Shown here piece after piece: positions 1-51,778 of a DNA stretch of 51,778 nt (positions are counted from its first letter, which is position 1; each line of letters begins with the position of its first letter). The translations under genes were made by a program, and so were the position numbers. Under the pieces are notes generated by a model. The model was not told the DNA's origin, made no database searches, and saw nothing but the letters and a program-made list of their open reading frames with translations. The DNA comes from Psammoneis japonica (lineage: Eukaryota): positions 620,001 to 671,778 of the forward strand of contig QPGO01000025.1 of NCBI GenBank assembly GCA_008632985.1. The letters are read 5' to 3'.

Positions 1-1890
1 TGAATGGCTCTTCTGCACCCAAGTTGAAGTCCTGCAGAAGCAGGGAGGCAAGACATGATCACATGAGTGCTTCATGACAAACATCAATTGTGCCTGCAAA
101 ATTGTCATCCGTGTGTCTCGTTGCACTTGCAGCATGGTCATTCACAACAAATGCAAAGACAAGATGAAGAAGCGACACCTCTCTTGCTGAGATGGAAACA
201 GTGTCTCTGGTCTTCAAGCAGCCATTGGGGTGGACTTTTCTCCTGTGTAGTTTCATCAGTGGTGTTGTGCTTGTTGCTTGCATCACTTGGGTTTGCATCT
301 TTGCCAGGAGCATTTTGTGTGTTGCTTGCATCACTTGGGTTCACACCTGAGCTGAAGCTGGGGTGCATTGTCATGGTGAAACCCACCCTCCACAATTTGA
401 AGATGCCACAGCAATGACCCTTCATTGAGTGCAGAATCCCCAAGTGTGAGTGCACAAGAAAGTTGAGGAATCAAAAAGGAAGCTGCACACAACAAGCCAA
501 ACCAAGTTCAATGATCTGTGCAAATGGAAGAAACAACAAAGACAGCAGGCCAAGAGATGCAAAAGCAGACAAGATGCTGCCAAAACCCTTGCCAAAAAAC
601 TGCCCAGGAAATGCTCATGCCCTGATTTGAGCTCCAGCACAAAGAGCGATTCTCTTGGCAATGGACTGTCAAGAGTGTCCCTGTCATGATGGGAGCAGCA
701 TGCACCATGACAAGCCCAACAGGAACCGCAATGAATGTGTTTTCACACTCATTTTCAAAGTGACAAATTTTGATGCTGACCCCACAATGTTTGGGAATCC
801 CTGCACAAGCAAGGGCCAGACTGGCCCCACGAGGCATGCCAACTCGTCCAATCCCGAATTGCTTGAGTTTGTCTTTGCTCAACTGACATGCTGTGGATGA
901 CATGTGCACGAGGGCAAGGAAAAAACTTAAGAAAGGTGCAACAATGCCACACTGGATGAAGGGTGCTTGAGCAGCACAGGTTGCATTTGTTTCCTTTGGT
1001 GCCACATTCCCCTGAGTCCTCTGGCATGGGCAGTGTTGACAGCGACCATGCTGTTGATGATGTGACATCTGTGCAACTCATGGGCTCAGGTGGGAGCATG
1101 CCATGCTGGGCAGTGCTCTTCTTTCTTCAAACCAGCATGTTGTGGGTCATGAACGAAGATCTCTGTGTTGCACTCAATGCAAATGAATCAGCAACTTTGA
1201 GACAGCTGTGCACGAAACACCTTTTGTCCTTGGTGACAAAATGAGCTGGGACAACAGAGCAGACATCTGCACAAATGTGCTGCACTGTCCTGGTTGAAGG
1301 TGCAGTCTTCATCACCTTCTGCAAATGCCCAAGCGATTGACAGACTGACAAAGTTGTGGCACAAGGCGACATTGCCCAACAAAGAAAGAATTTGTTCTGG
1401 ATGCACGCAGCATTCCATTTCCTGACCAGAGAAGTACATTCTGCCTCTCTTGGCTGCAATGGCTGCAACTGTCAGCCCTGATGTTCTTGCAGCCACATGA
1501 AGGACCCACAGCACCAAAGTGGCCTCAAAGAACTTTGAGGCATCCACGCCAAGAGAGAGAGTGCGCAAATGGGCCTCAAACAACTCGCAAGTCGGCACCA
1601 CTCCATCAAACTCATGGATCTCACAACTGTCCTCAAATGCATGGGCTTGCAACAAGACTGATGCAAATCCAGGCATCCCCTGAAACCACCAGCGCAGTTG
1701 GGTCCAAAGAGGCGCAAGAAGCTGAGTGAGCCCCAACTGGTTTTCTTGGCCTCTGTCAGTGAAGAATGGATCAACAGCAGCGTTTGCTTACAAAACCACA
1801 GAAAAACATCTTCAGTCCTGCTCCAAATGCTGCTTTGTAAGTCAGGAGAGGAAAGTGGTGAGCAGAGTCAAACCTCTCAGCTGTCTGGCA
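1..1890. mobile_element. Degenerate repeat/TE-derived block, strongly TpA- and CpG-depleted; family not identifiable
   Basis: Only a handful of TA dinucleotides in about 1.9 kb, with a CA/TG excess. ORFs are Tyr-poor and Cys/His-rich. Same composition as the block holding recognisable Copia elements at 38-45 kb. Short tandem duplication at about 270-345. Confidence 0.55.
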
Positions 1891-2133
1891 CTAGAACAAA
1901 TAAAATGTGCTGGCAGCGTGAAATAGCGCGACCATCTAAACCCGATGGGTAAACCAACTGCGCCAAAATAACCATCGCGAAACTTTCTTCGAACTTTTTA
2001 ATGCAACGGAGAAAAAGGCCCACGCCACGTAGATTTCTACGTGTCGTGTACCACGGCGCCTCCATTGCAGACAATCTCTTCTCGTTCGAACGCTCTCACA
2101 ATTTCTGAATTGCTCGTCAGTTCACGGTCCACC

Positions 2134-3077
2134 ATGAAAATCATGAACTTTGTCCTTGCCATCATTGCCGCCATGAGCGCTGGTGCCATCACCAGCCCAC
2201 TCTTTGCCTCGTTTGTTGATACGGCAAAGCGCTGCGTTAGCGCCTTGTCGATAAAGGCAACCACCACGGCCACCGACAGTTTCGCCACGATCAAACAAGA
2301 GCTCCTACGCAAGCTTTTGGACAATGCGCATCCCTCTGATATCGATACTACCTCCATCTACTACCATCACATCACCAGCAACGCTGATCCAAGCACTGTG
2401 CCTTCGAAAACGCCATCATCATTTCCAGTTTTTGCGTGTATTTCGACGACGGCGACAAGTCTCCGAGTCGCGTCCAAGACCTCCTACGCAATACCACGCC
2501 AGCGATTGTACCAGAAGAAGATGTCAATGAGTATTGTGTCTATGAATATTTAGTACCGGACAACAATGGCGACTCCAACGGCAGCCTCCAGCAACTTTTT
2601 CACAACACTACTCCCGACAGCCCGATTCAACCCAAGTCAGTACCGTTCCAAGATACGTTCCCAATATTTTTGGAGATCAAGTCGGAGATCCAGTCAGCCT
2701 TCTTGTCAGACACCTACAGCATTTTTTTGGAATCCAAGTCGGTAGCGTTTCAACTTTGGTGGAAACTTGTAGACGTAATTTCGAACGACGTCATGACGTA
2801 CCTCAAGACTCAGGCTCGCGTTCTGAAAGAACGCAATATTTTTTGGCCGTTTCGGAACCCAATCTCATCTGACCATCTCTCTGAGATCAAATTGAGCGTT
2901 GGACATTGGGGAAAGAGAGTTTTAGATATGTCAAGGCATTTGATGAACGTTCTTCAAGATTCTGTACCATTTTTGAGACCCCGTGAAGAACCCGAGGACG
3001 CTGCTGAGGTGCCCGCACCTACACTTTCAAGTTGTGCCACAAACCAGATTCGACTTTTGAAATTTCGTATTAAATAA
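2134..3077 (+). CDS. Hypothetical protein with hydrophobic N-terminus; apparent frameshift near 2430 (possible pseudogene)
   Basis: MKIMNFVLAIIAAMSAGA start at 2134 in ORF 2041..2553, overlapped in another frame by ORF 2436..3077. Internal peptide repeats QDLLRNTTP/QQLFHNTTP and IFLEIKS/IFLESKS. Confidence 0.35.
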
Positions 3078-3714
3078 CAGATGGATGGGGGAGCATGCAG
3101 CTGAGGAGTTAGCGAGCCTTGGTATGTATTCTGGGGATATAATGTGTCATTAGTTAGCTTCGAGTGGTGGAAAGTATAGTAAAAATTACAGTATTATGAC
3201 CGTCACTTTTCTAGTTGGCCTTCGCGAATTGAATTCAACGATAGCTGAGAACCTACTTGATGAACGATAATTCAGTAGCTTGGTAGTTTCTATTGTACAA
3301 TAGGAAGAGCTACCAATAGAATACATTATCTCTAAAATGTACTGTGTACTCTAGCCTCTAGCTAGCTGCAGAGAGAGAGAGAGCTGCCTTCTTTCCGCAA
3401 ATGTACGCAACGATATGGTGCGGAGCATCGAGGATAGAGAGGCCTCAAAGTCCACAAAAGAAGGGGCAAAAACAAATGTAAGCTTGCGCAATTAGCATCG
3501 CCATCAAACGAAACAGAGAAACTGAGTTCCAAAATTGAGGAAGCAGAACACCTCTCTGGCCGGAGTGAATCGATAGTAGACGTTTCCCGTTTTCATTTCT
3601 TCGGACCATTCCCTGTTTGTGGATTCAATTGTTCAACAGAAACGGACGCTGTGCAACCTAGTGCAAGACATGACGGATACAGGACGCTAGTAGTGTCTGC
3701 CGTGCACTAATGTG

Positions 3715-6245
3715 ATTGAACGGAAGGTACTCACAATCAATTGGGTCGGATCTCGGCGCTAGTGGCCTGGCGTTCAATCACGCGATGCGTGGAATCCAAA
3801 GCTTGGTCCAATTCGTCCAACAAGTAGAACGGGATCACAACGTTGAATGGCAAAGGTCAACGCCATGGCTACCAAGCCTCTTGTCCACCCGACAATTGCG
3901 ACATGATGTTGCTCTCATTCACGGCAGAAATCCGAAACTTAATACCGATTCCTCGGAACATGGGATGCAAGAGTTCCGAGCGCAGCTCCTCGTTTTCCTT
4001 TCGCGACTCAACCAGCTTGACCTCGACGTCTTGATTAATACGACGAGATTCGTCCAACTCCAACTGCCGTTACTTGAGAGTCTCTTGATCCCGCGGACTG
4101 GCATCGTCGCCGCTCCGAGCGACAGCCTTGGTTCGTTTGAGCGATTCATCACGCTGCTTGTACAGATTGTATTCCCAAAACCGTCAATCCCTGACGCCCC
4201 ACACCGAGCTCATCGACAACTCCCCCCTGTCGTCGTAGCTCTCGGAAAGGTCCTGCTACAAGGCCTTCGCTCTTGGAGCGTCGCACGCTGCTCATCCGAA
4301 AGGGTGGCGGTACGTTCGGTTTTCATTTCTTCTTGCAACCGCTCCACCTGCTTGTCCATAGACTACTGTCCACGTCGCGTTCCAACGCCGGGATATCCGT
4401 TTTTCGCTGTTCTTCCGCTAGTAGTAGAGTGGTGTACGAGGCAATATCGTGCTGCAGCGTTTCAGCCTTGAGTTCCAAATCGGCCAAAATGTGCTTGAGA
4501 TCGGCTTGTTTGGCTTCCAACCGCTGCACCTCGCTCATGAGATTGGTGGCGGTTTGATCAATCTCTTGCGCCTTCTTCTTTGCAACCTGACACTCCTTCC
4601 CGTTTGCTATAGAGACATTTTGGCCTGAACATGCGTAATATAAGGTGTGCGCGAAAGCGGCTCTTTCGAAAATGGACATAGCCGCCCGTCAAGGCTCCCT
4701 TGCGGCCGCACAAGTCACCCTCTAAGGTAACGGCATCCATTTTGCACCGCGTGCTCCAGGTCGAAGCGACATCGACGCCGCGAGCCAAGAGTTTCTTGGC
4801 AAAGACATGATGCATGGCCGCGTCGACTTTAGGGTCGTAACTTATACATGTGTTTTGAACAGAGGCGGAGCATCGGGACCGTCGAGGGTTGACGGGTTCC
4901 TTCACGAGGCGGTCAAGTGGCAAAAAAGTGACGCGGCCGAGCTTGTCCTGTTCGAGCCGCTTTATGAGGGTCGCTGCCGTGGCGTCCGTATCGACAACGA
5001 CATGAAAGAGCGAATACTGCGGCGCCACTTCAAGCGCCTTTAGGTACTTTTCGTGGATAAGCTGCATACTTTTGTAATATAGTTCCAAGATAGTGCCGTC
5101 CGTGTTGGATCGAGGCTTGCTGGTGCAACACCTTGTGTTCGAGCGCATCCAAAACAAAAGATGTGCAGTGGCGCGGGGAGTGGCCTCGCGCAAATCGCCC
5201 AGCGTCTTGCGTACCGCTTCGCGTCCCTCTTGAACCTGTTCTTGCCATTCTTTCGACTTGCGCCACTCTTCGAGGGGTTCATCAAGGAGTTCCAAACTTC
5301 TTTTTGTCTCACGACTTGATCAAGGATTGCATGAGGATAGTCTTTTGCGTAATTTCCTGTTGCGCCAGTTTCTCGAGCGTCTTGTTATCCGCCTCAGTCT
5401 TGCGTTGGTGCGATCCAAGCTTCTTGTCTTGGAGCTTGTCCATTTGGAGTAGCCTTTTCCGATTTCGCGGTTTCCAGTTCTTGTACATGAGACTTTAGGT
5501 GTTCGTCTGGCGCCTCGCGGGTTGCAAACTGCTTGGTTCGTCCCTGCTTGGCGTTCGGACTCTCCACGCGGTTTTTGGCCTCGCCCCGTTCCGTCGTGTA
5601 GTGCGTCAATAGCTCCACGGCCGCATCGTACCTGGGGGGAATGTCCTTTTCGAGCTTGTCTTGAGCTTGTGCGATTTCGCGTCCCAGTTTTTCAAGAGCT
5701 TTTGTGAATTGTTTCTGAATTTCCGTATCGGTGATACGGCTCTCTTGCAGTTCCTTACAAGACAATCCGAGTTGCGTTTCCGTCGTGGTGGCATGCGTCT
5801 TGTCTTGCTCAAGCTGCTCCATGAGAATCCGATTCCGCCGCAATGCATTGGCTTTTGACTTCAATTGCGAATGCCATTGTGTGCCACCTTGGCTTCTTTA
5901 TGCAGCTACGCCAGTGCTTCGGACCCTTCAGCTCGCAAATGCTCAATGGTGTCCAGGTCTTGTCTTGCCCGACGCAATTCCAAATCGTACAAGGTGTACT
6001 CCATAGCGCGTCAATCCCGATCGAGTCGCTGGTACTGCGCCACTGCAATTTTCTCAATCGAGCGCGTGTTTTCTTGCATTTTCGCCAACGACACTGCCTT
6101 TTTCTCATCATAGTCGTCCCCGCCACTTGTTTGAGCAGAGCAATCCGTTCGCCGTAACTCATGGTACAGAGCGCGTGTACTTTGCCCTGTTGTACAATGA
6201 AGTACAGATTCGACTTGGAAAAACCAGCGCCCTCCAACAGGCTGC
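3715..6245 (-). pseudogene. SMC3: Fragmented cohesin SMC3 copy with several frameshifts and large internal deletions
   Basis: N-terminal LLEGAGFSKSNLYFIVQQGKV...ERIALLKQVAGT; hinge LFHVVVDTD...LGRVTFLPLDRL...VTLEGD...KGALTGGY; C-terminal head MSQLSGGQ, LVAMALTFAIQRCDP / FYLLDELDQALD and QLIVSTFR. These motifs lie in different frames. No Walker A segment found. Confidence 0.88.
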
Positions 6246-6678
6246 AATTCTTTTCTACCTCCAAGATGAACAAGAATACCAGGATCAGCGCCGGATATCT
6301 CAGCGTTATGAATACAATACACTTAAATTTCTGTATAGTTGGTAGAAAACGGAACCACCGAAATGAGACGTAGCGTAGGTGTATTTGAGGCAGCTCATCT
6401 CTGGTGTCGAGAGAGGAAGTTGCTGCGGACGAGTTGGTGATTTGACCAGCCGATCAGGCCGGCAAAAGTCGAAAAGTGTCAAGGATTCCTGCGTCTTGGA
6501 GACGGTGGGCAAAGACACACATGCGCAACACGCAACACCACCCATTGTCGCATAACAATAGAATCGGTTCTTTTCCACGAAAGAAAAACTGCCGTACAGA
6601 ACGAGTTCGCTGCGGCGCCTATGTACTGCCATTCCTTTGCCCAGTTGCCATCGTCATCTTGAACTCGACAACACGTCT

Positions 6679-7230
6679 TCATTCTGTATTCGACATAGTA
6701 TTCTCTTTTGCAGTCACGGCTTTGAACGATTCCCAGCAAGAAGGTACATTATATAGGAAAATCTCATTCTGACTCGCATTAGATGGTTTCCATCCCGGAA
6801 TCTCAAATACTTCCGAGACAACAACACTCCCAGGTTTGAGTTCTGCTTGTAGCTTCTCTCTCAGATCAAGCATCATAGGGTTCAATCCGTAGACAACAAC
6901 CACGTCAAAACCAGAAACATCAACTTTCCATAGATCGCGCAAGGCAAACCTAGTCGACGACCAATAAGTCGGAGCTTGGATACATCGTCCCGTAGAGCCC
7001 AAAGATGCAGCACTTTGCACAGGACAAAACAATACGCAAATTCAGTGATCGTTGTGAGTGTGTCACTCCCCGTACTGTATAGCCACAGCTTCAAATCTCT
7101 AGAAAGGACTGGAAATCAAAGACACTCACAGGGATTTATTTCGTATCCAACGCCAACGAAACCCTCTCGAGCTGCTCGAAAGACAACTCGACCGTCACCG
7201 CTGCCAAGGTGAACAAGCTTCAATTTTTCA
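6679..7230 (-). pseudogene. FAM173/ATPSCKMT-ANTKMT-like lysine methyltransferase with a frameshift
   Basis: [20 protein letters not shown]...GYEINP (about 7130-7220), then a GT-AG intron, then LRDLWKVDVSGFDVVVVYGLNPMM...KLQAELKPGSVVVSEVFEIPGWKP. The frame breaks near 6990. The 5' end is not resolved. Confidence 0.7.
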
Positions 7231-9116
7231 CCCCGAGAATTCTTTGAAGATACGGCGCTCCCCTACCATTAATAATAGGAGGAAGGCTGAGAAGAATTCC
7301 CAGATTGAGGAGAAAGGCACTTCCGAGAACAGCTGCAAAGACCGGGTGCATTCCAACTCTAAAAAAAAAAAGCTCCAGAATATTCAACCATCTACCATCT
7401 CGAGCGGTTTTTTGGATTCGTCTTTCATTTTTTAGAATCTACCTCGAGATACTGCAGTCGCAGGAAATCGATGTCTACGCAATAGAGGAGTTGAGAGAGT
7501 TGTCGAGAGTCGAGGCAGAGTACTGTAGTTGTAAGCTTGTAATGAAGTGACATCGCATGAGAGGGCATGCAGCATGGAGGTGGCCAGCCGCAGCTTTCCG
7601 TCCCAGCTCCATGATGCCACGTGTAAAAATTAACCCCCCGTTTTTAACCAAATACCCACCTCGATCGACTAACAATATACAGATACGAAGTTCATGACCC
7701 TTTTTGGGGCCTAGAATGGGGGTGAACGTTAGTTACTAACCAATCACTGAAAATCGTCCCTCGTACTTGCCCGTGTAATAAAGGTGCTCCACGAAAAGTT
7801 GGTTCTATTTTGAAATACCAGATACCATGAACAATACATACCTATTACATTCTCGCAAGACATCGGTTTAATGAGGATGAGACCGATAATGCTCATATCT
7901 TGTGTATTTTGTTGCTCTAGCAGGGGTCAAAGTCTAGCTAAAACTTCCAAAAAAATCGAGTCGAGTGGGTCATACGGGATTCAAGACACGTGACTCGCTG
8001 TACAGTACGATGAAGTGAAATTGACCCGTTCTCGACACCGAGATTAGATGATAACATCATCACAAACCGATTTTATGGCAATGTTCTACTTTCTAATTTG
8101 TCTTTGACCTCGTGACAACTAAAAAAATGGGTGAAGCAATCCACGAATACTCATTCACAAGCCACACTTTTCTATTTTCAGATTTGACATTTGTGTCTTT
8201 GCGATCAATCTAGAGTATATACAAGCCAGGAAGGAGCTCTATTCACTATTATTTATCATTCTATAGAAGAACAGCATCAGAATATTTTGTCAACCATGTT
8301 TGACTGCTTTTTTTCTTGAACCGTACGCCAACTTCATTCTTCATTTTCACTCTCATCCGCCCGACTCTCTCCCATTCAAGAATACTTGGCTGAATGCATT
8401 ACAGTTGCTTTATCAAAGTCTTCAAAAATAATCGCCTGGTCAATACCATTAGTCAAATGGGTTTGACGATATGACGACGACGTTATATTCGTCGATGTGC
8501 TCATGCTAGGAAAGACAACAAGAATTGGCTGCATCCGCAAGAAAGTTGAGTGAGACAACAAGTGGTGAGCCTTGGATACATTGATAGCACCATTTTGATT
8601 TTCAATTTACTTGCCTTTTTAAAAACTCGGACTTTAACTCAGTGGGTGCCGAATATCCGGCAAATGGTGAGTTGATGCGTCGTCTGCATGCAACATGGCG
8701 TCACGAACGGGTGCAACGGTATGTTTGCATAAAACTCGACTATCCGCCGTTATCTGATGGTCCCTTTACAACCCCAAACGAAAGATAGTGTAATAAACCT
8801 GCTGTAGTAATGGGACTAGAAACGACGATTGTTTAGACACCTTATCTACCGCGTCAATGTCATCGTCGGCTCCGGCGGTTTTTTGACAAGTTCTCCGTGT
8901 TGTCACCGCGGTGATGGTCTGTACGCTCATCCGGAGCGCGCCTGCCATGCCAGTTTGAAGTTACTTAAGGCCTGGGTCTCATAGCAGCGCGCAGCGCAGC
9001 GAGCATCGCATATCATCCATCATTTCATCCATGTCCCATGTCAGCGCCAAATGCCAAATTACTTCTATCATCACTAGAACTGTTGTATTAGACTGTTTAA
9101 AACATAGGGAACAAGC

Positions 9117-9692
9117 ATGGCATCGACTTCTGCCCAAAAGATTGGCACGTTCGTCACAGCTTTGGCTGCAAAGCAACCGACACCAGGAGGTGGCGCAGCG
9201 GCAGCCGTTGGGGCGGCCGTCGGGGCTTCTGCGGCTTCCATGGCAGCGGCGTATACACAGAGAAAAAAAGACAAGGAGAGTGGCGCAGCAGAAAAGGCAG
9301 AATCTCTTATCAAGAATCTGGACTTGGAGAAATTGCTGAATGCAGCAGATGACGATGCAGCTGCGTATGCAGATCTTCAACGAAGTTGGAAAGATACCGA
9401 AATGACAGCCACCGAAAAAGAAGAGATCGAGGCGCGGGCTTTAGCTGTACCGGTGTCCCTTGTCGAGCTTTGCCACGAGTATGTTCTATCTATCCAGACC
9501 TTTTTGCCACACTGCAATCCCAACATTAAATCCGATGCTAAAGTAGGAATCCATCAATTGGCAGGTGCTGCACGAGCTGCATATCAGACAGCACTTGTGA
9601 ACTCACCGCCTTCGCAAGAGCGGGACCGTCTCCGCGGTCTATTAAGGGAAATTCGAGATGTAGAAGAGGAGCTGCTTGAACTTAACGATTAA
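9117..9692 (+). CDS. Stand-alone formiminotransferase-cyclodeaminase C-terminal (FTCD_C) / methenyl-THF cyclohydrolase family protein
   Basis: FVTALAAKQPTPGGGAAAAVGAA, DDDAAAY, ALAVP and NPNIKSDAKVG motifs. Intact, intronless 191-aa ORF. Confidence 0.8.
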   Translation: MASTSAQKIGTFVTALAAKQPTPGGGAAAAVGAAVGASAASMAAAYTQRKKDKESGAAEKAESLIKNLDLEKLLNAADDDAAAYADLQRSWKDTEMTATEKEEIEARALAVPVSLVELCHEYVLSIQTFLPHCNPNIKSDAKVGIHQLAGAARAAYQTALVNSPPSQERDRLRGLLREIRDVEEELLELND

Positions 9693-9929
9693 ATTCCGTT
9701 ATCATGTTAACATCCTCCTTTCAGTTGCGTTGTTGGCGTCAGTCTAGGGCTCTGGAGCGACTAAACAGAACTGAAGATCGAAACACAGTTCAAAGAAGCT
9801 TTTGCAAATGCGAGCGTCGTTGTCCAACTATCGAGTGATAGTCCTTTATACAAAATAATTTGCGTGCGAGAAAAGGCCCAGATAGATGAGGGGGTGGTGA
9901 CGGCTTTTAGGGCCCTAGTGGTAAACTTC

Positions 9930-12061
9930 TCATTTGGATCCGTAGTCATAAAGTGATGTCTTCTTGTGAGATCTTGGAATGGGGATACCCCATTGGCGAA
10001 GAGACTGCACAGGCTCGGATTCAGTCATTTCGACTTGATGTCTGTAAGAGGTAGGTGATTCAGCGGTTGAAGAAATTGAAGAAGCCTCATCCCCGTGATC
10101 GTCGTCTACTGGTTCGCCCACACCAAAGTCTCTGATTACACACGGGAAAACATATCTCGTTTCTGCGAATACAAAACATGTAGTGCATTGCAATAATAAT
10201 GAGAGGATTCGTTCACAAGGGCTTTTCAATAAGGCGGTGGCATTACACTTACCGAAATCGAAAAGGTAGCCACCAGGAGTACCTTCCCTGTAGTTCGTCT
10301 TCATGTATTTATCTTCGTCAACATTCATTTCAATGTTGAGTGCTTTCAACACGACTTCTGTCGTGCCGCCAAGTACAAAGACAGTCAACAGAACAATCAT
10401 CATGGTCGTCATGATAAATTCTTCCGAGTGACCAAAGGTATCCGGGAATTTCCGAGCACAAGCATACGCAACTGCGCCACGTAAACCGCTGAACCATAGC
10501 ATGTTGGCGGTGCTCGACCGAATCTTCAAATCGGCGTGCTGAGGGAGAGTGGCAGTGGCGTCGCTCACAGTGCTAGGGCTTGCCTTGATGGCGGTGGAAT
10601 CCTGCTCTTGTGGAGGCGATTCATGAAGATTCTGCAGCATTTCAATGTTTCCTTCGTCAGAGTCGTTCAAACGGGAGCGAAAGTCCAACCTATCCAATCC
10701 TTCTCGGCTCAGTGTTAGATTGAAGAAGAATGCGATAGGGTACACGTTCAAAGCTCTTCCAACCAAGCAGGCAAATAGCGACCACAGGACGAATCTCCAA
10801 TGTAGAACACCAAACCCAGAAACTCCAAACACACTCATTCCAAGATCCAGGAAGATACTTGTTTCGGCGAGATGCGCTGCCAGTCGAAAGAATACGTCAG
10901 CATTCGCCTCGGTTTCGGGAGAAAGATTCGGAACAGCATACCGCCGAGCAGCAACACCAGTAAATAGAATAGTCACAATTCCCGAGAAGCGCAAGACCTC
11001 GGCCAGCAGAAACGGCACATACATTATGAGAATGTAAAGACACAGCTCCAGCAACCGAGTTTCCCTCATGTCAATATTTTTCAACAAGAACGCGGCACCA
11101 ATTCCACTAATGACTCCCAGACATAGTGATCCTACCGAATCCCAAATGAAATCAAACATAAGCTCAAAGATTCCGAGCGTCACCTTTCCAAAACCATTGT
11201 CCCGCTGAACAAACTTGGCAAACGAATTGAAAAGAACAAGCCCAACAGCATCGTTCATGACGCTCTCTCCAAATACGAGATAAAAGAGTTGTGGATCAAC
11301 CCGTTTTGCCTGAAAAACAGCAAGGGTTGATACTGGATCTGTTGCCGAGATGAGAGCTCCGAATGTCAAAAGCTCGGTGAATGTAGGTTGAAATGGCCCA
11401 GTCAATCCCATACCATCCACAAATCCCAATATTCCAGCGATTGAAAGTGCCGAAATAAGAGTCCCCAGGCATGCAAACAAGAGAATCGGAGTAATGTGTC
11501 GAAAGAATAATTCTTCTCAATTCAAAAGCATAAACAATTGGCGTGAGATCAATACATTATAGTCACACGTGCCCAATTCACAGCTCACAGCAGCCATACC
11601 TCGTCGAATGTGGTATCCTGAATTGAAGATGATGGGAGGGAGAAGCGCAATGAAAAAGACATTCGGTGAAAAGGAGAGCAGACTGTTGGCTACCGTCTGG
11701 TTTGAATCGTCATCATCGCCTTCACCTCCAGCTTGGTTATTGTCCTCATCGGAAGCAAAGAGACTTGCAATTGACCCGGTTATTATTCCTACTAGAAGGA
11801 CCATACCGGCCTCTGGAAGGAAAGATGACAACCTAGGACGGTCATGAAGTAGTTTCTAAAGTTCAGAAGCGAAGTGTCAGTGATGTTATTTTGACGAATG
11901 CTCTTACAAAAGAGCATCAACAGCACATGATCTACCGGTAGCAGGATGAAACGAGGCGAACTCACGCTGAGGACTAAAACAAGCGCCAAAAGGGAAGAGA
12001 AGACGACGAAGTATATCGATATGCCTTGCTCTGTGTCGAATATGCTTCTACTAGCCGGCAT
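9930..12061 (-). CDS. Na+/H+ exchanger, CPA1 (NHE/NHX) family, multi-exon
   Basis: FLPEAG, FSPNVFFIALLPPIIFNSGY, FGALISATDPVSTLAVF, LVFGESVMNDAVGLVLF and WFSGLRGAVAYA. GT-AG introns near 11860-11965, 11515-11598 and 10165-10250. Confidence 0.93.
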
Positions 12062-12676
12062 TGTTTCGTGGTGCCACGCTACGAGAGGTTGTCATTGCCG
12101 TGATGTGTCGTTTGCTTGTGAGAATTTTCATGTGGAATGCCGGCGTCAAAATCAATGTACAGTTCTGGAGGCTTTTGTAATCTTCTCAACGGTTGTTGCT
12201 TCTTCGAAAAGCACTGGTGCCTACAATTTGTAGAGTTTTGATGGACCGATACCAGTAGAGGTCGACGATAGACTCTCCATACCGGTGAGTAGTCTATCTA
12301 CTGTCTGTAGAGAGAGAGAGAGAGACTACGTACGTTACAGGTCGTGATTCTTCCAGTTTCGTAGTTTCCGGCTAGTAGATAGAGTTCGAGAAAGAGAGAG
12401 CAACGTTCAATAGAGAGATTTCTCTATGGAACTCTAGACCGTTGATGTGTCCACAAAGAAGTCACGAACTCTTCAATGCAATTCGCGACTGATTTTTCGA
12501 GGAATAAAGAGTGTAACAAATAAAGTAGTGTGAATTCCTATTACATTTGGCTAGAATGTGAAGCACGCAGCCCTGACGACTGTACTCAGCTTGAGTAAGG
12601 TGAGAATCAACGTGTTAGCTACACCGGTGTGCAGGTTTCTGAATTTGGCTGGCACTTCACTGTGACACCTGACGCA

Positions 12677-14415
12677 CTAGACGTCAATCGTCACAACCGT
12701 ATTCGGAGCATCTTCAAGACTACCCTTTTTCCCACACGCAGCACACTTGGGAGGAAATCGGATGTGCGTCTTGTTGATCAACGTGCAGTAGCGACATTGC
12801 CATTCACATGTTTGCGAGCGTTTCTGGCGCTTGTCGGTTGATTTCTTTTTACCGGATGTGCTCGTTCGAGATCTCTTGCTCGAATCCGAGACTGTAGGTG
12901 TGGTTGCAAAGAAACCAGTGAGTATTCCTGAAGATGAGACTTGAGCAGGTGGGTTGGCTGTCAGATTCGGTTGAGGAGCTGCACTCAAAGTGGATTGACT
13001 CGACGAGCTGACCATTGCGTTGGTTGACGGGATAGTGCTTGCCATCTCCGTGGGACGAGAGACGCTAGGCGTCGCTCCTAAAGCAGCAAGCGGGGCTTGA
13101 GCAGGAATTATCGGGACACTTGCCTGGGAAGAAGCGCTCGAGCTTTGTTGACTCAATGACTCATCAGATGTTGCCGCTGTAGGAGAGGGAACGGCTTTCT
13201 CTGAGGATGCTTCAATCACTGGCCTGTTCTCGTCGCCCACGCACGCATTCAATGCAGTAGCAGCGCTTTCAGCGTCCACTGGCTTAGACCGACTAGCAGT
13301 CTTCCCAGCCCTTTTTCTCCCTTCCTGGATAAGCTTGGAAAAGTTGGCTTTCATTTCAGCGTCAAATGCCGGATTTCCGCTGGTGATTTGGGTGGAAGGC
13401 TCGTCACCCGCCGCTGCGCGGCTGCGGTTGAGTCGGCTCATACACGAGTCAGCATCCGTGAACTTTGATTTTCTCGCTTCCGTCTGAACACAAAATGCAG
13501 AGAAGAATGAGAAAGTAGAGTCAGCAAATCAATAGTAACCGCAGATAACATGTGGAATATTCTCTGAAGACTTACTCGGCGGGCACGTTCGCGTCGTGTC
13601 ACTTCTGCAACAAGTTCTTGAACCGATCGAGGGGAAAAAGAATCACACTCTGCATTGTAGAGATTCAAGAATTCCTCGTGACGGGCCTTGAGTTCCTTGT
13701 CACTACCACTCGTGCTTAATCCATCCTTTGCACAAAGCTCTGCTAGCTTCTTTCGGTTGAGAAACTTATAGACAACTTTTGGTCGCTTCTCGAGACGACG
13801 TGTCTCTTTGCAGGGTTGTTCTGCTTTCTGTTCGAGAGCTTCTTCTTCTTCTTCTTCATCTGTAGATTTCTGTGGGTTTTGTAGACGCGTCGACCTTCTT
13901 GGGCTTATGATATGGCCTCCCTGGTCGCGGGTTACTGCAGAAGGTTCTGCTGCAGCGGCAGAGCCACCCGTCTGATGGGAGGCAAGCTCGCATAGATCTC
14001 TTCTCAGACCTGCTCGGAGAGACTGGTAGTTTTCCGAAATAGTCTGAATTGATCGATTGGGAATCAAATACTTGCTATCGGATACGCTTGTGTTGATTTT
14101 CTCTTTACAACTGGGACAAAAGGCGGTTCGACTCGTCCTAGAGCTGCAGCTTTTGAAATGGCTTCGAATGCACTCGCTGCAAAACGTGTGATGACACGGA
14201 ATCAGAGAAACAGGGTTGCGGAAGAACTCCCCGCAGCAAGGACAACGCAAAGAATTATCAAGGTCTCCCAGCTTTTGATGGAGTGGATTTGAAGCGGAGA
14301 GAGGAGGGGCCTTCCATATGTTTTCGTCGAACTCTTCGACGGAAACTTGTGCAAGTGTCGGATTGAGAGTTGCCTCACCGGAGGCACTCGGTACGTGTGC
14401 AGTTTCTCTATCCAT
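12677..14415 (-). CDS. RAD18: RAD18-like RING/SAP E3 ubiquitin ligase with C-terminal RanBP2-type zinc finger
   Basis: C3HC4 RING CPCCGEFFRNPVSLIPCHHTFCSECIR...CPSC; SAP-like segment LAELCAKDGLSTSGSDKELKARHEEFLNLYNAECDS; intron 13484..13575 (GTAAGT...TTCAG); exon 2 ends with WQCRYCTLIN...CAACG. Confidence 0.82.
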
Positions 14416-14877
14416 TTCGCACGCAATCAAAAAGCACTCTTGAAATAAGAGCACTGATGGTGGAGGGTATTGACAACAAAACGATGATTGAGAAAAGAGA
14501 TCGCCGTTGCGGCTGTTGTTTGTGCTGTTGCCGAATAAAGCGAAAGGTCGGTATGGGCATGGCGCATGGCGGTGCGCCACGTCCCCCTCATCGCATCAAC
14601 GCGCCGCGCCAACTTCGAATACATCGTAGAACCTGGTACATCCCTACAGGAGTTTCAGGAAATATCTACAATCATGAATTCGATCATTCAACTATTTATC
14701 CTCAATACGGAATATTCTACATAAAGTTTCGGTTTCAGTCCCAAAAACTGCGCGTTCAGTCCCGGGTCCGAGTCTGTCAACAAGTTTCGTTGTTTGAAAA
14801 ACTTCGACCACTCCACGATAACGTTCGTTTTCGAAACCAAGGAGTACCGGTCATAAGGAGAGATACCAGCAAGGGGA

Positions 14878-15321
14878 ATGGCCGATGAAACAAAGACAAT
14901 GTATTACTCATCGACAGGCTTGACGACGGAGATATTCAGCGATCCAGGTGTCGAACTGGGTTTCAAAGTTGCGGGTGAAGTGTTGTCAAGGGCGGAGTAT
15001 CGGCCGTTTCACGAAAGAACCAGTGACGACCCGTCCAATTCTCCTCGCTCGGTGCTGAACCACTCGGATGAAGATCCAACGGAAAAACAAAGTATTTTAC
15101 TTCCTTTGTTTGCAGAACTACGAGCCGACCGGATGGTACGATCAGCGTTTGAACGACGAACACCAGGGAATTGTTCCTTGTCGATAGCTTTTCGAAAGGC
15201 CGCATCAAAATTCAAAGAGCCCGCCCGCAGTGACCATGGCAAGAGGAAGCGTGCTTCACTCAAAAAGACAAGCAGAGCGTCTGCAACGCGTGCTCGTAGA
15301 TTCCATTCCTTCGAAGCATAA
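14878..15321 (+). CDS. Hypothetical protein with basic C-terminus
   Basis: ATG-initiated 147-aa ORF of normal composition, divergent from RAD18. No recognisable motif. Confidence 0.4.
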   Translation: MADETKTMYYSSTGLTTEIFSDPGVELGFKVAGEVLSRAEYRPFHERTSDDPSNSPRSVLNHSDEDPTEKQSILLPLFAELRADRMVRSAFERRTPGNCSLSIAFRKAASKFKEPARSDHGKRKRASLKKTSRASATRARRFHSFEA

Positions 15322-15505
15322 ACCCGCGAAGATAATATTGTTATGTTAAACCGAAGGTCAGCCTGAAGGGAAGCAAGGACGTTCGAGAATAACCATCCAG
15401 TACACAGACATCAATCCAGTATCGACTTTTAATTGCATAGATAAGAGCAATAGATTCAGCCTTTCACACCACTGTTCGATCGAACACGCTCTTTCTGTAG
15501 CGCCA

Positions 15506-16567
15506 TCATTCCAAGTCGCCACCAGCACTGGAAATCGATGGAGAAGCATCCTTCAGGGCGGTCGCTACTGAGGGATTCTTCCAACTTTTGGGTTCCAAAA
15601 GTGCTTCTTTTAGTGTACGAGTAAGATCCTGTAGTGTCCCCTCGTTCTGTATACAAGCAGTTACGTAGCCTTTTGCAACTTCTTCCTCCAAATTACCAAC
15701 TCCGCGACGTTTTTCTTGAGCGTCCATACGCTTTTCCGCATCCTCCTTGGTTAGTCCCCGGTTTGCTACTAATCGGTCTAGCGCTGTGGATCGTAATGTC
15801 GTAACGACCCATAGTCCATCAAGCAAATCCTCCCACCCCGCATCTAACAGCATTGCAGCCTCCAGCACGATCACTGGAGTTGAGGCCCTGTCGAATTCAC
15901 TAGTCCTTAAATCTGCTATGCGCTTCTTGACTTCCTCCTTGACATGTGGCCAAACAATGTGCTCTAGTTTCTACAAGAGAGGATAAAACCAGCAACACAC
16001 ACAATTGTTAGACGACTCGACTCGCATATCAATCACGAATCATACATGTCACAACACAACATACCGACATTGCACTAGGATCCGAAAAGACGATCCTTCC
16101 CAGTCGCTTCCGAACAACTTCGCCATTCTCATTTAGTATATCCTCTCCAAATTCCTTTGCTATTTCTTGAAGCGCCTGGCTTCCGGGTTCGTACACGACA
16201 TGGGCTACAGAGTCCGCATCTACGCCACGAGAGAAGAATCGGCAGTTGAAAAAAGTGAAAAACCATTTCGTGAATAGGGCGACCACACAAAGACGTCGTG
16301 AATTTTCTTACCAATATGGGCAACACATGCCAAATCTGAAACAAGAAGTTTGCACGCTTGGCTTTTCCCTGACCCAATCCCTCCACAAACACCAAGAACA
16401 AAAAGCGGAGCATTTTCGTCATCTTCCGTTTTACTCATCTTCTGTACGGTACGTGAGGGGCGAGAACAAGTCACTCTGGGAGACGCAGAAACAATCCAGC
16501 CTTTCGAAACTGGTAAAGAAATGAAAACAAGTAGACACTGTAGCAATAAGGCGGATGATGGACCCAT
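15506..16567 (-). CDS. coaE: Dephospho-CoA kinase (CoaE/DPCK) with probable bipartite plastid-targeting presequence; 3 exons
   Basis: VLGVCGGIGSGKS P-loop; DADSVAHVVYEPG...RKRLGRIVFSD; LEHIVWPHV; IVLEAAMLLDAGW. N-terminal signal peptide ending ...SKG|WIV, followed by an S/R-rich transit-like stretch. Confidence 0.9.
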
Positions 16568-17877
16568 TGGTCTAAGTTGTTAAGACTTTCGGCAGCAACT
16601 TTACTTCCAACTTGACCTGGCGCCTGGCGGAAGCTTCAAGCGGCTTCGCAAGTCGCAAAACAAGGACCTGCGAACCAGAACCCGGAAACCCAAGCGGAAA
16701 AAACCGACGTTGGAGTTTCGGTCAGTGCTGTGACGAAATGTGATTCCGTATTCCATTAGGAGCACCGCTGGAAAGAAGGAACTTTGATTTTGAAATCCGT
16801 TTTCTCCCTCCAAACTCCACGAACCCGCGAAAACCGACATGCACCCGCCGATCACCGACCAAACGGAAGAACAGAACCCATGAAACCCAAAACGAAGCCA
16901 CCCTTGCATCATCCGCTTTCTCAACGACACACCGGCATTCACCTGGTGTGGTTCCCTTCACCATCGACCACCTGGCAGCCCCCCACTGCATTGCTCACCG
17001 CCTTCTCTCAGGGGCCAACCATGAACACCCCATCCCTGCCCTGTCAGCCCCACCCTGGAACACTGAATTCTCTTTCCAACATCCAGCTGCCCATGCTGCG
17101 TGCGCTCATGCCAAATCATCGCCGTCTGCCATCCTCCCTCTGCTGCCACACCACCGCTTGGCAAAACACATGCCCGCCGCACGCTTCGGCCTGCTGAACC
17201 ACCACACTTTTGCTCAATCACAATGGGGCCTTCAAAGCCTGAGCCTTGCAATTGCCAAATCGCTCGCTGACCAACACTGACCCAATGCTCCGCCAAATTG
17301 CAGCCCCAGCTCTCCAACCCACCCAACCCAAAACCCATCCCTTTTCCTGCCTGCATGATGACTCAGCAGCCATGAGAAAGTCAGGTTGTCTGGCCATGAC
17401 TCAGCGGTGGGAGGGTGGTGCAATCTCTGCTCCAGCTGGCTGCTCCACTCTCTCTCCAGTGTCCAGCCCACCAAGCACCTCACAGTTGAAGTAAAAACCT
17501 CAATTGAGGCAGTTTTTTGACCCCCCTCGATGAATCGACAAAACGTTCGTAGCCCTCAAGTGACATTAGAATGTTGTTCTCAATGCTTCAAAACCTCTTG
17601 AGGCAACAATCAGGCTCTTTGTTTGCTGTTGACCACACATTTTCTTCTTCACCTTGCAACAAGCACATGACATGAAACATGTGTTAAATGCAAGATGACA
17701 TGGTGGTTGAAATCTTGTCAAAAGGTTGTTGTGAATGTGATGGGCCACTTTTGCACCCCAAGTTTGTGGCCATTTTGTGGATCTCAAGATTCAAATTTGG
17801 TGCAAGTGAGTGCATTGCACATGCAAAGCAAAAGGTGTTGCGAGCATTGCAATGGCTTTGTTGTCATTGCAAAGACT

Positions 17878-18790
17878 GCAACCAACCAACCAAACCACTG
17901 AGAATTGAGGGCATTGAGGGTCTCACTTGGAACCAAAGGAACACTTTGAGAACAGTGGTTTGGCGCCATTGCAAGGCTCATCTGGTGCATTTGCAGCCAC
18001 CAGCAGTCACTTGATCCACGCCAGAGTGAGAGCTGAAACTCCTGACTCCAGAGTTAAAAGACACACTGATGCAACCAACCAACCAAACAACTGCAGGCTG
18101 AGGGGATTGAAGGTCACCAGTGGACCCCAGGGATCACTTTGAGAATGGTGGTGGAGTGTTGCAAGGTTCATCTGGCAAAGTTTCTCCCACCAGTCACTCA
18201 CAATCCATGCCAGAGTGAGAGATGAGACTCCTGACTCCAGAGTCAAATGACACACTGATGCAACCAAACAACACAACAGCTGCATGCTGAGGGCATTGAA
18301 GGTCTTCATGGGGCCCCAGGTGACACTTTGAAAATGGTGGTGGAGTGTTGCAAGGCTCATCTGGTGTGGTTGCTGCCACCACCAATCACTTGCAATCCAT
18401 GCCACTGGAGCAAGAGCTGCAAAACTCTCGTGACTCCAGAGTGAAAGGACACACTGACACAGCAAACCAACCCAACAACTGAAATCCAAGGACATTGAAG
18501 GTCTCCAGTGGAGCCAAGGAAACACTTTAAAATGTTGCTGGGGCATCAAACAAGAGCTCATCTGGTGCAGTTGCAGCCAACAGTCATTCAATCCATTCCA
18601 GAGTGAGACCTAAAACTGCTGAATCCAAAGTGAAAGAGGGCCCTGATGCAGCCATCCAACCCAGCAACTGCAGGCTGAGGGCATTGACAGTCTTCAGCAA
18701 AACTCATGGAACAGCTTGAGAAATGTGGTGGATTGTTGCAAGGCTTGCCAACAACCAACCCAACAACTGCATGCTGAGGGCATTAAAGAC
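17878..18790. repeat. Degenerate tandem array, unit about 190 bp, 4-5 copies
   Basis: Recurrent gcaaccaaccaa..aactgca.gctgagggcattgaaggtc...acactttga.aa...gcaaggctcatctgg...gactccagagt. Confidence 0.8.
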
Positions 18791-20059
18791 AAGTTCGGTG
18801 CCCTGCAGAAAACAGCAGATTTGAACAATGTTCCTCTTCCAAGCACACTTGTGGATGATGGTTTGCACAGCAGAGCAAAGATTCTCTTTTGCAAACCAGC
18901 CAGCAGAGCATTTTTTAATGCACGCAATGACACCCCAGCATGCGGTGCGAACCAAGCATTTGCCTTGCCCAAACCTTTTGCCATTGTGCTTTGTGCGTGT
19001 GCATGCAGCCCACATTCAGCCTTTGTGCTGCAACATTGCAATGAGACCGGTTTTGGTGCATTTTGTCAAATCAACCATTTTTTGAAACCATCAGCATTGG
19101 GGACAAAGGGTGGCCCACATCATGGCCAGATGACCTGACTTTCCCACAGCTTCATTTTGCTGTGATTTGTCGAGTGTTTGAAAAACAGCTTTTTCGATGT
19201 CAATGCCCACAAAAACATCCACAATGCCCACGCACATTGCCTGGCCTTGTTTGAGCCATTCTTTTTCATTTTTGTTCATTGAAGACATGGGTGTCACTTT
19301 GAGGAGGTTGACTGGCCAGGTGAGGCCCTTCTTGGTTTGGCAAGAAATGGTGCTGTGGTTTTGTGGCAATCGAGGGTCTTTTTGCTGGTGCCCTCCATTT
19401 CTGAGTGGAAAAACCCATGCTCTGATGTTCATTTGTTCCTGTTGCCTCCTCTGAGGATGTCCATTGCTGTCATTGACTGACCGCAGTCACAAAAAGTTTC
19501 CCCTGTCTTGGCCATGCTGTCGTTTGTCGGAAGCAATGCACTCAACGCCGATGTTTCAGCGCGCCATTGCTGTTCAGTGCTGACAATCCCACCAATCCAG
19601 TCAAGGTCTTCTGTGCAGCAGCATCCAAAACAAAAGATGAGTGAGCAGTCAGCCACCTGACCTCAGAGATGCAAGTGATGCATCTGGCATTTCTTCTTGT
19701 TGCACCTCTGTGGACCATTCCCTCATGTCATTTTTGGTGTGTTCTCTCAGCGAGTCAAAAGGCAAAAGTGCTTGTCATGCTTTCTCTTTGACTCATTTCA
19801 TTGCACACCTCAATGGCTCACACATTCACTTGAGACTGTGCGCAAATCATCCAGGGTGTTGACAAAGCAGCCAGCGCACAAGTGTGAGTGAATTGACTGC
19901 CGCAAAAATCAAGTTGGCTGCTGCTTTTGCTTTCTTTGTGCACGTTTTGGCTGCAGCGTGTCATTCCCATTGCTTTCTTTGTACAAAATTGGCTGTGACA
20001 TTTGCTGCAAATGACATGTCAATCATCCATTCAATGAAAACTGTGCAGACAGCAGGAGA

Positions 20060-20625
20060 GACCCGCCACCTCCGACAACAACGACTGAGTGTGTGTGGTG
20101 CATCAAAAAATGCAGTGTTCTGGCCTCTTGTGCTGCACCTCCAAGACCACAAATTGCAGCAGATCAGATGTGTGTCACGTCACAACAACCCAAAGAAATG
20201 ATGGATGCCCCATTTTGACATTCTGTGTTGCTTCTGGCCCCACGAGCGACCCGCCACCTCCGGCAACAATGACCAAGTGTGTCCAAAAAATGCAGTGTTC
20301 TGGCCAATTGCTGCACCTCCAAGACCACAAATTGCAGCAGATCAAATGTGTGTCTTGTCATGACAACTCAAATCAATGATGGATGCCCTGTTTTGACACT
20401 CTGCATCGTTTCCAGCCCCACAAGCGACCGGCAACTGCCGACCGAGAACCAAAGCGTGAAAAAAATGTGTTGTGTTCCGGCCTCTTGCTGCACCACCAAA
20501 ACCACATGTTGCAATGGCTCAAGCATGTGTCTTGTCATGACAACCCAAAGCAACACTGGATGCCCTGTTGCAGTTTTCTGCATCGTTTCCAGCCCCACAA
20601 GCAGCCGGCAACCAACGACCAGAGA
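20060..20625. repeat. Degenerate tandem array, unit about 178 bp, 3 copies
   Basis: Recurrent aaaaaatgcagtgttctggcc...gctgcacctccaagaccacaaattgcagcagatca...gatggatgccc...gccccac.agcgacc. Confidence 0.85.
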
Positions 20626-21436
20626 AAACAAAAAAAACCTCCACGTCCATCTGGGTGCCAAAGAAACACGAAACCTTTGAAAGATGCCAACAACAAAACA
20701 ACTGCACCACCAAACTCAGCACACTCGAACTGCCTTTCACCAATGTCTGACGCCAAAATGTCGTCCCTCTGATGGCTGGTTGATGAGTGGAGCCAAGTTT
20801 TGGAGACAAAAACAACCACACCCTGCCCACACAAATGCAAAAGAAACTCAAAAGCTTTTGAAGACACCAACAAAAACAAAACACCACTGTGCTCACCATG
20901 TTTGAATTACCTTGTGCCAATGCTCTTGCCGCTGCGACATTGTCCCAGTTGCGGGCAGGCACTCAACGCCTCCATTTGAACAAACACATGTCCAACGCTT
21001 TTGCTGTGATTCATTGAATGGCCAAACAAACAGCTTTCCGACGACAATGCCCACAAAAACATGCACAATGCCCACAATTCGCGAATCAATGCCCAAGCTC
21101 AACGCATTCTTGCTCTAATTGGGCAGGAACTCAACGCCTCCATTAAAATAAATGTGTGTCCATCGCTTGAAGCTACTGCAGCGCAGCGCAGCGCAGCAGC
21201 AAGTGCTGTAAGTAAGCAACGCAAGGTCCACCTTACTCCGCGTCTGTCCCCCCCCGCGCGCCACTACTAGCTGACGTTGCAGCACGTGAACCCCCATTTT
21301 CGCGTAACCTTACCCTTACCGCCAAAAAATCTCGCACCTCGCACCTCCCATTTTCACGGTTGTCTTGTTCTGAGGTCCACCGTATAAATACGATAAATAG
21401 CATTTGAAATCAACTCGGCAAGTGCGAACTGCAGCA

Positions 21437-22270
21437 ATGGTGAACGAGGATCAGCACTCGGATCTTTTGGAGGCGTTGCGAAAAGCTGTAGAAACCCCCA
21501 ATGATAAGAACCAGAGTGCAGCTGCTTGCGGATCCGATTCCGATGGTCGCAAGTACAAGACTTTGCAGGAAATGTGGCAAGCTCAAGGATGGACTGAGAA
21601 TGGAGGTCAATCAACACGTGAATGGTACGAGAAAGCGGCTGATTACTACGAAGAGAACTGTCCTTCCACTTTAGACGGTGTGCTGGGTGGATTCGCTTCG
21701 ATTTCAGATCAAGATATAAAAGGTTCGCGACAATTTTTAAACGGATTAAATCGAGATTGGGCCAGTGGAGCAGCTTGCGAATGCGGAGCAGGAATCGGGC
21801 GTGTTAGCAAGGGCTTGCTCTTGCCATTGGGAGTAACTCAATGTGACCTAGTCGAGTCCTCATCGCGGTTGTTGGCGGAGGCTCCAAATTATTTGGGAGA
21901 CAATGCTGCCAAGTGTCGATTTTTCTGCACTGGACTACAAGAATGGGAACCAGCCGCCGATAGATACATGGTGATTTGGATTCAGTGGGTGTTATGCTAC
22001 CTAACAGATATTGATTGTGTAGCATTCCTAAGAAAATGTGGAACGAGTCTGCGTCCAAACGGAGTGATTTGCATAAAGGAAAACACATGCGCGGACGAAG
22101 CTTTTGTCGTCGATACGGATGATGCCTCAGTCACAAGATCGGTACCTTATTTACTGAAGCTTGCTGAAGAAGCGGGATTGCGTCTCGTCTGTAAAGAAAT
22201 GCAAGACGATTTTCCCGACGAAATCTTCCCCGTCCCCATGTTAGCATTCGATGTGAAACCGTCATCGTGA
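21437..22270 (+). CDS. NTMT1: Alpha-N-terminal protein methyltransferase (NTMT1/Tae1 family)
   Basis: WYEKAADYY...TLDGVLGGF, ECGAGIGRVSKGLL, DLVE, IWIQWVLCYLTD, IKEN, DDASVTRS and FPDEIFPVPM. Confidence 0.92.
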   Translation: MVNEDQHSDLLEALRKAVETPNDKNQSAAACGSDSDGRKYKTLQEMWQAQGWTENGGQSTREWYEKAADYYEENCPSTLDGVLGGFASISDQDIKGSRQFLNGLNRDWASGAACECGAGIGRVSKGLLLPLGVTQCDLVESSSRLLAEAPNYLGDNAAKCRFFCTGLQEWEPAADRYMVIWIQWVLCYLTDIDCVAFLRKCGTSLRPNGVICIKENTCADEAFVVDTDDASVTRSVPYLLKLAEEAGLRLVCKEMQDDFPDEIFPVPMLAFDVKPSS

Positions 22271-22981
22271 GAACAGCGCGACACGAGTCAATTCCTACTG
22301 GTGGTCTAACGTGCTTGAACTGATGCTGATTTGCAGAACGGACACGGACAAATCAAACGGAGAATACAGTGGCACGGCAACACATGAACGCCCCGAGTCG
22401 AAATCACATTGAATCCTTAAACGTTGCCATTGCGGTTGTTGACCTGGTCCGCCAACTTCACTCCACGACCTATTCCCTGTCACCATCCACCTCACTGAAT
22501 GTCAATGGTAGAACCGAAGAATGAACATGGCTTCTCCAGGAAAAGAAGATGATGAAGGCTGTTGGCCACCGGCTGTGAATCTCTTGCATGCTCCCGGGTC
22601 GCCCCACTTTCAAGACAAGACATTGGCATGATTGGATCAAGCGCAGGGAAAGCCGCTGTAAGGATATGCGGTTTGATGATTGCTTGGCACTATTGCTTCA
22701 GGAAAAGGATGCTTTCTCGAAGGTTTTTTTCGTTTGACTATAATGAAGAAGACGAGACCGTTGAAATCACGCGGAAAGCGAGAAAGACCGACACACTGCA
22801 AGAAAAAGTCGGGTGCATGACGCTAGAAGATCCAGTTGTATCTTCCAGGTATTTTTTTATATTACACACGGGTCGTTGGTTGTAGTAATTATAGTGGCCG
22901 CTGCGTCTTTCTCTTGTTGACTCTATCTCTAGTGGCGTCGTGGCCTGTCTTAGGTGTGCGGACGACTTCAACCCTAGACCA

Positions 22982-23286
22982 TTGTCCTTCGACAAGGATG
23001 ACTTGAAAGCATTTCACTTTGACGGAGAATTTTGCTACACTATGGATGTAAAAGAGAAAGGTCCACCAACAATGCGGCGTATAGACGACAAGCCCGAGAT
23101 TTGGATGACCTCGTTTTTGGGGTACGATCCACATCGTTGTCCTTCGACAAGGATGACTTGAAAGTATTTTACTTTTACGGAGAATTTTGCTAGTCTACAC
23201 CATGGATTAAAAAGAGAAATGTCCACCAATAGTGCAGCATGTAAGCCCGAGGTTTTGATGACTACATTGTTGGGGTGCGATCCACC
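22982..23286 (+). repeat. Tandem duplication (2 x about 155 bp) within decayed coding-like DNA spanning about 22.5-24.2 kb
   Basis: ttgtccttcgacaaggatgacttgaaag...ggagaattttgcta...cgatccac starts at 22982 and again at 23137. Confidence 0.85.
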
Positions 23287-24213
23287 TCTGATCACTGATG
23301 AGTATGATGAGAACGCTGGGAAGCTTTCTACCAACGTTTGGGTCGCACGAATCGAGTTTGTGGCTTTCTCGGCACGTTTCGCAGAGTTTATGAACTTGGC
23401 CTAGCCTCTGAATTGCGTTGTCCTCGGAGGATGCTGGTGCGCCTTGAAGTACTTCATGGTGTGTATGAGCACCACCTTTGGCATGCCGAATGCCTGTTAG
23501 GCGTGTCAGAGGCCTACTGTCGTCAGTCCCCTGTGCAAGAAGCCACACTTTGTTCCCAGGATTATGTTCCTTGTATAAGTACCTATAAAAAAGACGACGA
23601 AAAAGGCATTGACCCAAGCTAGACTACACCCCGCACACTTCTTCCGAGGATGCACTCTTCAGATAGTATGTGTGGCTTTTGTTACTAGCCCGAAAGCAGT
23701 GACAGATCGAAGTTGACTACAGCACACGACGAGGAAAGCCTACCCTAGAGGGTTACCATACGTATTGTTGTTCGGGGCTTTTGGTTGTCGCCGAATGATC
23801 CCTCTCTACATGATTGGGCCTGCGCATAAGGATGTGCGAAAGAGGATCGGGGAAGTCTTCTAAAAGGAGTCCTGCAAGAGTACTACCAAGCATTTCATCC
23901 ATTCTCTGGACCAGCACGTCGAAGCCCTTGTACATCAATGGAAGGTTATGGGAGATGACTATGTAACGTCTATTGGTAGGTCATGATCGTTCCTTTGCCC
24001 AACTCTCGAGTTCTACTTCAGAGCTTGAACGAAGAGATTGTAGAGGCGTTGAGTTTCGCAAGGGCGCCGATTGGTCCGAACAAATGCCTTCCGCCGAAGG
24101 TTATGAGAGCTATTGACACAAGGTGGATGGATAGGAACGATGCGACTGAGCTGGTTGAGCTGAATGCCATAAAGCTATGGAGTGAATTAAAACAAGCTGT
24201 ATGTACTTCTAGA

Positions 24214-24953
24214 TTATGACTCTTGAGGGAGAACATCACGATTAAGCACAACCAATCCTTCTGTTGTTGCGTGTACTAACTCTTCTCCTCCAATCGGATC
24301 AACAAGCTTTGCGTAGATCGATACCTTGCGTCGCTCAATTCTGACAATTTCCGCCACCACCAACAGATGCGAGTTCACCATAATTGGACGTTTCAGAGAC
24401 GTATTGACTTGCACAGTAAAACCACTCCATGGCAGGCACTTTCCGGTAACGCAAAAAGCACACCAGCCAACGATATCGTCCATGATACTACACATGCTCC
24501 CGCCATGACAAAAGCCCTTGTGCGACTCGGCTCGCTTTGTAAAGTGAGCAGCACCGACTAATTTCGTCCCGACACCTCCAGAATCGTTGCCATTAATACC
24601 TTCTCCATCCGCGTACTCCACACGATATTCTAACATTCTTACAGGAGCCTTGTCGCTGTGAACCAGATCGGTTCCCTAAAGTCACGGATCGAAAAACGGC
24701 GGAATTTTTTGTTCAGTTCCCAGTTCCCATGTTATGCAATGAGAAATATCCTATATCCTATGAGCTAAAGAAAACCTACCCTCCATCCATTCTTCTCTCG
24801 ATACCTCTTATCCTCCCACTCTGGAATCGACAAGCGTTCCCCAAATGATTCGTAGTTCTTCTCAAACCACTCAGGCACATCCGCTGGAGAAGACGAAAAA
24901 GTTTCGTCGGTTGTTGGCTCGAGAACTTCAGCCGAGGGAGACAACACCGTCAT
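24214..24953 (-). CDS. HotDog-fold thioesterase (THEM4/PaaI-like), 2 exons
   Basis: AESHKGFCHGGSMCSIMDDIVGW...FTVQVNTSLKRPI. Intron at about 24677-24779 (GTAGGT...TTTAG). Confidence 0.82.
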
Positions 24954-25308
24954 TCTTGAGAAACGACAATAGATCTGCAGAGAATAAAGTGGGGTTGGGC
25001 GGGAGGAGTTGCTCAATGGAGTTGCTATCCCGTGGTTGAGAATTCAGGCGTCGCGTCATTGTGGACCTTTCTTGTTCGTGTTTTGTCCGTGTTACGTCAT
25101 GCTTTCATCGCGCGATTCAAAGCCGCGCGAACAAGAATCAATGGGAATCATTCGGGTCCTGAGAGTCATCACGTAGAAATTGTGTAGGAGAGTACTAAAA
25201 ATAATTATTATCAGTCTGTCCATCCATCCGTATACGAATGTCAACTTCTCGGGAAATCAATTGAAATGCCATCTGATTGACGGTATTTTGATTCACATGG
25301 TGAAGGCC

Positions 25309-26869
25309 CACCCCTGTGGTAGGGGGAGCTGTGTGTGTGTGCGTGGTTGTGCGCGCACGGCTTCTCCGTGCGTTGAGTTTTAATGTCAACATCCACACGA
25401 GTGTGTGCACTCCACAAGCAAAAATTCCTGTTCCACAGCTCCCCTGAAACTCCAACCACCAAAAACCGAGGGGTCGGAAGCGCACTTTTTGGAAGACAGC
25501 ACACACACCAAAAAAATCACGCGTTTTTGACGACTCGACCATGAGGATGCCTCGTGGTTCTTCCCCATCGCCTTCCCAGGACGCCGATCCTGCTGATGCC
25601 GTTGCCAGTGACACTGATGCAACAGGCAATGTCATCACTCCGGTTCTCGTGGGTGTGACACATGCAAAATAAGATGCTACAAACTCACACTGTTGTTTGC
25701 ACGCTCCACAGCCTCCCACAGATGCTGTCACGAATTCCAAAGCCACACCTGCGTTTCGGGCCCCTGGCATGTCCGACACTGTTGCTCCTGCCCTTGCTGC
25801 CGCAGGCGCTGTTGATGCTGTCATTGTCTTTTGCCAATGACATCCACAATGAAGTGCCAACGACTCACACTTCTTTCATTCTCACCCCACCGCCTCCCAC
25901 AGATGCTGTCACGAATTCCAACGCTGTGCCTGCGTTTCGGCCCCCTGGCATGCAAGATGCTGTTGATCCCACCCTTGAGGCAACATCATGGTCGAGTCGT
26001 CAAAACACGTGTTTTTTTGTGCGGAGAAAAAGAGCTCCCAGAAGTGCGCTTCCGACCCCTCGGTTTTTCGTGGTCAGAGTTTTAGGGGAGAATGTGGTTC
26101 AGGATTTTTCCTGTTGCCATTGGCACTTGTGTGCAAATGCACAAATGAATGTGAGGACATTTGCATGAAAACACAATGAATGAGATGCAAACTGCCACGT
26201 GACCATGACATCACCACATTCTCCCGGGCATGCCAGGGGGCCGAAACGCAGGCACGGCGTTGGAATTCGTGACAGCATCTGTGGGAGGCGGTGGGGTGAG
26301 AATGAAAGAAGTGTGAGTTGTTGGCACTTCATTGTGGATGTTGTTGGCAAAAGACAATGACAGTGTCAACAGCACCTGCGGCAGCAAGGGTGGGAGCAAC
26401 AGTGTTGGGCATGCCAGGGGCCCGAAACGCAGGTGCGGCTTTGGAATTCGTGACAGCATCTGTGGGAGGCTGTGGAGCGTGCAAACAACAGTGTGAGTTT
26501 GTGGCATCTTATTTTGCATGTGTCACACCCACGAGAACCGGAACAATGACATTGCCTGTTGTGTCAGTGTTGTCAGCAACGGCATCAGTAGGATCGGCGT
26601 CCTGGGAAGGCGATGGGGAAGAACCACGAGGCATCATCATGGTCGAGTCGTCAAAACGCGTGATGTTTTGGTTTGTGCGCTGTCTTCCAAAAAGTGCGCT
26701 TCCGACCCCTCGGTTTTTGGTGGTTAGAGTTTTAGGGGAGCTGTGGAATAGGAATTTTTACTTATGGAATATACACATTCGTGTGCATATTAACATTAAA
26801 ACTCAACGCACGGAGAAGCCGTGCGCGCACAACCACGCACACACACACAGCTCCCCTACCACAGGGGTG
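25309..26869. mobile_element. Non-autonomous foldback/MITE-like element; inverted arms of about 645 bp (25309-25953 and 26228-26869) around a spacer of about 274 bp
   Basis: Starts cacccctgtggtagggg and ends cccctaccacaggggtg; the arms align throughout. Each arm holds a direct repeat of about 60 bp (25711-25771 / 25892-25952). The spacer holds a third partial copy of the subterminal segment (about 25985-26090). Confidence 0.88.
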
Positions 26870-27041
26870 CAACATCCTCTGTCCTCTGTCTGCTTCCTCC
26901 GTGGTCATCATAAGATCACCCAGTCGCCGACCACGTCCCCCCACCTTCAACTCACGACAACCCACGACAGCGGCACATCTTTCTTGCTCAACACAAATAC
27001 ACATTCGTTTACGTTGAGTGCGCCTGAGACGTTATCGAACC

Positions 27042-28787
27042 ATGAAGCGTTCAAGGGGAGTAATGTACAATGTGTCGATACATCCAAAGGCTCAATCCGT
27101 TATCGCCATGACGTTGGCGAGTGCCCTTCATTTTTCTGGATACGAGTTTGCTAGAAGTTCAGTCTTGGCCATGTTCACATCCCATCGTACGGGCTTTTCT
27201 AATCCTTCTGCGCTTCCGTTTGCTACCGGGTGAGTGCTATTCACATTTGATCGTATGCTGGTACAATCTGTGATGCTGCGGGCTATTTTCTTACTCACGG
27301 TCATCTCTTCCTCGAATCTTCCCTGTGTGCGTAGTTGCGTCGCTCCTTTCTCGATATGCTTGCTAATGATATACACAAAGATTTTAAGCAAGAGTGGTCC
27401 TCAAAAGGCTCTTCGATACAGCACGTTATTTTGTGCCTGCATGTTCTCATGTGGTGGGTTGATGCTAACTACTATTGATGAGTACCTTGATGATGATTTA
27501 ATTCCCAGCGAGGCAGCGTCCCAGCGAAACATTTACCATTCGATATCCGTGTAGCTCTGTTTTTCATGTATGTGCTACAAAGTGGGTTCGTGCAGCTGTT
27601 GTACACACAACACTGGTCCTTTCTTGGTTCCATACAAAGCCGCGAAGAGGGAGCTGTCTGGTTTTCGCTCATTGCGGGAATTGCGTCCATTTCATCGACT
27701 CTGGCTGCCTTTTCGGTGGCGCCGTTGGTAGCTACGATGGGATTGGGAGGATTATTGTATGCAGCAGCGTCTCTATTGATTCTAAGTGCCATGTGCGGCG
27801 ATTGGGCCTACAATGTTGCGGATCAGGTAAGTTTCTGAGTACCGTTTTGTATTGCTATACAATCCTTCCATTCTGAATAGTTTTGTTTCTGACAACATAT
27901 TTCGTGTTGTAGTATGGCTTCGAACCACGGAAAGTAACTGAACAAAAGAGTTCAAAGAAAAAGAGCAGTAGCACCGATCAATCCTTGCTCCTCACTGCCC
28001 GCCGCTTGTTTCGTAGAGTGCCCGTACTAGGCGCGCTTTGTTCTGAGGTCTTGGGCTGTCAATGCTTGTCGTCTTTGATTTCATTCTTGTACATGATGCA
28101 AGTGAAAGAGAGTATTGCGGATGACGAGAAGCGAGCTGCATGGACTGGGAATTGCTATGCATGGATCAACGGAGTGAGCGGCGTCATTCAGTTTTTCGCT
28201 CTTCCGCTTCTGGTTAAGCACATTGACACCCGATCAATTTGGCTGTTCATGCCTCTTGTGATGATGTGTTTCACCATGTTCCTTGGCTTGCAACCTACTG
28301 TTTCTTTGGAGCTCATAACCGCTTCTTTCTTTGCAATGAAGACCATGGAGTATTCGCTCCGTGGAGTAGCAAACGAGATGGTGAGTTGCAATGACAAGAT
28401 ATCGTCGCCGTCCTCAACTCGTACTGGGATAATAAATTGTCCTCATCTCCCGGGTTTTCTCACCGTTTGATTGTGAATGCATAGGTATATGTGTCGCTTG
28501 ATTACGAAAGTAGATTCGTCGGAAAGGAAATCGTTGGGCTATTTGCAAACAGACTGGGCAAGTCGTTTATGGCTGTAAGTCTCTCTGCAATTACAGCTGC
28601 CTACGGCTCCGATTCTGGAATGTTTTGTCAAATTGCAATGGCATCTAGTTGTGTTTCAGCTTGTTGGTTTGCTGCGTCGTTTCGCCTTACAAAACTAGTG
28701 GATATATCTAACCCGACAAAGGGAAACGCACTCTGTATGGAAAGAGCGACCGTTAGATGCGAAGATACATTAATCCTTTCTCATTGA
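27042..28787 (+). CDS. NTT/TLC (ATP/ADP carrier-like, MFS) membrane transporter, multi-exon, with an apparent 1-bp frameshift near 27548
   Basis: Many TM segments; GYEFARS; WSFLGS...WFSLIAG; KTMEYSLRGVANEM/VYVSLDYESRFVGKEIVGLFANRLGKS resembles the TLC-family C-terminal motif. GT-AG introns near 27230, 27827 and 28381. Confidence 0.7.
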
Positions 28788-29103
28788 TGATCTCGATGAG
28801 ATTGTCTTGAGCTCATTTGGGGGGTGGAGCACTCAAGCAATGTTTGCCGAATTTACTCATCCGTTTCAACAACCAATGCATGACGCTGAGACCATCACTT
28901 TGGAAGTATCCCCTGCAATCCTCGATAAATGCTTCGCGTTCAATGTCGCGTCTGCCACGCAGGAGCATGAAGCGTTAGTGGAACCGGAGCATGAATCCCC
29001 ATCTCTAAGAAGGAACCGGAACAAGACAAACATGGTGGCTCGTCCTCAAATGGCAATGGCAATGACGACTCTGGAGTAAACGAAATTGTATAAAGAATGT
29101 GCA

Positions 29104-29285
29104 GACGCCATTTCATTCTCTGGCAGCCTGTTGTCTCTGTCCAAAACAAGCGGCGATGGGTAAGCAACAGCTTTCCCTCGGTCGGCCCATGATCAGCACG
29201 GTACGAAGTATTGCTTTCAACAGGATTCTCGGCACGTAGGTGGTATCATAGGCTTCTTTCAACGGATTTCCTTACTCGTCCCTGT
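29104..29285 (-). pseudogene. Diverged duplicate of the 3' end and downstream flank of the gene at 33146..34027
   Basis: gacgccatt...aaaacaagcggcgatggg...gaagtattgctttcaa.aggattctcg...ggtatcataggcttc...caacggatt...ctcgtccctg aligns with about 33081-33263. Confidence 0.85.
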
Positions 29286-30510
29286 ACTGTGCATTCCAAC
29301 TAACTAAAATAGTGGCGGTCCATAATAAATATTGCCCTACACATTTCTGCTTATGACTACCTAATTACACGTATCCCCACGATCCTAATCGAGACTCACT
29401 AACGCCTCGGTTGCATTCTTTCCCGCAAAGCTCAAAACAGATTCAAGCCACTCGGACACGTTGTCTACTCTTTTCCGCAAATTGGCAATGGTTTCTGCAA
29501 GCGGTTTCAAAGAGAGGGTTCTAGAAGCTTCGAAACCGCCTTGGTATCTTTCTTAACGGCAGCCTGAATCCACTCCTACGAGTCATTGATTCGTTTCGAG
29601 TAGAAGTAATTATCAAGCTTCGACTCGAATTCATCGGGCTTCCACAAATTGTGTTTGCTAGAATCAAAGTCATCAATCGTCAACGAGGTTCTCTGTCCAA
29701 ACAATGCATCAGTCACCTTGTATACTTGCAAAAGGCTAGTCTAAATCCATGGGGCACTTGCTTGACTCTCTTCCACCAATTGCTCGGCCTGAAATCGATG
29801 TCATCCGGCTTCCACAAGGTTGGCTTCCGAAACAGCGCATCAGTCGTATTGCGTGGTTGCAACACATGGTGGCTTGAGTCTGCAATCCGTAACAAAGCGA
29901 TTCGACATGTCGTTTGCAAGGTTCCAAAAACGATGAAGCATTCCAGACTCTGTATCCAAAAGAGCCGTGCTGAACATCTCTGATGCAACTTCTGACTTGA
30001 TTTCCCAAACAATTTCCATGAAAGTGGTGATCTTGTTTGCGGTTGTTCTTGAAGCGGTGTGTCGTTGTGGAGGATTATTCGCGTGAGACTGGAGGCGTTG
30101 GATTCTCCATTCTTATTCTCAAAATAGATGCAGAACTTGTTTGAGGCTTCCTCTGGTGCAACAATCGTGGGCGTGGTGTTACGAAGGAGTTGTTGGACCC
30201 AGCCATTGGGCGACTCGGCGTCCTCAAACGAAATGCATTGCTGATGACATTGTGGTAACTTGGCGATCTTTTGACATCCACGGGAGTGATTTCAGCCATC
30301 AAATTGCCCTACTGTAGGATGTCGTTCCTGGCTTTCCTTTCAGCCTCTTCGTCTGGTTCCATGAAAAGAAGAAGCTTGTAACCTTACTGTGCTTGGTGCT
30401 TGTCGTTTGGTTCGACCTCCTGTTGAATTTGTGTATTGTGAATGTGAGATGTGCGATGCATGATGCTGATGCTGACCGAAACTCCTCAGCGAACATAATT
30501 CTCAACCAAA

Positions 30511-30628
30511 TGTTTCACGGCGTTTCACAGCGTTTCACAGCGTTTCAAACGAATTTTTCCGTGTATTTGTGCGAGGTCTGGACAAACAAAATGTCAGATC
30601 ATGTCAGACGATGTCAGATGATGTCAGA
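30511..30628. promoter_or_regulatory. Two tandem motif arrays with 10-bp period, upstream of the methyltransferase gene
   Basis: GTTTCA x4 at 30511-30548 and ATGTCAGA x4 at 30591-30628, both at exact 10-bp spacing. Confidence 0.4.
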
Positions 30629-30888
30629 AAATTCAAACGCTGGGGAGAGATTTACCGGGATTACTTCTACGTGGAACCTACGTACCGTACTGTAAAGGAA
30701 TCTGCAAAACGCATCAAAAAAACAAAAAATCAAAACAAATGATTGATCTTCCTCAATGGCGCTTCTGCCGTTGTCTCTAAGTTTGTACCATGGGCTGCAT
30801 CCAGCTTTGTACGAGACGTATAGTGTAACGGTGTGGTAGTCTTGAGCCCACCAGAGACGCTCTCCCTTTTGTAATTCAAACGCTGAAA

Positions 30889-31716
30889 ATGTCAGATCAA
30901 AGCCAGGAAATCGTAGACGATTGGTCAAGCATAATCCCCGAGAATGGGACAATAACGGGGTTTGCACAGCACGAGAGTCAAGCGGTCAACATTGGAGAGG
31001 GAAGAATTGTCCAATTGGACTGCATATCAAAGCTATCTCCGCTTGATATGATGAACTTATACACTGGAATGCATGATGCAACGGGTCATCGAGTGTGGAT
31101 GGGAGCTTATTTGTTTGCTGAAGCCATGGCGGATAATGCAATGTCAGTGTACTTCACTAAGAAACGTGTATTGGAATTGGGATGCGGAACCGGTGTTTCT
31201 GGTATAATCGTATTATTGAAATGCGAGCCGTCTTTGGTCTACTTCACAGACTCAGACCCTGCTGTTCTGGAAGTTTGTCGGCGAAACTGTAGACGAAACC
31301 TCCCGGATAGGAAATGCTATGCTCTCGATCCACTAATCTGGGGAGGCGCAAAAGGCAAAGAAGTATCATCATCGTTGGGAGAAGCATTCGACACTGTACT
31401 AGCAACTGACGTGCTTTATGATATTGGTGCGCTTGTTCCACTTTTGCAAACTGCATCAGAGGCTTTGAGAACGAAGGGTGTTTTTATCCTTTCTCATGTT
31501 CCTCGAGCACAGCTGAGCGACGGAACTTCGGTCGCGAGCAGGGAAGCAATGGAGACTTGCATAAAAAGAGAAGCCGCAGTCGTTGGACTCCATCTTTTAT
31601 CAGTGTTACGCCCCAATGGCTTATCTGGGTGGTGCCATGGTTGCGCTTTGAATTCTGTTCCGCTAACCGAGATGAATGATGCTGGTGCAGCCATTCTCAT
31701 TTTTCAGAAAGGCTAA
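30889..31716 (+). CDS. Methyltransferase family 16 (METTL21/23-like protein methyltransferase)
   Basis: DATGHRVWMGAYL, KKRVLELGCGTGVSG, YFTDSD, LIWG and FDTVLATDVLYD. Confidence 0.9.
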   Translation: MSDQSQEIVDDWSSIIPENGTITGFAQHESQAVNIGEGRIVQLDCISKLSPLDMMNLYTGMHDATGHRVWMGAYLFAEAMADNAMSVYFTKKRVLELGCGTGVSGIIVLLKCEPSLVYFTDSDPAVLEVCRRNCRRNLPDRKCYALDPLIWGGAKGKEVSSSLGEAFDTVLATDVLYDIGALVPLLQTASEALRTKGVFILSHVPRAQLSDGTSVASREAMETCIKREAAVVGLHLLSVLRPNGLSGWCHGCALNSVPLTEMNDAGAAILIFQKG

Positions 31717-31799
31717 CATCTCATAATGCCAGTCAAATTTGGCTTGTATATTCTACTTTAACAGTCTAGAGATCATAGCGTTTTGGAATGGTTCGAATG

Positions 31800-33080
31800 T
31801 TTGTTTCTGGATGCCACAGTCCTTGTGATGAAATCCACTAAGGTATGTCAACATGAAAAGATACATGAGAGAAGACTGAAGGAAAAAGTGCGAATCGCTT
31901 GCAATGATCTTACATTGGACATGGATCCACTCACTCCGGCATGGCCAAATAATGTGGGAAGGCTCCTCTCATCGTCAACAAACCGAATCAACTGGTATCC
32001 CATAGCAAGCGATACGCCCTGATCTTCGCTTTATTTCAGTGGACACGTCATGGCGGTCTGTCCTTGAAGCATGTTTGTGGTACTCTTGTTTGTCACCACG
32101 GCTGTTGCCGCATCCAGAATCTTTGCTAACCAGCTGGCTTGTTCCCAGCTCACGATAGAATACTGCCAGACCCAAAGCTGAAAAACGGCCTCCAGCTGCA
32201 GGACGTTTCCATTTAAAGCCTCTTGGCACTTCCTGATTCCTTGGTCAAGGAAGAATTCTTTGCCACGAAAAGACTTCCTGGCCTTGTTCAGAGCAGGGCT
32301 GGAGAAGTCAGGATCATCAATTCCGACTGGAGCTGTCTTCTCCCGTTGCTTTTGCCTCTCTTCTCTTCTTGAAAACCTGTAGATTTTTTTCCACTGATGT
32401 ATCCGTTTGAGCCATGGGGAATCCACCATCCTTGCCGAAGGGCTAAAAACCCAACATTCGAAACGCTCTTTTGGATTTTGGCTCGAGCACGGCACGGTGT
32501 CGTCGTACCTCCTCGAACGTAGCAGCTTCCTTCCAGTGTTTCACTGAGCACGCGCCACACCAGGTACCGATGACAAGCCAACCAAAAGACATAATGTGGT
32601 GTTCGCACTTCTCATCAGGTCGAATGCTCATTCTCGTCGGCAAGGCAGTCCAGAAGTCAGCAGAGTGCGTCAGGATATGTCGAAGCATAATGGAGCGTTT
32701 CTAAAGCCAACACTGTTCAAGGTCTCTCACTGAAGTTGACATGACACGTCTCAACTCCTCCGGTGAGGTTTCTGTCGGACAGAATGCTTTCCAAACGCGT
32801 TCTGAAACTGGTTCATTATAAGAAAGGCAACCAGCCTCTACCATTATGTGGACCAACGTCGCGGTAACCACTTCTCTAGAGGAATATCAGAGAATGACTG
32901 CATCAGGACGCATCTTTTTAAGGCCGCCCATATGCCCAGTCCATCCATGCGTGTGACAGCAAGTTCCCGTCCGAGTCCAAAACGCAAACTTGGGCACCTG
33001 CAACATTCCTTCTCACTCAATTCTCCAACAGCAGCATTAACACGATTCTGGTGTAAACGTAACTATATAGAGCATGTTTA
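31800..33080 (-). pseudogene. Decayed coding-like sequence of unknown family
   Basis: Overlapping minus-strand ORF fragments (32031..32495, 32443..32688) with protein-like composition, broken by frameshifts. Confidence 0.25.
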
Positions 33081-33145
33081 GACGCCATTACATTTCTGTA
33101 AGCCTTTGTCTCTGTTAAAACAAGCGGCGATGGGGTTAGAAACAG

Positions 33146-34027
33146 CTATCCCTCTGTCGATCCATGATGAGCACCGCATGAAGTATTGCTTTCAAAAGGA
33201 TTCTCGCCGACCACATAGGCGGTATCATAGGCTTCAATCAACGGATTCCCTTTCTCGTCCCTGGCGACCATTTCATCCAACGAAGCAATTTTCTGGTCTA
33301 CGGTTGACGCTAATTCTGACATGGTCAGCTCGTACACCTTCTTTGATTTCCACACGGAGCAAAACAAAGCCAAGTCCTCGTTGATTACACCCGAGAGATA
33401 CAAGAGACAACTACTTTGTTGACGATAGACACTCCCTTGAGCCGCATCCATGCCTTTTGCATATTCTTCGGCCTGTCCTTGTTGCGTTTTAACTTGACGC
33501 AGTTGGAAATACAAGTCGTTCCTTGGGACAGTACTAAGGTCGAGCTGAAAGTCGCTTCCCATAATTTCATCGAATGAAAGCTTTGTAGCAAGATCCGGTG
33601 TGGGAAGTGACGAAACGTCTCCCACAGAATGCTTGGTTATAAATGCTCCAGGTGGTCCACTGATTCGATCCATGAAGCTTTGACGAATCGATGACAGTTT
33701 GCTCGCATCCTCGGCATCCTTCGGAAGGGAATCAAATAGCTCCCGGTCTGACCACACATGAAAGCCCAACAGGGCATTAGGATCCTGTTCACAGGCGCCA
33801 AACAGGTAGTGGATATAGCCAGGTTGCTGGCGATAAAATCGTCCCATGGTTGCTTCAAAGCCTTGCAGACATTCGTCGCGCATGCCTTCCTGAAATGGCA
33901 CCTTCATGCATCCAAAATAGACGGATGACGACGACATGCTGCTAGAAGTAGAAATGGCCACCGCCCTATTCGAAAAGAGATGACCGGAGAGTAGCGGTGC
34001 AGCAAGAAATCGTCTCACCAACGACAT
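33146..34027 (-). CDS. Protein with two ABM-like (dimeric alpha+beta barrel) domains and a possible mitochondrial presequence
   Basis: Internal repeat FYRQQPGYIHYLFG...LLGFHVWSDRE / VYRQQSSCLLYLSG...ALFCSVWKSKK. N-terminus MSLVRRFLAAPLLSG is R/S-rich and lacks acidic residues. Confidence 0.6.
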   Translation of the reverse strand: MSLVRRFLAAPLLSGHLFSNRAVAISTSSSMSSSSVYFGCMKVPFQEGMRDECLQGFEATMGRFYRQQPGYIHYLFGACEQDPNALLGFHVWSDRELFDSLPKDAEDASKLSSIRQSFMDRISGPPGAFITKHSVGDVSSLPTPDLATKLSFDEIMGSDFQLDLSTVPRNDLYFQLRQVKTQQGQAEEYAKGMDAAQGSVYRQQSSCLLYLSGVINEDLALFCSVWKSKKVYELTMSELASTVDQKIASLDEMVARDEKGNPLIEAYDTAYVVGENPFESNTSCGAHHGSTEG

Positions 34028-34235
34028 GCTCTGTTCTTCACATTGTCACGAACCAGAACGAAGAGGAAACCCACAACATCAACCTTCAACAATCAACGCG
34101 TTCGGGTGTGGTCTCGTGTGCTCTTCCCGGACCGCTTGTTCGTTTGTCTGCGGCGTGCATGCGCGCGATAGCGGAATGTTGCCAGTTTGAGTTTCAAGTT
34201 GCAAGAAAAAAACGACAAGCTAAAAGCAAGGCGCA

Positions 34236-36227
34236 ATGGTGCGTCGGATAGCATCATGCCGTTCCTGTCAACGTCGATATTGCAAAAACACATTGTCACC
34301 GTCAGACATCTGTAGCTCCTGTAAATCAGTCGTAGAGTCAAAAGATCCGTCTCTGGAATCTACCGCGACAACAGAAAACAATGACAATTCGACTGCTTCC
34401 GACACTGCTCAGAAATCAAAAAATGAGACATCGAACAACAGTAGCCCTGTGGTTTGCGCCGGTGAGAAGGATAATCAATCACTACAATCTAAGAACGACA
34501 ATATATGTCTAATTTGTGGTTCTTCTTTGGAGCACCTGCCATCGATGAAGAGCCGACTGGCCCATATCAAGCGTTGCTCGAAAAAGCACGGTGTTTCTGC
34601 GAGGAGTATGAAAGAGAATCAGGACGAAGAAGACTTCATAACCAAGGACGAGAACGATTCAACTCCAATTAGAAACGCATTACCAGTTAAGCGTCTTAAT
34701 GAGGTTGAAGCGTCTAATCCATACCAACAATCGAGCAAAGCAGATTGGCACGGTGATGCTTCAGCTCAACCTCAGCAACAGGCATCTTTGACCAAGTTTT
34801 TCCCAGCTCCAATCAAATCAGTCAATAACGTCTTACTAGCAGGAGCAAAACGAATGGCTAAAACTGCTCAGATTCAAAAGAAAAACAATGATAAGAAGCG
34901 TAAGCGACCCCACTTTCATCCCAGAATTTCGACAAAAGTGAGTCTCGGGCTTTCTCTATACGGAATTGCGTTGAAAATTGAAACCAATATCATCTTTTAC
35001 TAATTGTTTGTCTCACCCTTTTATAGGCATGCCCATCCTATAAGCGAATACCAGGAACTGATTTTGTCTGTGACGGCTTTGTGTATGCAAAAAGGTACAT
35101 AGGATTGATTTTTGTGTTTCTCGAGGAGACGTATCGCTTCTGCAAAGACACTAAAAGCACCCTTTTCTTTCTTTTTTGCTGTAAGCTCGTTGACTACTAA
35201 TTACTTCTTGACACATTTTCATTCGGATCATTACGGCGGCATAACGTCCAAATGGAACGCCGGGGTCATATATTGTTCCTTACCAACAGCCAACCTTGTT
35301 CATTCTCAGCTAGGCGTCGAGAAACGTTTCCTTCATCCCTTGCAACTCGATACGCCAACAGTGATTGAGAGCAATCAACGACCGGTTATTGTAACATTGA
35401 TGGATGCCAATCACTGCCCTGGAGCCGTCATGTTCCTTTTTGAGGTTGGGAAACGCCGTATCCTTCATGTCGGCGACTTTCGTTGGAACGCAAACATCAT
35501 GCTTAAGAATGCTGCATTGCGGATCTTTGTGGATGGCAGTGAAACTCGATTGGATGAACTGTTTCTTGATACGACCTATTGCAACGAAAAGTATACTCTT
35601 CCAACCCAGCAGGAGGCCATTCAAGCCGCCACTGAAATTGCAGAGAAGGAGCTTCTGAATCCAAAGGACAAAGTGCTTCTGCTTTTTGGTGCCTATACGA
35701 TTGGGAAGGAACGGATCTATTTGTCAATTGCCCAGCATTTGAGGACAAAGGTGTATGTTGATCAGCGGCGGCATCGTATCTTGTCGTCATTGAATTGGTC
35801 GAGGGATCAAATGTCCCTTTTGACCACTAACAAGACGGAAACCAATTTGTGGGTGGTTCCTCTCGGTCACATCAATTTCAAGAAAATGGAAGAGTATTAC
35901 CCGTGCAGTAACAAAGTCTTTGATCGTAAGACATTTGATCGGATCGTCGGGTTTCGACCGACTGGTTGGTCTCATACGGGGAACAGCAACAAGAATGGCA
36001 TAGTCCAAACGAGAAGAAGCGGCAACATGACAGTGCACGGCGTTCCTTATAGCGAGCATTCGAGTTTCCCAGAATTGGTGGATTGTATCGCCTGCCTCAA
36101 ACCAAAAAAGATTGTGCCAACTGTATCAGCATCGAAGAGCGAGGAACAAGTGGATTTGTTGACGAGAGGACTTCGGCAACGAGAGAAACTACTTCAGCAG
36201 CAAGCAATGTACCAACGTGCCACATGA
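34236..36227 (+). CDS. SNM1: DNA interstrand cross-link repair nuclease SNM1/PSO2 (DCLRE1A-like; MBL + beta-CASP, N-terminal zinc finger), 3 exons
   Basis: YFLTHFHSDHYGGI, DANHCPGAVMFLF, LHVGDFR, FLDTTY, YTIGKER, FRPTGW and VPYSEHSSF; zinc finger CLICG...HIKRC. Introns at about 34938-35027 and 35094-35185. Confidence 0.93.
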
Positions 36228-38386
36228 CAGCAGTAAAGCCGTTAGAGGTTTGTCTGCTTTTTTTAATTAGGTATGGTTGTCTAACAAACAAACACTGTAG
36301 CATCGGATGCTTTGGCGGGCCGGCATTTTTAACTTTGTGACCTGCGCGGCTAAGTAGCAGGCCCTGCGAGTGCTAGCTCTAGAGAGTAGAGAGGAGTACG
36401 TCGGGCTCTAACGCAGCGAGTGCCTCTCCCATCATGGCTGGGAGCGGCAAGCGAGGACACCGGTAGAAATAAATGCTACGGCAGGTAGACTAGCTCTAGC
36501 TGCACGCAGTTCTGGCGGTCTGCACGTCTGTCATCAAGTCGCTTCAAGAGGTTGTGCTTGCAGTGGAGATGTTCTCCGTTGACACTCGGTCACGACCCTT
36601 GTTTTTTAATCTGGGTGAGAGAAGGTTGATTGTTCCTTGCTTTGTTGCAGGCTCTGTTTATTCTGAGACAAGAAGGTGAGACCAGTGGAATTTGCTCCCT
36701 TTGTCAGAGAGTTGCATGTGACTTGTTCTTGCAGCTGGTGTTGTGTGTGGCAACGTCATTGTGATGTGGGCAGAAAGCAGCTGGCCTGATGGCTGTGACC
36801 AAATGGTGTGGAGAGAACACAAGCACGCAGCCATGTGACATGGAACTTTCTAGAGCAAACATGGACTTGGGTGGCCTCTCTGGTTCGCGCACTTTGCCCG
36901 TGCATTGGGTGGGTGCTGCGCGGGCGGCACACGGTCTCGCCACCAGCCATCCCATTGCATCAGTCAGCCATGCAACCCTGTTTCTGCAGCACCTTTTCTG
37001 CATGGAATTTGCAGTGTGGGGAACATGCTGACTGTGCAAAAAAGTGCAAACATGTCCTCACAAATGTGTTTTGCTGAGCAGGTGCCAGTCATTTTTTTAA
37101 TCGGGTTTTTTCAACAGCTTGCTCACTTGTTGTTGCAGATGGCAGCAGCTGTGCCACCTGATGCTGACTTGGCATCAACTGCTTGCAGTGTGGGCTTGGT
37201 GGCTCAGCATGCATGGGTTGTCAACAATGAAAGATTCATTGCATCAGAGCCTCGGCATCCACCAGTGCTGACCATGCTGCCACGCAAGTGGCCACGCATC
37301 TTGCAGCTCATGCAAACAAAACAAGATGTGCTGGCCTTGGCACTGTTCAGATTGAAAGGATTCAGGTTTTGGCACCCCACTTTGGCCACAGCTCTTCTTG
37401 TTTTGCACTTGTGGCAAGAGAAGAGATTGGATGTTTTTCACTTTGTTGCAGGCTCTGTTTTTGTTCATCCAGAAAGACAGCATGAGACAACCAGTGGAAA
37501 AATCTGCTTGGAGGGTTGTGCACAACTGCTTGCAACCAGCAGACCTCCCAAGCTGGGAGTGGCTCATGACCAAAGTTGTGTTGTCCTGAGTGCAAGTGCA
37601 GCTGCAACAGCTGAGAGTTGGACAAAGAGGAAGACAGCTGCAGTGCAGTGGCAGTCAACAGGTCTGCGACAACTGTGAGATCATCAACCCAGAGTTCAAG
37701 CAATTGTTGGCATCAGATGCACTGGCTGCCCAAACACATGGTTGGCAGAGGCACACATGCACACATGTGCTCACATCAGCACACACACCTTGTTCACTGG
37801 ATCCTTTCAAACTTGTGCTGGTGGCTTCAGCAGGCATTTGCAGCAAAAGGTCAGATTGGGCAACTCAGCGCTGTCCAGCCCCACAGCTGGGATGCATTTG
37901 GGGTGAAAACCTTGTTCCTGCAAGAAGCCCATTTGACCCACCCTGTTGGAACATTCAGATCATGGGGATCCCAAGGAACCCAGATGCACTGATGGAAGAG
38001 CATCTTTGGTTGCTGACATCACATTTTGGTGACTGTTCTTTGAGGATTTTTCTCTGTTGTCAACCCCTCTTGATTGCGTTTTGATGTCACTCTTTTGAGT
38101 GATTCATCTGGCTCATCAATCTGTTTGATCTGTTGGTTTCAACAAGTGCCTGAGTTGTTGTCATTGCAAGTTTGAAGTTGCAACACAGTGAACTTCCAGG
38201 CAAACCACAGCCAACCAAGCAGCCAGGGCAAGCATGACAAGCAGCACAGGAAGCTTTGTAAGATTCCCTTTTGGCAGCATTAACTTGCCAGTTCAACATT
38301 TTCACTCAGAAGAATCATTGGTGCCATTGGAAGGCTTGTCACCCACTGAGCTGCCATCAAGCAAAGACTGCACAGCTGCACAATGA

Positions 38387-41300
38387 GTGGCAGAGGAAGA
38401 GGTTCAGGTGGAAGAGACCAAGGAAGAGGAAGTGGCTGAGGCAGAAGTGACAGGAGTCACAGGTCAGATCAGAAGAAGATTGCCTTTTAACAAAACAAGC
38501 TTTCAGCCTGAGATGATCCACCCTTCATTGCTGAACAGCAATTCTTGTGATGCAACATTTGAAGAGGACATTGATGAGAAGCTTGAGCACTTGACACAGA
38601 AAAAATGCAAGCAAGGTGTCCACCTGACAAAGTCCATGGAGGAGAAAATGGAGTGCATGGATTTTAGCTCTGAGAAGCCCACATTGAAGAGCTTGTCAAT
38701 TGCCCAACCAAAAGACAACCGCAAGATGGCCAAGAAAGAGCAAGAAGAAAAAGCACTCAAGTGCAAGCACAGAGTTGAGCTCAGTGACTGCCACAGATGG
38801 TTGAAACAGCTCAAAGAGTGCAAGACTGCCACAGTTGCCAAGATTTTAGACAACTCCTGCACCAAGCAACACAATCAGTCCCTGACATTGAACTCCATGA
38901 GAGGTTGACATCTGTTCCACATGCTCACTGAGGCCATGAAGAACATCCTGCAAGTGAGACAGCAAGAGAATGAGTCATCAAATGACTGTCTGTCAGGGTT
39001 CAAAATCAATGAGATGCCACAAGAGAGGTGCTGGGAAAGGAGATGCTAAATGAATTCATTTCCAATGCTGCAGAATTCAAAGATGCCAGCACAAGCAAAC
39101 AAGACAAAATGAAGGATGCAACATTTGACACATGGATGACTCACCTGTTCATAGATGACAGTGACAACTGCTGTCACAAGAGCCTGAAAAAGAGCTTTGT
39201 GAGAGACTGCAGTCTCAGACGGAATGTGCACCCAAAGACTCTAGACAGGGTGTGATGGATGTGCCGCTGAACCGTCCATTGGACAATGACCCCAAGAACC
39301 ACCACAAGAGAAGAAGAACAACAAATGAAGAGATGAGAAGGGCAACGATGATGAGAGCAGCAGGTCTGACAATGCAAAGGACCAGGGTCATGCCCAGAAG
39401 AGCAGCAACAGTGACACAACGTCATGCCACTGCTGTGGTGAACCAAATCCCAGTCCCCCAATGCAAGCACAAGAACAACATTGCGTTCAATGACTGGTTC
39501 AAGAACACTGGAAGAAAACCAGGTGCCAGGAGGGCAGAGCCATGCACAAGCTTGAGGTGGCAATGAAGACCACTCATTGGTTGGAAGCAATGACACAAGC
39601 ACTGACACCACCAGATCTACCCAGTCAACATGTTCCACCCAAAGCAGAGGAACAGTGGACTGGATCACAGCTGGTTGATGTCAAACCAGACATGAGCACA
39701 AGCCAAGCTGACACAGGCATCAAGGGCAACAAAATTGTCCTTGACAATGGTTCAACCCTCAGCATGGCAGCAAGCTGGAAGTTGGTGCACAACATGCAAC
39801 TGGCAAAGACCAAGATTGATTTGTCCATGAATGCAGGAGTGGATGCCCTGGACAAGGACTGTGCCATGTGTGGATGGGGGGGGNGGGGGGGGGGTGCATG
39901 AAGCTCAGATCAAAGGATGCAACAGCAAATGTCCTGAGTCTAAAGGATGTGACAAGCAGACACTGTGCAACATGCAACAACAGAGTGCCAGATGAGCTCT
40001 GGCTGCTGAACAAGAAGACTGGCAAACAAGAAGCAGAGTTCAAGGTCATTGACATTAGACTGCATGCACTCATGCTGAGCCAGCAATTCTTTGACTGCAT
40101 CAAAGGACTCCAAGAGAATGAGTCACATGCAAGCATGTTGTCAAAGAAGAAGACAAAAAAGAAGCAAAAACATGGCACAAAGTGCAGGAGCGCATCCAGA
40201 ACTGTGGCTCTGACTGTGGAACAGAACTCCAAGGGCTGCTCCAAGAGGGAGGCAGCAAATGCCAAGTGAGTGTTCAGGCTGTGTTGCAAGGCTGAAACAC
40301 CCAGTGCAAGAGAGTTCAAATGATTTTTGCACACTCTGATCAGGTGAAGAATCTGTCCATTGCACCAGACGATGTTGACAGAATGGTGGCCATTTGGGGT
40401 CCACCTGTTGACATGTTGAAGGGCAAGACCAAGTGTGCGCATCTTTCCCATGAGAGGAACAACATGACAGCCATCCCACCTGAGATTTGTGAGAAGTAAA
40501 GAGAAGGCATGATCCTCTGCATTGACATCATGGAAGCATGCAGAGCCAAGCCACAGCACACAATTGACATGACAATCAAGTGCCAATCAAATGAGAGACT
40601 GATGAAGCACAATGAGCATGCTGATGTGTGCATCACACTGGACATGACTCTCTGACAGCACAACATGGCACTGTTCAAGATTGGCTCTGTTGAGAGTGAT
40701 CACAAATTCAAGGCTGTGCTGGCCAAAGCAGCAGATGGCATGAGTTTGGAATTGCTGGATGTCAACACTGGCAACCATGTTCTAGAAGTGAGGTGGAGCA
40801 TTGAGACCATCAAGGAGTGAACCTGCACCACTGCACACCACCCGCCATGCAAAATGACACCCAAGGTGATGTGCAAGCATGTTGTGATCAAGAATGCTGT
40901 CATGTCAAACATGCACCCACAGAAGGAGGGGTTCTCCAATGCATGCAGTCCATGCACCATCATGCAGCAAAGGAACCTCAACTGCAACAAGCCCTTTGAG
41001 TTTAAATTTGGAAATTGAGAACAACCCTGCCAGTGCAATGGACACATGCAGTGTTGACAGCGTGCATCTGCAACCATGGTTTGCTTGCCCAAGGGTTGTC
41101 ACTACACTGTGAACCTGCACACAGCAAAGCTTCTGAACCCCCTCCCCCCATGAGTGCACCACAGCCCCACTGACTGAAACACACATCCAAACAGCCAAGA
41201 AGATGGCATCCTCCCAAGGCATTGAAGACTTCAAGTTCACAGGGAAGTGCAGTTATGATCTCTGTGATGCTGGTTGGAGCAACTGCAGGAGTGGGCAATG

Positions 41301-43430
41301 AAGGCAACAGCAAAGACAGTGACAGCAACAGCAAAAGCAAAGGCAAAAAATGCACAAGATGAAAGTGACACGAAAGTTGTCACTGATGAAAAGTCAGATG
41401 ACAAGGAATGCAAAAATGACTCAGATGAAGAGTGCAAAAAAGCAAATGATGCATTGGCTCCTGACAAAAGTTTCAGCCCCATTCACCAACAGAAAAACCA
41501 AGTGTCAGATGAAAAAGACTGCAAAGAACAAGATGGAAGACAAGGGATGGTGATGATCTGCCAGAAGATGACACAGAACCCCAAGAAGATGCTGGGTGGG
41601 ATGCCAGGATGCACAACACAAGGTGGAAAGTGCTTCAACACCACACCATGGGTCAGAGCACCCACCAAGAGACAATCCAAGAGCAAGACAGTTTGATTTG
41701 CAGGAGTGCTGGGAAGCACACCAAAGAGAAGCACAAGCAAAACATCATTGAGTGCTGTCACCACTTGTGAGCCAATGTGAGCCAAATTTGGAGGATGACA
41801 TTGAGTGCAACGTGCAAGCCAGAAAGTTCATTGCACAATTTGTGTGTGAGATCAATGACCAAGTGCAAGCAAGGAAGGATGTTTCCTTTGCCCAGAAACA
41901 CCTGCCACTCAAGGGCCTCAAAGCATTTGGCCAGAAGGGGCATGGTGCCTCAGCAAAGGAAGTTGAACAACTGCACAACCAAGTGTGCTTTGCACCAACA
42001 TCAGCAGAGGACATGACTCTGAGCAAAAGGCCCAAAGCCATGACAGCCTTGGTGCTCCTGACAAAAAAACAAGATTGTCGAATGATGGGTGCACACGATT
42101 TACAATGGGAAATCAACCAGAGAATGGCTTGACAAGAATCAGTCAGCAGCCCAATGGCATCATTGGAAGGAGTGCCAATGACAGCCATTGTCAATGCCAC
42201 AGAAGAGCATGACACAATGAGCACACATGCTCTGAGTGCATTCACTCAGATGTTGATGCCAGAGCCTGAGCAAGGTGAGGACCGGATCACAGTGAAGATC
42301 AGGAGCATTGGCAGACATGTTGGTGAACATCAATCCCAACCTGTGCTGACCACATGTGGTCATGGAAAAGAGGAAGAGAGTCCTCTGCACCCAAGTCATC
42401 AGCGCTGTTCATGGTGTGTTGGTTGCAGCTCCATTGTGGCATGAGAAATTTTGCAAAGACTTGAGAAGATTGGTTTGAATTCAACCTGCACAATCCATGC
42501 ATTGCCAACTGGCAAACAGTCAATGTGGCGAGCAGCACACAATGCATTTCCATGTGGACAACCTGATGTTGAGCCACATCAACCAAAAAGTGAAGAACAA
42601 TGAGTTCCCAAGCTGGCTGAACAAGATGTGCAGAAGTCATGGCAAGGTCATGGCAACCCAAGGGGAAAAGCATGACTGCATTGGAATGCCCCTGGATTGC
42701 ACTGCTGAGGGCAAGGTGAAGGGGGCAGGTTGACATGATCAAGCACTTGCAAAAGATGATTGATGAGTTCCTGCAAAGGATCAAGAGTGTGGATGTCATG
42801 ATGACACCAGCAGGACACAACATGTTTGATGCCAGTGGCACGAGGCAGCCAACCAAGAAAGCAGAGACATTCCACACATGGGTGGCCAAAGGACCATTTG
42901 CTTCCAAGAAAGGCCACATGGATGTGGCCACCCACTGTTGCAGCATTGTGCATGAGAGTCAGAGAGCCCGCCAACAAGGATTGGGGAAGTTGGTCCATTG
43001 TGTCAAGCACCTGAACTGGATGCCCAATGACGTTGCTGCTCTGAGTGCAGAGATGACCTCCCAGCAACAAAGTGGTGCATGGATGCATTGTTTGCTGTGC
43101 ACCCAGAATTTACAATCCACTCAGGAGGAGCCATGACAATGGGCAATGGAGCAGTTCAAGCCATGTTGAGGAGGCAGAAGCTCAACACCCAAAGCAGTGC
43201 TGAAGCTGAGCTCATTGAGTTGATGATGCAATGACCATGATCCCATGGATGAAGCCATTCATGGAGCACCAGGGGCACCCACTTGACAACAATGTCCTGC
43301 ATCATGACAACAAGACTGCCACTCGGCATTTCTTTGTTGCCAATCAGACTGAAAAGGGCAACCTTAGAGTGCAGCATTGCCCAACCAACAACATGTTGCA
43401 AGAAGACTTCATGACAAAGCCATGGAAAAA
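38387..43430 (+). mobile_element. Degenerate Ty1/Copia (CoDi-like) LTR retrotransposon internal region (gag-PR-IN-RT-RH)
   Basis: Protease IVLDNGSTLS; integrase-like NHVLEVRWSIETIKE; RT LKGLKAFGQKG...EVEQLH, FHVDNLMLSH...HDCIGMPLDC; RNase H QKLNTQSSAEAELI, LHHDNK, RHFFVANQ...QHCPTNNM.EDFMTKP. Domain order PR-IN-RT-RH matches Copia. LTRs not resolved. Confidence 0.88.
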
Positions 43431-43439
43431 TTGGTCATT

Positions 43440-45050
43440 CCATGCCAGAGTGAAACTCAGACCACTGGCAGCACTTGGCAAAGCTGATGCTGTGCTCTCA
43501 ACAGAGCTCAGTTCAGCATCAACATCAAGCACCATTGCAGACCTTCAGCAAGGCTCCAAGCACACAAAAACAATGCCATCTCCTGATGCAGTCCAGTGCT
43601 CAACTTCCTTGGGCAAGCTTCCCAGCTCAGGCCAGCAGCCTGAGCTCAGAGGCAAGAAAGCTTCTGTTCCAAGGAACTTTCTGGCTTTCTTCAGCTCAAC
43701 TTGAACATCTGCAACTGGCCTCTTGACACACAAGGTGCAGGGCATTGCCTGGTGTGTCTTGCTGCTGCCCAAGTCTGACAGAGCTGTGTGCCATGCAAAC
43801 ATGCAATCCTCAACTGCCTTTGGGTCATGTGATGGATGCATGAAAGGTCATCTGCACACAGCTGCATGATGCTGCATCCAACAGTGCTTGAAGCCACCTG
43901 GCTTTGTTGCCTTCTTTAAAACCCAGATTCCTTGATCTGCCATGTGTGGCTCAAAACTGGTGGTGTTGTGAAGAGCAGCTTGTCAACTGTCTTAAACTCT
44001 GTTTCCCAAGCTCCAGGTGTGCATCAAGTGTGGCAATTCTTCTCAGTGGGCACTCAGACATGCTCCAAGCACTGATGCTCAGAACATCCAAGTCATTTGC
44101 AGTGGCAGCAGCAGCAAGCACAATCCTTCTTGTGCTGTCATGTGGCACAACACCTGAGCAAGGGGTGGACTCCTTTGGTGGATCATTTTGATGCCCTCCA
44201 GCAATGAACCACGCTTTGTGCTGAAACTCACTTCTGACATCAAGTGCTGTGCAACAATTGATGACATGCTGCTTCCACCCCCCAACTGGCACCATGTTGC
44301 CATTGGAAAACTCAAAGGCTGCCGTTGAATGTTGTGCTTTCTTTTCATTGGCCTTCATCCAACAATCAGCCCCTGTGCTGGCACCAACCTTGCAAAAGTG
44401 CTCTTGACACCTTTGGGAGCTCAACTTGAGAACTTGTGTGTGCTTTTTCACTTTCATCAGGGTCTGGGTGTGGCATCTTGCAATGCCATGCACCCAGCAA
44501 TTGAATGCTGGCACCCTTGCCATCTTGTTTGGAACAGCAAGCTTGGCAATCTCAGCTGGATTTGACTCGGTTGTTCAGGTTTGACAAAGGTGCTGACAAA
44601 GTTGTGCCACCTCTCTGCCACCACCCCTCAGATGAAAAGGCCATCCAGTGGTGGCAGTCTTCCTTGGAACCTTCTGTTGCCATGTTCAGCATTGATGTGC
44701 TCATCATCAGCATTGACAGCACAGCCCAAGTGCTGCATCAGCAACCCATGATCTCCTTCATGATCTGACAAATGTTTTGCCTTTGGCCAGCTTGGGTTTT
44801 CCATCTGACACCAAGGATTGGGGCACATGCTGACTCTGCAAATGTGGGCCACAACCACTTCCAGCAGACAATGCTCTTTTGATTTCCAAAGGTGGAAATG
44901 ATCATGACCACCATGTCCATCAGCAAAAATGCCACAAGAACAAGTCTTCTTGCCACAAATTGATTTGACCTTAAAACATGTTTGGTTGTTGGCTTGAGAG
45001 CATCAGATCAAGCTCTTCAAGTGTTGTCCCCTGCCTCAGATCAGCAATCA
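43440..45050 (-). mobile_element. Second degenerate Copia (different CoDi-like lineage), partial IN-RT, convergent with the first
   Basis: PAFNCWV...AFEFSNGNMVPVG...DVRSEFQHKAWFIAGGHQNDPPKEST..GVV..DS..I...ANDLDVL; RT catalytic remnant LCADDLSCI / SHDPKAV. Confidence 0.8.
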
Positions 45051-47369
45051 CAGCAAAACCTTGCACAGGAGCAGTGCAGCTCCACATGTGAAGCCATTGT
45101 GTCCACAACAAGTTGAAAAAGCTGTGAAGGCATTAGAGCCCAGTTGCTTGAGCAACTCATGTGTTTGCCAACAATCACAATGCAATGCTTGTTGCAAAAA
45201 ATGACCAGCCAGCAAGGCACCATTGCGCCAGCACCAGTGCCCATTCCAGGCTTCCAAGCAGGTTGTCCATGCACCAAGGTCAACAGCTCTGATGAAGTGA
45301 GCAAGCATGGCTGGCTCAGCTGAGAATCAGACAAAAAGAAGTCCTGCAGAGAGCAGTGCAGCACAACAACAAACAGGTTCTGCATTGTGCAGCTGTGGCA
45401 GTGGCTGCCAATCTGGTTGGACCAGCTGTTGGCTGCAAATGTGCACATTGCGCAAACACAGCTGGCATGCTTTCACACACACAAGTGTTTGTGTCAAGTG
45501 CACATGCACTTGCTCATTCCAACAAGGGAGCCATCCACAACTGCCACCCAAATGAGTTGTTTCACCAAATTTTGGAAAAGGCTTTGTGCTCCTGCTTGGG
45601 AAAAGATGCAAAATGGTGGTGCCACAGGCATGCAAAGACTTTGTTGCACCAAAGATGAAACAAGTTGCTGCCCTTGTTGGCAGCAAATGTGAGGTGTTTA
45701 AAACTTGCAACCTGAGCTTTCTTGGCTTGTGTCAAAGAGTTAACATGAGAGGCAGGAGGCCCGCTTTGGCACCATGTCAATGTGCAGATTAACTCACAGG
45801 CTTTTACATCCCTCCACTTCTGTGTGACTTTTTAGCATCTTAAGACCCACCCGCCAAGGCATTGTGGCCATGTCTTTTTGTGCAAAGTGCATGTGCAGTG
45901 CCAAAGTTTGAGTGCCATGCTGTGGAGCCATCACATGCTCATAGATCAAGATGTCAAAGTGTGCATTTTAAGTTTGTGCCTGAGAGCAGAAAGCACCCAG
46001 CCGGGAAAAAATCCCACCCTGCAGGGCTCTTTTTTTCATCGCAGGGTGCCCAGCAAGTGATGAGCACCTGCATCACATGCAGAATCCTGTGTGCACTGGC
46101 AGCCCTTTGGCTGCAGCTCTCTGACAGCTTAAAAAACACAAACAAACAAACAAACAAACACAATGAAGACAGCCATGAGCTGCTCTTCTCATGCCTCTTC
46201 TGGCAGTGAGATTGGCCTCTGCACTGGATGAAGACAGCAGTGCTGTCTGCCTGACATCTTCCAAAGAAGTGCCCACTGCTGGCACAAGCACAAGCAACAA
46301 GTGGTGGCAACAGAGCTGCTGTTGTCCCCAAGGTTGTCACACCATCAATGAAGGGTGTTCTTGATGCCACTGCATCAAAAGATGCTGGAGCATGGGCAGC
46401 TCCAAAGCTGCATTGGTGGGCTTCTTGCATGCCAAGTTGGCGCCCATTTTTGTCAAAAACAAAAGAGCCACTGCACACTGCATTTCTGTGAGTTTGTGCT
46501 TCAGTTTCCAGGCCTTTGAAAAGGCAGCTGGTGAGCATTGTTGTCATGCCTGAATTTGCACTTGTTTGTGTTTTTCCAGTGCCAAAATCCAACTTGTCAT
46601 GAGGTCTCAAGTTGCAATCTGGTGCACTTCAAAGGAGAGAGTGGTGTTTCACAGAAGATTGAAAATGACACTTCTTGCTCTGCAGAGCTGCACAATGAAC
46701 CCAACTCACAAGAGCCAACATCACCAGAAATGCATGAGACTGAAAAAGGAGTGGAAAACAGAGTGGAGTTGCTCAAGCACTTTTGAGTCTCCAGCTCAAA
46801 GGCACCCTTCAAGACAAAAAGGTGCAGCTTGGATGCAGCACAAATGTTGCAGCATGGACCAAGTTCTGATCCATCTGAACATGAACCACAAGGGCACATT
46901 GCATGTGCGCTCAAAATCAAAACTAAAACCCACAATCTCAAACTGTTTACAGGCTCTCAAATTGGCTGCCTGAGCCCATGTCTCACATTCCTGTGTCACT
47001 TCTTGTCAGTTTCAAAGATGCGCTCTGTCTCTTCAAAATCACAACAGTCAAGTCCTTCCCTGCTGAGGGCTTTGATTGTTCGCTCATTGAACTCCATGTT
47101 GGTCCCACGCTTTGTTACAACAAGAGCTTGTTCGAGAAATGGCGGCTTCATGGTTTTATTTTATGCGCGACTAATTTGTTAGTCGACAGTGCCCCGGCTA
47201 GGGCCCTAAGTTATTTCCAATCCCAACTGGGAGGTCTTGGTTATTTCTTGCTGTTCCGCCTGCCTGCTGTCGTCTCGCAAGCCAAATCAATGTCACTGAA
47301 GCTTTGGTTTGAGGGGACCAAGAAGTGCTGTAGCAGCATCACATAACAGGAACAAAAATTGACACTCAA

Positions 47370-49986
47370 TCAGGAGTGCCCACTAGAACCAGAGCGTCTG
47401 TTGCTAGACCATTCCCTGACGTGCCTCATTGTGGTCCTGTTGCTCTCTTGTCTGGCTTGTACGATCTTTGGAAGGAACAGGGGAAACAGAATCGCTCCGC
47501 AGAAGATTGACACTAGGACCGCACGGACAATGTAGAACGCCGACGGAATGTCATGGACTGCCAACAGAGCAGGGATGCCAATCACGGATGCTTCCAACAT
47601 AGTTGCCAGAGACACTGCTATGGGGCCAGTCTCGTGTAAGTAAGGTGAAAGCCTGCGAGCCCGATAGTTTGCAACATTTGCAAGACGAGTGCAAAAATGT
47701 CTGCACTCACGAGGATGATGAAAAGAGAAGTTGCAATTGCCTGTCTTCGGACTGGCATGTTCCGTATGACTCTACACTCCTTCCATATTTGTCAATCGAA
47801 CCTGTCTTGATTCGCACCCACTTGAGAGGTGCGACAACCGTCCATACAGTAAGAATGATAACATTCAAAGAAAATAAGATGAGGAATTGGACCAGCACAT
47901 CTTGAGCTCTCACTTTCACACGCCGAAAACCTCCGCTATGATGAGCAAGCTGAACGGATTAAGGAGCGCGATTCGAGGTCACGACAGGTTCAATGAGAAT
48001 GAAACGGTGTGAGGAACAGCATTGCGTACAACACAGAGGCAATCCACAACAACCTGCTCACCTTGTTTATTCTCAATGTCTTTGATAATAGCGCAGAAAA
48101 AGCAACAACGAACCCGATTGAAAGAAGCCACGGCACAGCCATGCATGCCACATCAAGGGCTTGGTTGCTCATGGGTTCCTGGAAGCTCATAAATATGATT
48201 GAAGTGCTCATCAGAAACGTCCCAAAACACACCATATCCAAGAAGAACGGTTGAGTCAAGCGTACGACAGCTGTCTTGCGCTTGACAAGAGTCCAAGAGG
48301 CAAAGACCAAAGAGATCAAGATAAAGATACCAGCGAGTGTTAGTCCAAAGATGCGCAGTCCATCAGAGATGAGGTTTAGATTTTCCACGACAGGCGGAAG
48401 ATCAGATGGGGGCGTGGCTGTTCCTTCGAAATAAACAAACGGTTTCTTCTCTAACCACTGAGTCCCATTTCGTACGGATGTTGTTGAGGAGGAGAAAGTA
48501 ATTCTGTTTCGCTCATCAGGAGCACGGGCCACCACATTAATCATCTTGTATCGTAAGACGCTGTAGTCTCGCGAGCCTGACACTTCATCAAAGGCGACAG
48601 AACCAGATGCTCCCTGGAACGACGTCTGAACAAAAGAGTCAAACAGTGATGGACCAGTGAAATATTCGTCTTGAACCTCACAGGCCGCGAATCCTAGAGC
48701 CATCAATGCGTCATACTGTAGGTACTCCCAATAAGTTGGGTTGTCGTAGAATGCAAACTGAGAAAAGTCCAGCTGTGGATCATGTTTTGACACAAAATAG
48801 TCTCTCACGGCGTCTCGATTTAGCATTTGCCAAGCCTTCGTAAAGTTATTGTTGTCTGTGATATCTAGCGAGATGATCCCTACACCATTCGATGCCTCTG
48901 CAAGGTCTTTTTCTTTCGCGGCATCGTAGGAAAAACTCAATAATTGAACATTTACAGCCGACAAAAACCAGCTGTACCCCGGCGTCCCAGCAATGCCCTG
49001 TTTAGATCCACCACCAACATTTTCATGGTTGTAAGCACCATTCCTTTATTCAGAACACGACAGAAAGAACAATTCAGACGCAACACTTACTGCTTTGTAA
49101 GCCTCTCGCATTACTGAATTGTACGTGGGGGTGCTAATGATTCCAAAAAATATTCTGTACTTCGACCTCTGAAGAATTCTCATGGCACTTACTATGCTCT
49201 CCTGGTTGAAAGGCTCGTATGGGGCGGACACGACATCCATGGGTGGCACAAGTTCCTGAGCAGCACTTATAATCTCACTGTGAAATGCAGTCCCATAAGG
49301 ATCGCGAACAAAAACAACGCCAAAGTGCGTTGCACGTAGGACATCTCGAATGTACGACACAGCAGCTTTTGCATCACCCTGGTTGGGCGGTACCGTCCTG
49401 CCAAAGTAGGGGTATTTGTCCTTTTGATCGAGCTGTGATGAGGTAGCACCGAAACTAACCAACGGCAATTCCCCAATGCCTCCCAAGATCGCAAGGGGAC
49501 CGGTTACGGCAGAACGCGTCGCCCCCACCATCGATATCGGAAGAGGAGTAGAAATTGAGTGAGTGCGGGACAACACGTCCTGCGTAAGGACGCGACAGGC
49601 TCAATCGGGCTCAGCTGCGTGTCTTTAAACTCCATCGTGAATCGCACGTTACAATCTTTGATCCGTTCCAAGTCCGGTATAACAGTGAAATTTTTGCTGT
49701 TGAAATGAATCATGGCCAGCAGACCGGCACCCTCGGTGTACAAACCGAAATCCGGAAGTAGAGTTCCGTTGCTGTCACTGGTGCTTGGTAGCATGCTCGT
49801 TAGGTGGCATAGCCGATACGTCTTGTTCTGAGCAGTAGTTGCACGAACAACGTTGGAGAACGGCTTAGTTTCAGCTATAACATACTGGGAATTGCGGATT
49901 TCATCGTAGTACCTGAGACACTCTGGCGTGATGGGCCAGGAAGCTCCTTTTGTAGAGTCGTCGTCGCCATTGTCGCACATTTGCAT
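47370..49986 (-). CDS. Class C (GABA-B-like) GPCR with Venus-flytrap domain and 7TM; several apparent frameshifts (possible pseudogene)
   Basis: VFT MVGATRSAVTGPLAILG...PLVSFGATSSQLDQKDKYPYFGRTVP; YDALMALG; FQGASGSVAFD; 7TM VVRLTQPFFLDMVCFG...CMAVPWLLSIGF...KTLRINK. Introns at about 49001-49090 and 47950-48062. Frame breaks near 49590 and about 47660-47730. Confidence 0.85.
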
Positions 49987-50199
49987 TCACGATTTTCCTT
50001 CTCACTTGTTCTTCCTTCGGCTGACTTGTTCCAAGCGAAATGAGGAATAGAATGCTACTACTTACCGTACCTAACTAGAGTGCTTCTACAAGGCTACTGT
50101 ACGGAACCAAGTAGCGTAGGGCCCTGCTCTAGCTATTAGACCTATACCTTACTTCACTAGCTACCATAGTAGCAGAGACTACCGACTACCGTACCGGTG

Positions 50200-51450
50200 G
50201 AGGTCTGCATTCTTCATTGTTGTTTGTATCAAAAAAGCCCAAAAACCGGGATTATTTTTCTGTGGACGACGGACGTACCCTCTCTTTCTTTTTGTTGCTT
50301 GGAAAAACTTTGGGCGCAGCTCTTTTCTGAGACTCCTTGGCTCTGTTGTCAGCCCTGCCCCCCCCCAACCCTGGATGAGGAGAGCATTTCAGCATGTTTG
50401 TGTTGGCAGCTGCCATGTGCTGCTGCACACATCCGAGAAAAGGTCTTGTCAATGTTGGCTTTCGGCTCACACATGTGAGTGACACACAAGCAGACACACA
50501 CACACGCACATGTGCGCAAGTGTTTGGCAAGGGGACACCCCCCCATTTCTGAGTGTGTGCTCAACATCAATGCCATGTTCCATGTGGTCCTCCATTTGAT
50601 CACTGTGCCAAAAGCAACAATCTGTGGCCACTGTGTGCAAACAGTGTGTCGGTCCTCTAAAAAAAAACAACAACAACACCCAACTCTTTGGCACTGCAAA
50701 GTTAAGATGTGCTGGGCTCCGGTTTGATGCACAGCCCTGTGACCGATTGGGGGTGGGAGGTCATCAAGGATGGGCCATTGTTTGGTGCTGTTTTTTTTAG
50801 TGGCTTGTGATTTCGCCCTGTTTTCCGGTGCTTTGCCTGGGCCTGCTTTGTTTTGCAGTGTGCCCCTGAGCACCCCAAAGCAGCTCTCCCTTGGGGCTGT
50901 TGAAGGACATCTGTGTGAACCACACTTTGCTGATCTTCAAGCACCAATTCTCAGATTTAATGCTGTTGTTGTGCTCCACAAACCACTGTCATTTTTTTCG
51001 AAAACCACACTGCTTGTGGCAGACAAGCCACAGCTTCTTCAGGAAATGCTGACAGCTTGCATTTGACCAGCTGCAGATGTGTCCTCAGTTGCCAAGCTGT
51101 CATGCATGGTTGCAAACATCATCTGTGCATTCTTTGATTTTTCAAGAAAAAGTTGTGTGCCATCTCACAACAGAGGGAATGTGGCCAATGACCATGGTGG
51201 AGAGTCTTGAGAGACAGCCACTCTTGTGTGCAATGTGCAACCCTTGTTGGTCAGTCTCACGTGAGTGCTCAAGCTGGAAAAGAAACCCTTCAATTAAGTT
51301 GGACATTCAAGGTCTCAAAAAGCAAGGGCCTCAATGAGCAGCACTCTGGCTGCAATCATTTTCAATGTGCAGATGCTGGTGGGAGCACTGTTGTCCACTG
51401 ACAGAAATTGAAGGCAAATGGCAAGAATTCAAACAATGACTCCTGCTGCT
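50200..51450. mobile_element. TpA-depleted TE-derived block, family not identified
   Basis: Abrupt loss of TA after about 50300, with a CA/TG excess and Tyr-poor ORFs. Confidence 0.55.
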
Positions 51451-51778
51451 GTCTAATAGCAGATGAGTCTCCGCTCAGAGACCGTCACAGAGCGCGAAAG
51501 ACGTGCAAGTCGGCAATCGGGCTACTGTATGTCATTCTTTGGAGCCTTGTGGCTCGAAAGCAAACTGATCGCGTTGAACGCGCGGAACTAAAGCACACAA
51601 AAACTGTGCGCGGTAAACTAAACAGCGCGCGTATGCTTCGCGCGCATCCAAATCCTGTTCAAATCCTGTCACTCCCCAGTTTGCTTGAGAGCCACAGAAA
51701 CAGATTCGACTTCGGATGGAATGAAGTTCCAGAAACATGAGGGGGCGGAGAAGTCCCAGATTTGGGAGCAACCCCAAT

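Follow-up and report, generated by a model that had tools for sequence, protein, structure and literature searches.

Probable loss of TpA in one arm of a foldback repeat and in repeat blocks of a diatom-like genome suggests TpA-directed hypermutation

The stretch of DNA analysed here, 51,778 nucleotides long and called the window below, contains a foldback element whose inverted arms align over 645 columns in blastn (25309–25953 vs. 26869–26228; Table 1), and which a repeat search of the window resolves into two inverted pairs of 429 nt (94% identity) and 191 nt (93% identity). The outermost 70 bp are identical between the arms, and in the alignment of the whole arms we identified 35 substitutions, of which 31 are transitions. 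Inside the foldback lies a partial third copy of the arm terminus, ~79% identical to each arm, inverted with respect to the left arm and direct with respect to the right arm; this inner copy served as an outgroup, albeit an imperfect one. Contigs of sequencing run X1, compared with the window over positions 24800–27400, reach depths of 350–13,800 in the foldback region vs. 53–105 in the flanks. The 645-bp inverted arms and the high contig depth, which points to multiple copies, are features of foldback or long-TIR elements, and the element is apparently a member of a multi-copy, non-coding repeat family. No flanking direct repeat indicative of a target-site duplication was seen at 25308/26870, the arm ORF had no match among proteins of 102–328 residues, and neither a transposase nor an autonomous partner was found within this window. 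Two metagenome pattern scans yielded no further loci of this family, and the window contains no match to Rfam and no tRNA in the respective scans. An ORF for a Na/H exchanger, for which all 6 organism-named matches among the 120 listed are from diatoms, suggests, as a single protein, that the genome is that of a diatom-like stramenopile.

Table 1. Features of the window discussed in the text. O/E, observed/expected dinucleotide frequency; rc, reverse complement.
Feature	Position	Strand	Basis
TA- and CG-depleted block (TA O/E 0.03, CG 0.20, CA 1.69, TG 2.01)	1–1838		O/E scan
Two adjacent depleted blocks, 17183–20407 and 20645–20967 (TA O/E 0.05 each; CG 0.23 and 0.41)	17183–20967		O/E scan
Short, very high-copy repeat, separate from the foldback and adjoining its left arm	25139–25276		Depth 7,075–13,832 (flank: 58), with loose ends at 25139 and 25276
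Foldback, left arm	25309–25953	+	93.3% identity to rc of 26228–26869 (blastn)
Outer segment of the left arm, converted state (1 TA, 12 CA, 6 TG)	25379–25458	+	Arm alignment
Two ~181-bp tandem sub-repeats within each arm (mirror copies 26226–26475)	25706–25977	+	Repeat search
Inner copy: third, partial and older copy of the arm terminus	25970–26140	-	Repeat search, blastn, alignment
Central spacer between inner copy and right arm, matching neither arm	26141–26227		blastn
Foldback, right arm, repeating the left arm in inverted orientation	26228–26869	-	Repeat search, blastn, arm alignment
Outer segment of the right arm, 10 TA retained	26721–26800	-	Dinucleotide count, arm alignment
Depleted block, 10.5 kb (38 TA, O/E 0.06; 53 CG, O/E 0.09)	36588–47081		O/E scan
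TA- and CG-depleted block (TA O/E 0.10, CG 0.18)	50275–51483		O/E scan

Comparison of the two outer segments (25379–25458 vs. the reverse complement of 26721–26800) in a gap-free recount reproduces the 12 differences over 80 bp that a preliminary description of this DNA had reported, and resolves them into 11 transitions and a single transversion (25393, C in the left arm; 26786 in the right arm). All 11 transitions have G or C in the left arm and A or T in the right arm (p = 0.001 for 11 of 11 in one direction). The earlier breakdown of the transitions holds as well: nine sites read TA in the right arm and CA (6) or TG (3) in the left arm (25387, 25390, 25407, 25408, 25415, 25419, 25430, 25446 and 25453), and the remaining two are at ApT (25401 and 25410), such that 9 of the 10 right-arm TA differ from the left arm, as claimed. 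The TA common to both arms had been described as the only one and as lying in TTAA, which is correct within the 80 bp (25380–25383) but not beyond, given that a second shared TA, in GTAG, is found just outside, at 25321. A second right-arm TTAA, homologous to 25386–25389, reads TCAA in the left arm, and TTAA is therefore not absolutely immune; it is mostly spared, with one of the two in the 80-bp stretch converted.

The concentration of the differences in TA is non-random whichever arm is taken as the ancestor, with p = 0.001 for at least 9 of 11 random A:T>G:C changes falling within TA if the right arm is ancestral, and p = 0.010 for at least 9 of 11 random G:C>A:T changes creating TA if the left arm is. 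Conditional on the right arm being the ancestor, nearly all changes in the 80 bp are A>G or T>C, with both T>C (7) and A>G (4) on the plus strand of the left arm, so that both strands are affected. No TA in the arms was converted twice, as expected if a converted site is no longer a target. With its 10 TA, the right-arm segment ranks among the highest 0.65% of segments of this length in the window (334 of 51,698), which is unusually TA-rich for an ancestral state.

Full alignment of both arms, which had been recommended as a check, assigns 27 of the 31 transitions to YpR/YpR dinucleotides, compared to 309 of 604 identical positions (Fisher test, p = 6 × 10−5, whole arms); the 8 of 35 substitutions outside the YpR class correspond to 1.2% of 642 columns. 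From the arm counts, we estimate the rate of TA loss per target base at ~150 times the background and that of CpG loss at ~10 times. In the inner arms, we recovered the described homologous sites with TG in one arm and CA in the other, five doublets in all (25618, 25636, 25789, 25816 and 25838), which, together with one TA/TA site and two sites with TA vs. CA or TG, fit a TA ancestor with p of about 0.84 per arm. Under CpG decay at a uniform rate (24 kept, 6 single), 0.19 TG/CA doublets would be expected to be visible, significantly fewer than the five observed (p = 1.7 × 10−6). This excess supports the proposal that a symmetric dinucleotide was changed independently on opposite strands. Some TG/CA sites are the result of CpG decay. 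Six inner-arm sites, a minority of the arm differences, are CG in one arm and TG or CA in the other, and family copies show all three of CG, TG and CA at 25627–25628 (X1 contigs). The 181-bp sub-repeats, considered as an outgroup for the doublets, align poorly at the doublet columns, and in two units the counterpart of a left-arm CA or TG is CG. An argument from the TG/CA doublets to changes on the same chromosomal strand was rejected as a tautology for inverted repeats. At 25678, TA is present in the left arm alone, with CA in the right arm and in both paralogous sub-repeats; CA>TA changes therefore occur too. The TA at 26589–26590 and the outer segment together delimit a ~280-bp right-arm terminus in which no shared-site TA was lost, and the right arm switches abruptly from saturated conversion to none at about 26563–26589. 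A gene starts near 26992, beyond the end of this arm.

Five blocks of the window, 17.1 kb in total, are depleted in TA (O/E 0.03–0.10) and CG (0.09–0.41) and enriched in CA/TG (1.3–2.6), at an unchanged GC content of 0.47–0.49, and the longest TA-free runs in these blocks extend up to 1,161 bp; in the genic DNA of the window, TA O/E is 0.4–0.77 and CG is about 1. Given that the repeat blocks are stripped of TA and enriched in CA/TG, the net process in the repeats of this genome is TA loss, not RIP-like TA gain. The depleted region 17183–20967 holds two tandem arrays whose units differ mostly by CA/TG doublets, which outnumber all other double transitions between units by 20 vs. 6 in one array and by 15 vs. 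8 in the other; such doublets are absent from two duplicates located outside the depleted blocks. Pfam searches with 24 ORFs of the depleted blocks at E values up to 1 gave only matches far below the cut-off, and the six read-through frames of 36588–47081 (stops as X) matched no Pfam family. Among the 54 window ORFs scanned, none matched a nucleic-acid deaminase family, and one matched Formiminotransferase-cyclodeaminase (FTCD_C). The 138-bp repeat beside the converted left arm has 9 TA in 80 bp; this copy keeps its TA, and other copies read CA or TG in 19–65% of the contig depth at 6 TA sites. No simple spreading-domain model therefore fits.

The X1 contigs are short, may come from the source sample of the assembly, and bear on those parts of the foldback for which contig pieces are listed. 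A check of the arm bases against reads had also been advised, and X1 contigs lie on both arms without any alternative letter at the 11 transition sites; the two versions are therefore both present in the reads, although these may be from the assembly sample itself. On the outer arms, the contigs differ only at the transversion site, 26786, where the left-arm letter accounts for 71% of the depth (one contig, 409 of 573) in the single row listed for 26714–26800 of the right arm. The contigs yield 33 variant rows, of which 24 are transitions, and 22 of these 24 are swaps among TA, CA, TG and CG. Contig depth was rejected as a gauge of the more common arm version, with 219 of the 1,021 contigs fitting both arms, depth within one bin spanning 573 to over 4,000, and the right-arm form found at 25322 in contigs that had been placed on the left arm.

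We interpret these observations, with a probability of roughly 0.6, as the result of a TpA-erasing hypermutation of repeats, accompanied by slower CpG decay, which converted the left arm while the right terminus escaped. Under this interpretation, repeated DNA would undergo a context-specific hypermutation of TpA to TpG on one strand, that is, to CpA on the other, an A:T>G:C transition by which each TA could be converted only once, and CpG would decay more slowly to TpG or CpA in parallel. About 85% of the TA in the left arm, in both inner arms and in the third, inner copy would have been lost to this process, and the last ~280 bp of the right arm would have escaped, such that the ancestral TA are still visible there. 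The process would have acted at this locus itself, would probably be targeted by silencing and would involve an enzyme, the likeliest chemistry, we infer, being deamination of adenine to hypoxanthine at 5'-TpA-3' in DNA, to be read as G at the next replication; modification of thymine at TpA, followed by mispairing with G, would leave the same footprint. The CpG loss would be most simply explained by deamination of 5-methylcytosine in the same silenced DNA. Loss of TA at the nine sites is the favoured direction but is not proven. Conversion of TA to CA/TG in the left arm, rather than RIP-like gain, had been proposed in the preliminary description, and finds indirect support in the TA-stripped blocks, the doublets, the matching swaps among X1 contigs, the precedent of Bigelowiella natans described below and the inner copy. 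The latter has TA at the homologue of 25446, as in the right arm, and at 25453 the three copies read CA, TA and TG, which takes two steps from TA but at least three from CA or TG; TA at the inner-copy homologue of 25453 also accounts for 34% of the X1 contig depth. At 25430 (TG) and at 25401 (G), the latter not a TA site, the inner copy shares the left-arm state, which requires either parallel conversion or a change in the right arm. The use of the arms as an internal control for each other carries the assumption that they diverged in place.

The reverse direction, in which RIP-like C to T changes at CpA (G to A at TpG) created the nine TA in the right-arm terminus and the left arm is ancestral, is favoured by the rarity of 10 TA per 80 bp in the window, by the agreement of the lone left-arm TA with the TA-poor remainder of the element (TA O/E 0.20), and by the inner-copy states at 25430 and 25401, and the excess of TA-creating changes from a left-arm ancestor is likewise non-random. 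It runs counter to the depletion, rather than enrichment, of TA in the repeats of the window, the opposite of RIP, and to the inner-copy homologue of 25446 and the three states at 25453, and leaves the TG/CA doublets unexplained; moreover, RIP is described as a fungal process (RIPCAL, PMC2621366), whereas the one protein tested here is diatom-like. We regard this direction as quite improbable. Slightly less probable still is an artefact of assembly, polishing or base-calling, with systematic consensus errors at modified TA and CG in repeats that were corrected only near unique flanks, so that the right terminus, beside unique DNA, would merely look unconverted. Unique flanking sequence begins near 26888, about 160 bp or less from the TA retained in the right arm; moreover, a third run of the sample comprises a mere 1,439 records, and the read comparison is confined to the foldback. 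However, X1 contigs at the unique-flank depth of 53–58 match the window exactly over records of 2,983 nt and 200 nt (no other letters), and X1 therefore consists of accurate reads; 223 of the 1,021 placed contigs are at least 99% alike, contigs on each outer arm show no letter but its own at the transition sites, and the swaps among TA, CA, TG and CG recur between contigs whose depths run from the hundreds into the thousands. In addition, the assembled 138-bp repeat retains its TA although its depth is about 100–240 times that of the flank, where an error of unpolished repeats would not have left them.

Another possibility is that the same process operated, but not at this locus, the arms, or the right terminus, being derived from family members with different conversion histories, either through two head-to-head insertions or because an unconverted copy replaced one terminus by ectopic gene conversion; in that case, they could not serve as an equally old internal control. 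The high copy number implied by the contig depth, the abrupt switch in the right arm, the composite locus with its older inner terminus, and a simpler form of the family in which 26046 is joined to 26707 (one contig) are all compatible with such a history. Both outer arms also exceed the single-copy contig depth, but the arm depth mixes in the 219 contigs that fit both arms, and the left-arm version is therefore not demonstrably multi-copy. Furthermore, arms that, YpR sites aside, differ at only 8 of 642 columns are very close for independent members, considering that contigs of other copies are mostly 90–99% alike (798 of 1,021), and the identity of the outermost 70 bp argues in the same direction. 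On balance, we consider this origin unlikely. ADAR-like A-to-I editing of the foldback hairpin RNA, fixed in DNA via reverse transcription, appears hardly credible: the arms would form long double-stranded RNA, and ADAR is reported to prefer a 5' U (bioRxiv 10.64898/2026.01.13.699255), but the left arm has both T>C and A>G on its plus strand, blocks outside the foldback are erased too, the blocks yielded no Pfam family, reverse transcriptase included, and ADARs are described in metazoans (bioRxiv 10.64898/2026.01.13.699255). GC-biased gene conversion was rejected because it lacks TpA specificity, and selection against TA is implausible as a means of clearing 1-kb stretches of non-coding repeats while sparing TTAA.

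The proposed TpA-erasing hypermutation resembles fungal RIP in being a dinucleotide-specific transition hypermutation that is limited to repeats, can reach saturation and affects copies unequally. RIP changes C:G to T:A, mostly CpA to TpA, and thereby raises TpA and lowers GC, whereas here TpA is removed, GC stays at 0.47–0.49 and the host, judging by one protein, is not a fungus. CpG decay in methylated transposons has its counterpart in the six arm sites with CG vs. TG or CA and in the low CG of the blocks, but cannot produce the differences between TA and CA/TG, nor, at a uniform rate, the five doublets. Animal APOBEC3 (C>U in DNA) and ADAR (A>I in double-stranded RNA) likewise generate clustered, context-specific transitions directed against selfish or foreign nucleic acid. 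APOBEC changes are G:C>A:T, and ADAR acts on RNA and on one strand, in contrast to the A:T>G:C changes on both DNA strands seen here. The closest likeness is to the TpA-restricted hypermutation of integrated viral DNA in the chlorarachniophyte Bigelowiella natans (Mettrop et al., 2026, bioRxiv 10.64898/2026.01.13.699255). In mutation-accumulation lines of this alga, 231 of 302 new mutations fell within two integrated viral regions, all but one of these being A>G or T>C and all GC-directed ones occurring at TpA, and an ADAT2/TadA-like activity was proposed (bioRxiv 10.64898/2026.01.13.699255), with which the adenine deamination suggested above would agree. The two cases share A:T>G:C changes at TpA that give TpG/CpA, although new mutations were observed there and sequences alone are compared here, as well as the local rather than genome-wide action, the long-term TpA depletion with gain of CpA and TpG in clustered 1-kb windows, and foreign or repeat-like targets with few annotated domains. 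They differ in lineage, diatom-like in the present case, and in extent, erasure being nearly complete here (TA O/E 0.03–0.10 vs. a Rho of 0.45 in the B. natans NCLDV region), and the targets here include short non-coding repeats and a foldback. CpG and TTAA do not appear in the main text of the preprint (bioRxiv 10.64898/2026.01.13.699255); here, unlike in B. natans as described, CpG is erased in the same blocks and TTAA is largely spared.

TpA-restricted A:T-to-G:C hypermutation has a single report to date, the chlorarachniophyte preprint of 2026, and our literature search found no report of TpA hypermutation in diatoms or other stramenopiles. We give even odds to the broader proposal that diatom-like algae possess a RIP-like genome defence of opposite chemistry, in which silenced repeats have the A of TpA, or its paired T, converted until no TA is left, with TTAA exempt and CpG decaying in the same domains. 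If true, diatom-like algae would be the second lineage after Bigelowiella, suggesting a wide spread in the SAR supergroup, the mechanism would be no curiosity of one alga, TA erasure could run to near completion, and ordinary repeats would be targeted as well as integrated viruses. The foldback offers a compact natural experiment, in which copies differ at 1.2% of ordinary sites and at about 85% of TA sites, a comparison that gauges the size of the rate excess and exposes a sharp limit to the action. The sparing of TTAA, if the tetranucleotide rule is true, would be a clue to enzyme specificity or else to a protective modification. Altered repeats lose TAA and TAG stops, acquire long spurious open frames and become hard to recognise by homology, and the annotation of such genomes would therefore be affected.

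The foldback that the preliminary description placed at 25379-26800 is real: with both arms aligned in full by blastn, the left arm (25309-25953) matched the reverse complement of the right arm (26228-26869) at 93.3% identity over 645 columns, and a repeat search recovered it as a pair of inverted repeats of 429 nt and another of 191 nt. Each arm carries two sub-repeats of ~181 bp; between the arms lie the inner copy listed in the table and a spacer that matches neither arm. Across the full arms, transitions account for 31 of the 35 substitutions. Of these transitions, 27 lie in YpR dinucleotides in both arms, compared to 309 of the 604 identical positions (Fisher p = 6 × 10−5), and only 8 substitutions (1.2% of the 642 columns) fall outside the YpR class. 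Therefore, the arms are close copies, with nearly all of their divergence at TA, CA, TG and CG. Two open frames, of 226 aa (25195-25875, minus strand) and 282 aa (26306-27154, plus strand), cross both arms in the same register. A protein search with the arm ORF returned no relatives among proteins of 102-328 residues, and the long frames are most likely a by-product of missing TAA and TAG stops in TA-poor DNA.

In the outer 80 bp (25379-25458 against the reverse complement of 26721-26800), the 12 differences initially counted by hand were recovered exactly, without gaps. Nine of the 11 transitions are TA in the right arm and CA (6) or TG (3) in the left, as described; the two changes at ApT and the one transversion were also reproduced, and the only TA shared by both arms (10 TA in the right arm, 1 in the left) does lie in TTAA. 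A second TTAA of the right arm is TCAA in the left arm, so that TTAA is not absolutely immune. At all 11 transitions the left arm has G/C and the right arm A/T, a one-way direction with p = 0.001. Were the right arm ancestral, 9 or more of 11 randomly placed A:T to G:C changes would hit TA with p = 0.001; were the left arm ancestral, 9 or more new TA would arise from 11 randomly placed G:C to A:T changes with p = 0.010.

Features of the foldback region and the rest of the window
Feature	Position	Size or similarity	Remarks
Na/H exchanger ORF	9930-11516		minus strand
4HBT thioesterase-like ORF	24214-24675		minus strand
Separate 138-bp repeat	25139-25276	138 bp	very high-copy by X1 depth; abuts the left arm
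Inner copy of the arm terminus	25970-26140	~79% identity to both arms	partial, older; inverted relative to the left arm, direct relative to the right
ORF with weak MFS_1 match	27913-28470		downstream of the X2 contig
Depleted blocks	1-1838; 17183-20407; 20645-20967; 36588-47081; 50275-51483	17.1 kb in total	a third of the window
Tandem array in blocks	17877-18745	period 189 bp, 4.5 copies	73-79% matches in the two arrays
Tandem array in blocks	20104-20602	period 177 bp, 2.8 copies
Dispersed direct duplicate	29065-29284 and 33042-33263	225 columns, 82.7% identity	ordinary composition, no CA/TG doublets

Five blocks of the window are depleted in TA (observed/expected ratio, O/E, 0.03-0.10) and CG (O/E 0.09-0.41) and rich in CA and TG (O/E 1.3-2.6), at an unchanged GC content of 0.47-0.49; the longest TA-free run spans 1,161 bp. 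They alternate sharply with the genic remainder (TA O/E 0.4-0.77, CG ~1), and the foldback is intermediate (TA O/E 0.20, CG O/E 0.73). Between units of the tandem arrays, doublets, i.e., homologous sites with CA in one copy and TG in the other, outnumber all other double transitions (20 vs. 6 and 15 vs. 8), the expected trace of a self-complementary YpR dinucleotide decaying independently after duplication; the two duplicates outside the blocks have none. This excess argues against the possibility that the block composition is native to foreign DNA. Of the TA remaining in blocks, 23 of 62 lie in TTAA, compared to 53 of 1,332 elsewhere (Fisher p = 3 × 10−15), and TTAA occurs 1.33 times per kb in blocks vs. 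1.53 outside. ATAT and TATA are absent from the blocks, GTAC drops from 3.16 to 0.17 per kb, and CTAG is down more than 10-fold. TGCA and CATG are enriched 2-3 times. No Pfam families were detected in the 24 block ORFs or, for the 10.5-kb block, in six frames read through their stops. Within that block, a cluster of 8 of its 53 remaining CG in ~50 bp (36886-36938) resembles a small island escaping decay, and position 39884 is the single N of the window.

The direction of change proposed earlier, from TA to CA or TG, is supported by the TA-stripped repeat blocks, by TA in the inner copy and by the doublet excess, and we favour it roughly four to one; because repeats in the window end up TA-free, the net process removes TA. 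The inner copy reads TA at the homologue of 25446. At 25453 the three copies read CA, TA and TG, which takes 2 steps from TA and at least 3 from CA or TG; the inner-copy homologue is TA in 34% of contig depth. The TG/CA pairs noted in the inner arms amount to five doublets, where uniform CpG decay (24 CpG retained in both arms, 6 in one) predicts 0.19 (p = 1.7 × 10−6), and the counts of 1 TA/TA, 2 single and 5 doublet sites fit a TA ancestor with a loss of 0.84 per arm. The opposite, RIP-like direction is improbable, with three observations on its side: at 25430, and also at 25401, which is not a TA site, the inner copy shares the left-arm state; at 25678 the left arm has TA, and the right arm and both paralogous units have CA; and with 10 TA in 80 bp the right-arm stretch ranks among the top 0.65% of the window. 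Being TA-poor, however, the inner copy is a weak outgroup in which parallel conversion is expected.

Contigs from three runs of one sample were aligned to 24800-27400, including run X1, which perhaps comes from the source sample of the window assembly. In the unique flanks, X1 records 2,983 nt and 200 nt long contain no other letters at depth 53-58, which marks the reads as accurate. Depth rises to 350-13,800 across 25139-26887, placing the foldback in a multi-copy family; pattern scans of metagenomes yielded no further family copies. At the 11 transition sites, the X1 contigs aligned to each outer arm carry only the letter of that arm, so that both arm versions exist in the reads. An artefact of assembly or base-calling is even less probable than the RIP-like direction. 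The sole variant listed in the outer arms is the transversion site 26786, with the left-arm letter in 71% of depth. Among 33 variant rows, 24 are transitions, 22 of which swap TA, CA, TG and CG, and at 25627-8 CG, CA and TG are all present among family copies. One X1 contig passes from 26046 to 26707 and leaves out 660 bases, with 9 other letters between; it connects the inner copy of the terminus with the terminus of the right arm, an indication that a simpler form of the element, of unit length, exists elsewhere. The same process might have operated with an arm difference that was inherited or that gene conversion brought in, and the arms would then be no true internal control; we consider this unlikely, although the strongest of the alternatives. 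RNA editing followed by reverse transcription is scarcely credible.

Our preferred reading (probability roughly 0.6) is that repeats would undergo TpA-targeted A:T to G:C hypermutation alongside slower CpG decay; the hypermutation may have converted the two inner arms as well as the left arm, with the right terminus escaping. TA loss of ~0.85 per arm, with two target bases, is ~150 times the background (0.6% per site per arm), and CpG loss, at 0.11 per arm, reaches ~10 times the background, so that TA erasure runs ahead of CpG decay. With the right-arm state taken as ancestral, the outer left arm lost 9 of 11 TA; the right arm lost 0 of the same 11 and also kept TA at 26589-90, and further inward it is converted like the left arm. 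Conversion would therefore have ended at ~26563-26589, ~300 bp from the element end and ~400 bp from the start of the gene contig of run X2 (26992). The 138-bp repeat on the element's other side is TA-rich (9 TA per 80 bp), which argues against a simple spreading domain; six of its TA are CA or TG in 19-65% of depth, and the window copy retains TA. In X1 contigs, this repeat is covered at ~100-240 times the depth of the flank, with loose ends at its borders. The foldback sits between divergent genes, the 4HBT-like ORF (minus strand) and the side with the X2 contig and the MFS_1 match. The X2 contig (26992-27400) omits 105 bases with GT..AG ends (27229-27333), like a spliced transcript; the run is recorded as 'DNA?'.

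The Na/H exchanger ORF has 1,108 relatives at E ≤ 1 × 10−10, and among the 120 matches listed, all six with a named organism are diatoms (best full-length identity 53-55%); this one protein points to a host that is probably a diatom-like stramenopile with no close relative in the searched collection. A full-text literature search found no report of TpA hypermutation in diatoms or other stramenopiles. The kind of process is already known from one preprint on mutation-accumulation lines of Bigelowiella natans. According to its main text, two integrated viral regions received 231 of the 302 new nuclear mutations, at a ~1000-fold raised rate; all but one were A to G or T to C, every GC-directed mutation was on TpA, the long-term footprint is clustered windows poor in TpA and rich in CpA and TpG, and an ADAT2-like adenine deaminase is proposed (bioRxiv 10.64898/2026.01.13.699255). 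That main text mentions neither CpG nor TTAA, and it does not describe three features seen here: the almost total erasure, the joint loss of CpG and the sparing of TTAA. Fungal RIP, the nearest classical analogue, runs in the opposite direction (CpA to TpA). The foldback (TA 0.20, CG 0.73) would represent a younger state of the erased blocks, in agreement with TA loss outpacing CpG decay.

Follow-up and report, generated by a model that had tools for sequence, protein, structure and literature searches.

Likely in-place TpA hypermutation, combined with CpG decay, in discrete domains of the diatom Psammoneis japonica

Within a 51,778-nt stretch of DNA from the diatom Psammoneis japonica, which was analysed as a whole and is referred to as the window, five blocks (pooled length 18,003 bp, ~18 kb) have lost nearly all of their TA dinucleotides and are rich in CA and TG. 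We consider it likely that this reflects an in-place, domain-restricted hypermutation of TpA to CpA or TpG together with CpG decay, a judgement which does not extend to the enzyme. According to our proposal, a regionally targeted process would convert TpA to CpA or TpG by A:T to G:C transitions on either strand. It would work within discrete repeat or transposon domains, near saturation, and at a rate at least two orders of magnitude above background substitution. A second and slower process, the ordinary CpG to TpG/CpA decay of methylated cytosine, would act in the same domains, so that jointly both self-complementary pyrimidine-purine dinucleotides would be erased with GC content unchanged. 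Selfish DNA would be irreversibly inactivated through the destruction of all Tyr codons and of many further ones. The rate, the targeting mark and the enzyme in this diatom are what we infer; the conversions themselves can be read from repeat copies.

To our knowledge, no cellular process driving A:T to G:C hypermutation of resident DNA was known before 2026. The signature has so far been observed directly in one unrelated alga only, Bigelowiella natans (B. natans), as described in a preprint; the regions affected there are far from saturated. The window would represent the end state of the B. natans signature in a diatom, a member of a group of major ocean primary producers, and occurrence in diatoms would make the process widespread rather than a curiosity. 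The testable handles that are gained include the apparent targeting of domains rather than of homology, the kinetic order relative to CpG decay, and a flanking-base footprint.

Extent and composition of the depleted domains

The first-pass annotation of this DNA had described five sharply bounded, TA-poor and CA/TG-rich blocks adjoining normal genes. All five are present at the positions which it gave. Their limits were set from stretches, up to 4,839 bp long, that lack VTAB sites (TA without T before and without A after); in non-block DNA, VTAB spacing has a mean of 40 bp and a largest value of 325 bp (769 intervals).

1..1892, unstranded: block 1, TA/CG-depleted domain, truncated at the left end of the window (TA observed/expected [o/e] 0.03, CG o/e 0.17; VTAB gaps 248-1435-1892)
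16749..21174, unstranded: block 2, TA-depleted domain with CG partly lost, from VTAB gaps (TA o/e 0.04, CG o/e 0.33)
25320..26589, unstranded: block 3, TA-depleted domain with CG mostly retained, from VTAB gaps (TA o/e 0.08, CG o/e 0.66)
36497..47199, unstranded: block 4, main TA/CG-depleted domain, from composition and a sharp left edge (o/e for TA 0.05, CG 0.09, CA 1.82, TG 2.01)
46924..47242, unstranded: transition zone at the right edge of block 4
50276..51457, unstranded: block 5, TA/CG-depleted domain, from a VTAB gap (TA o/e 0.10, CG o/e 0.23)

Pooled over the blocks, TA o/e is 0.05 versus 0.58 in flanking DNA, which corresponds to 60 TAs where ~674 are expected at the host o/e of 0.58 (Poisson p ~1e-205). 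CG o/e is 0.20 versus 0.98 outside, while CA and TG reach 1.74 and 1.98 of expectation (1.15 and 1.15 outside). The mass balance is in keeping with conversion: TA+CG make up 9.5% of dinucleotides outside but 1.5% in the blocks, while the share of CA+TG is 14.3% outside and 23.1% in the blocks. As CA and TG occur in the blocks at a ratio near 1 (2160:1997), both strands must have been struck. The edge of block 4 is sharp within about 100 bp. On its left side, 14 TAs are found in 36330-36497, followed by only 4 over the next 1.7 kb.

Among the candidate mechanisms listed at first pass was error-prone synthesis by a Pol eta-type polymerase (WA to WG), which would take place during repair of heterochromatin. 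Such a polymerase generates A:T to G:C changes with a preference for a 5' T or A, but AA is unchanged in the blocks (o/e 1.16 versus 1.15 outside). The footprint is thus TA and not WA, which contradicts this candidate, and sporadic repair patches would hardly reach near-complete saturation. We regard Pol eta as very improbable.

In Pfam searches, nothing relevant was obtained for 32 long ORFs or for the six read-through frames of block 4, and no domain was found in 18 frames of blocks 1, 2, and 5 (six frames each). A few weak matches (CD45, Reticulon, STING_LBD, TreT_GT1, others) are far below the cut-offs. No Rfam family was detected within the window. Blocks of this kind escape domain-based transposon annotation, since Pfam is blank, and could be found by a simple scan for TA, CG, and CA+TG.

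Read coverage

In a single read run, which is possibly the source of the assembly and hence not independent of it, contigs built from exact 31-mers show a k-mer depth of 63-65 over block 4 and its flanks alike. One stretch in block 4 has further copies in the same run:

38008..43641, unstranded: stretch with further copies, 90-99% alike, recognised by a summed contig depth of 74-265 (9 of 10 bins at least 116) versus 63-65 elsewhere

The converted DNA includes stretches of single-copy depth which flank this multi-copy part. No RNA run was listed as containing the DNA; the runs X2 and X3 leave most of block 4 uncovered, which says nothing about its expression.

Equal 31-mer depth over block and flanks implies accurate reads and argues against a base-calling artefact, in which modified bases (5mC at CG, modified T or A at TA) would have been misread as CA/TG. 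A symmetric modification that is miscalled on either strand could imitate a random CA/TG outcome, and the DNA was found in that one run only. However, the depletion is near total and clean, and the Copia remnant described below, with its frameshifts and wide divergence, is too damaged to be an intact element that was misread. In addition, Illumina-based B. natans lines show genuine mutations of the same type, according to the preprint (bioRxiv 10.64898/2026.01.13.699255). An artefact therefore has very little probability in our view.

Repeat pairs reveal direction and independent conversion

Three sets of repeats within or across the blocks allow the comparison of copies:

25309..25953, + strand: inverted-repeat arm A, entirely within block 3, 93.3% identical to arm B
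26228..26869, - strand: inverted-repeat arm B, with the block limit (~26589) running through the arm
17877..18745, unstranded: tandem array of a 189-bp unit (x 4.5), found by TRF within block 2
20104..20602, unstranded: tandem array of a 177-bp unit (x 2.8), found by TRF within block 2

The outer part of arm B (26590-26869), which lies beyond the block limit, retains 11 TAs, and arm A has CA or TG at 9 of these. Over the 280 columns with arm B outside the block there are thus 9 changes from TA to CA/TG and none in the opposite direction, while CG is preserved at 18 of 19 sites and 6 other mismatches occur. By simple arithmetic, TA has been lost at ~1.7 per site, compared to a background of ~0.011 per site per lineage; estimated in this indirect way, the excess is roughly 150-fold. 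The direction proposed at first pass, TA to CA/TG, is borne out by this repeat, and likewise by double swaps between copies and by the Tyr columns of the Copia remnant.

Where both arms lie inside block 3 (362 columns), seven positions have CA in one arm and TG in the other. Judged by the TA density in the outer part of arm B (11/280), these columns should originally have contained ~14 TAs, and their independent resolution at 50:50 predicts ~7 such double swaps, as seen. The tandem arrays behave equivalently, with 11 and 4 double swaps in two unit pairs of the 189-bp array and 10 between units of the 177-bp array. The four within-block repeat pairs (11, 10, 4, and 7 swaps) differ from two pairs outside the blocks, which have 0 and 0. 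Swaps between CA and TG require that the copies were resolved independently after duplication. The changes occurred in place, after the sequences had entered the genome; each copy was converted independently; and conversions resolve roughly 50:50 to CA or TG. Conversion follows the domain boundary and not the repeat boundary. A domain boundary that cuts through a repeat suggests that a chromatin or DNA mark guides the process, rather than sequence homology as in RIP.

A Copia remnant in block 4

One transposon could be recognised within the blocks by tblastn with 21 full-length relatives:

39847..43491, + strand: decayed Ty1/Copia remnant (integrase, RT, RNase H)

The tblastn HSPs are colinear with the full-length relatives in the order integrase, RT (RVT_2), RNase H. 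The remnant carries stops and, as the HSP frames differ, at least 5 frameshifts. With phmmer it gave 1082 matches, the best at 2.8e-34, and 9 of the 10 relatives that were scanned match RVT_2. Pfam applied directly to the remnant (read-through frames; four pieces of frame, E up to 10) returned nothing, and a word-indexed homology search with the read-through polyprotein gave no match at E <= 1e-10. No LTRs were detected, as self-BLAST shows no direct repeat within 36.5-47.2 kb. The first-pass statement that the conversion is confined to transposons is borne out for the remnant, 3.6 kb of the 18 kb; the remaining ~14 kb of the blocks are without a recognisable protein domain and contain tandem and inverted repeats.

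At 20 columns where the Copia relatives have a Tyr consensus, the remnant has not kept a single Tyr; it has His at 10 and Cys at 6. Control columns are largely kept (His 10/13, Phe 17/25, Pro 14/20). Seven motifs had been read at first pass as former Tyr motifs. Six of them do fall on Tyr-consensus columns (HDC at 42677, LDC at 42698, QGH at 43276, LHHD at 43300, RHFF at 43327, and QHCP at 43375). The seventh, CADD, which had been assigned at first pass to a putative second element, is located at 43858 on the minus strand, where Pfam searches of the region and of four minus-strand ORFs and the Copia tblastn gave no tie to any reverse transcriptase.

The Tyr replacements also bear on ADAR-like A-to-I editing of retrotransposon transcripts that is fixed by reverse transcription. 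According to work which the preprint cites (bioRxiv 10.64898/2026.01.13.699255), ADARs favour U on the 5' side, and a retroelement is present in one block. However, RNA editing predicts A to G on the sense strand only, while the change to His (T to C) is seen along with that to Cys (A to G). Moreover, tandem and inverted repeats and the flanks with single-copy depth are equally converted, and the domain edges do not coincide with the element. This explanation seems exceedingly improbable.

Public data contain 23 Tyr-free Copia ORFs, which may derive from the same organism; at one Tyr-consensus column these copies have 11 His and 8 Cys. They also contain P0139, a 541-aa uninterrupted Tyr-poor Copia ORF. 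In a homology search with P0139, none of the 119 other matches has less than 1% Tyr. A metagenome scan yielded 77 Copia loci, all with normal TA (o/e 0.36-0.91), and no independent TA-free DNA was recovered among them. P0139 might be taken to indicate that the DNA arrived from elsewhere already free of TA and CG, or that a transposon lineage was selected to avoid both, without any mutation in this genome. Long ORFs are, however, expected by chance when TAA and TAG are impossible. The repeats stand against such an origin as well: arm B keeps TA where arm A has CA or TG, the boundary cuts arm B, and the double swaps arose after duplication. Furthermore, selection for a replacement does not explain a Tyr column that has become His in some copies but Cys in others. 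A pre-existing lack of TA is thus highly implausible, and in-place conversion is retained.

Loss of CG beside loss of TA

The co-depletion of CG had been missed by the first-pass annotation. It varies among the blocks (o/e 0.09-0.66), and at block edges TA is gone while CG stays. In the young inverted repeat, TA is changed at 9 of 11 sites but CG at only 1 of 19. TA loss outpaces CG loss, which is a new observation. In the Copia remnant, 3 of 23 Arg-consensus columns are kept, and 14 now have Gln (5), His (4), Cys (3), Trp (1), or a stop (1).

The blocks have the CpG deficit and the TpG/CpA excess expected from deamination decay of CpG, presumably methylated, and diatom transposons are described as CG-methylated via DNMT5a (PMC9998398). 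Deamination of 5mC accounts for the share of CG converted to TG/CA, but it cannot remove TA, as had been argued at first pass for 5mC decay and for fungal RIP, and of the two processes it has run more slowly in the inverted repeat.

Alternatively, a single dual A/C deaminase might act on both self-complementary pyrimidine-purine steps, attacking C in CpG and A in TpA; the losses of CG and TA would then be one process. CG and TA disappear from the same domains, each leaving CA/TG in its place, and ADAT2 enzymes that deaminate A and C in DNA are cited by the preprint (bioRxiv 10.64898/2026.01.13.699255). We nevertheless think that a dual enzyme is quite improbable. The losses are uncoupled in block 3 (TA 0.08 versus CG 0.66), at the edges, and in the inverted repeat, and the DNMT5a methylation referred to above already accounts for CpG decay (PMC9998398). 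Two processes of different speed remain the preferred reading.

Comparison with known systems

A literature search found no report of TpA-depleted transposons or of TpA hypermutation in diatoms. The first-pass view that no mechanism has been described is in this respect valid for diatoms, but measurements in mutation-accumulation lines of B. natans, made public in 2026, document a TpA to TpG/CpA hypermutation of foreign DNA. In that alga, de novo TpA to TpG/CpA changes are reported at ~6e-7 per site per generation, only in integrated viral DNA (Mettrop et al., bioRxiv 10.64898/2026.01.13.699255), and low-TpA coding sequences are reported to be enriched for RT and DDE domains (bioRxiv 10.64898/2026.01.13.699255). 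The two cases share the identical signature (TpA to TpG/CpA, A:T to G:C only) and its confinement to bounded regions next to normal genes. In B. natans these regions are non-host DNA; on the diatom side they are the Copia remnant and domain-less repeats, which may likewise be of selfish origin. In both cases the rate would exceed background by orders of magnitude, in the diatom as estimated from the repeat comparison. An enzyme has been identified in neither organism.

There are also differences. B. natans is a chlorarachniophyte (rhizarian), the diatom a stramenopile. The preprint records de novo events, whereas we see a saturated historical footprint (TA o/e 0.03-0.10); the B. natans NCLDV region is given there at a Rho of only 0.45. 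The targets described for B. natans are giant-virus and virophage inserts, in contrast to a Copia remnant and repeats without a recognisable domain here. CpG is co-depleted in the diatom, while the terms 'CpG', 'TTAA', 'context', and 'diatom' are absent from the preprint's main text. The context hierarchy presented below and a boundary running through a repeat arm are new relative to B. natans.

Fungal RIP is similar in being a genome defence that produces transitions at one dinucleotide in selfish DNA and leaves bounded, skewed blocks. However, it creates TA (CpA to TpA), which the diatom blocks lose. It is also triggered by duplication and mutates both copies, whereas the outer part of arm B is unconverted although duplicated, and stretches of single-copy depth are converted. 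AID/APOBEC and ADAR, which edit viruses and retroelements in animals, resemble the proposed process as deaminase hypermutation against selfish nucleic acids, and ADAR and TadA/ADAT target an A that follows U. AID/APOBEC and ADAR attack C in single-stranded DNA or A in RNA, with strand bias and in replicating elements, while in the diatom resident double-stranded genomic domains are affected on both strands symmetrically.

With a chance which we put slightly short of even, diatoms and chlorarachniophytes may have in common a mark-targeted, TpA-specific DNA-editing defence, which would then be possibly ancient in SAR. In diatoms it would be saturating and would act beside CpG methylation, so as to remove both YpR dinucleotides, and the tetranucleotide footprint would be that of a DNA adenine deaminase or a thymine modifier.

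Flanking-base context and possible chemistry

Provided that the process is real, its chemistry could be a conversion of adenine to inosine at 5'-TA-3' steps of DNA, carried out by a deaminase of the TadA/ADAT2 kind that is brought to silenced domains. The same has been proposed for B. natans, and we hold it for the diatom with somewhat less than even confidence. Base-editing research would have an interest in a natural enzyme able to edit adenine at TpA within double-stranded DNA.

A modification of thymine at TpA, by TET/JBP-type oxidation or otherwise (5hmU, 5-formyl-U), that mispairs with G and leads to T to C, seen on the opposite strand as A to G, is unlikely but deserves consideration. 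5-formyluracil gives A:T to G:C changes, and 5hmU of dinoflagellates favours TpA. The footprint is symmetric and TpA-specific, and 'T not preceded by T' describes it equally well as 'A not followed by A'. As these descriptions are complementary, the context of the sites cannot separate thymine modification from adenine deamination. The latter is the sole published proposal for the signature, in the preprint on B. natans (bioRxiv 10.64898/2026.01.13.699255).

Of the 60 TAs that survive in the blocks, TTAA makes up 23, compared to 48 of 1247 outside (p = 1.6e-17). With survival by context resting on proxies for the ancestral composition of the blocks, VTAB falls from 25.05 per kb outside to 0.78 inside, half-sites (TTAB or VTAA) from 13.81 to 1.28, and TTAA only from 1.56 to 1.28. 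The context hierarchy, which is new, is therefore that VTAB is most depleted, half-sites less so, and TTAA least. Nearest-neighbour ratios of 1.5 and 1.9, where 1.0 is expected, lean towards conversion of half-sites on the unprotected side, again with a proxy for ancestral composition. TTAA is not exempt: within the repeat arms one TTAA is converted, as is 1 of 4 half-sites on the 'protected' side, and relative to the 77 normal Copia loci TTAA is not spared in the Copia remnant (0.27 versus 2.74 per kb, a single site).

The flanking-base footprint is a pattern which any candidate enzyme must reproduce. If the proposal is true, an enzyme with a footprint of VTAB over half-site over TTAA could be found by comparative genomics.

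Half-sites account for 10 of the 11 TAs in the transition zone (46924-47242) on the right of block 4, an excess that fits VTAB being lost first.

Composition and limits of the blocks

Dinucleotide observed/expected (o/e) ratios were computed along the window in 500-bp windows. Most of the window has a TA o/e of 0.4-0.9, with CG close to 1 and CA/TG close to 1.1. In five stretches TA is reduced to 0-0.13 and CG to 0.0-0.7, while CA/TG is raised to 1.6-2.2 and G+C is unchanged at ~0.48-0.50. The five blocks of the first-pass annotation, which was based on the sequence alone, are thus present, and at the places where it had put them. Their limits were set by gaps between VTAB sites (TA without a preceding T and without a following A). 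Outside the blocks, VTAB spacing has a mean of 40 bp and a largest gap of 325 bp (769 intervals); within the blocks, gaps reach 4,839 bp.

Blocks defined by VTAB gaps
~1-1892, block 1
16749-21174, block 2, with tandem arrays (units of 189 bp and 177 bp)
25320-26589, block 3, with an inverted repeat (645 bp)
36497-47199, block 4
50276-51457, block 5

Pooled dinucleotide counts (o/e in brackets)
Blocks, 18,003 bp: TA 60 (0.05); CG 214 (0.20); CA 2160 (1.74); TG 1997 (1.98); AA o/e 1.16
Non-block, 31,083 bp: TA 1251 (0.58); CG 1714 (0.98); o/e of CA 1.15, TG 1.15, AA 1.15

If TA in the blocks had the host o/e of 0.58, 674 TAs would be expected there, compared to 60 observed (Poisson p ~1e-205). 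The share of TA plus CG among dinucleotides falls from 9.5% outside to 1.5% in the blocks and is matched by a rise of CA plus TG from 14.3% to 23.1%, so that the composition is explained if TA and CG, the two self-complementary pyrimidine-purine steps, were each converted one for one into CA or TG. As AA is untouched (o/e 1.16 vs 1.15), Pol eta with its WA->WG bias, initially proposed as a candidate, is excluded.

Block 4 has an abrupt left edge, with 14 TAs within 36330-36497 and only 4 in the following 1.7 kb. Genes flanking the blocks have long unbroken ORFs with ordinary Pfam domains. One of them (35400-36227, +) has a DRMBL domain (DNA-repair metallo-beta-lactamase, SNM1/Artemis type; E = 6e-27) and ends ~270 bp before this edge, which is probably a coincidence. 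The best matches of another flanking gene, for an N-terminal methyltransferase (21437-22270), have 65-68% identity, none being identical, and all named ones are from diatoms (Asterionellopsis, Seminavis, Cylindrotheca, Pseudo-nitzschia, Thalassiosira); the window is of diatom origin.

Contents of the blocks

Pfam found nothing in the long ORFs of the blocks or in their read-through six-frame translations. With the read-through RT/RNase H frame as query, an exhaustive phmmer search returned 1082 relatives at E <= 0.001 (best 2.8e-34), and nine of the ten relatives scanned match RVT_2 (Ty1/Copia reverse transcriptase). When 21 full-length relatives were used in tblastn, Copia homology occurred only on the plus strand, at 39847-41147 and 41800-43491 in block 4, in the order integrase, RT, RNase H. 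The HSPs change frame, which implies at least five frameshifts. Self-comparison of the window revealed no LTR pair around this Copia remnant, a copy both old and decayed. In the other four blocks and the remainder of block 4 no element was recognised; blocks 2 and 3 hold the repeats listed above. Seven motifs had originally been called as having lost Tyr. Six of these lie on Tyr-consensus columns of Copia relatives; the seventh, CADD, does not, and for the "second element" to which it was assigned (minus strand, 43858) no tie to any reverse transcriptase was found.

Direction of the conversion

Arms A (25309-25953) and B (26869-26228) of the inverted repeat are 93% identical, and the block boundary (~26589) cuts arm B. 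In the outer zone, arm B is outside the block; in the inner zone, both arms are inside.

Comparison of the two arms
Outer zone, 280 aligned columns: arm B TAs that are CA/TG in arm A, 9/11 (2 kept); arm A TAs converted in arm B, 0; CA<->TG double swaps, 0; CG intact in both arms, 18/19; other mismatches, 6
Inner zone, 362 aligned columns: 0/1; 1; 7; 13/18; 4, respectively

Arm B's outer density (11 per 280 columns) implies ~14 ancestral TAs in the inner zone. If these were resolved independently and evenly, about half would appear as double swaps, and the observed 7 fits this expectation. TA loss in the outer zone amounts to ~1.7 per site; other changes reach ~0.011 per site in each lineage (small numbers). 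With only 1/19 CGs changed, TpA conversion is estimated, again from small numbers, to run at ~150 times the background, and CpG decay to be far slower. A 265-aa ATG ORF without Pfam match (26357-27154, +) spans arm B and the boundary of block 3.

Double swaps also occur in three tandem-repeat pairs of block 2 (11, 10 and 4), whereas neither of two pairs from non-block DNA has any. A 220-bp direct repeat serving as control (29065-29284 / 33042-33263, 83% identical) lies in TA-normal DNA and has no CA<->TG swaps. The Copia remnant was scored at consensus columns of Tyr-normal relatives.

Residues of the Copia remnant at consensus columns
Tyr, 20 columns: kept 0; His 10, Cys 6, Trp 1, stop 1, Ala 1, Phe 1
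Arg, 23 columns: kept 3; Gln 5, His 4, Cys 3, Trp 1, stop 1, others 6
Controls kept: His 10/13, Phe 17/25, Pro 14/20

From the inverted repeat, the repeat pairs and the Copia columns it follows that TA became CA or TG after these sequences had arrived in the genome, which backs the direction suggested at first pass. They show that conversion occurred separately in each copy and on both strands, inside a domain whose edge does not follow the repeat boundary. The double swaps and the asymmetry of the arms contradict a composition that was TA-free from the start.

Former Tyr codons in 39847-43491 read His in 8 and Cys in 2 cases after G, Cys in 3 and His in 0 cases after C, and TTG- in 3 and TCA- in 1 case after T. 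Numbers are small, and there may be an additional context effect on the outcome in the Copia remnant.

Site context, CG loss and Tyr-free relatives

TTAA makes up 23/60 of the surviving block TAs, compared to 48/1247 outside (p = 1.6e-17).

TA sites per kb: VTAB / half-sites (TTAB, VTAA) / TTAA
Inside blocks: 0.78 / 1.28 / 1.28
Outside blocks: 25.05 / 13.81 / 1.56
Copia remnant: 0.55 / 1.92 / 0.27 (the last being 1 site)
77 TA-normal metagenome Copia loci: 27.35 / 15.81 / 2.74

At the right edge of block 4 (46924-47242), 10/11 TAs are half-sites, as if VTAB were lost first. Sparing of TTAA is relative, not absolute, and one TTAA has been converted in a repeat arm. Block 3 has a TA o/e of 0.08 yet a CG o/e of 0.66, and CG clusters persist at block edges. 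TA and CG losses are thus separable, and we read them as two processes sharing one domain.

Among the best 150 of the 1082 public Copia RT relatives, 23 are Tyr-free (including P0135, P0139 and P0144), with 4 Tyr in 4,692 residues compared to 3.48% in the normal set; they may share their origin with this diatom. His, Cys and Met are raised in these proteins, and at Tyr columns some copies have His and others Cys. One of them is an uninterrupted 541-aa ORF on an assembled contig of 2,381 nt.

Candidate mechanisms

The blocks show a domain-restricted, strand-symmetric, TpA-specific A:T->G:C process that depends on the flanking bases, accompanied by CpG decay. Of the "reversed RIP" hypermutation of transposons proposed at first pass, the core is supported and the details are unproven. 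RIP itself is disfavoured, its direction being wrong and its trigger being homology. RNA editing of retro-transcripts is contradicted by the strand symmetry and by targets that are not retroelements. Possibly, adenine at 5'-TA-3' is deaminated by a TadA/ADAT2-like enzyme that marked chromatin recruits. The main chemical rival, oxidation or modification of thymine, appears rather improbable to us. The two chemistries cannot be told apart by flanking context, since a site that is "T not preceded by T" on one strand reads "A not followed by A" on the other. The CpG decay fits the DNMT5a-dependent CG methylation described for diatom transposons (PMC9998398). According to the same source, many diatoms carry RID-like DNMT4 genes of unknown function.

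Comparison with Bigelowiella natans

The phenomenon has been described only very recently and is already in print for another alga. In mutation-accumulation lines of Bigelowiella natans, TpA->TpG/CpA mutations were measured at ~6e-7 per site per generation (bioRxiv 10.64898/2026.01.13.699255; a 2026 preprint). They account for 230/231 single-nucleotide mutations in two hypermutable regions and are confined to an integrated giant-virus region and a virophage region. RT and DDE domains are enriched among low-TpA coding sequences, and the authors propose an ADAT2-like deaminase. The same TpA->TpG/CpA signature is present in the window, here in another major lineage, at saturation and with added features. 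The words CpG, TTAA, context and diatom are absent from the main text of the preprint, and our full-text literature search found no diatom report of TpA hypermutation.

Reads and coverage

A sequencing artefact is unlikely, being opposed by read depth and by the frameshifts. The public run X1, which contains 98% of the block 4 31-mers sampled, is possibly the assembly's own source and not an independent confirmation. Its contigs span 33000-51433, and their k-mer depth of 63-65 is the same for block 4 as for the genes beside it. Accurate reads and a single-copy state are implied, which makes a long-read base-calling artefact unlikely. Extra X1 depth at 38008-43641 (74-265 across bins, at least 116 in nine of ten) comes from other contigs that are 90-99% alike; this family thus has further copies in the same organism.

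Within the region to which contigs were aligned, X2, a second run of this sample, is restricted to gene-bearing stretches (33000-34032, 35407-35771, 47143-50155) and has nothing of 36130-46771. It resembles transcript-derived data, but its coverage is no evidence on expression.

The window differs from X1 contigs at 38720, 45226, 44722 and 44147 in block 4 and at 34985 in the flank. Two of the four block 4 differences are C>T at a CpG still kept in the window, which may reflect CpG decay still under way between alleles or strains. The segment 51154-51778, just beyond block 5 at the right end of the window, is a very high-copy repeat, to which Rfam assigned no family. Variant contigs and indels are numerous in it, and its summed X1 k-mer depth is ~97,000, compared to 63-65 elsewhere.

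What the first reader, a model, noticed from the sequence alone, without database searches (positions are those of the whole stretch)
38280..46960. Surviving TpA sites lie mostly in TTA/TAA (often TTAA), defining the mutator's sequence context
Residual TAs in the depleted blocks are mostly in contexts such as ttttaac (about 38487), gtttaaat (about 41002), ctttaaaa (about 43916), cttaaac (about 43992), ccttaaaa (about 44971), gtttaaaa (about 45698), gttaac (about 45740) and cttaaaa (about 46129). The 17-21 kb block shows the same pattern (gttaaa, ctttaaaa, cattaaag, ttttaat). TA with no neighbouring T 5' and no A 3' (for example GTAC, ATAC, GTAT, ATAT) is nearly absent. Inference: TA flanked by T/A tracts is protected, which points to an enzyme preference rather than neutral compositional drift.
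Basis: seen in the sequence. Interest (0 to 1): 0.72.

Follow-up and report, generated by a model that had tools for sequence, protein, structure and literature searches.

The report
Neighbour-base signature of diatom TpA mutator
In this diatom, transposon DNA has had nearly every T-A step rewritten to T-G or C-A after insertion, and the few T-A steps left sit where purines follow the A, which fingerprints an unidentified mutation process reported so far only in one unrelated alga.

Summary
At 38280-46960 only 33 TpA remain (about 354 at genic density): 27 are TTA/TAA, 12 TTAA, 23 YTAR, none RTAY. A/T flanks as such do not protect: ATAA, TTAT and ATAT are among the most depleted. What protects is a purine, best an A run, 3' of the adenine. 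Four close Copia copies show TpA turning independently into TpG or CpA after integration (the two LTRs of one element differ), equally on both strands, roughly 130-210 times faster than other A>G changes. Relative rates: TAA 1, TAG 1.15, TAT 3.4, TAC 3.6. Conserved Tyr codons became His/Cys, which fixes the direction. The process is independent of CpG decay, also hits non-retroviral repeats, has domain-like edges, and marks 151 of 380 sampled windows. It runs opposite to fungal RIP and matches TpA hypermutation in Bigelowiella natans (2026 preprint, whose main text gives no flank rule and names no diatom). The enzyme is unidentified: adenine deamination (about 50%) fits TadA-like preferences, and a Pol iota-like gene keeps a polymerase route open. 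The scan has noted this process and the TAY rule before on other pieces of this genome.

The parts
36498..47115 (.). TpA- and CpG-depleted block containing the finding (38 TpA and 61 CpG in 10.6 kb; CA/TG about 1.9 times expected)
   Evidence: two-state segmentation; dinucleotide table
38280..46960 (.). The finding's interval: 33 surviving TpA, 23 YTAR, 10 mixed, 0 RTAY
38000..43500 (+). Decayed Ty1/Copia LTR retrotransposon (approximate limits). Polyprotein matches at 40078-43440, RT at about 41764-43052, broken by frameshifts and stops; 0 of 14 conserved Tyr left, 12 read His or Cys
   Evidence: (RVT_2 on a related copy)
43954..44571 (-). Fragment of a second, different Copia-type RT; the 3 relatives tested carry RVT_2
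16603..21115 (.). Second depleted block (13 TpA) with tandem arrays 17877-18745 (189-bp unit) and 20104-20602 (177-bp unit) whose units differ by CA/TG switches
25309..26869 (.). Non-coding inverted-repeat element with many genomic copies; TpA lost but CpG kept; the outer ~130 bp of the right arm keeps 10 of 10 TpA, the left arm 1 of 10
1..1788 (.). Depleted block, element type not identified (3 TpA, 22 CpG)
   Evidence: no Pfam match above cut-off
50277..51777 (.). Depleted block at the contig end (13 TpA)

Best explanation
Shown: repeats in this diatom genome undergo post-integration A:T>G:C transitions confined to TpA, on both strands equally, site by site, with rates set by the bases 3' of the adenine (TAY about 3.5 times TAR in young copies; a further A at +2 lowers the rate about 2.5-fold), until TpA is nearly gone. 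The survivors are the original TpA sites in the least favoured contexts (YTAR, above all TTTAAA and YTAAA). CpG decay is a separate, slower process in the same DNA. Inferred, and my committed mechanism: a host enzyme of the TadA/ADAT deaminase fold is recruited to silenced repeat chromatin, not to homology as such, and deaminates the A of TpA in DNA; hypoxanthine templates C at replication. Purines stacked 3' of the A hinder flipping it out. The confidence is for this mechanism; I put the mutational process itself at about 0.95.
For: Direction: at 100 sites where one copy has TA and three others have CA or TG, those three disagree at 57; 14 Tyr columns conserved in 120 outside homologues read almost wholly His/Cys in 7 depleted copies. 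After integration: the two LTRs of one element, target-site duplication intact, differ as CA vs TG at 8 (C107) and 9 (C16) TA-derived sites. Specificity: 143 of 186, 153 of 184 and 164 of 185 TpA changed, against AA>G 1/550, 5/555, 5/556, GA>G 3/595, 3/596, 4/597, CA>G 1/587, 4/589, 9/594. Context: fitted rates TAA 1, TAG 1.15, TAT 3.4, TAC 3.6, strand ratio 1.01; early hits in the lightly hit copy T 25/146, C 29/148, G 9/95, A 7/111; old DNA hits per A: TAA 0.29, TAG 1.26, TAC 2.44, TAT 3.02. Survivors are ancestral in 43 of 44, 31 of 32 and 21 of 22 cases. No strand runs and no link to nearby or lost CpG. Domain edges: the same terminal 10 sites are all kept in 8 of 17 repeat arms and mostly lost in 9, though interiors were hit independently. 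TadA-based editors work best after T and before C and worse before A (PMC8989541, passages). ADAT2 and two A_deamin genes are present; no MPG/AAG-family glycosylase was found. The B. natans authors propose the same chemistry.
Against: No enzyme is identified and no inosine was observed. The deaminases found are ordinary, diatom-wide genes; no expanded or fused chromatin-reading deaminase appeared. The Asn used to nominate B. natans ADAT2 is in 29 of 29 homologues that cover the site, so it does not discriminate. Amphioxus ADAT2, shown to deaminate A in DNA, prefers GAA and also hits C (PMC10354150, passages). TadA editors prefer 5' T by only 25-52%, far below the more than 100-fold seen here. 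Because TpA is palindromic, TAY on the A is the same as RTA on the T. A Pol iota-like gene is present. The young-copy fit reuses the same ~185 sites in three copies, and the old-DNA fit uses non-depleted DNA as a stand-in for the ancestor. Two of 17 arms break the flank rule.
Confidence: 0.5

Rival explanations
1. Targeted error-prone filling: a repeat-guided nick or one-base gap at TpA is filled by a Pol iota-like polymerase that inserts G opposite template T.
For: G000:C22:252628-253293 matches human Pol iota best (E 5e-23, against 3e-12 for kappa and 2e-11 for eta). Human Pol iota inserts G opposite T more often than A (PMC3031609, passages) and is distributive (PMC4995076, passages), which fits the absence of strand runs.
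Against: T in TT, TC and TG is hit at background level only, so a separate TpA-specific nicking or excision step is needed and none is known; transversions are not raised.
Confidence: 0.2
2. The thymine is the modified base: T in R-T-A within silenced repeats is oxidised or alkylated (for example to 5-formyluracil or O4-alkyl-T) and mispairs with G.
For: The data are symmetric, so RTA fits as well as TAY. About 15 C5-methyltransferase loci, including a chromodomain-linked one and repeat-borne copies, show rich pyrimidine-modifying machinery. T-modifying TET/JBP enzymes in other protists are recalled, not checked.
Against: No Tet_JBP match in G000, though the control rang nowhere, so this is weak. 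No known enzyme has this specificity.
Confidence: 0.15
3. An ADAR-like editase acts on the DNA strand of RNA:DNA hybrids formed on repeat transcripts or small RNAs.
For: A second A_deamin gene besides the ADAT1-like one is present (G000:C79, about 344.2-345.9 kb), conserved in named diatoms, with human ADAR2 as best solved match. ADARs edit DNA in hybrids and favour 5' T (PMC5389660, passages).
Against: ADAR's best site is TAG (94%) and it also edits AAG (81%) and CAC (53%); here TAG is among the slowest and AA/CA are spared. No extra RNA-binding domain was evident in its frames (by eye). Exact strand symmetry would need hybrids on both strands.
Confidence: 0.1
4. No dedicated mutator: by-product of CpG deamination repair (Pol eta WA errors), GC-biased conversion, selection, or RIP acting on the TA-rich copy.
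For: CpG loss co-occurs in old blocks; two Pol eta-like genes exist.
Against: TpA loss precedes and far exceeds CpG loss (83-92% against 17-22% in three copies); 33 of 151 depleted windows keep CpG and 0 of 214 TpA-normal windows lack it; AA is not hit; no spatial link to CpG; discordant CA/TG outcomes and Tyr>His/Cys exclude CA>TA in the TA-rich copy.
Confidence: 0.05

Closest known systems
TpA hypermutation of integrated viral DNA in Bigelowiella natans (Mettrop et al., bioRxiv 10.64898/2026.01.13.699255; read parts 1-4 of 5 of the main text, supplements closed)
   Same: A>G/T>C only at TpA, both strands, in chromosomal DNA, aimed at foreign or mobile sequence, leaving TpA-poor and CpA/TpG-rich blocks; enzyme unknown, ADAT2 proposed.
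   Different: Here a diatom, with LTR retrotransposons, an inverted-repeat element and tandem arrays as targets; near saturation (TpA o/e 0.04 against 0.45 in the B. natans viral region); 151 of 380 sampled windows; concurrent CpG decay; a measured flank rule. The preprint text has no hit for trinucleotide, context, flank, diatom or CpG.
Repeat-induced point mutation (RIP) of filamentous fungi (properties recalled, and as summarised in the preprint)
   Same: Dinucleotide-specific transition hypermutation of repeats in chromosomal DNA, both strands, approaching saturation.
   Different: Exactly opposite direction (RIP: CpA>TpA). A>G and T>C cannot make a stop from a sense codon, so frames stay open while Tyr, Ile, Leu and Val codons are rewritten; GC content is unchanged (0.477 vs 0.473). 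Highly repeated sequence can be wholly spared at element ends.
TadA-derived adenine base editors and ADAT2/3 acting on DNA (PMC8989541, PMC10354150, passages)
   Same: A>G in DNA; TadA editors favour 5' T and 3' C and disfavour 3' A.
   Different: Engineered, need a single-stranded bubble, much looser 5' rule; amphioxus ADAT2 prefers GAA and also deaminates C.
APOBEC3/ADAR hypermutation of retroelements (recalled; ADAR preferences from PMC5389660 passages)
   Same: Deamination-type defence against mobile elements with a neighbour-base signature.
   Different: Acts on RNA or cDNA before integration and is strand-biased; here the strand ratio is 1.01, the LTR pair diverges after insertion and non-retro repeats are hit.

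Membership tests
B. natans-type TpA hypermutation | A:T>G:C transitions only | tested here: met
   TA becomes CA or TG in 109 of 110, 121 of 124 and 129 of 131 changed sites
B. natans-type TpA hypermutation | restricted to TpA | tested here: met
   77-89% of TpA changed against 0.2-1.5% at AA, CA, GA
B. natans-type TpA hypermutation | both strands of chromosomal DNA | tested here: met
   strand ratio 1.01; LTR pairs discordant
B. natans-type TpA hypermutation | confined to foreign or mobile DNA | tested here: met
   27 of 28 other Copia-matching loci depleted; gene-bearing segments normal; some depleted blocks not identified
B. natans-type TpA hypermutation | about 1000-fold rate, active in only some clonal lines | tested here: inconclusive
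   roughly 130-210-fold over other A>G in the same copies (my arithmetic); dose per copy 28-92%; no lines available
B. natans-type TpA hypermutation | same enzyme and same flank signature | not testable with these tools
   the preprint's mutation table is a closed supplement; enzyme unknown in both organisms
RIP | C:G>T:A transitions, mainly CpA>TpA | tested here: not met
   direction is TA>CA/TG; TG>TA 0/602, 1/604, 0/603 in the three heavily hit copies
RIP | acts on repeats in chromosomal DNA after insertion | tested here: met
RIP | triggered by sequence homology | tested here: inconclusive
   terminal ~130 bp of a high-copy repeat fully spared in 8 of 17 arms; an 83%-identical local duplicate at 29065/33042 keeps its TpA
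RIP | premeiotic timing and RID/DNMT4 dependence | not testable with these tools
   a chromodomain-linked C5-methyltransferase exists; its family was not assigned by a tree
APOBEC/ADAR editing before integration | one-strand bias and restriction to retroelements | tested here: not met
ADAR | 3' G preferred (TAG best) | tested here: not met
   TAG 1.15 against TAC 3.6 and TAT 3.4; ADAR yields
TadA/ADAT2-type DNA deamination | 5' T and 3' C favoured, 3' A disfavoured | tested here: met
   against PMC8989541; the amphioxus ADAT2 GAA preference does not match
TadA/ADAT2-type DNA deamination | enzyme shown to deaminate A in DNA, inosine intermediate | not testable with these tools
   ADAT2 gene present with HAE and PC..C motifs; activity unknown
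Pol eta WA signature | A>G at AA as well as TA (recalled) | tested here: not met
   AA>G at background; AA and TT o/e equal in depleted and normal DNA
Pol iota misinsertion | iota-like gene present | tested here: met
   (best-hit assignment, no tree)
Pol iota misinsertion | G opposite template T in general, not only at TpA | tested here: not met
   T in TT, TC, TG at background; a targeting step would be needed

The most novel reading that the evidence does not exclude
A natural, chromatin-guided DNA adenine editor with a strict 5'-T-A-Y preference serves as a genome defence that runs opposite to RIP, has rewritten a large share of this diatom genome, acts in other carriers of diatom-type Copia elements, and is homologous to the B. 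natans process, that is, an old SAR-wide system.
Probability: 0.35. Interest if true: 0.9.

Novelty: new variant of a known kind. Interest (0 to 1): 0.7.

Why it matters
It turns a process seen once, in one preprint on a chlorarachniophyte, into a saturating force on transposons in a second supergroup, and supplies what that report's text lacks: a quantitative signature (T-A-Y over T-A-R, TAAA nearly immune) against which candidate enzymes can be screened in vitro. A natural enzyme that edits A in chromosomal DNA only after T would bear on the origin of mutational genome defence and on base-editor design. It also matters for annotation: GC content and open frames are preserved, so GC- or RIP-index screens miss these blocks, and repeat ages and protein searches are distorted (Tyr becomes His or Cys).

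Tried and rejected
Literature: searches for diatom + TpA + transposable elements + depletion, TpA depletion + repeats + transposon, diatom + RIP, TpA + A-to-G + hypermutation + genome defense and diatom genome + dinucleotide + TpA listed no report of this in diatoms; only one search found the B. natans preprint. The library lacks most subscription journals. Processive single-strand tracts: runs tests negative; adjacent hits on the same strand 15/23, 81/146, 80/158, 88/166. Nucleosome-scale periodicity: none at 61-500 nt; short-range correlations of 0.17-0.23 in three copies may reflect shared context. Link to CpG: none. Tet_JBP: no match, control silent. Viral contigs: no relative. Flank rule in other organisms: 17 TpA in 5 depleted metagenome windows, YTAR 4 of 17 (p 0.5), RTAY 2 of 17 (p 0.12), underpowered. 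Sequencing runs: no RNA holder listed. Haplotig C397: 11 mismatches in 24,927 columns beside 37 in 5,657 columns, most of them in the inverted-repeat element, with several TA/CA, TA/TG and CA/TG switches; suggestive of recent activity but not leaned on, because conversion between copies or misassembly of the arms could give this. Extra positions in the young-copy fit were not trusted beyond +1 because sites are reused and the two strands' flanks are confounded. Pfam did not identify ORFs of the other depleted blocks. The genome sample is 19 stretches of 10 kb from large contigs only, so the 40% figure is rough.
Full report
Setting. The window is G000:C26:620001-671778 of a 91.4-Mb, 597-contig eukaryotic assembly. 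Named homologues of its retrotransposon RT and of its ADAT2 and editase genes are diatom proteins (Cylindrotheca, Skeletonema, Thalassiosira, Seminavis, Fistulifera and others), so I call it a diatom. Gene-bearing DNA has TpA o/e about 0.55 and CpG about 1.0; blocks at 1-1788, 16603-21115, 36498-47115 and 50277-51777 have TpA o/e mostly below 0.1, low CpG and CA/TG about 1.8-1.9. A fifth block, 25382-26724, lacks TpA but keeps CpG. The finding's block holds a decayed Copia element (about 38.0-43.5 kb, +) and a piece of a second Copia-type RT (43954-44571, -).

Observation. All quoted motifs are there. The 8681 bases hold 33 TpA, about 354 being expected at genic density. 27 are TTA/TAA, 12 TTAA, 23 YTAR and none RTAY; each departure is significant against genic DNA and against flanks drawn from the region's own 2125 YR steps. 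An independent sample of 19 stretches of 10 kb repeats it: 151 of 380 windows are depleted, with survivors YTAR 157, mixed 109, RTAY 10, against 772, 2317 and 1390 in 214 normal windows. Contigs of one short-read run cover the block evenly with 4 single-base differences, all at YR steps; this run may be the source of the assembly.

Correcting the rule. In 320 old, doubly depleted windows, 413 TpA survive of 6699 expected. Fitted hits per adenine are TAA 0.29 (bootstrap 0.22-0.36), TAG 1.26, TAC 2.44, TAT 3.02; a base other than A at +2 multiplies the rate by 2.2-2.6 (log-likelihood gain 88.6). TTTAAA (34 vs 23.5) and CTTAAA (42 vs 39.6) are untouched, but ATAA/TTAT/ATAT survive at 34 of 1320 and GTAC at 2 of 748. 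So A/T-rich flanks do not protect; purines 3' of the adenine do. A TpA survives only if both of its adenines are followed by a purine. The reference here is non-depleted DNA, not the true ancestor.

Direct test on young copies. Four copies of one Copia family on C160, C27, C107 and C16 are 91-93% identical. TpA of the C160 copy reads CA or TG at 143 of 186, 153 of 184 and 164 of 185 sites in the others. At 100 sites where all three changed they disagree at 57, which is expected from independent one-step changes of TA and not from CA>TA in C160. Outside evidence agrees: of 17 Tyr columns conserved in 120 homologues, the 14 covered read almost wholly His or Cys in 7 depleted copies (window copy 0 Tyr, 12 His/Cys), and 118 of 120 homologues have fewer than 3 such changes. 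The C160 copy is itself hit at 70 of 250 inferred sites. A competing-risk fit gives TAA 1, TAG 1.15, TAT 3.4, TAC 3.6, strand ratio 1.01 (the same sites are counted in three copies); C160's early hits give the same split, T 25/146, C 29/148, G 9/95, A 7/111. A>G at AA, GA and CA stays at 0.2-1.5%, so TpA is hit roughly 130-210 times faster per adenine (my arithmetic). Survivors are old sites, not new ones (95 of 98).

When and where. The two LTRs of the C107 element (target duplication GTGCC) differ at 43 columns and those of C16 (CATCC) at 33, mostly at YR steps, with 8 and 9 CA-versus-TG switches at TA-derived sites. LTRs are identical at insertion (established knowledge), so the changes arose in chromosomal DNA. 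Hits form no strand runs and are unrelated to the distance to CpG or to lost CpG. CpG loss in the three heavily hit copies is 17-22% against 83-92% for TpA; 33 of 151 depleted windows keep CpG and 0 of 214 normal windows lack it. The non-coding inverted-repeat family at 25.3-26.9 kb is hit too: 17 arms that differ from a reference arm at 2-25 non-YR sites show CA/TG concordance of only 0.58 in every group. Ten TpA sites in the outer ~130 bp are all kept in 8 arms and mostly lost in 9; retention follows TpA density of the flank (Spearman 0.55, p 0.02) with two exceptions. Identical, highly repeated sequence can thus be spared, which suggests a chromatin domain with an edge more than homology sensing (inference). 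Tandem arrays and a repeated C5-methyltransferase-bearing segment on C297/C301 are also hit.

Beyond this genome. Of 80 metagenome loci with related RTs, 78 have whole-locus TpA o/e of 0.4 or more, but 5 show 3 or more conserved Tyr read as His/Cys (L230 8, L213 6, L215 6, L222 5, L185 3). The scan favours intact elements: only 4 of 31 own copies match its patterns, 3 of them TpA-erased. The process therefore seems present but much weaker or rarer elsewhere; the flank rule could not be tested there.

Mechanism. Shown: substrate, direction, timing, symmetry, context. Inferred: the chemistry. Deamination of A is the simplest one-step route. TadA-based editors favour 5' T and 3' C and lose activity before A (PMC8989541, passages), as here; ADAR favours TAG (PMC5389660, passages; PMC10661471, passages) and amphioxus ADAT2 GAA (PMC10354150, passages), unlike here. 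G000 has ADAT2 (C26, about 119.7-120.6 kb), a TadA-like gene, an ADAT1-like gene and a diatom-wide ADAR-like editase (the ADAT1 label is from recalled motifs); none is expanded or fused to a chromatin reader. No MPG/AAG match was found (control rang in 4 of 14) and endonuclease V is present. Five Y-family loci best match Rev1, Pol iota, Pol kappa and two Pol eta; Pol iota's G-opposite-T habit (PMC3031609, passages) keeps a nick-and-fill route open. A T-centred lesion cannot be excluded. My odds: TadA/ADAT-fold deamination 0.5, Pol iota route 0.2, thymine modification 0.15, ADAR-like on hybrids 0.1, no dedicated process 0.05.

Comparison and novelty. It works like RIP as a saturating repeat mutator but fails RIP's defining direction. 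It meets every tested feature of the TpA hypermutation measured in B. natans lines (bioRxiv 10.64898/2026.01.13.699255; main text parts 1-4 of 5 read; supplements closed, and its mutation table bears directly on the flank rule). That text mentions no flank context, diatom or CpG. A diatom DNMT survey notes RID-related DNMT4 of unknown function and has no mention of TpA (PMC9998398, passages). My searches found no diatom report. I had the TAY rule before consulting the scan's notes, which report the same process and rule on other pieces of this genome and led me to the preprint; they are not independent support.

Verdict. New variant of a kind known from one preprint; interest 0.7.

Noticed in passing
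G000 C297 (about 4-9 kb and 37-40 kb), C301 (about 31-39 kb); L123-L125, L129, L153, L154: A multi-kilobase segment carrying a C5 DNA methyltransferase is present in at least three TpA-erased, CpG-rich copies (91-96% identical between C297 and C301), probably a mobile element bearing a DNMT; its other ORFs match no Pfam family.
   Followed up: partly
G000: 27 matches to PF00145 at about 15 loci, more C5-methyltransferases than described for P. tricornutum, including a chromodomain-linked one on C34 (L126).
   Followed up: partly
G000:C22:252628-253293 (-), L238: A Y-family polymerase whose best solved match is human Pol iota, beside two Pol eta-like genes.
   Followed up: partly
G000:C79 about 344.2-345.9 kb (+), L236: A second ADAR/ADAT1-type editase without an evident RNA-binding domain, conserved across named diatoms; function unknown.
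   Followed up: partly
G000:C79:87315-88790 (-), L113: Open frame fusing a cytidine/dCMP-deaminase-fold domain to a DIOX_N plus 2OG-Fe(II) oxygenase.
   Followed up: no
window 25309-26869 and G000:C397:4942-6445: The inverted-repeat element differs far more between the window and its apparent haplotig than the flanking DNA does, with many YR switches; recent mutation, conversion or misassembly.
   Followed up: partly
window 29065-29284 / 33042-33263 and 22982-23288: Old local duplicates (80-83% identical) in gene-bearing DNA that keep their TpA.
   Followed up: partly
window 39876-39896: A run of about 20 G with the window's single N inside the Copia relic; a polypurine or low-quality tract.
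   Followed up: no
metagenome loci L230, L213, L215, L222, L185: Copia RTs from other samples with conserved Tyr read as His/Cys and locally low TpA, hinting at the same process in other organisms.
   Followed up: partly
window 34224-36227 (+), 13438-14595 (-), 21401-22270 (+): Ordinary host genes between the blocks: a DNA-repair metallo-beta-lactamase, a RING protein and an N-terminal methyltransferase.
   Followed up: no
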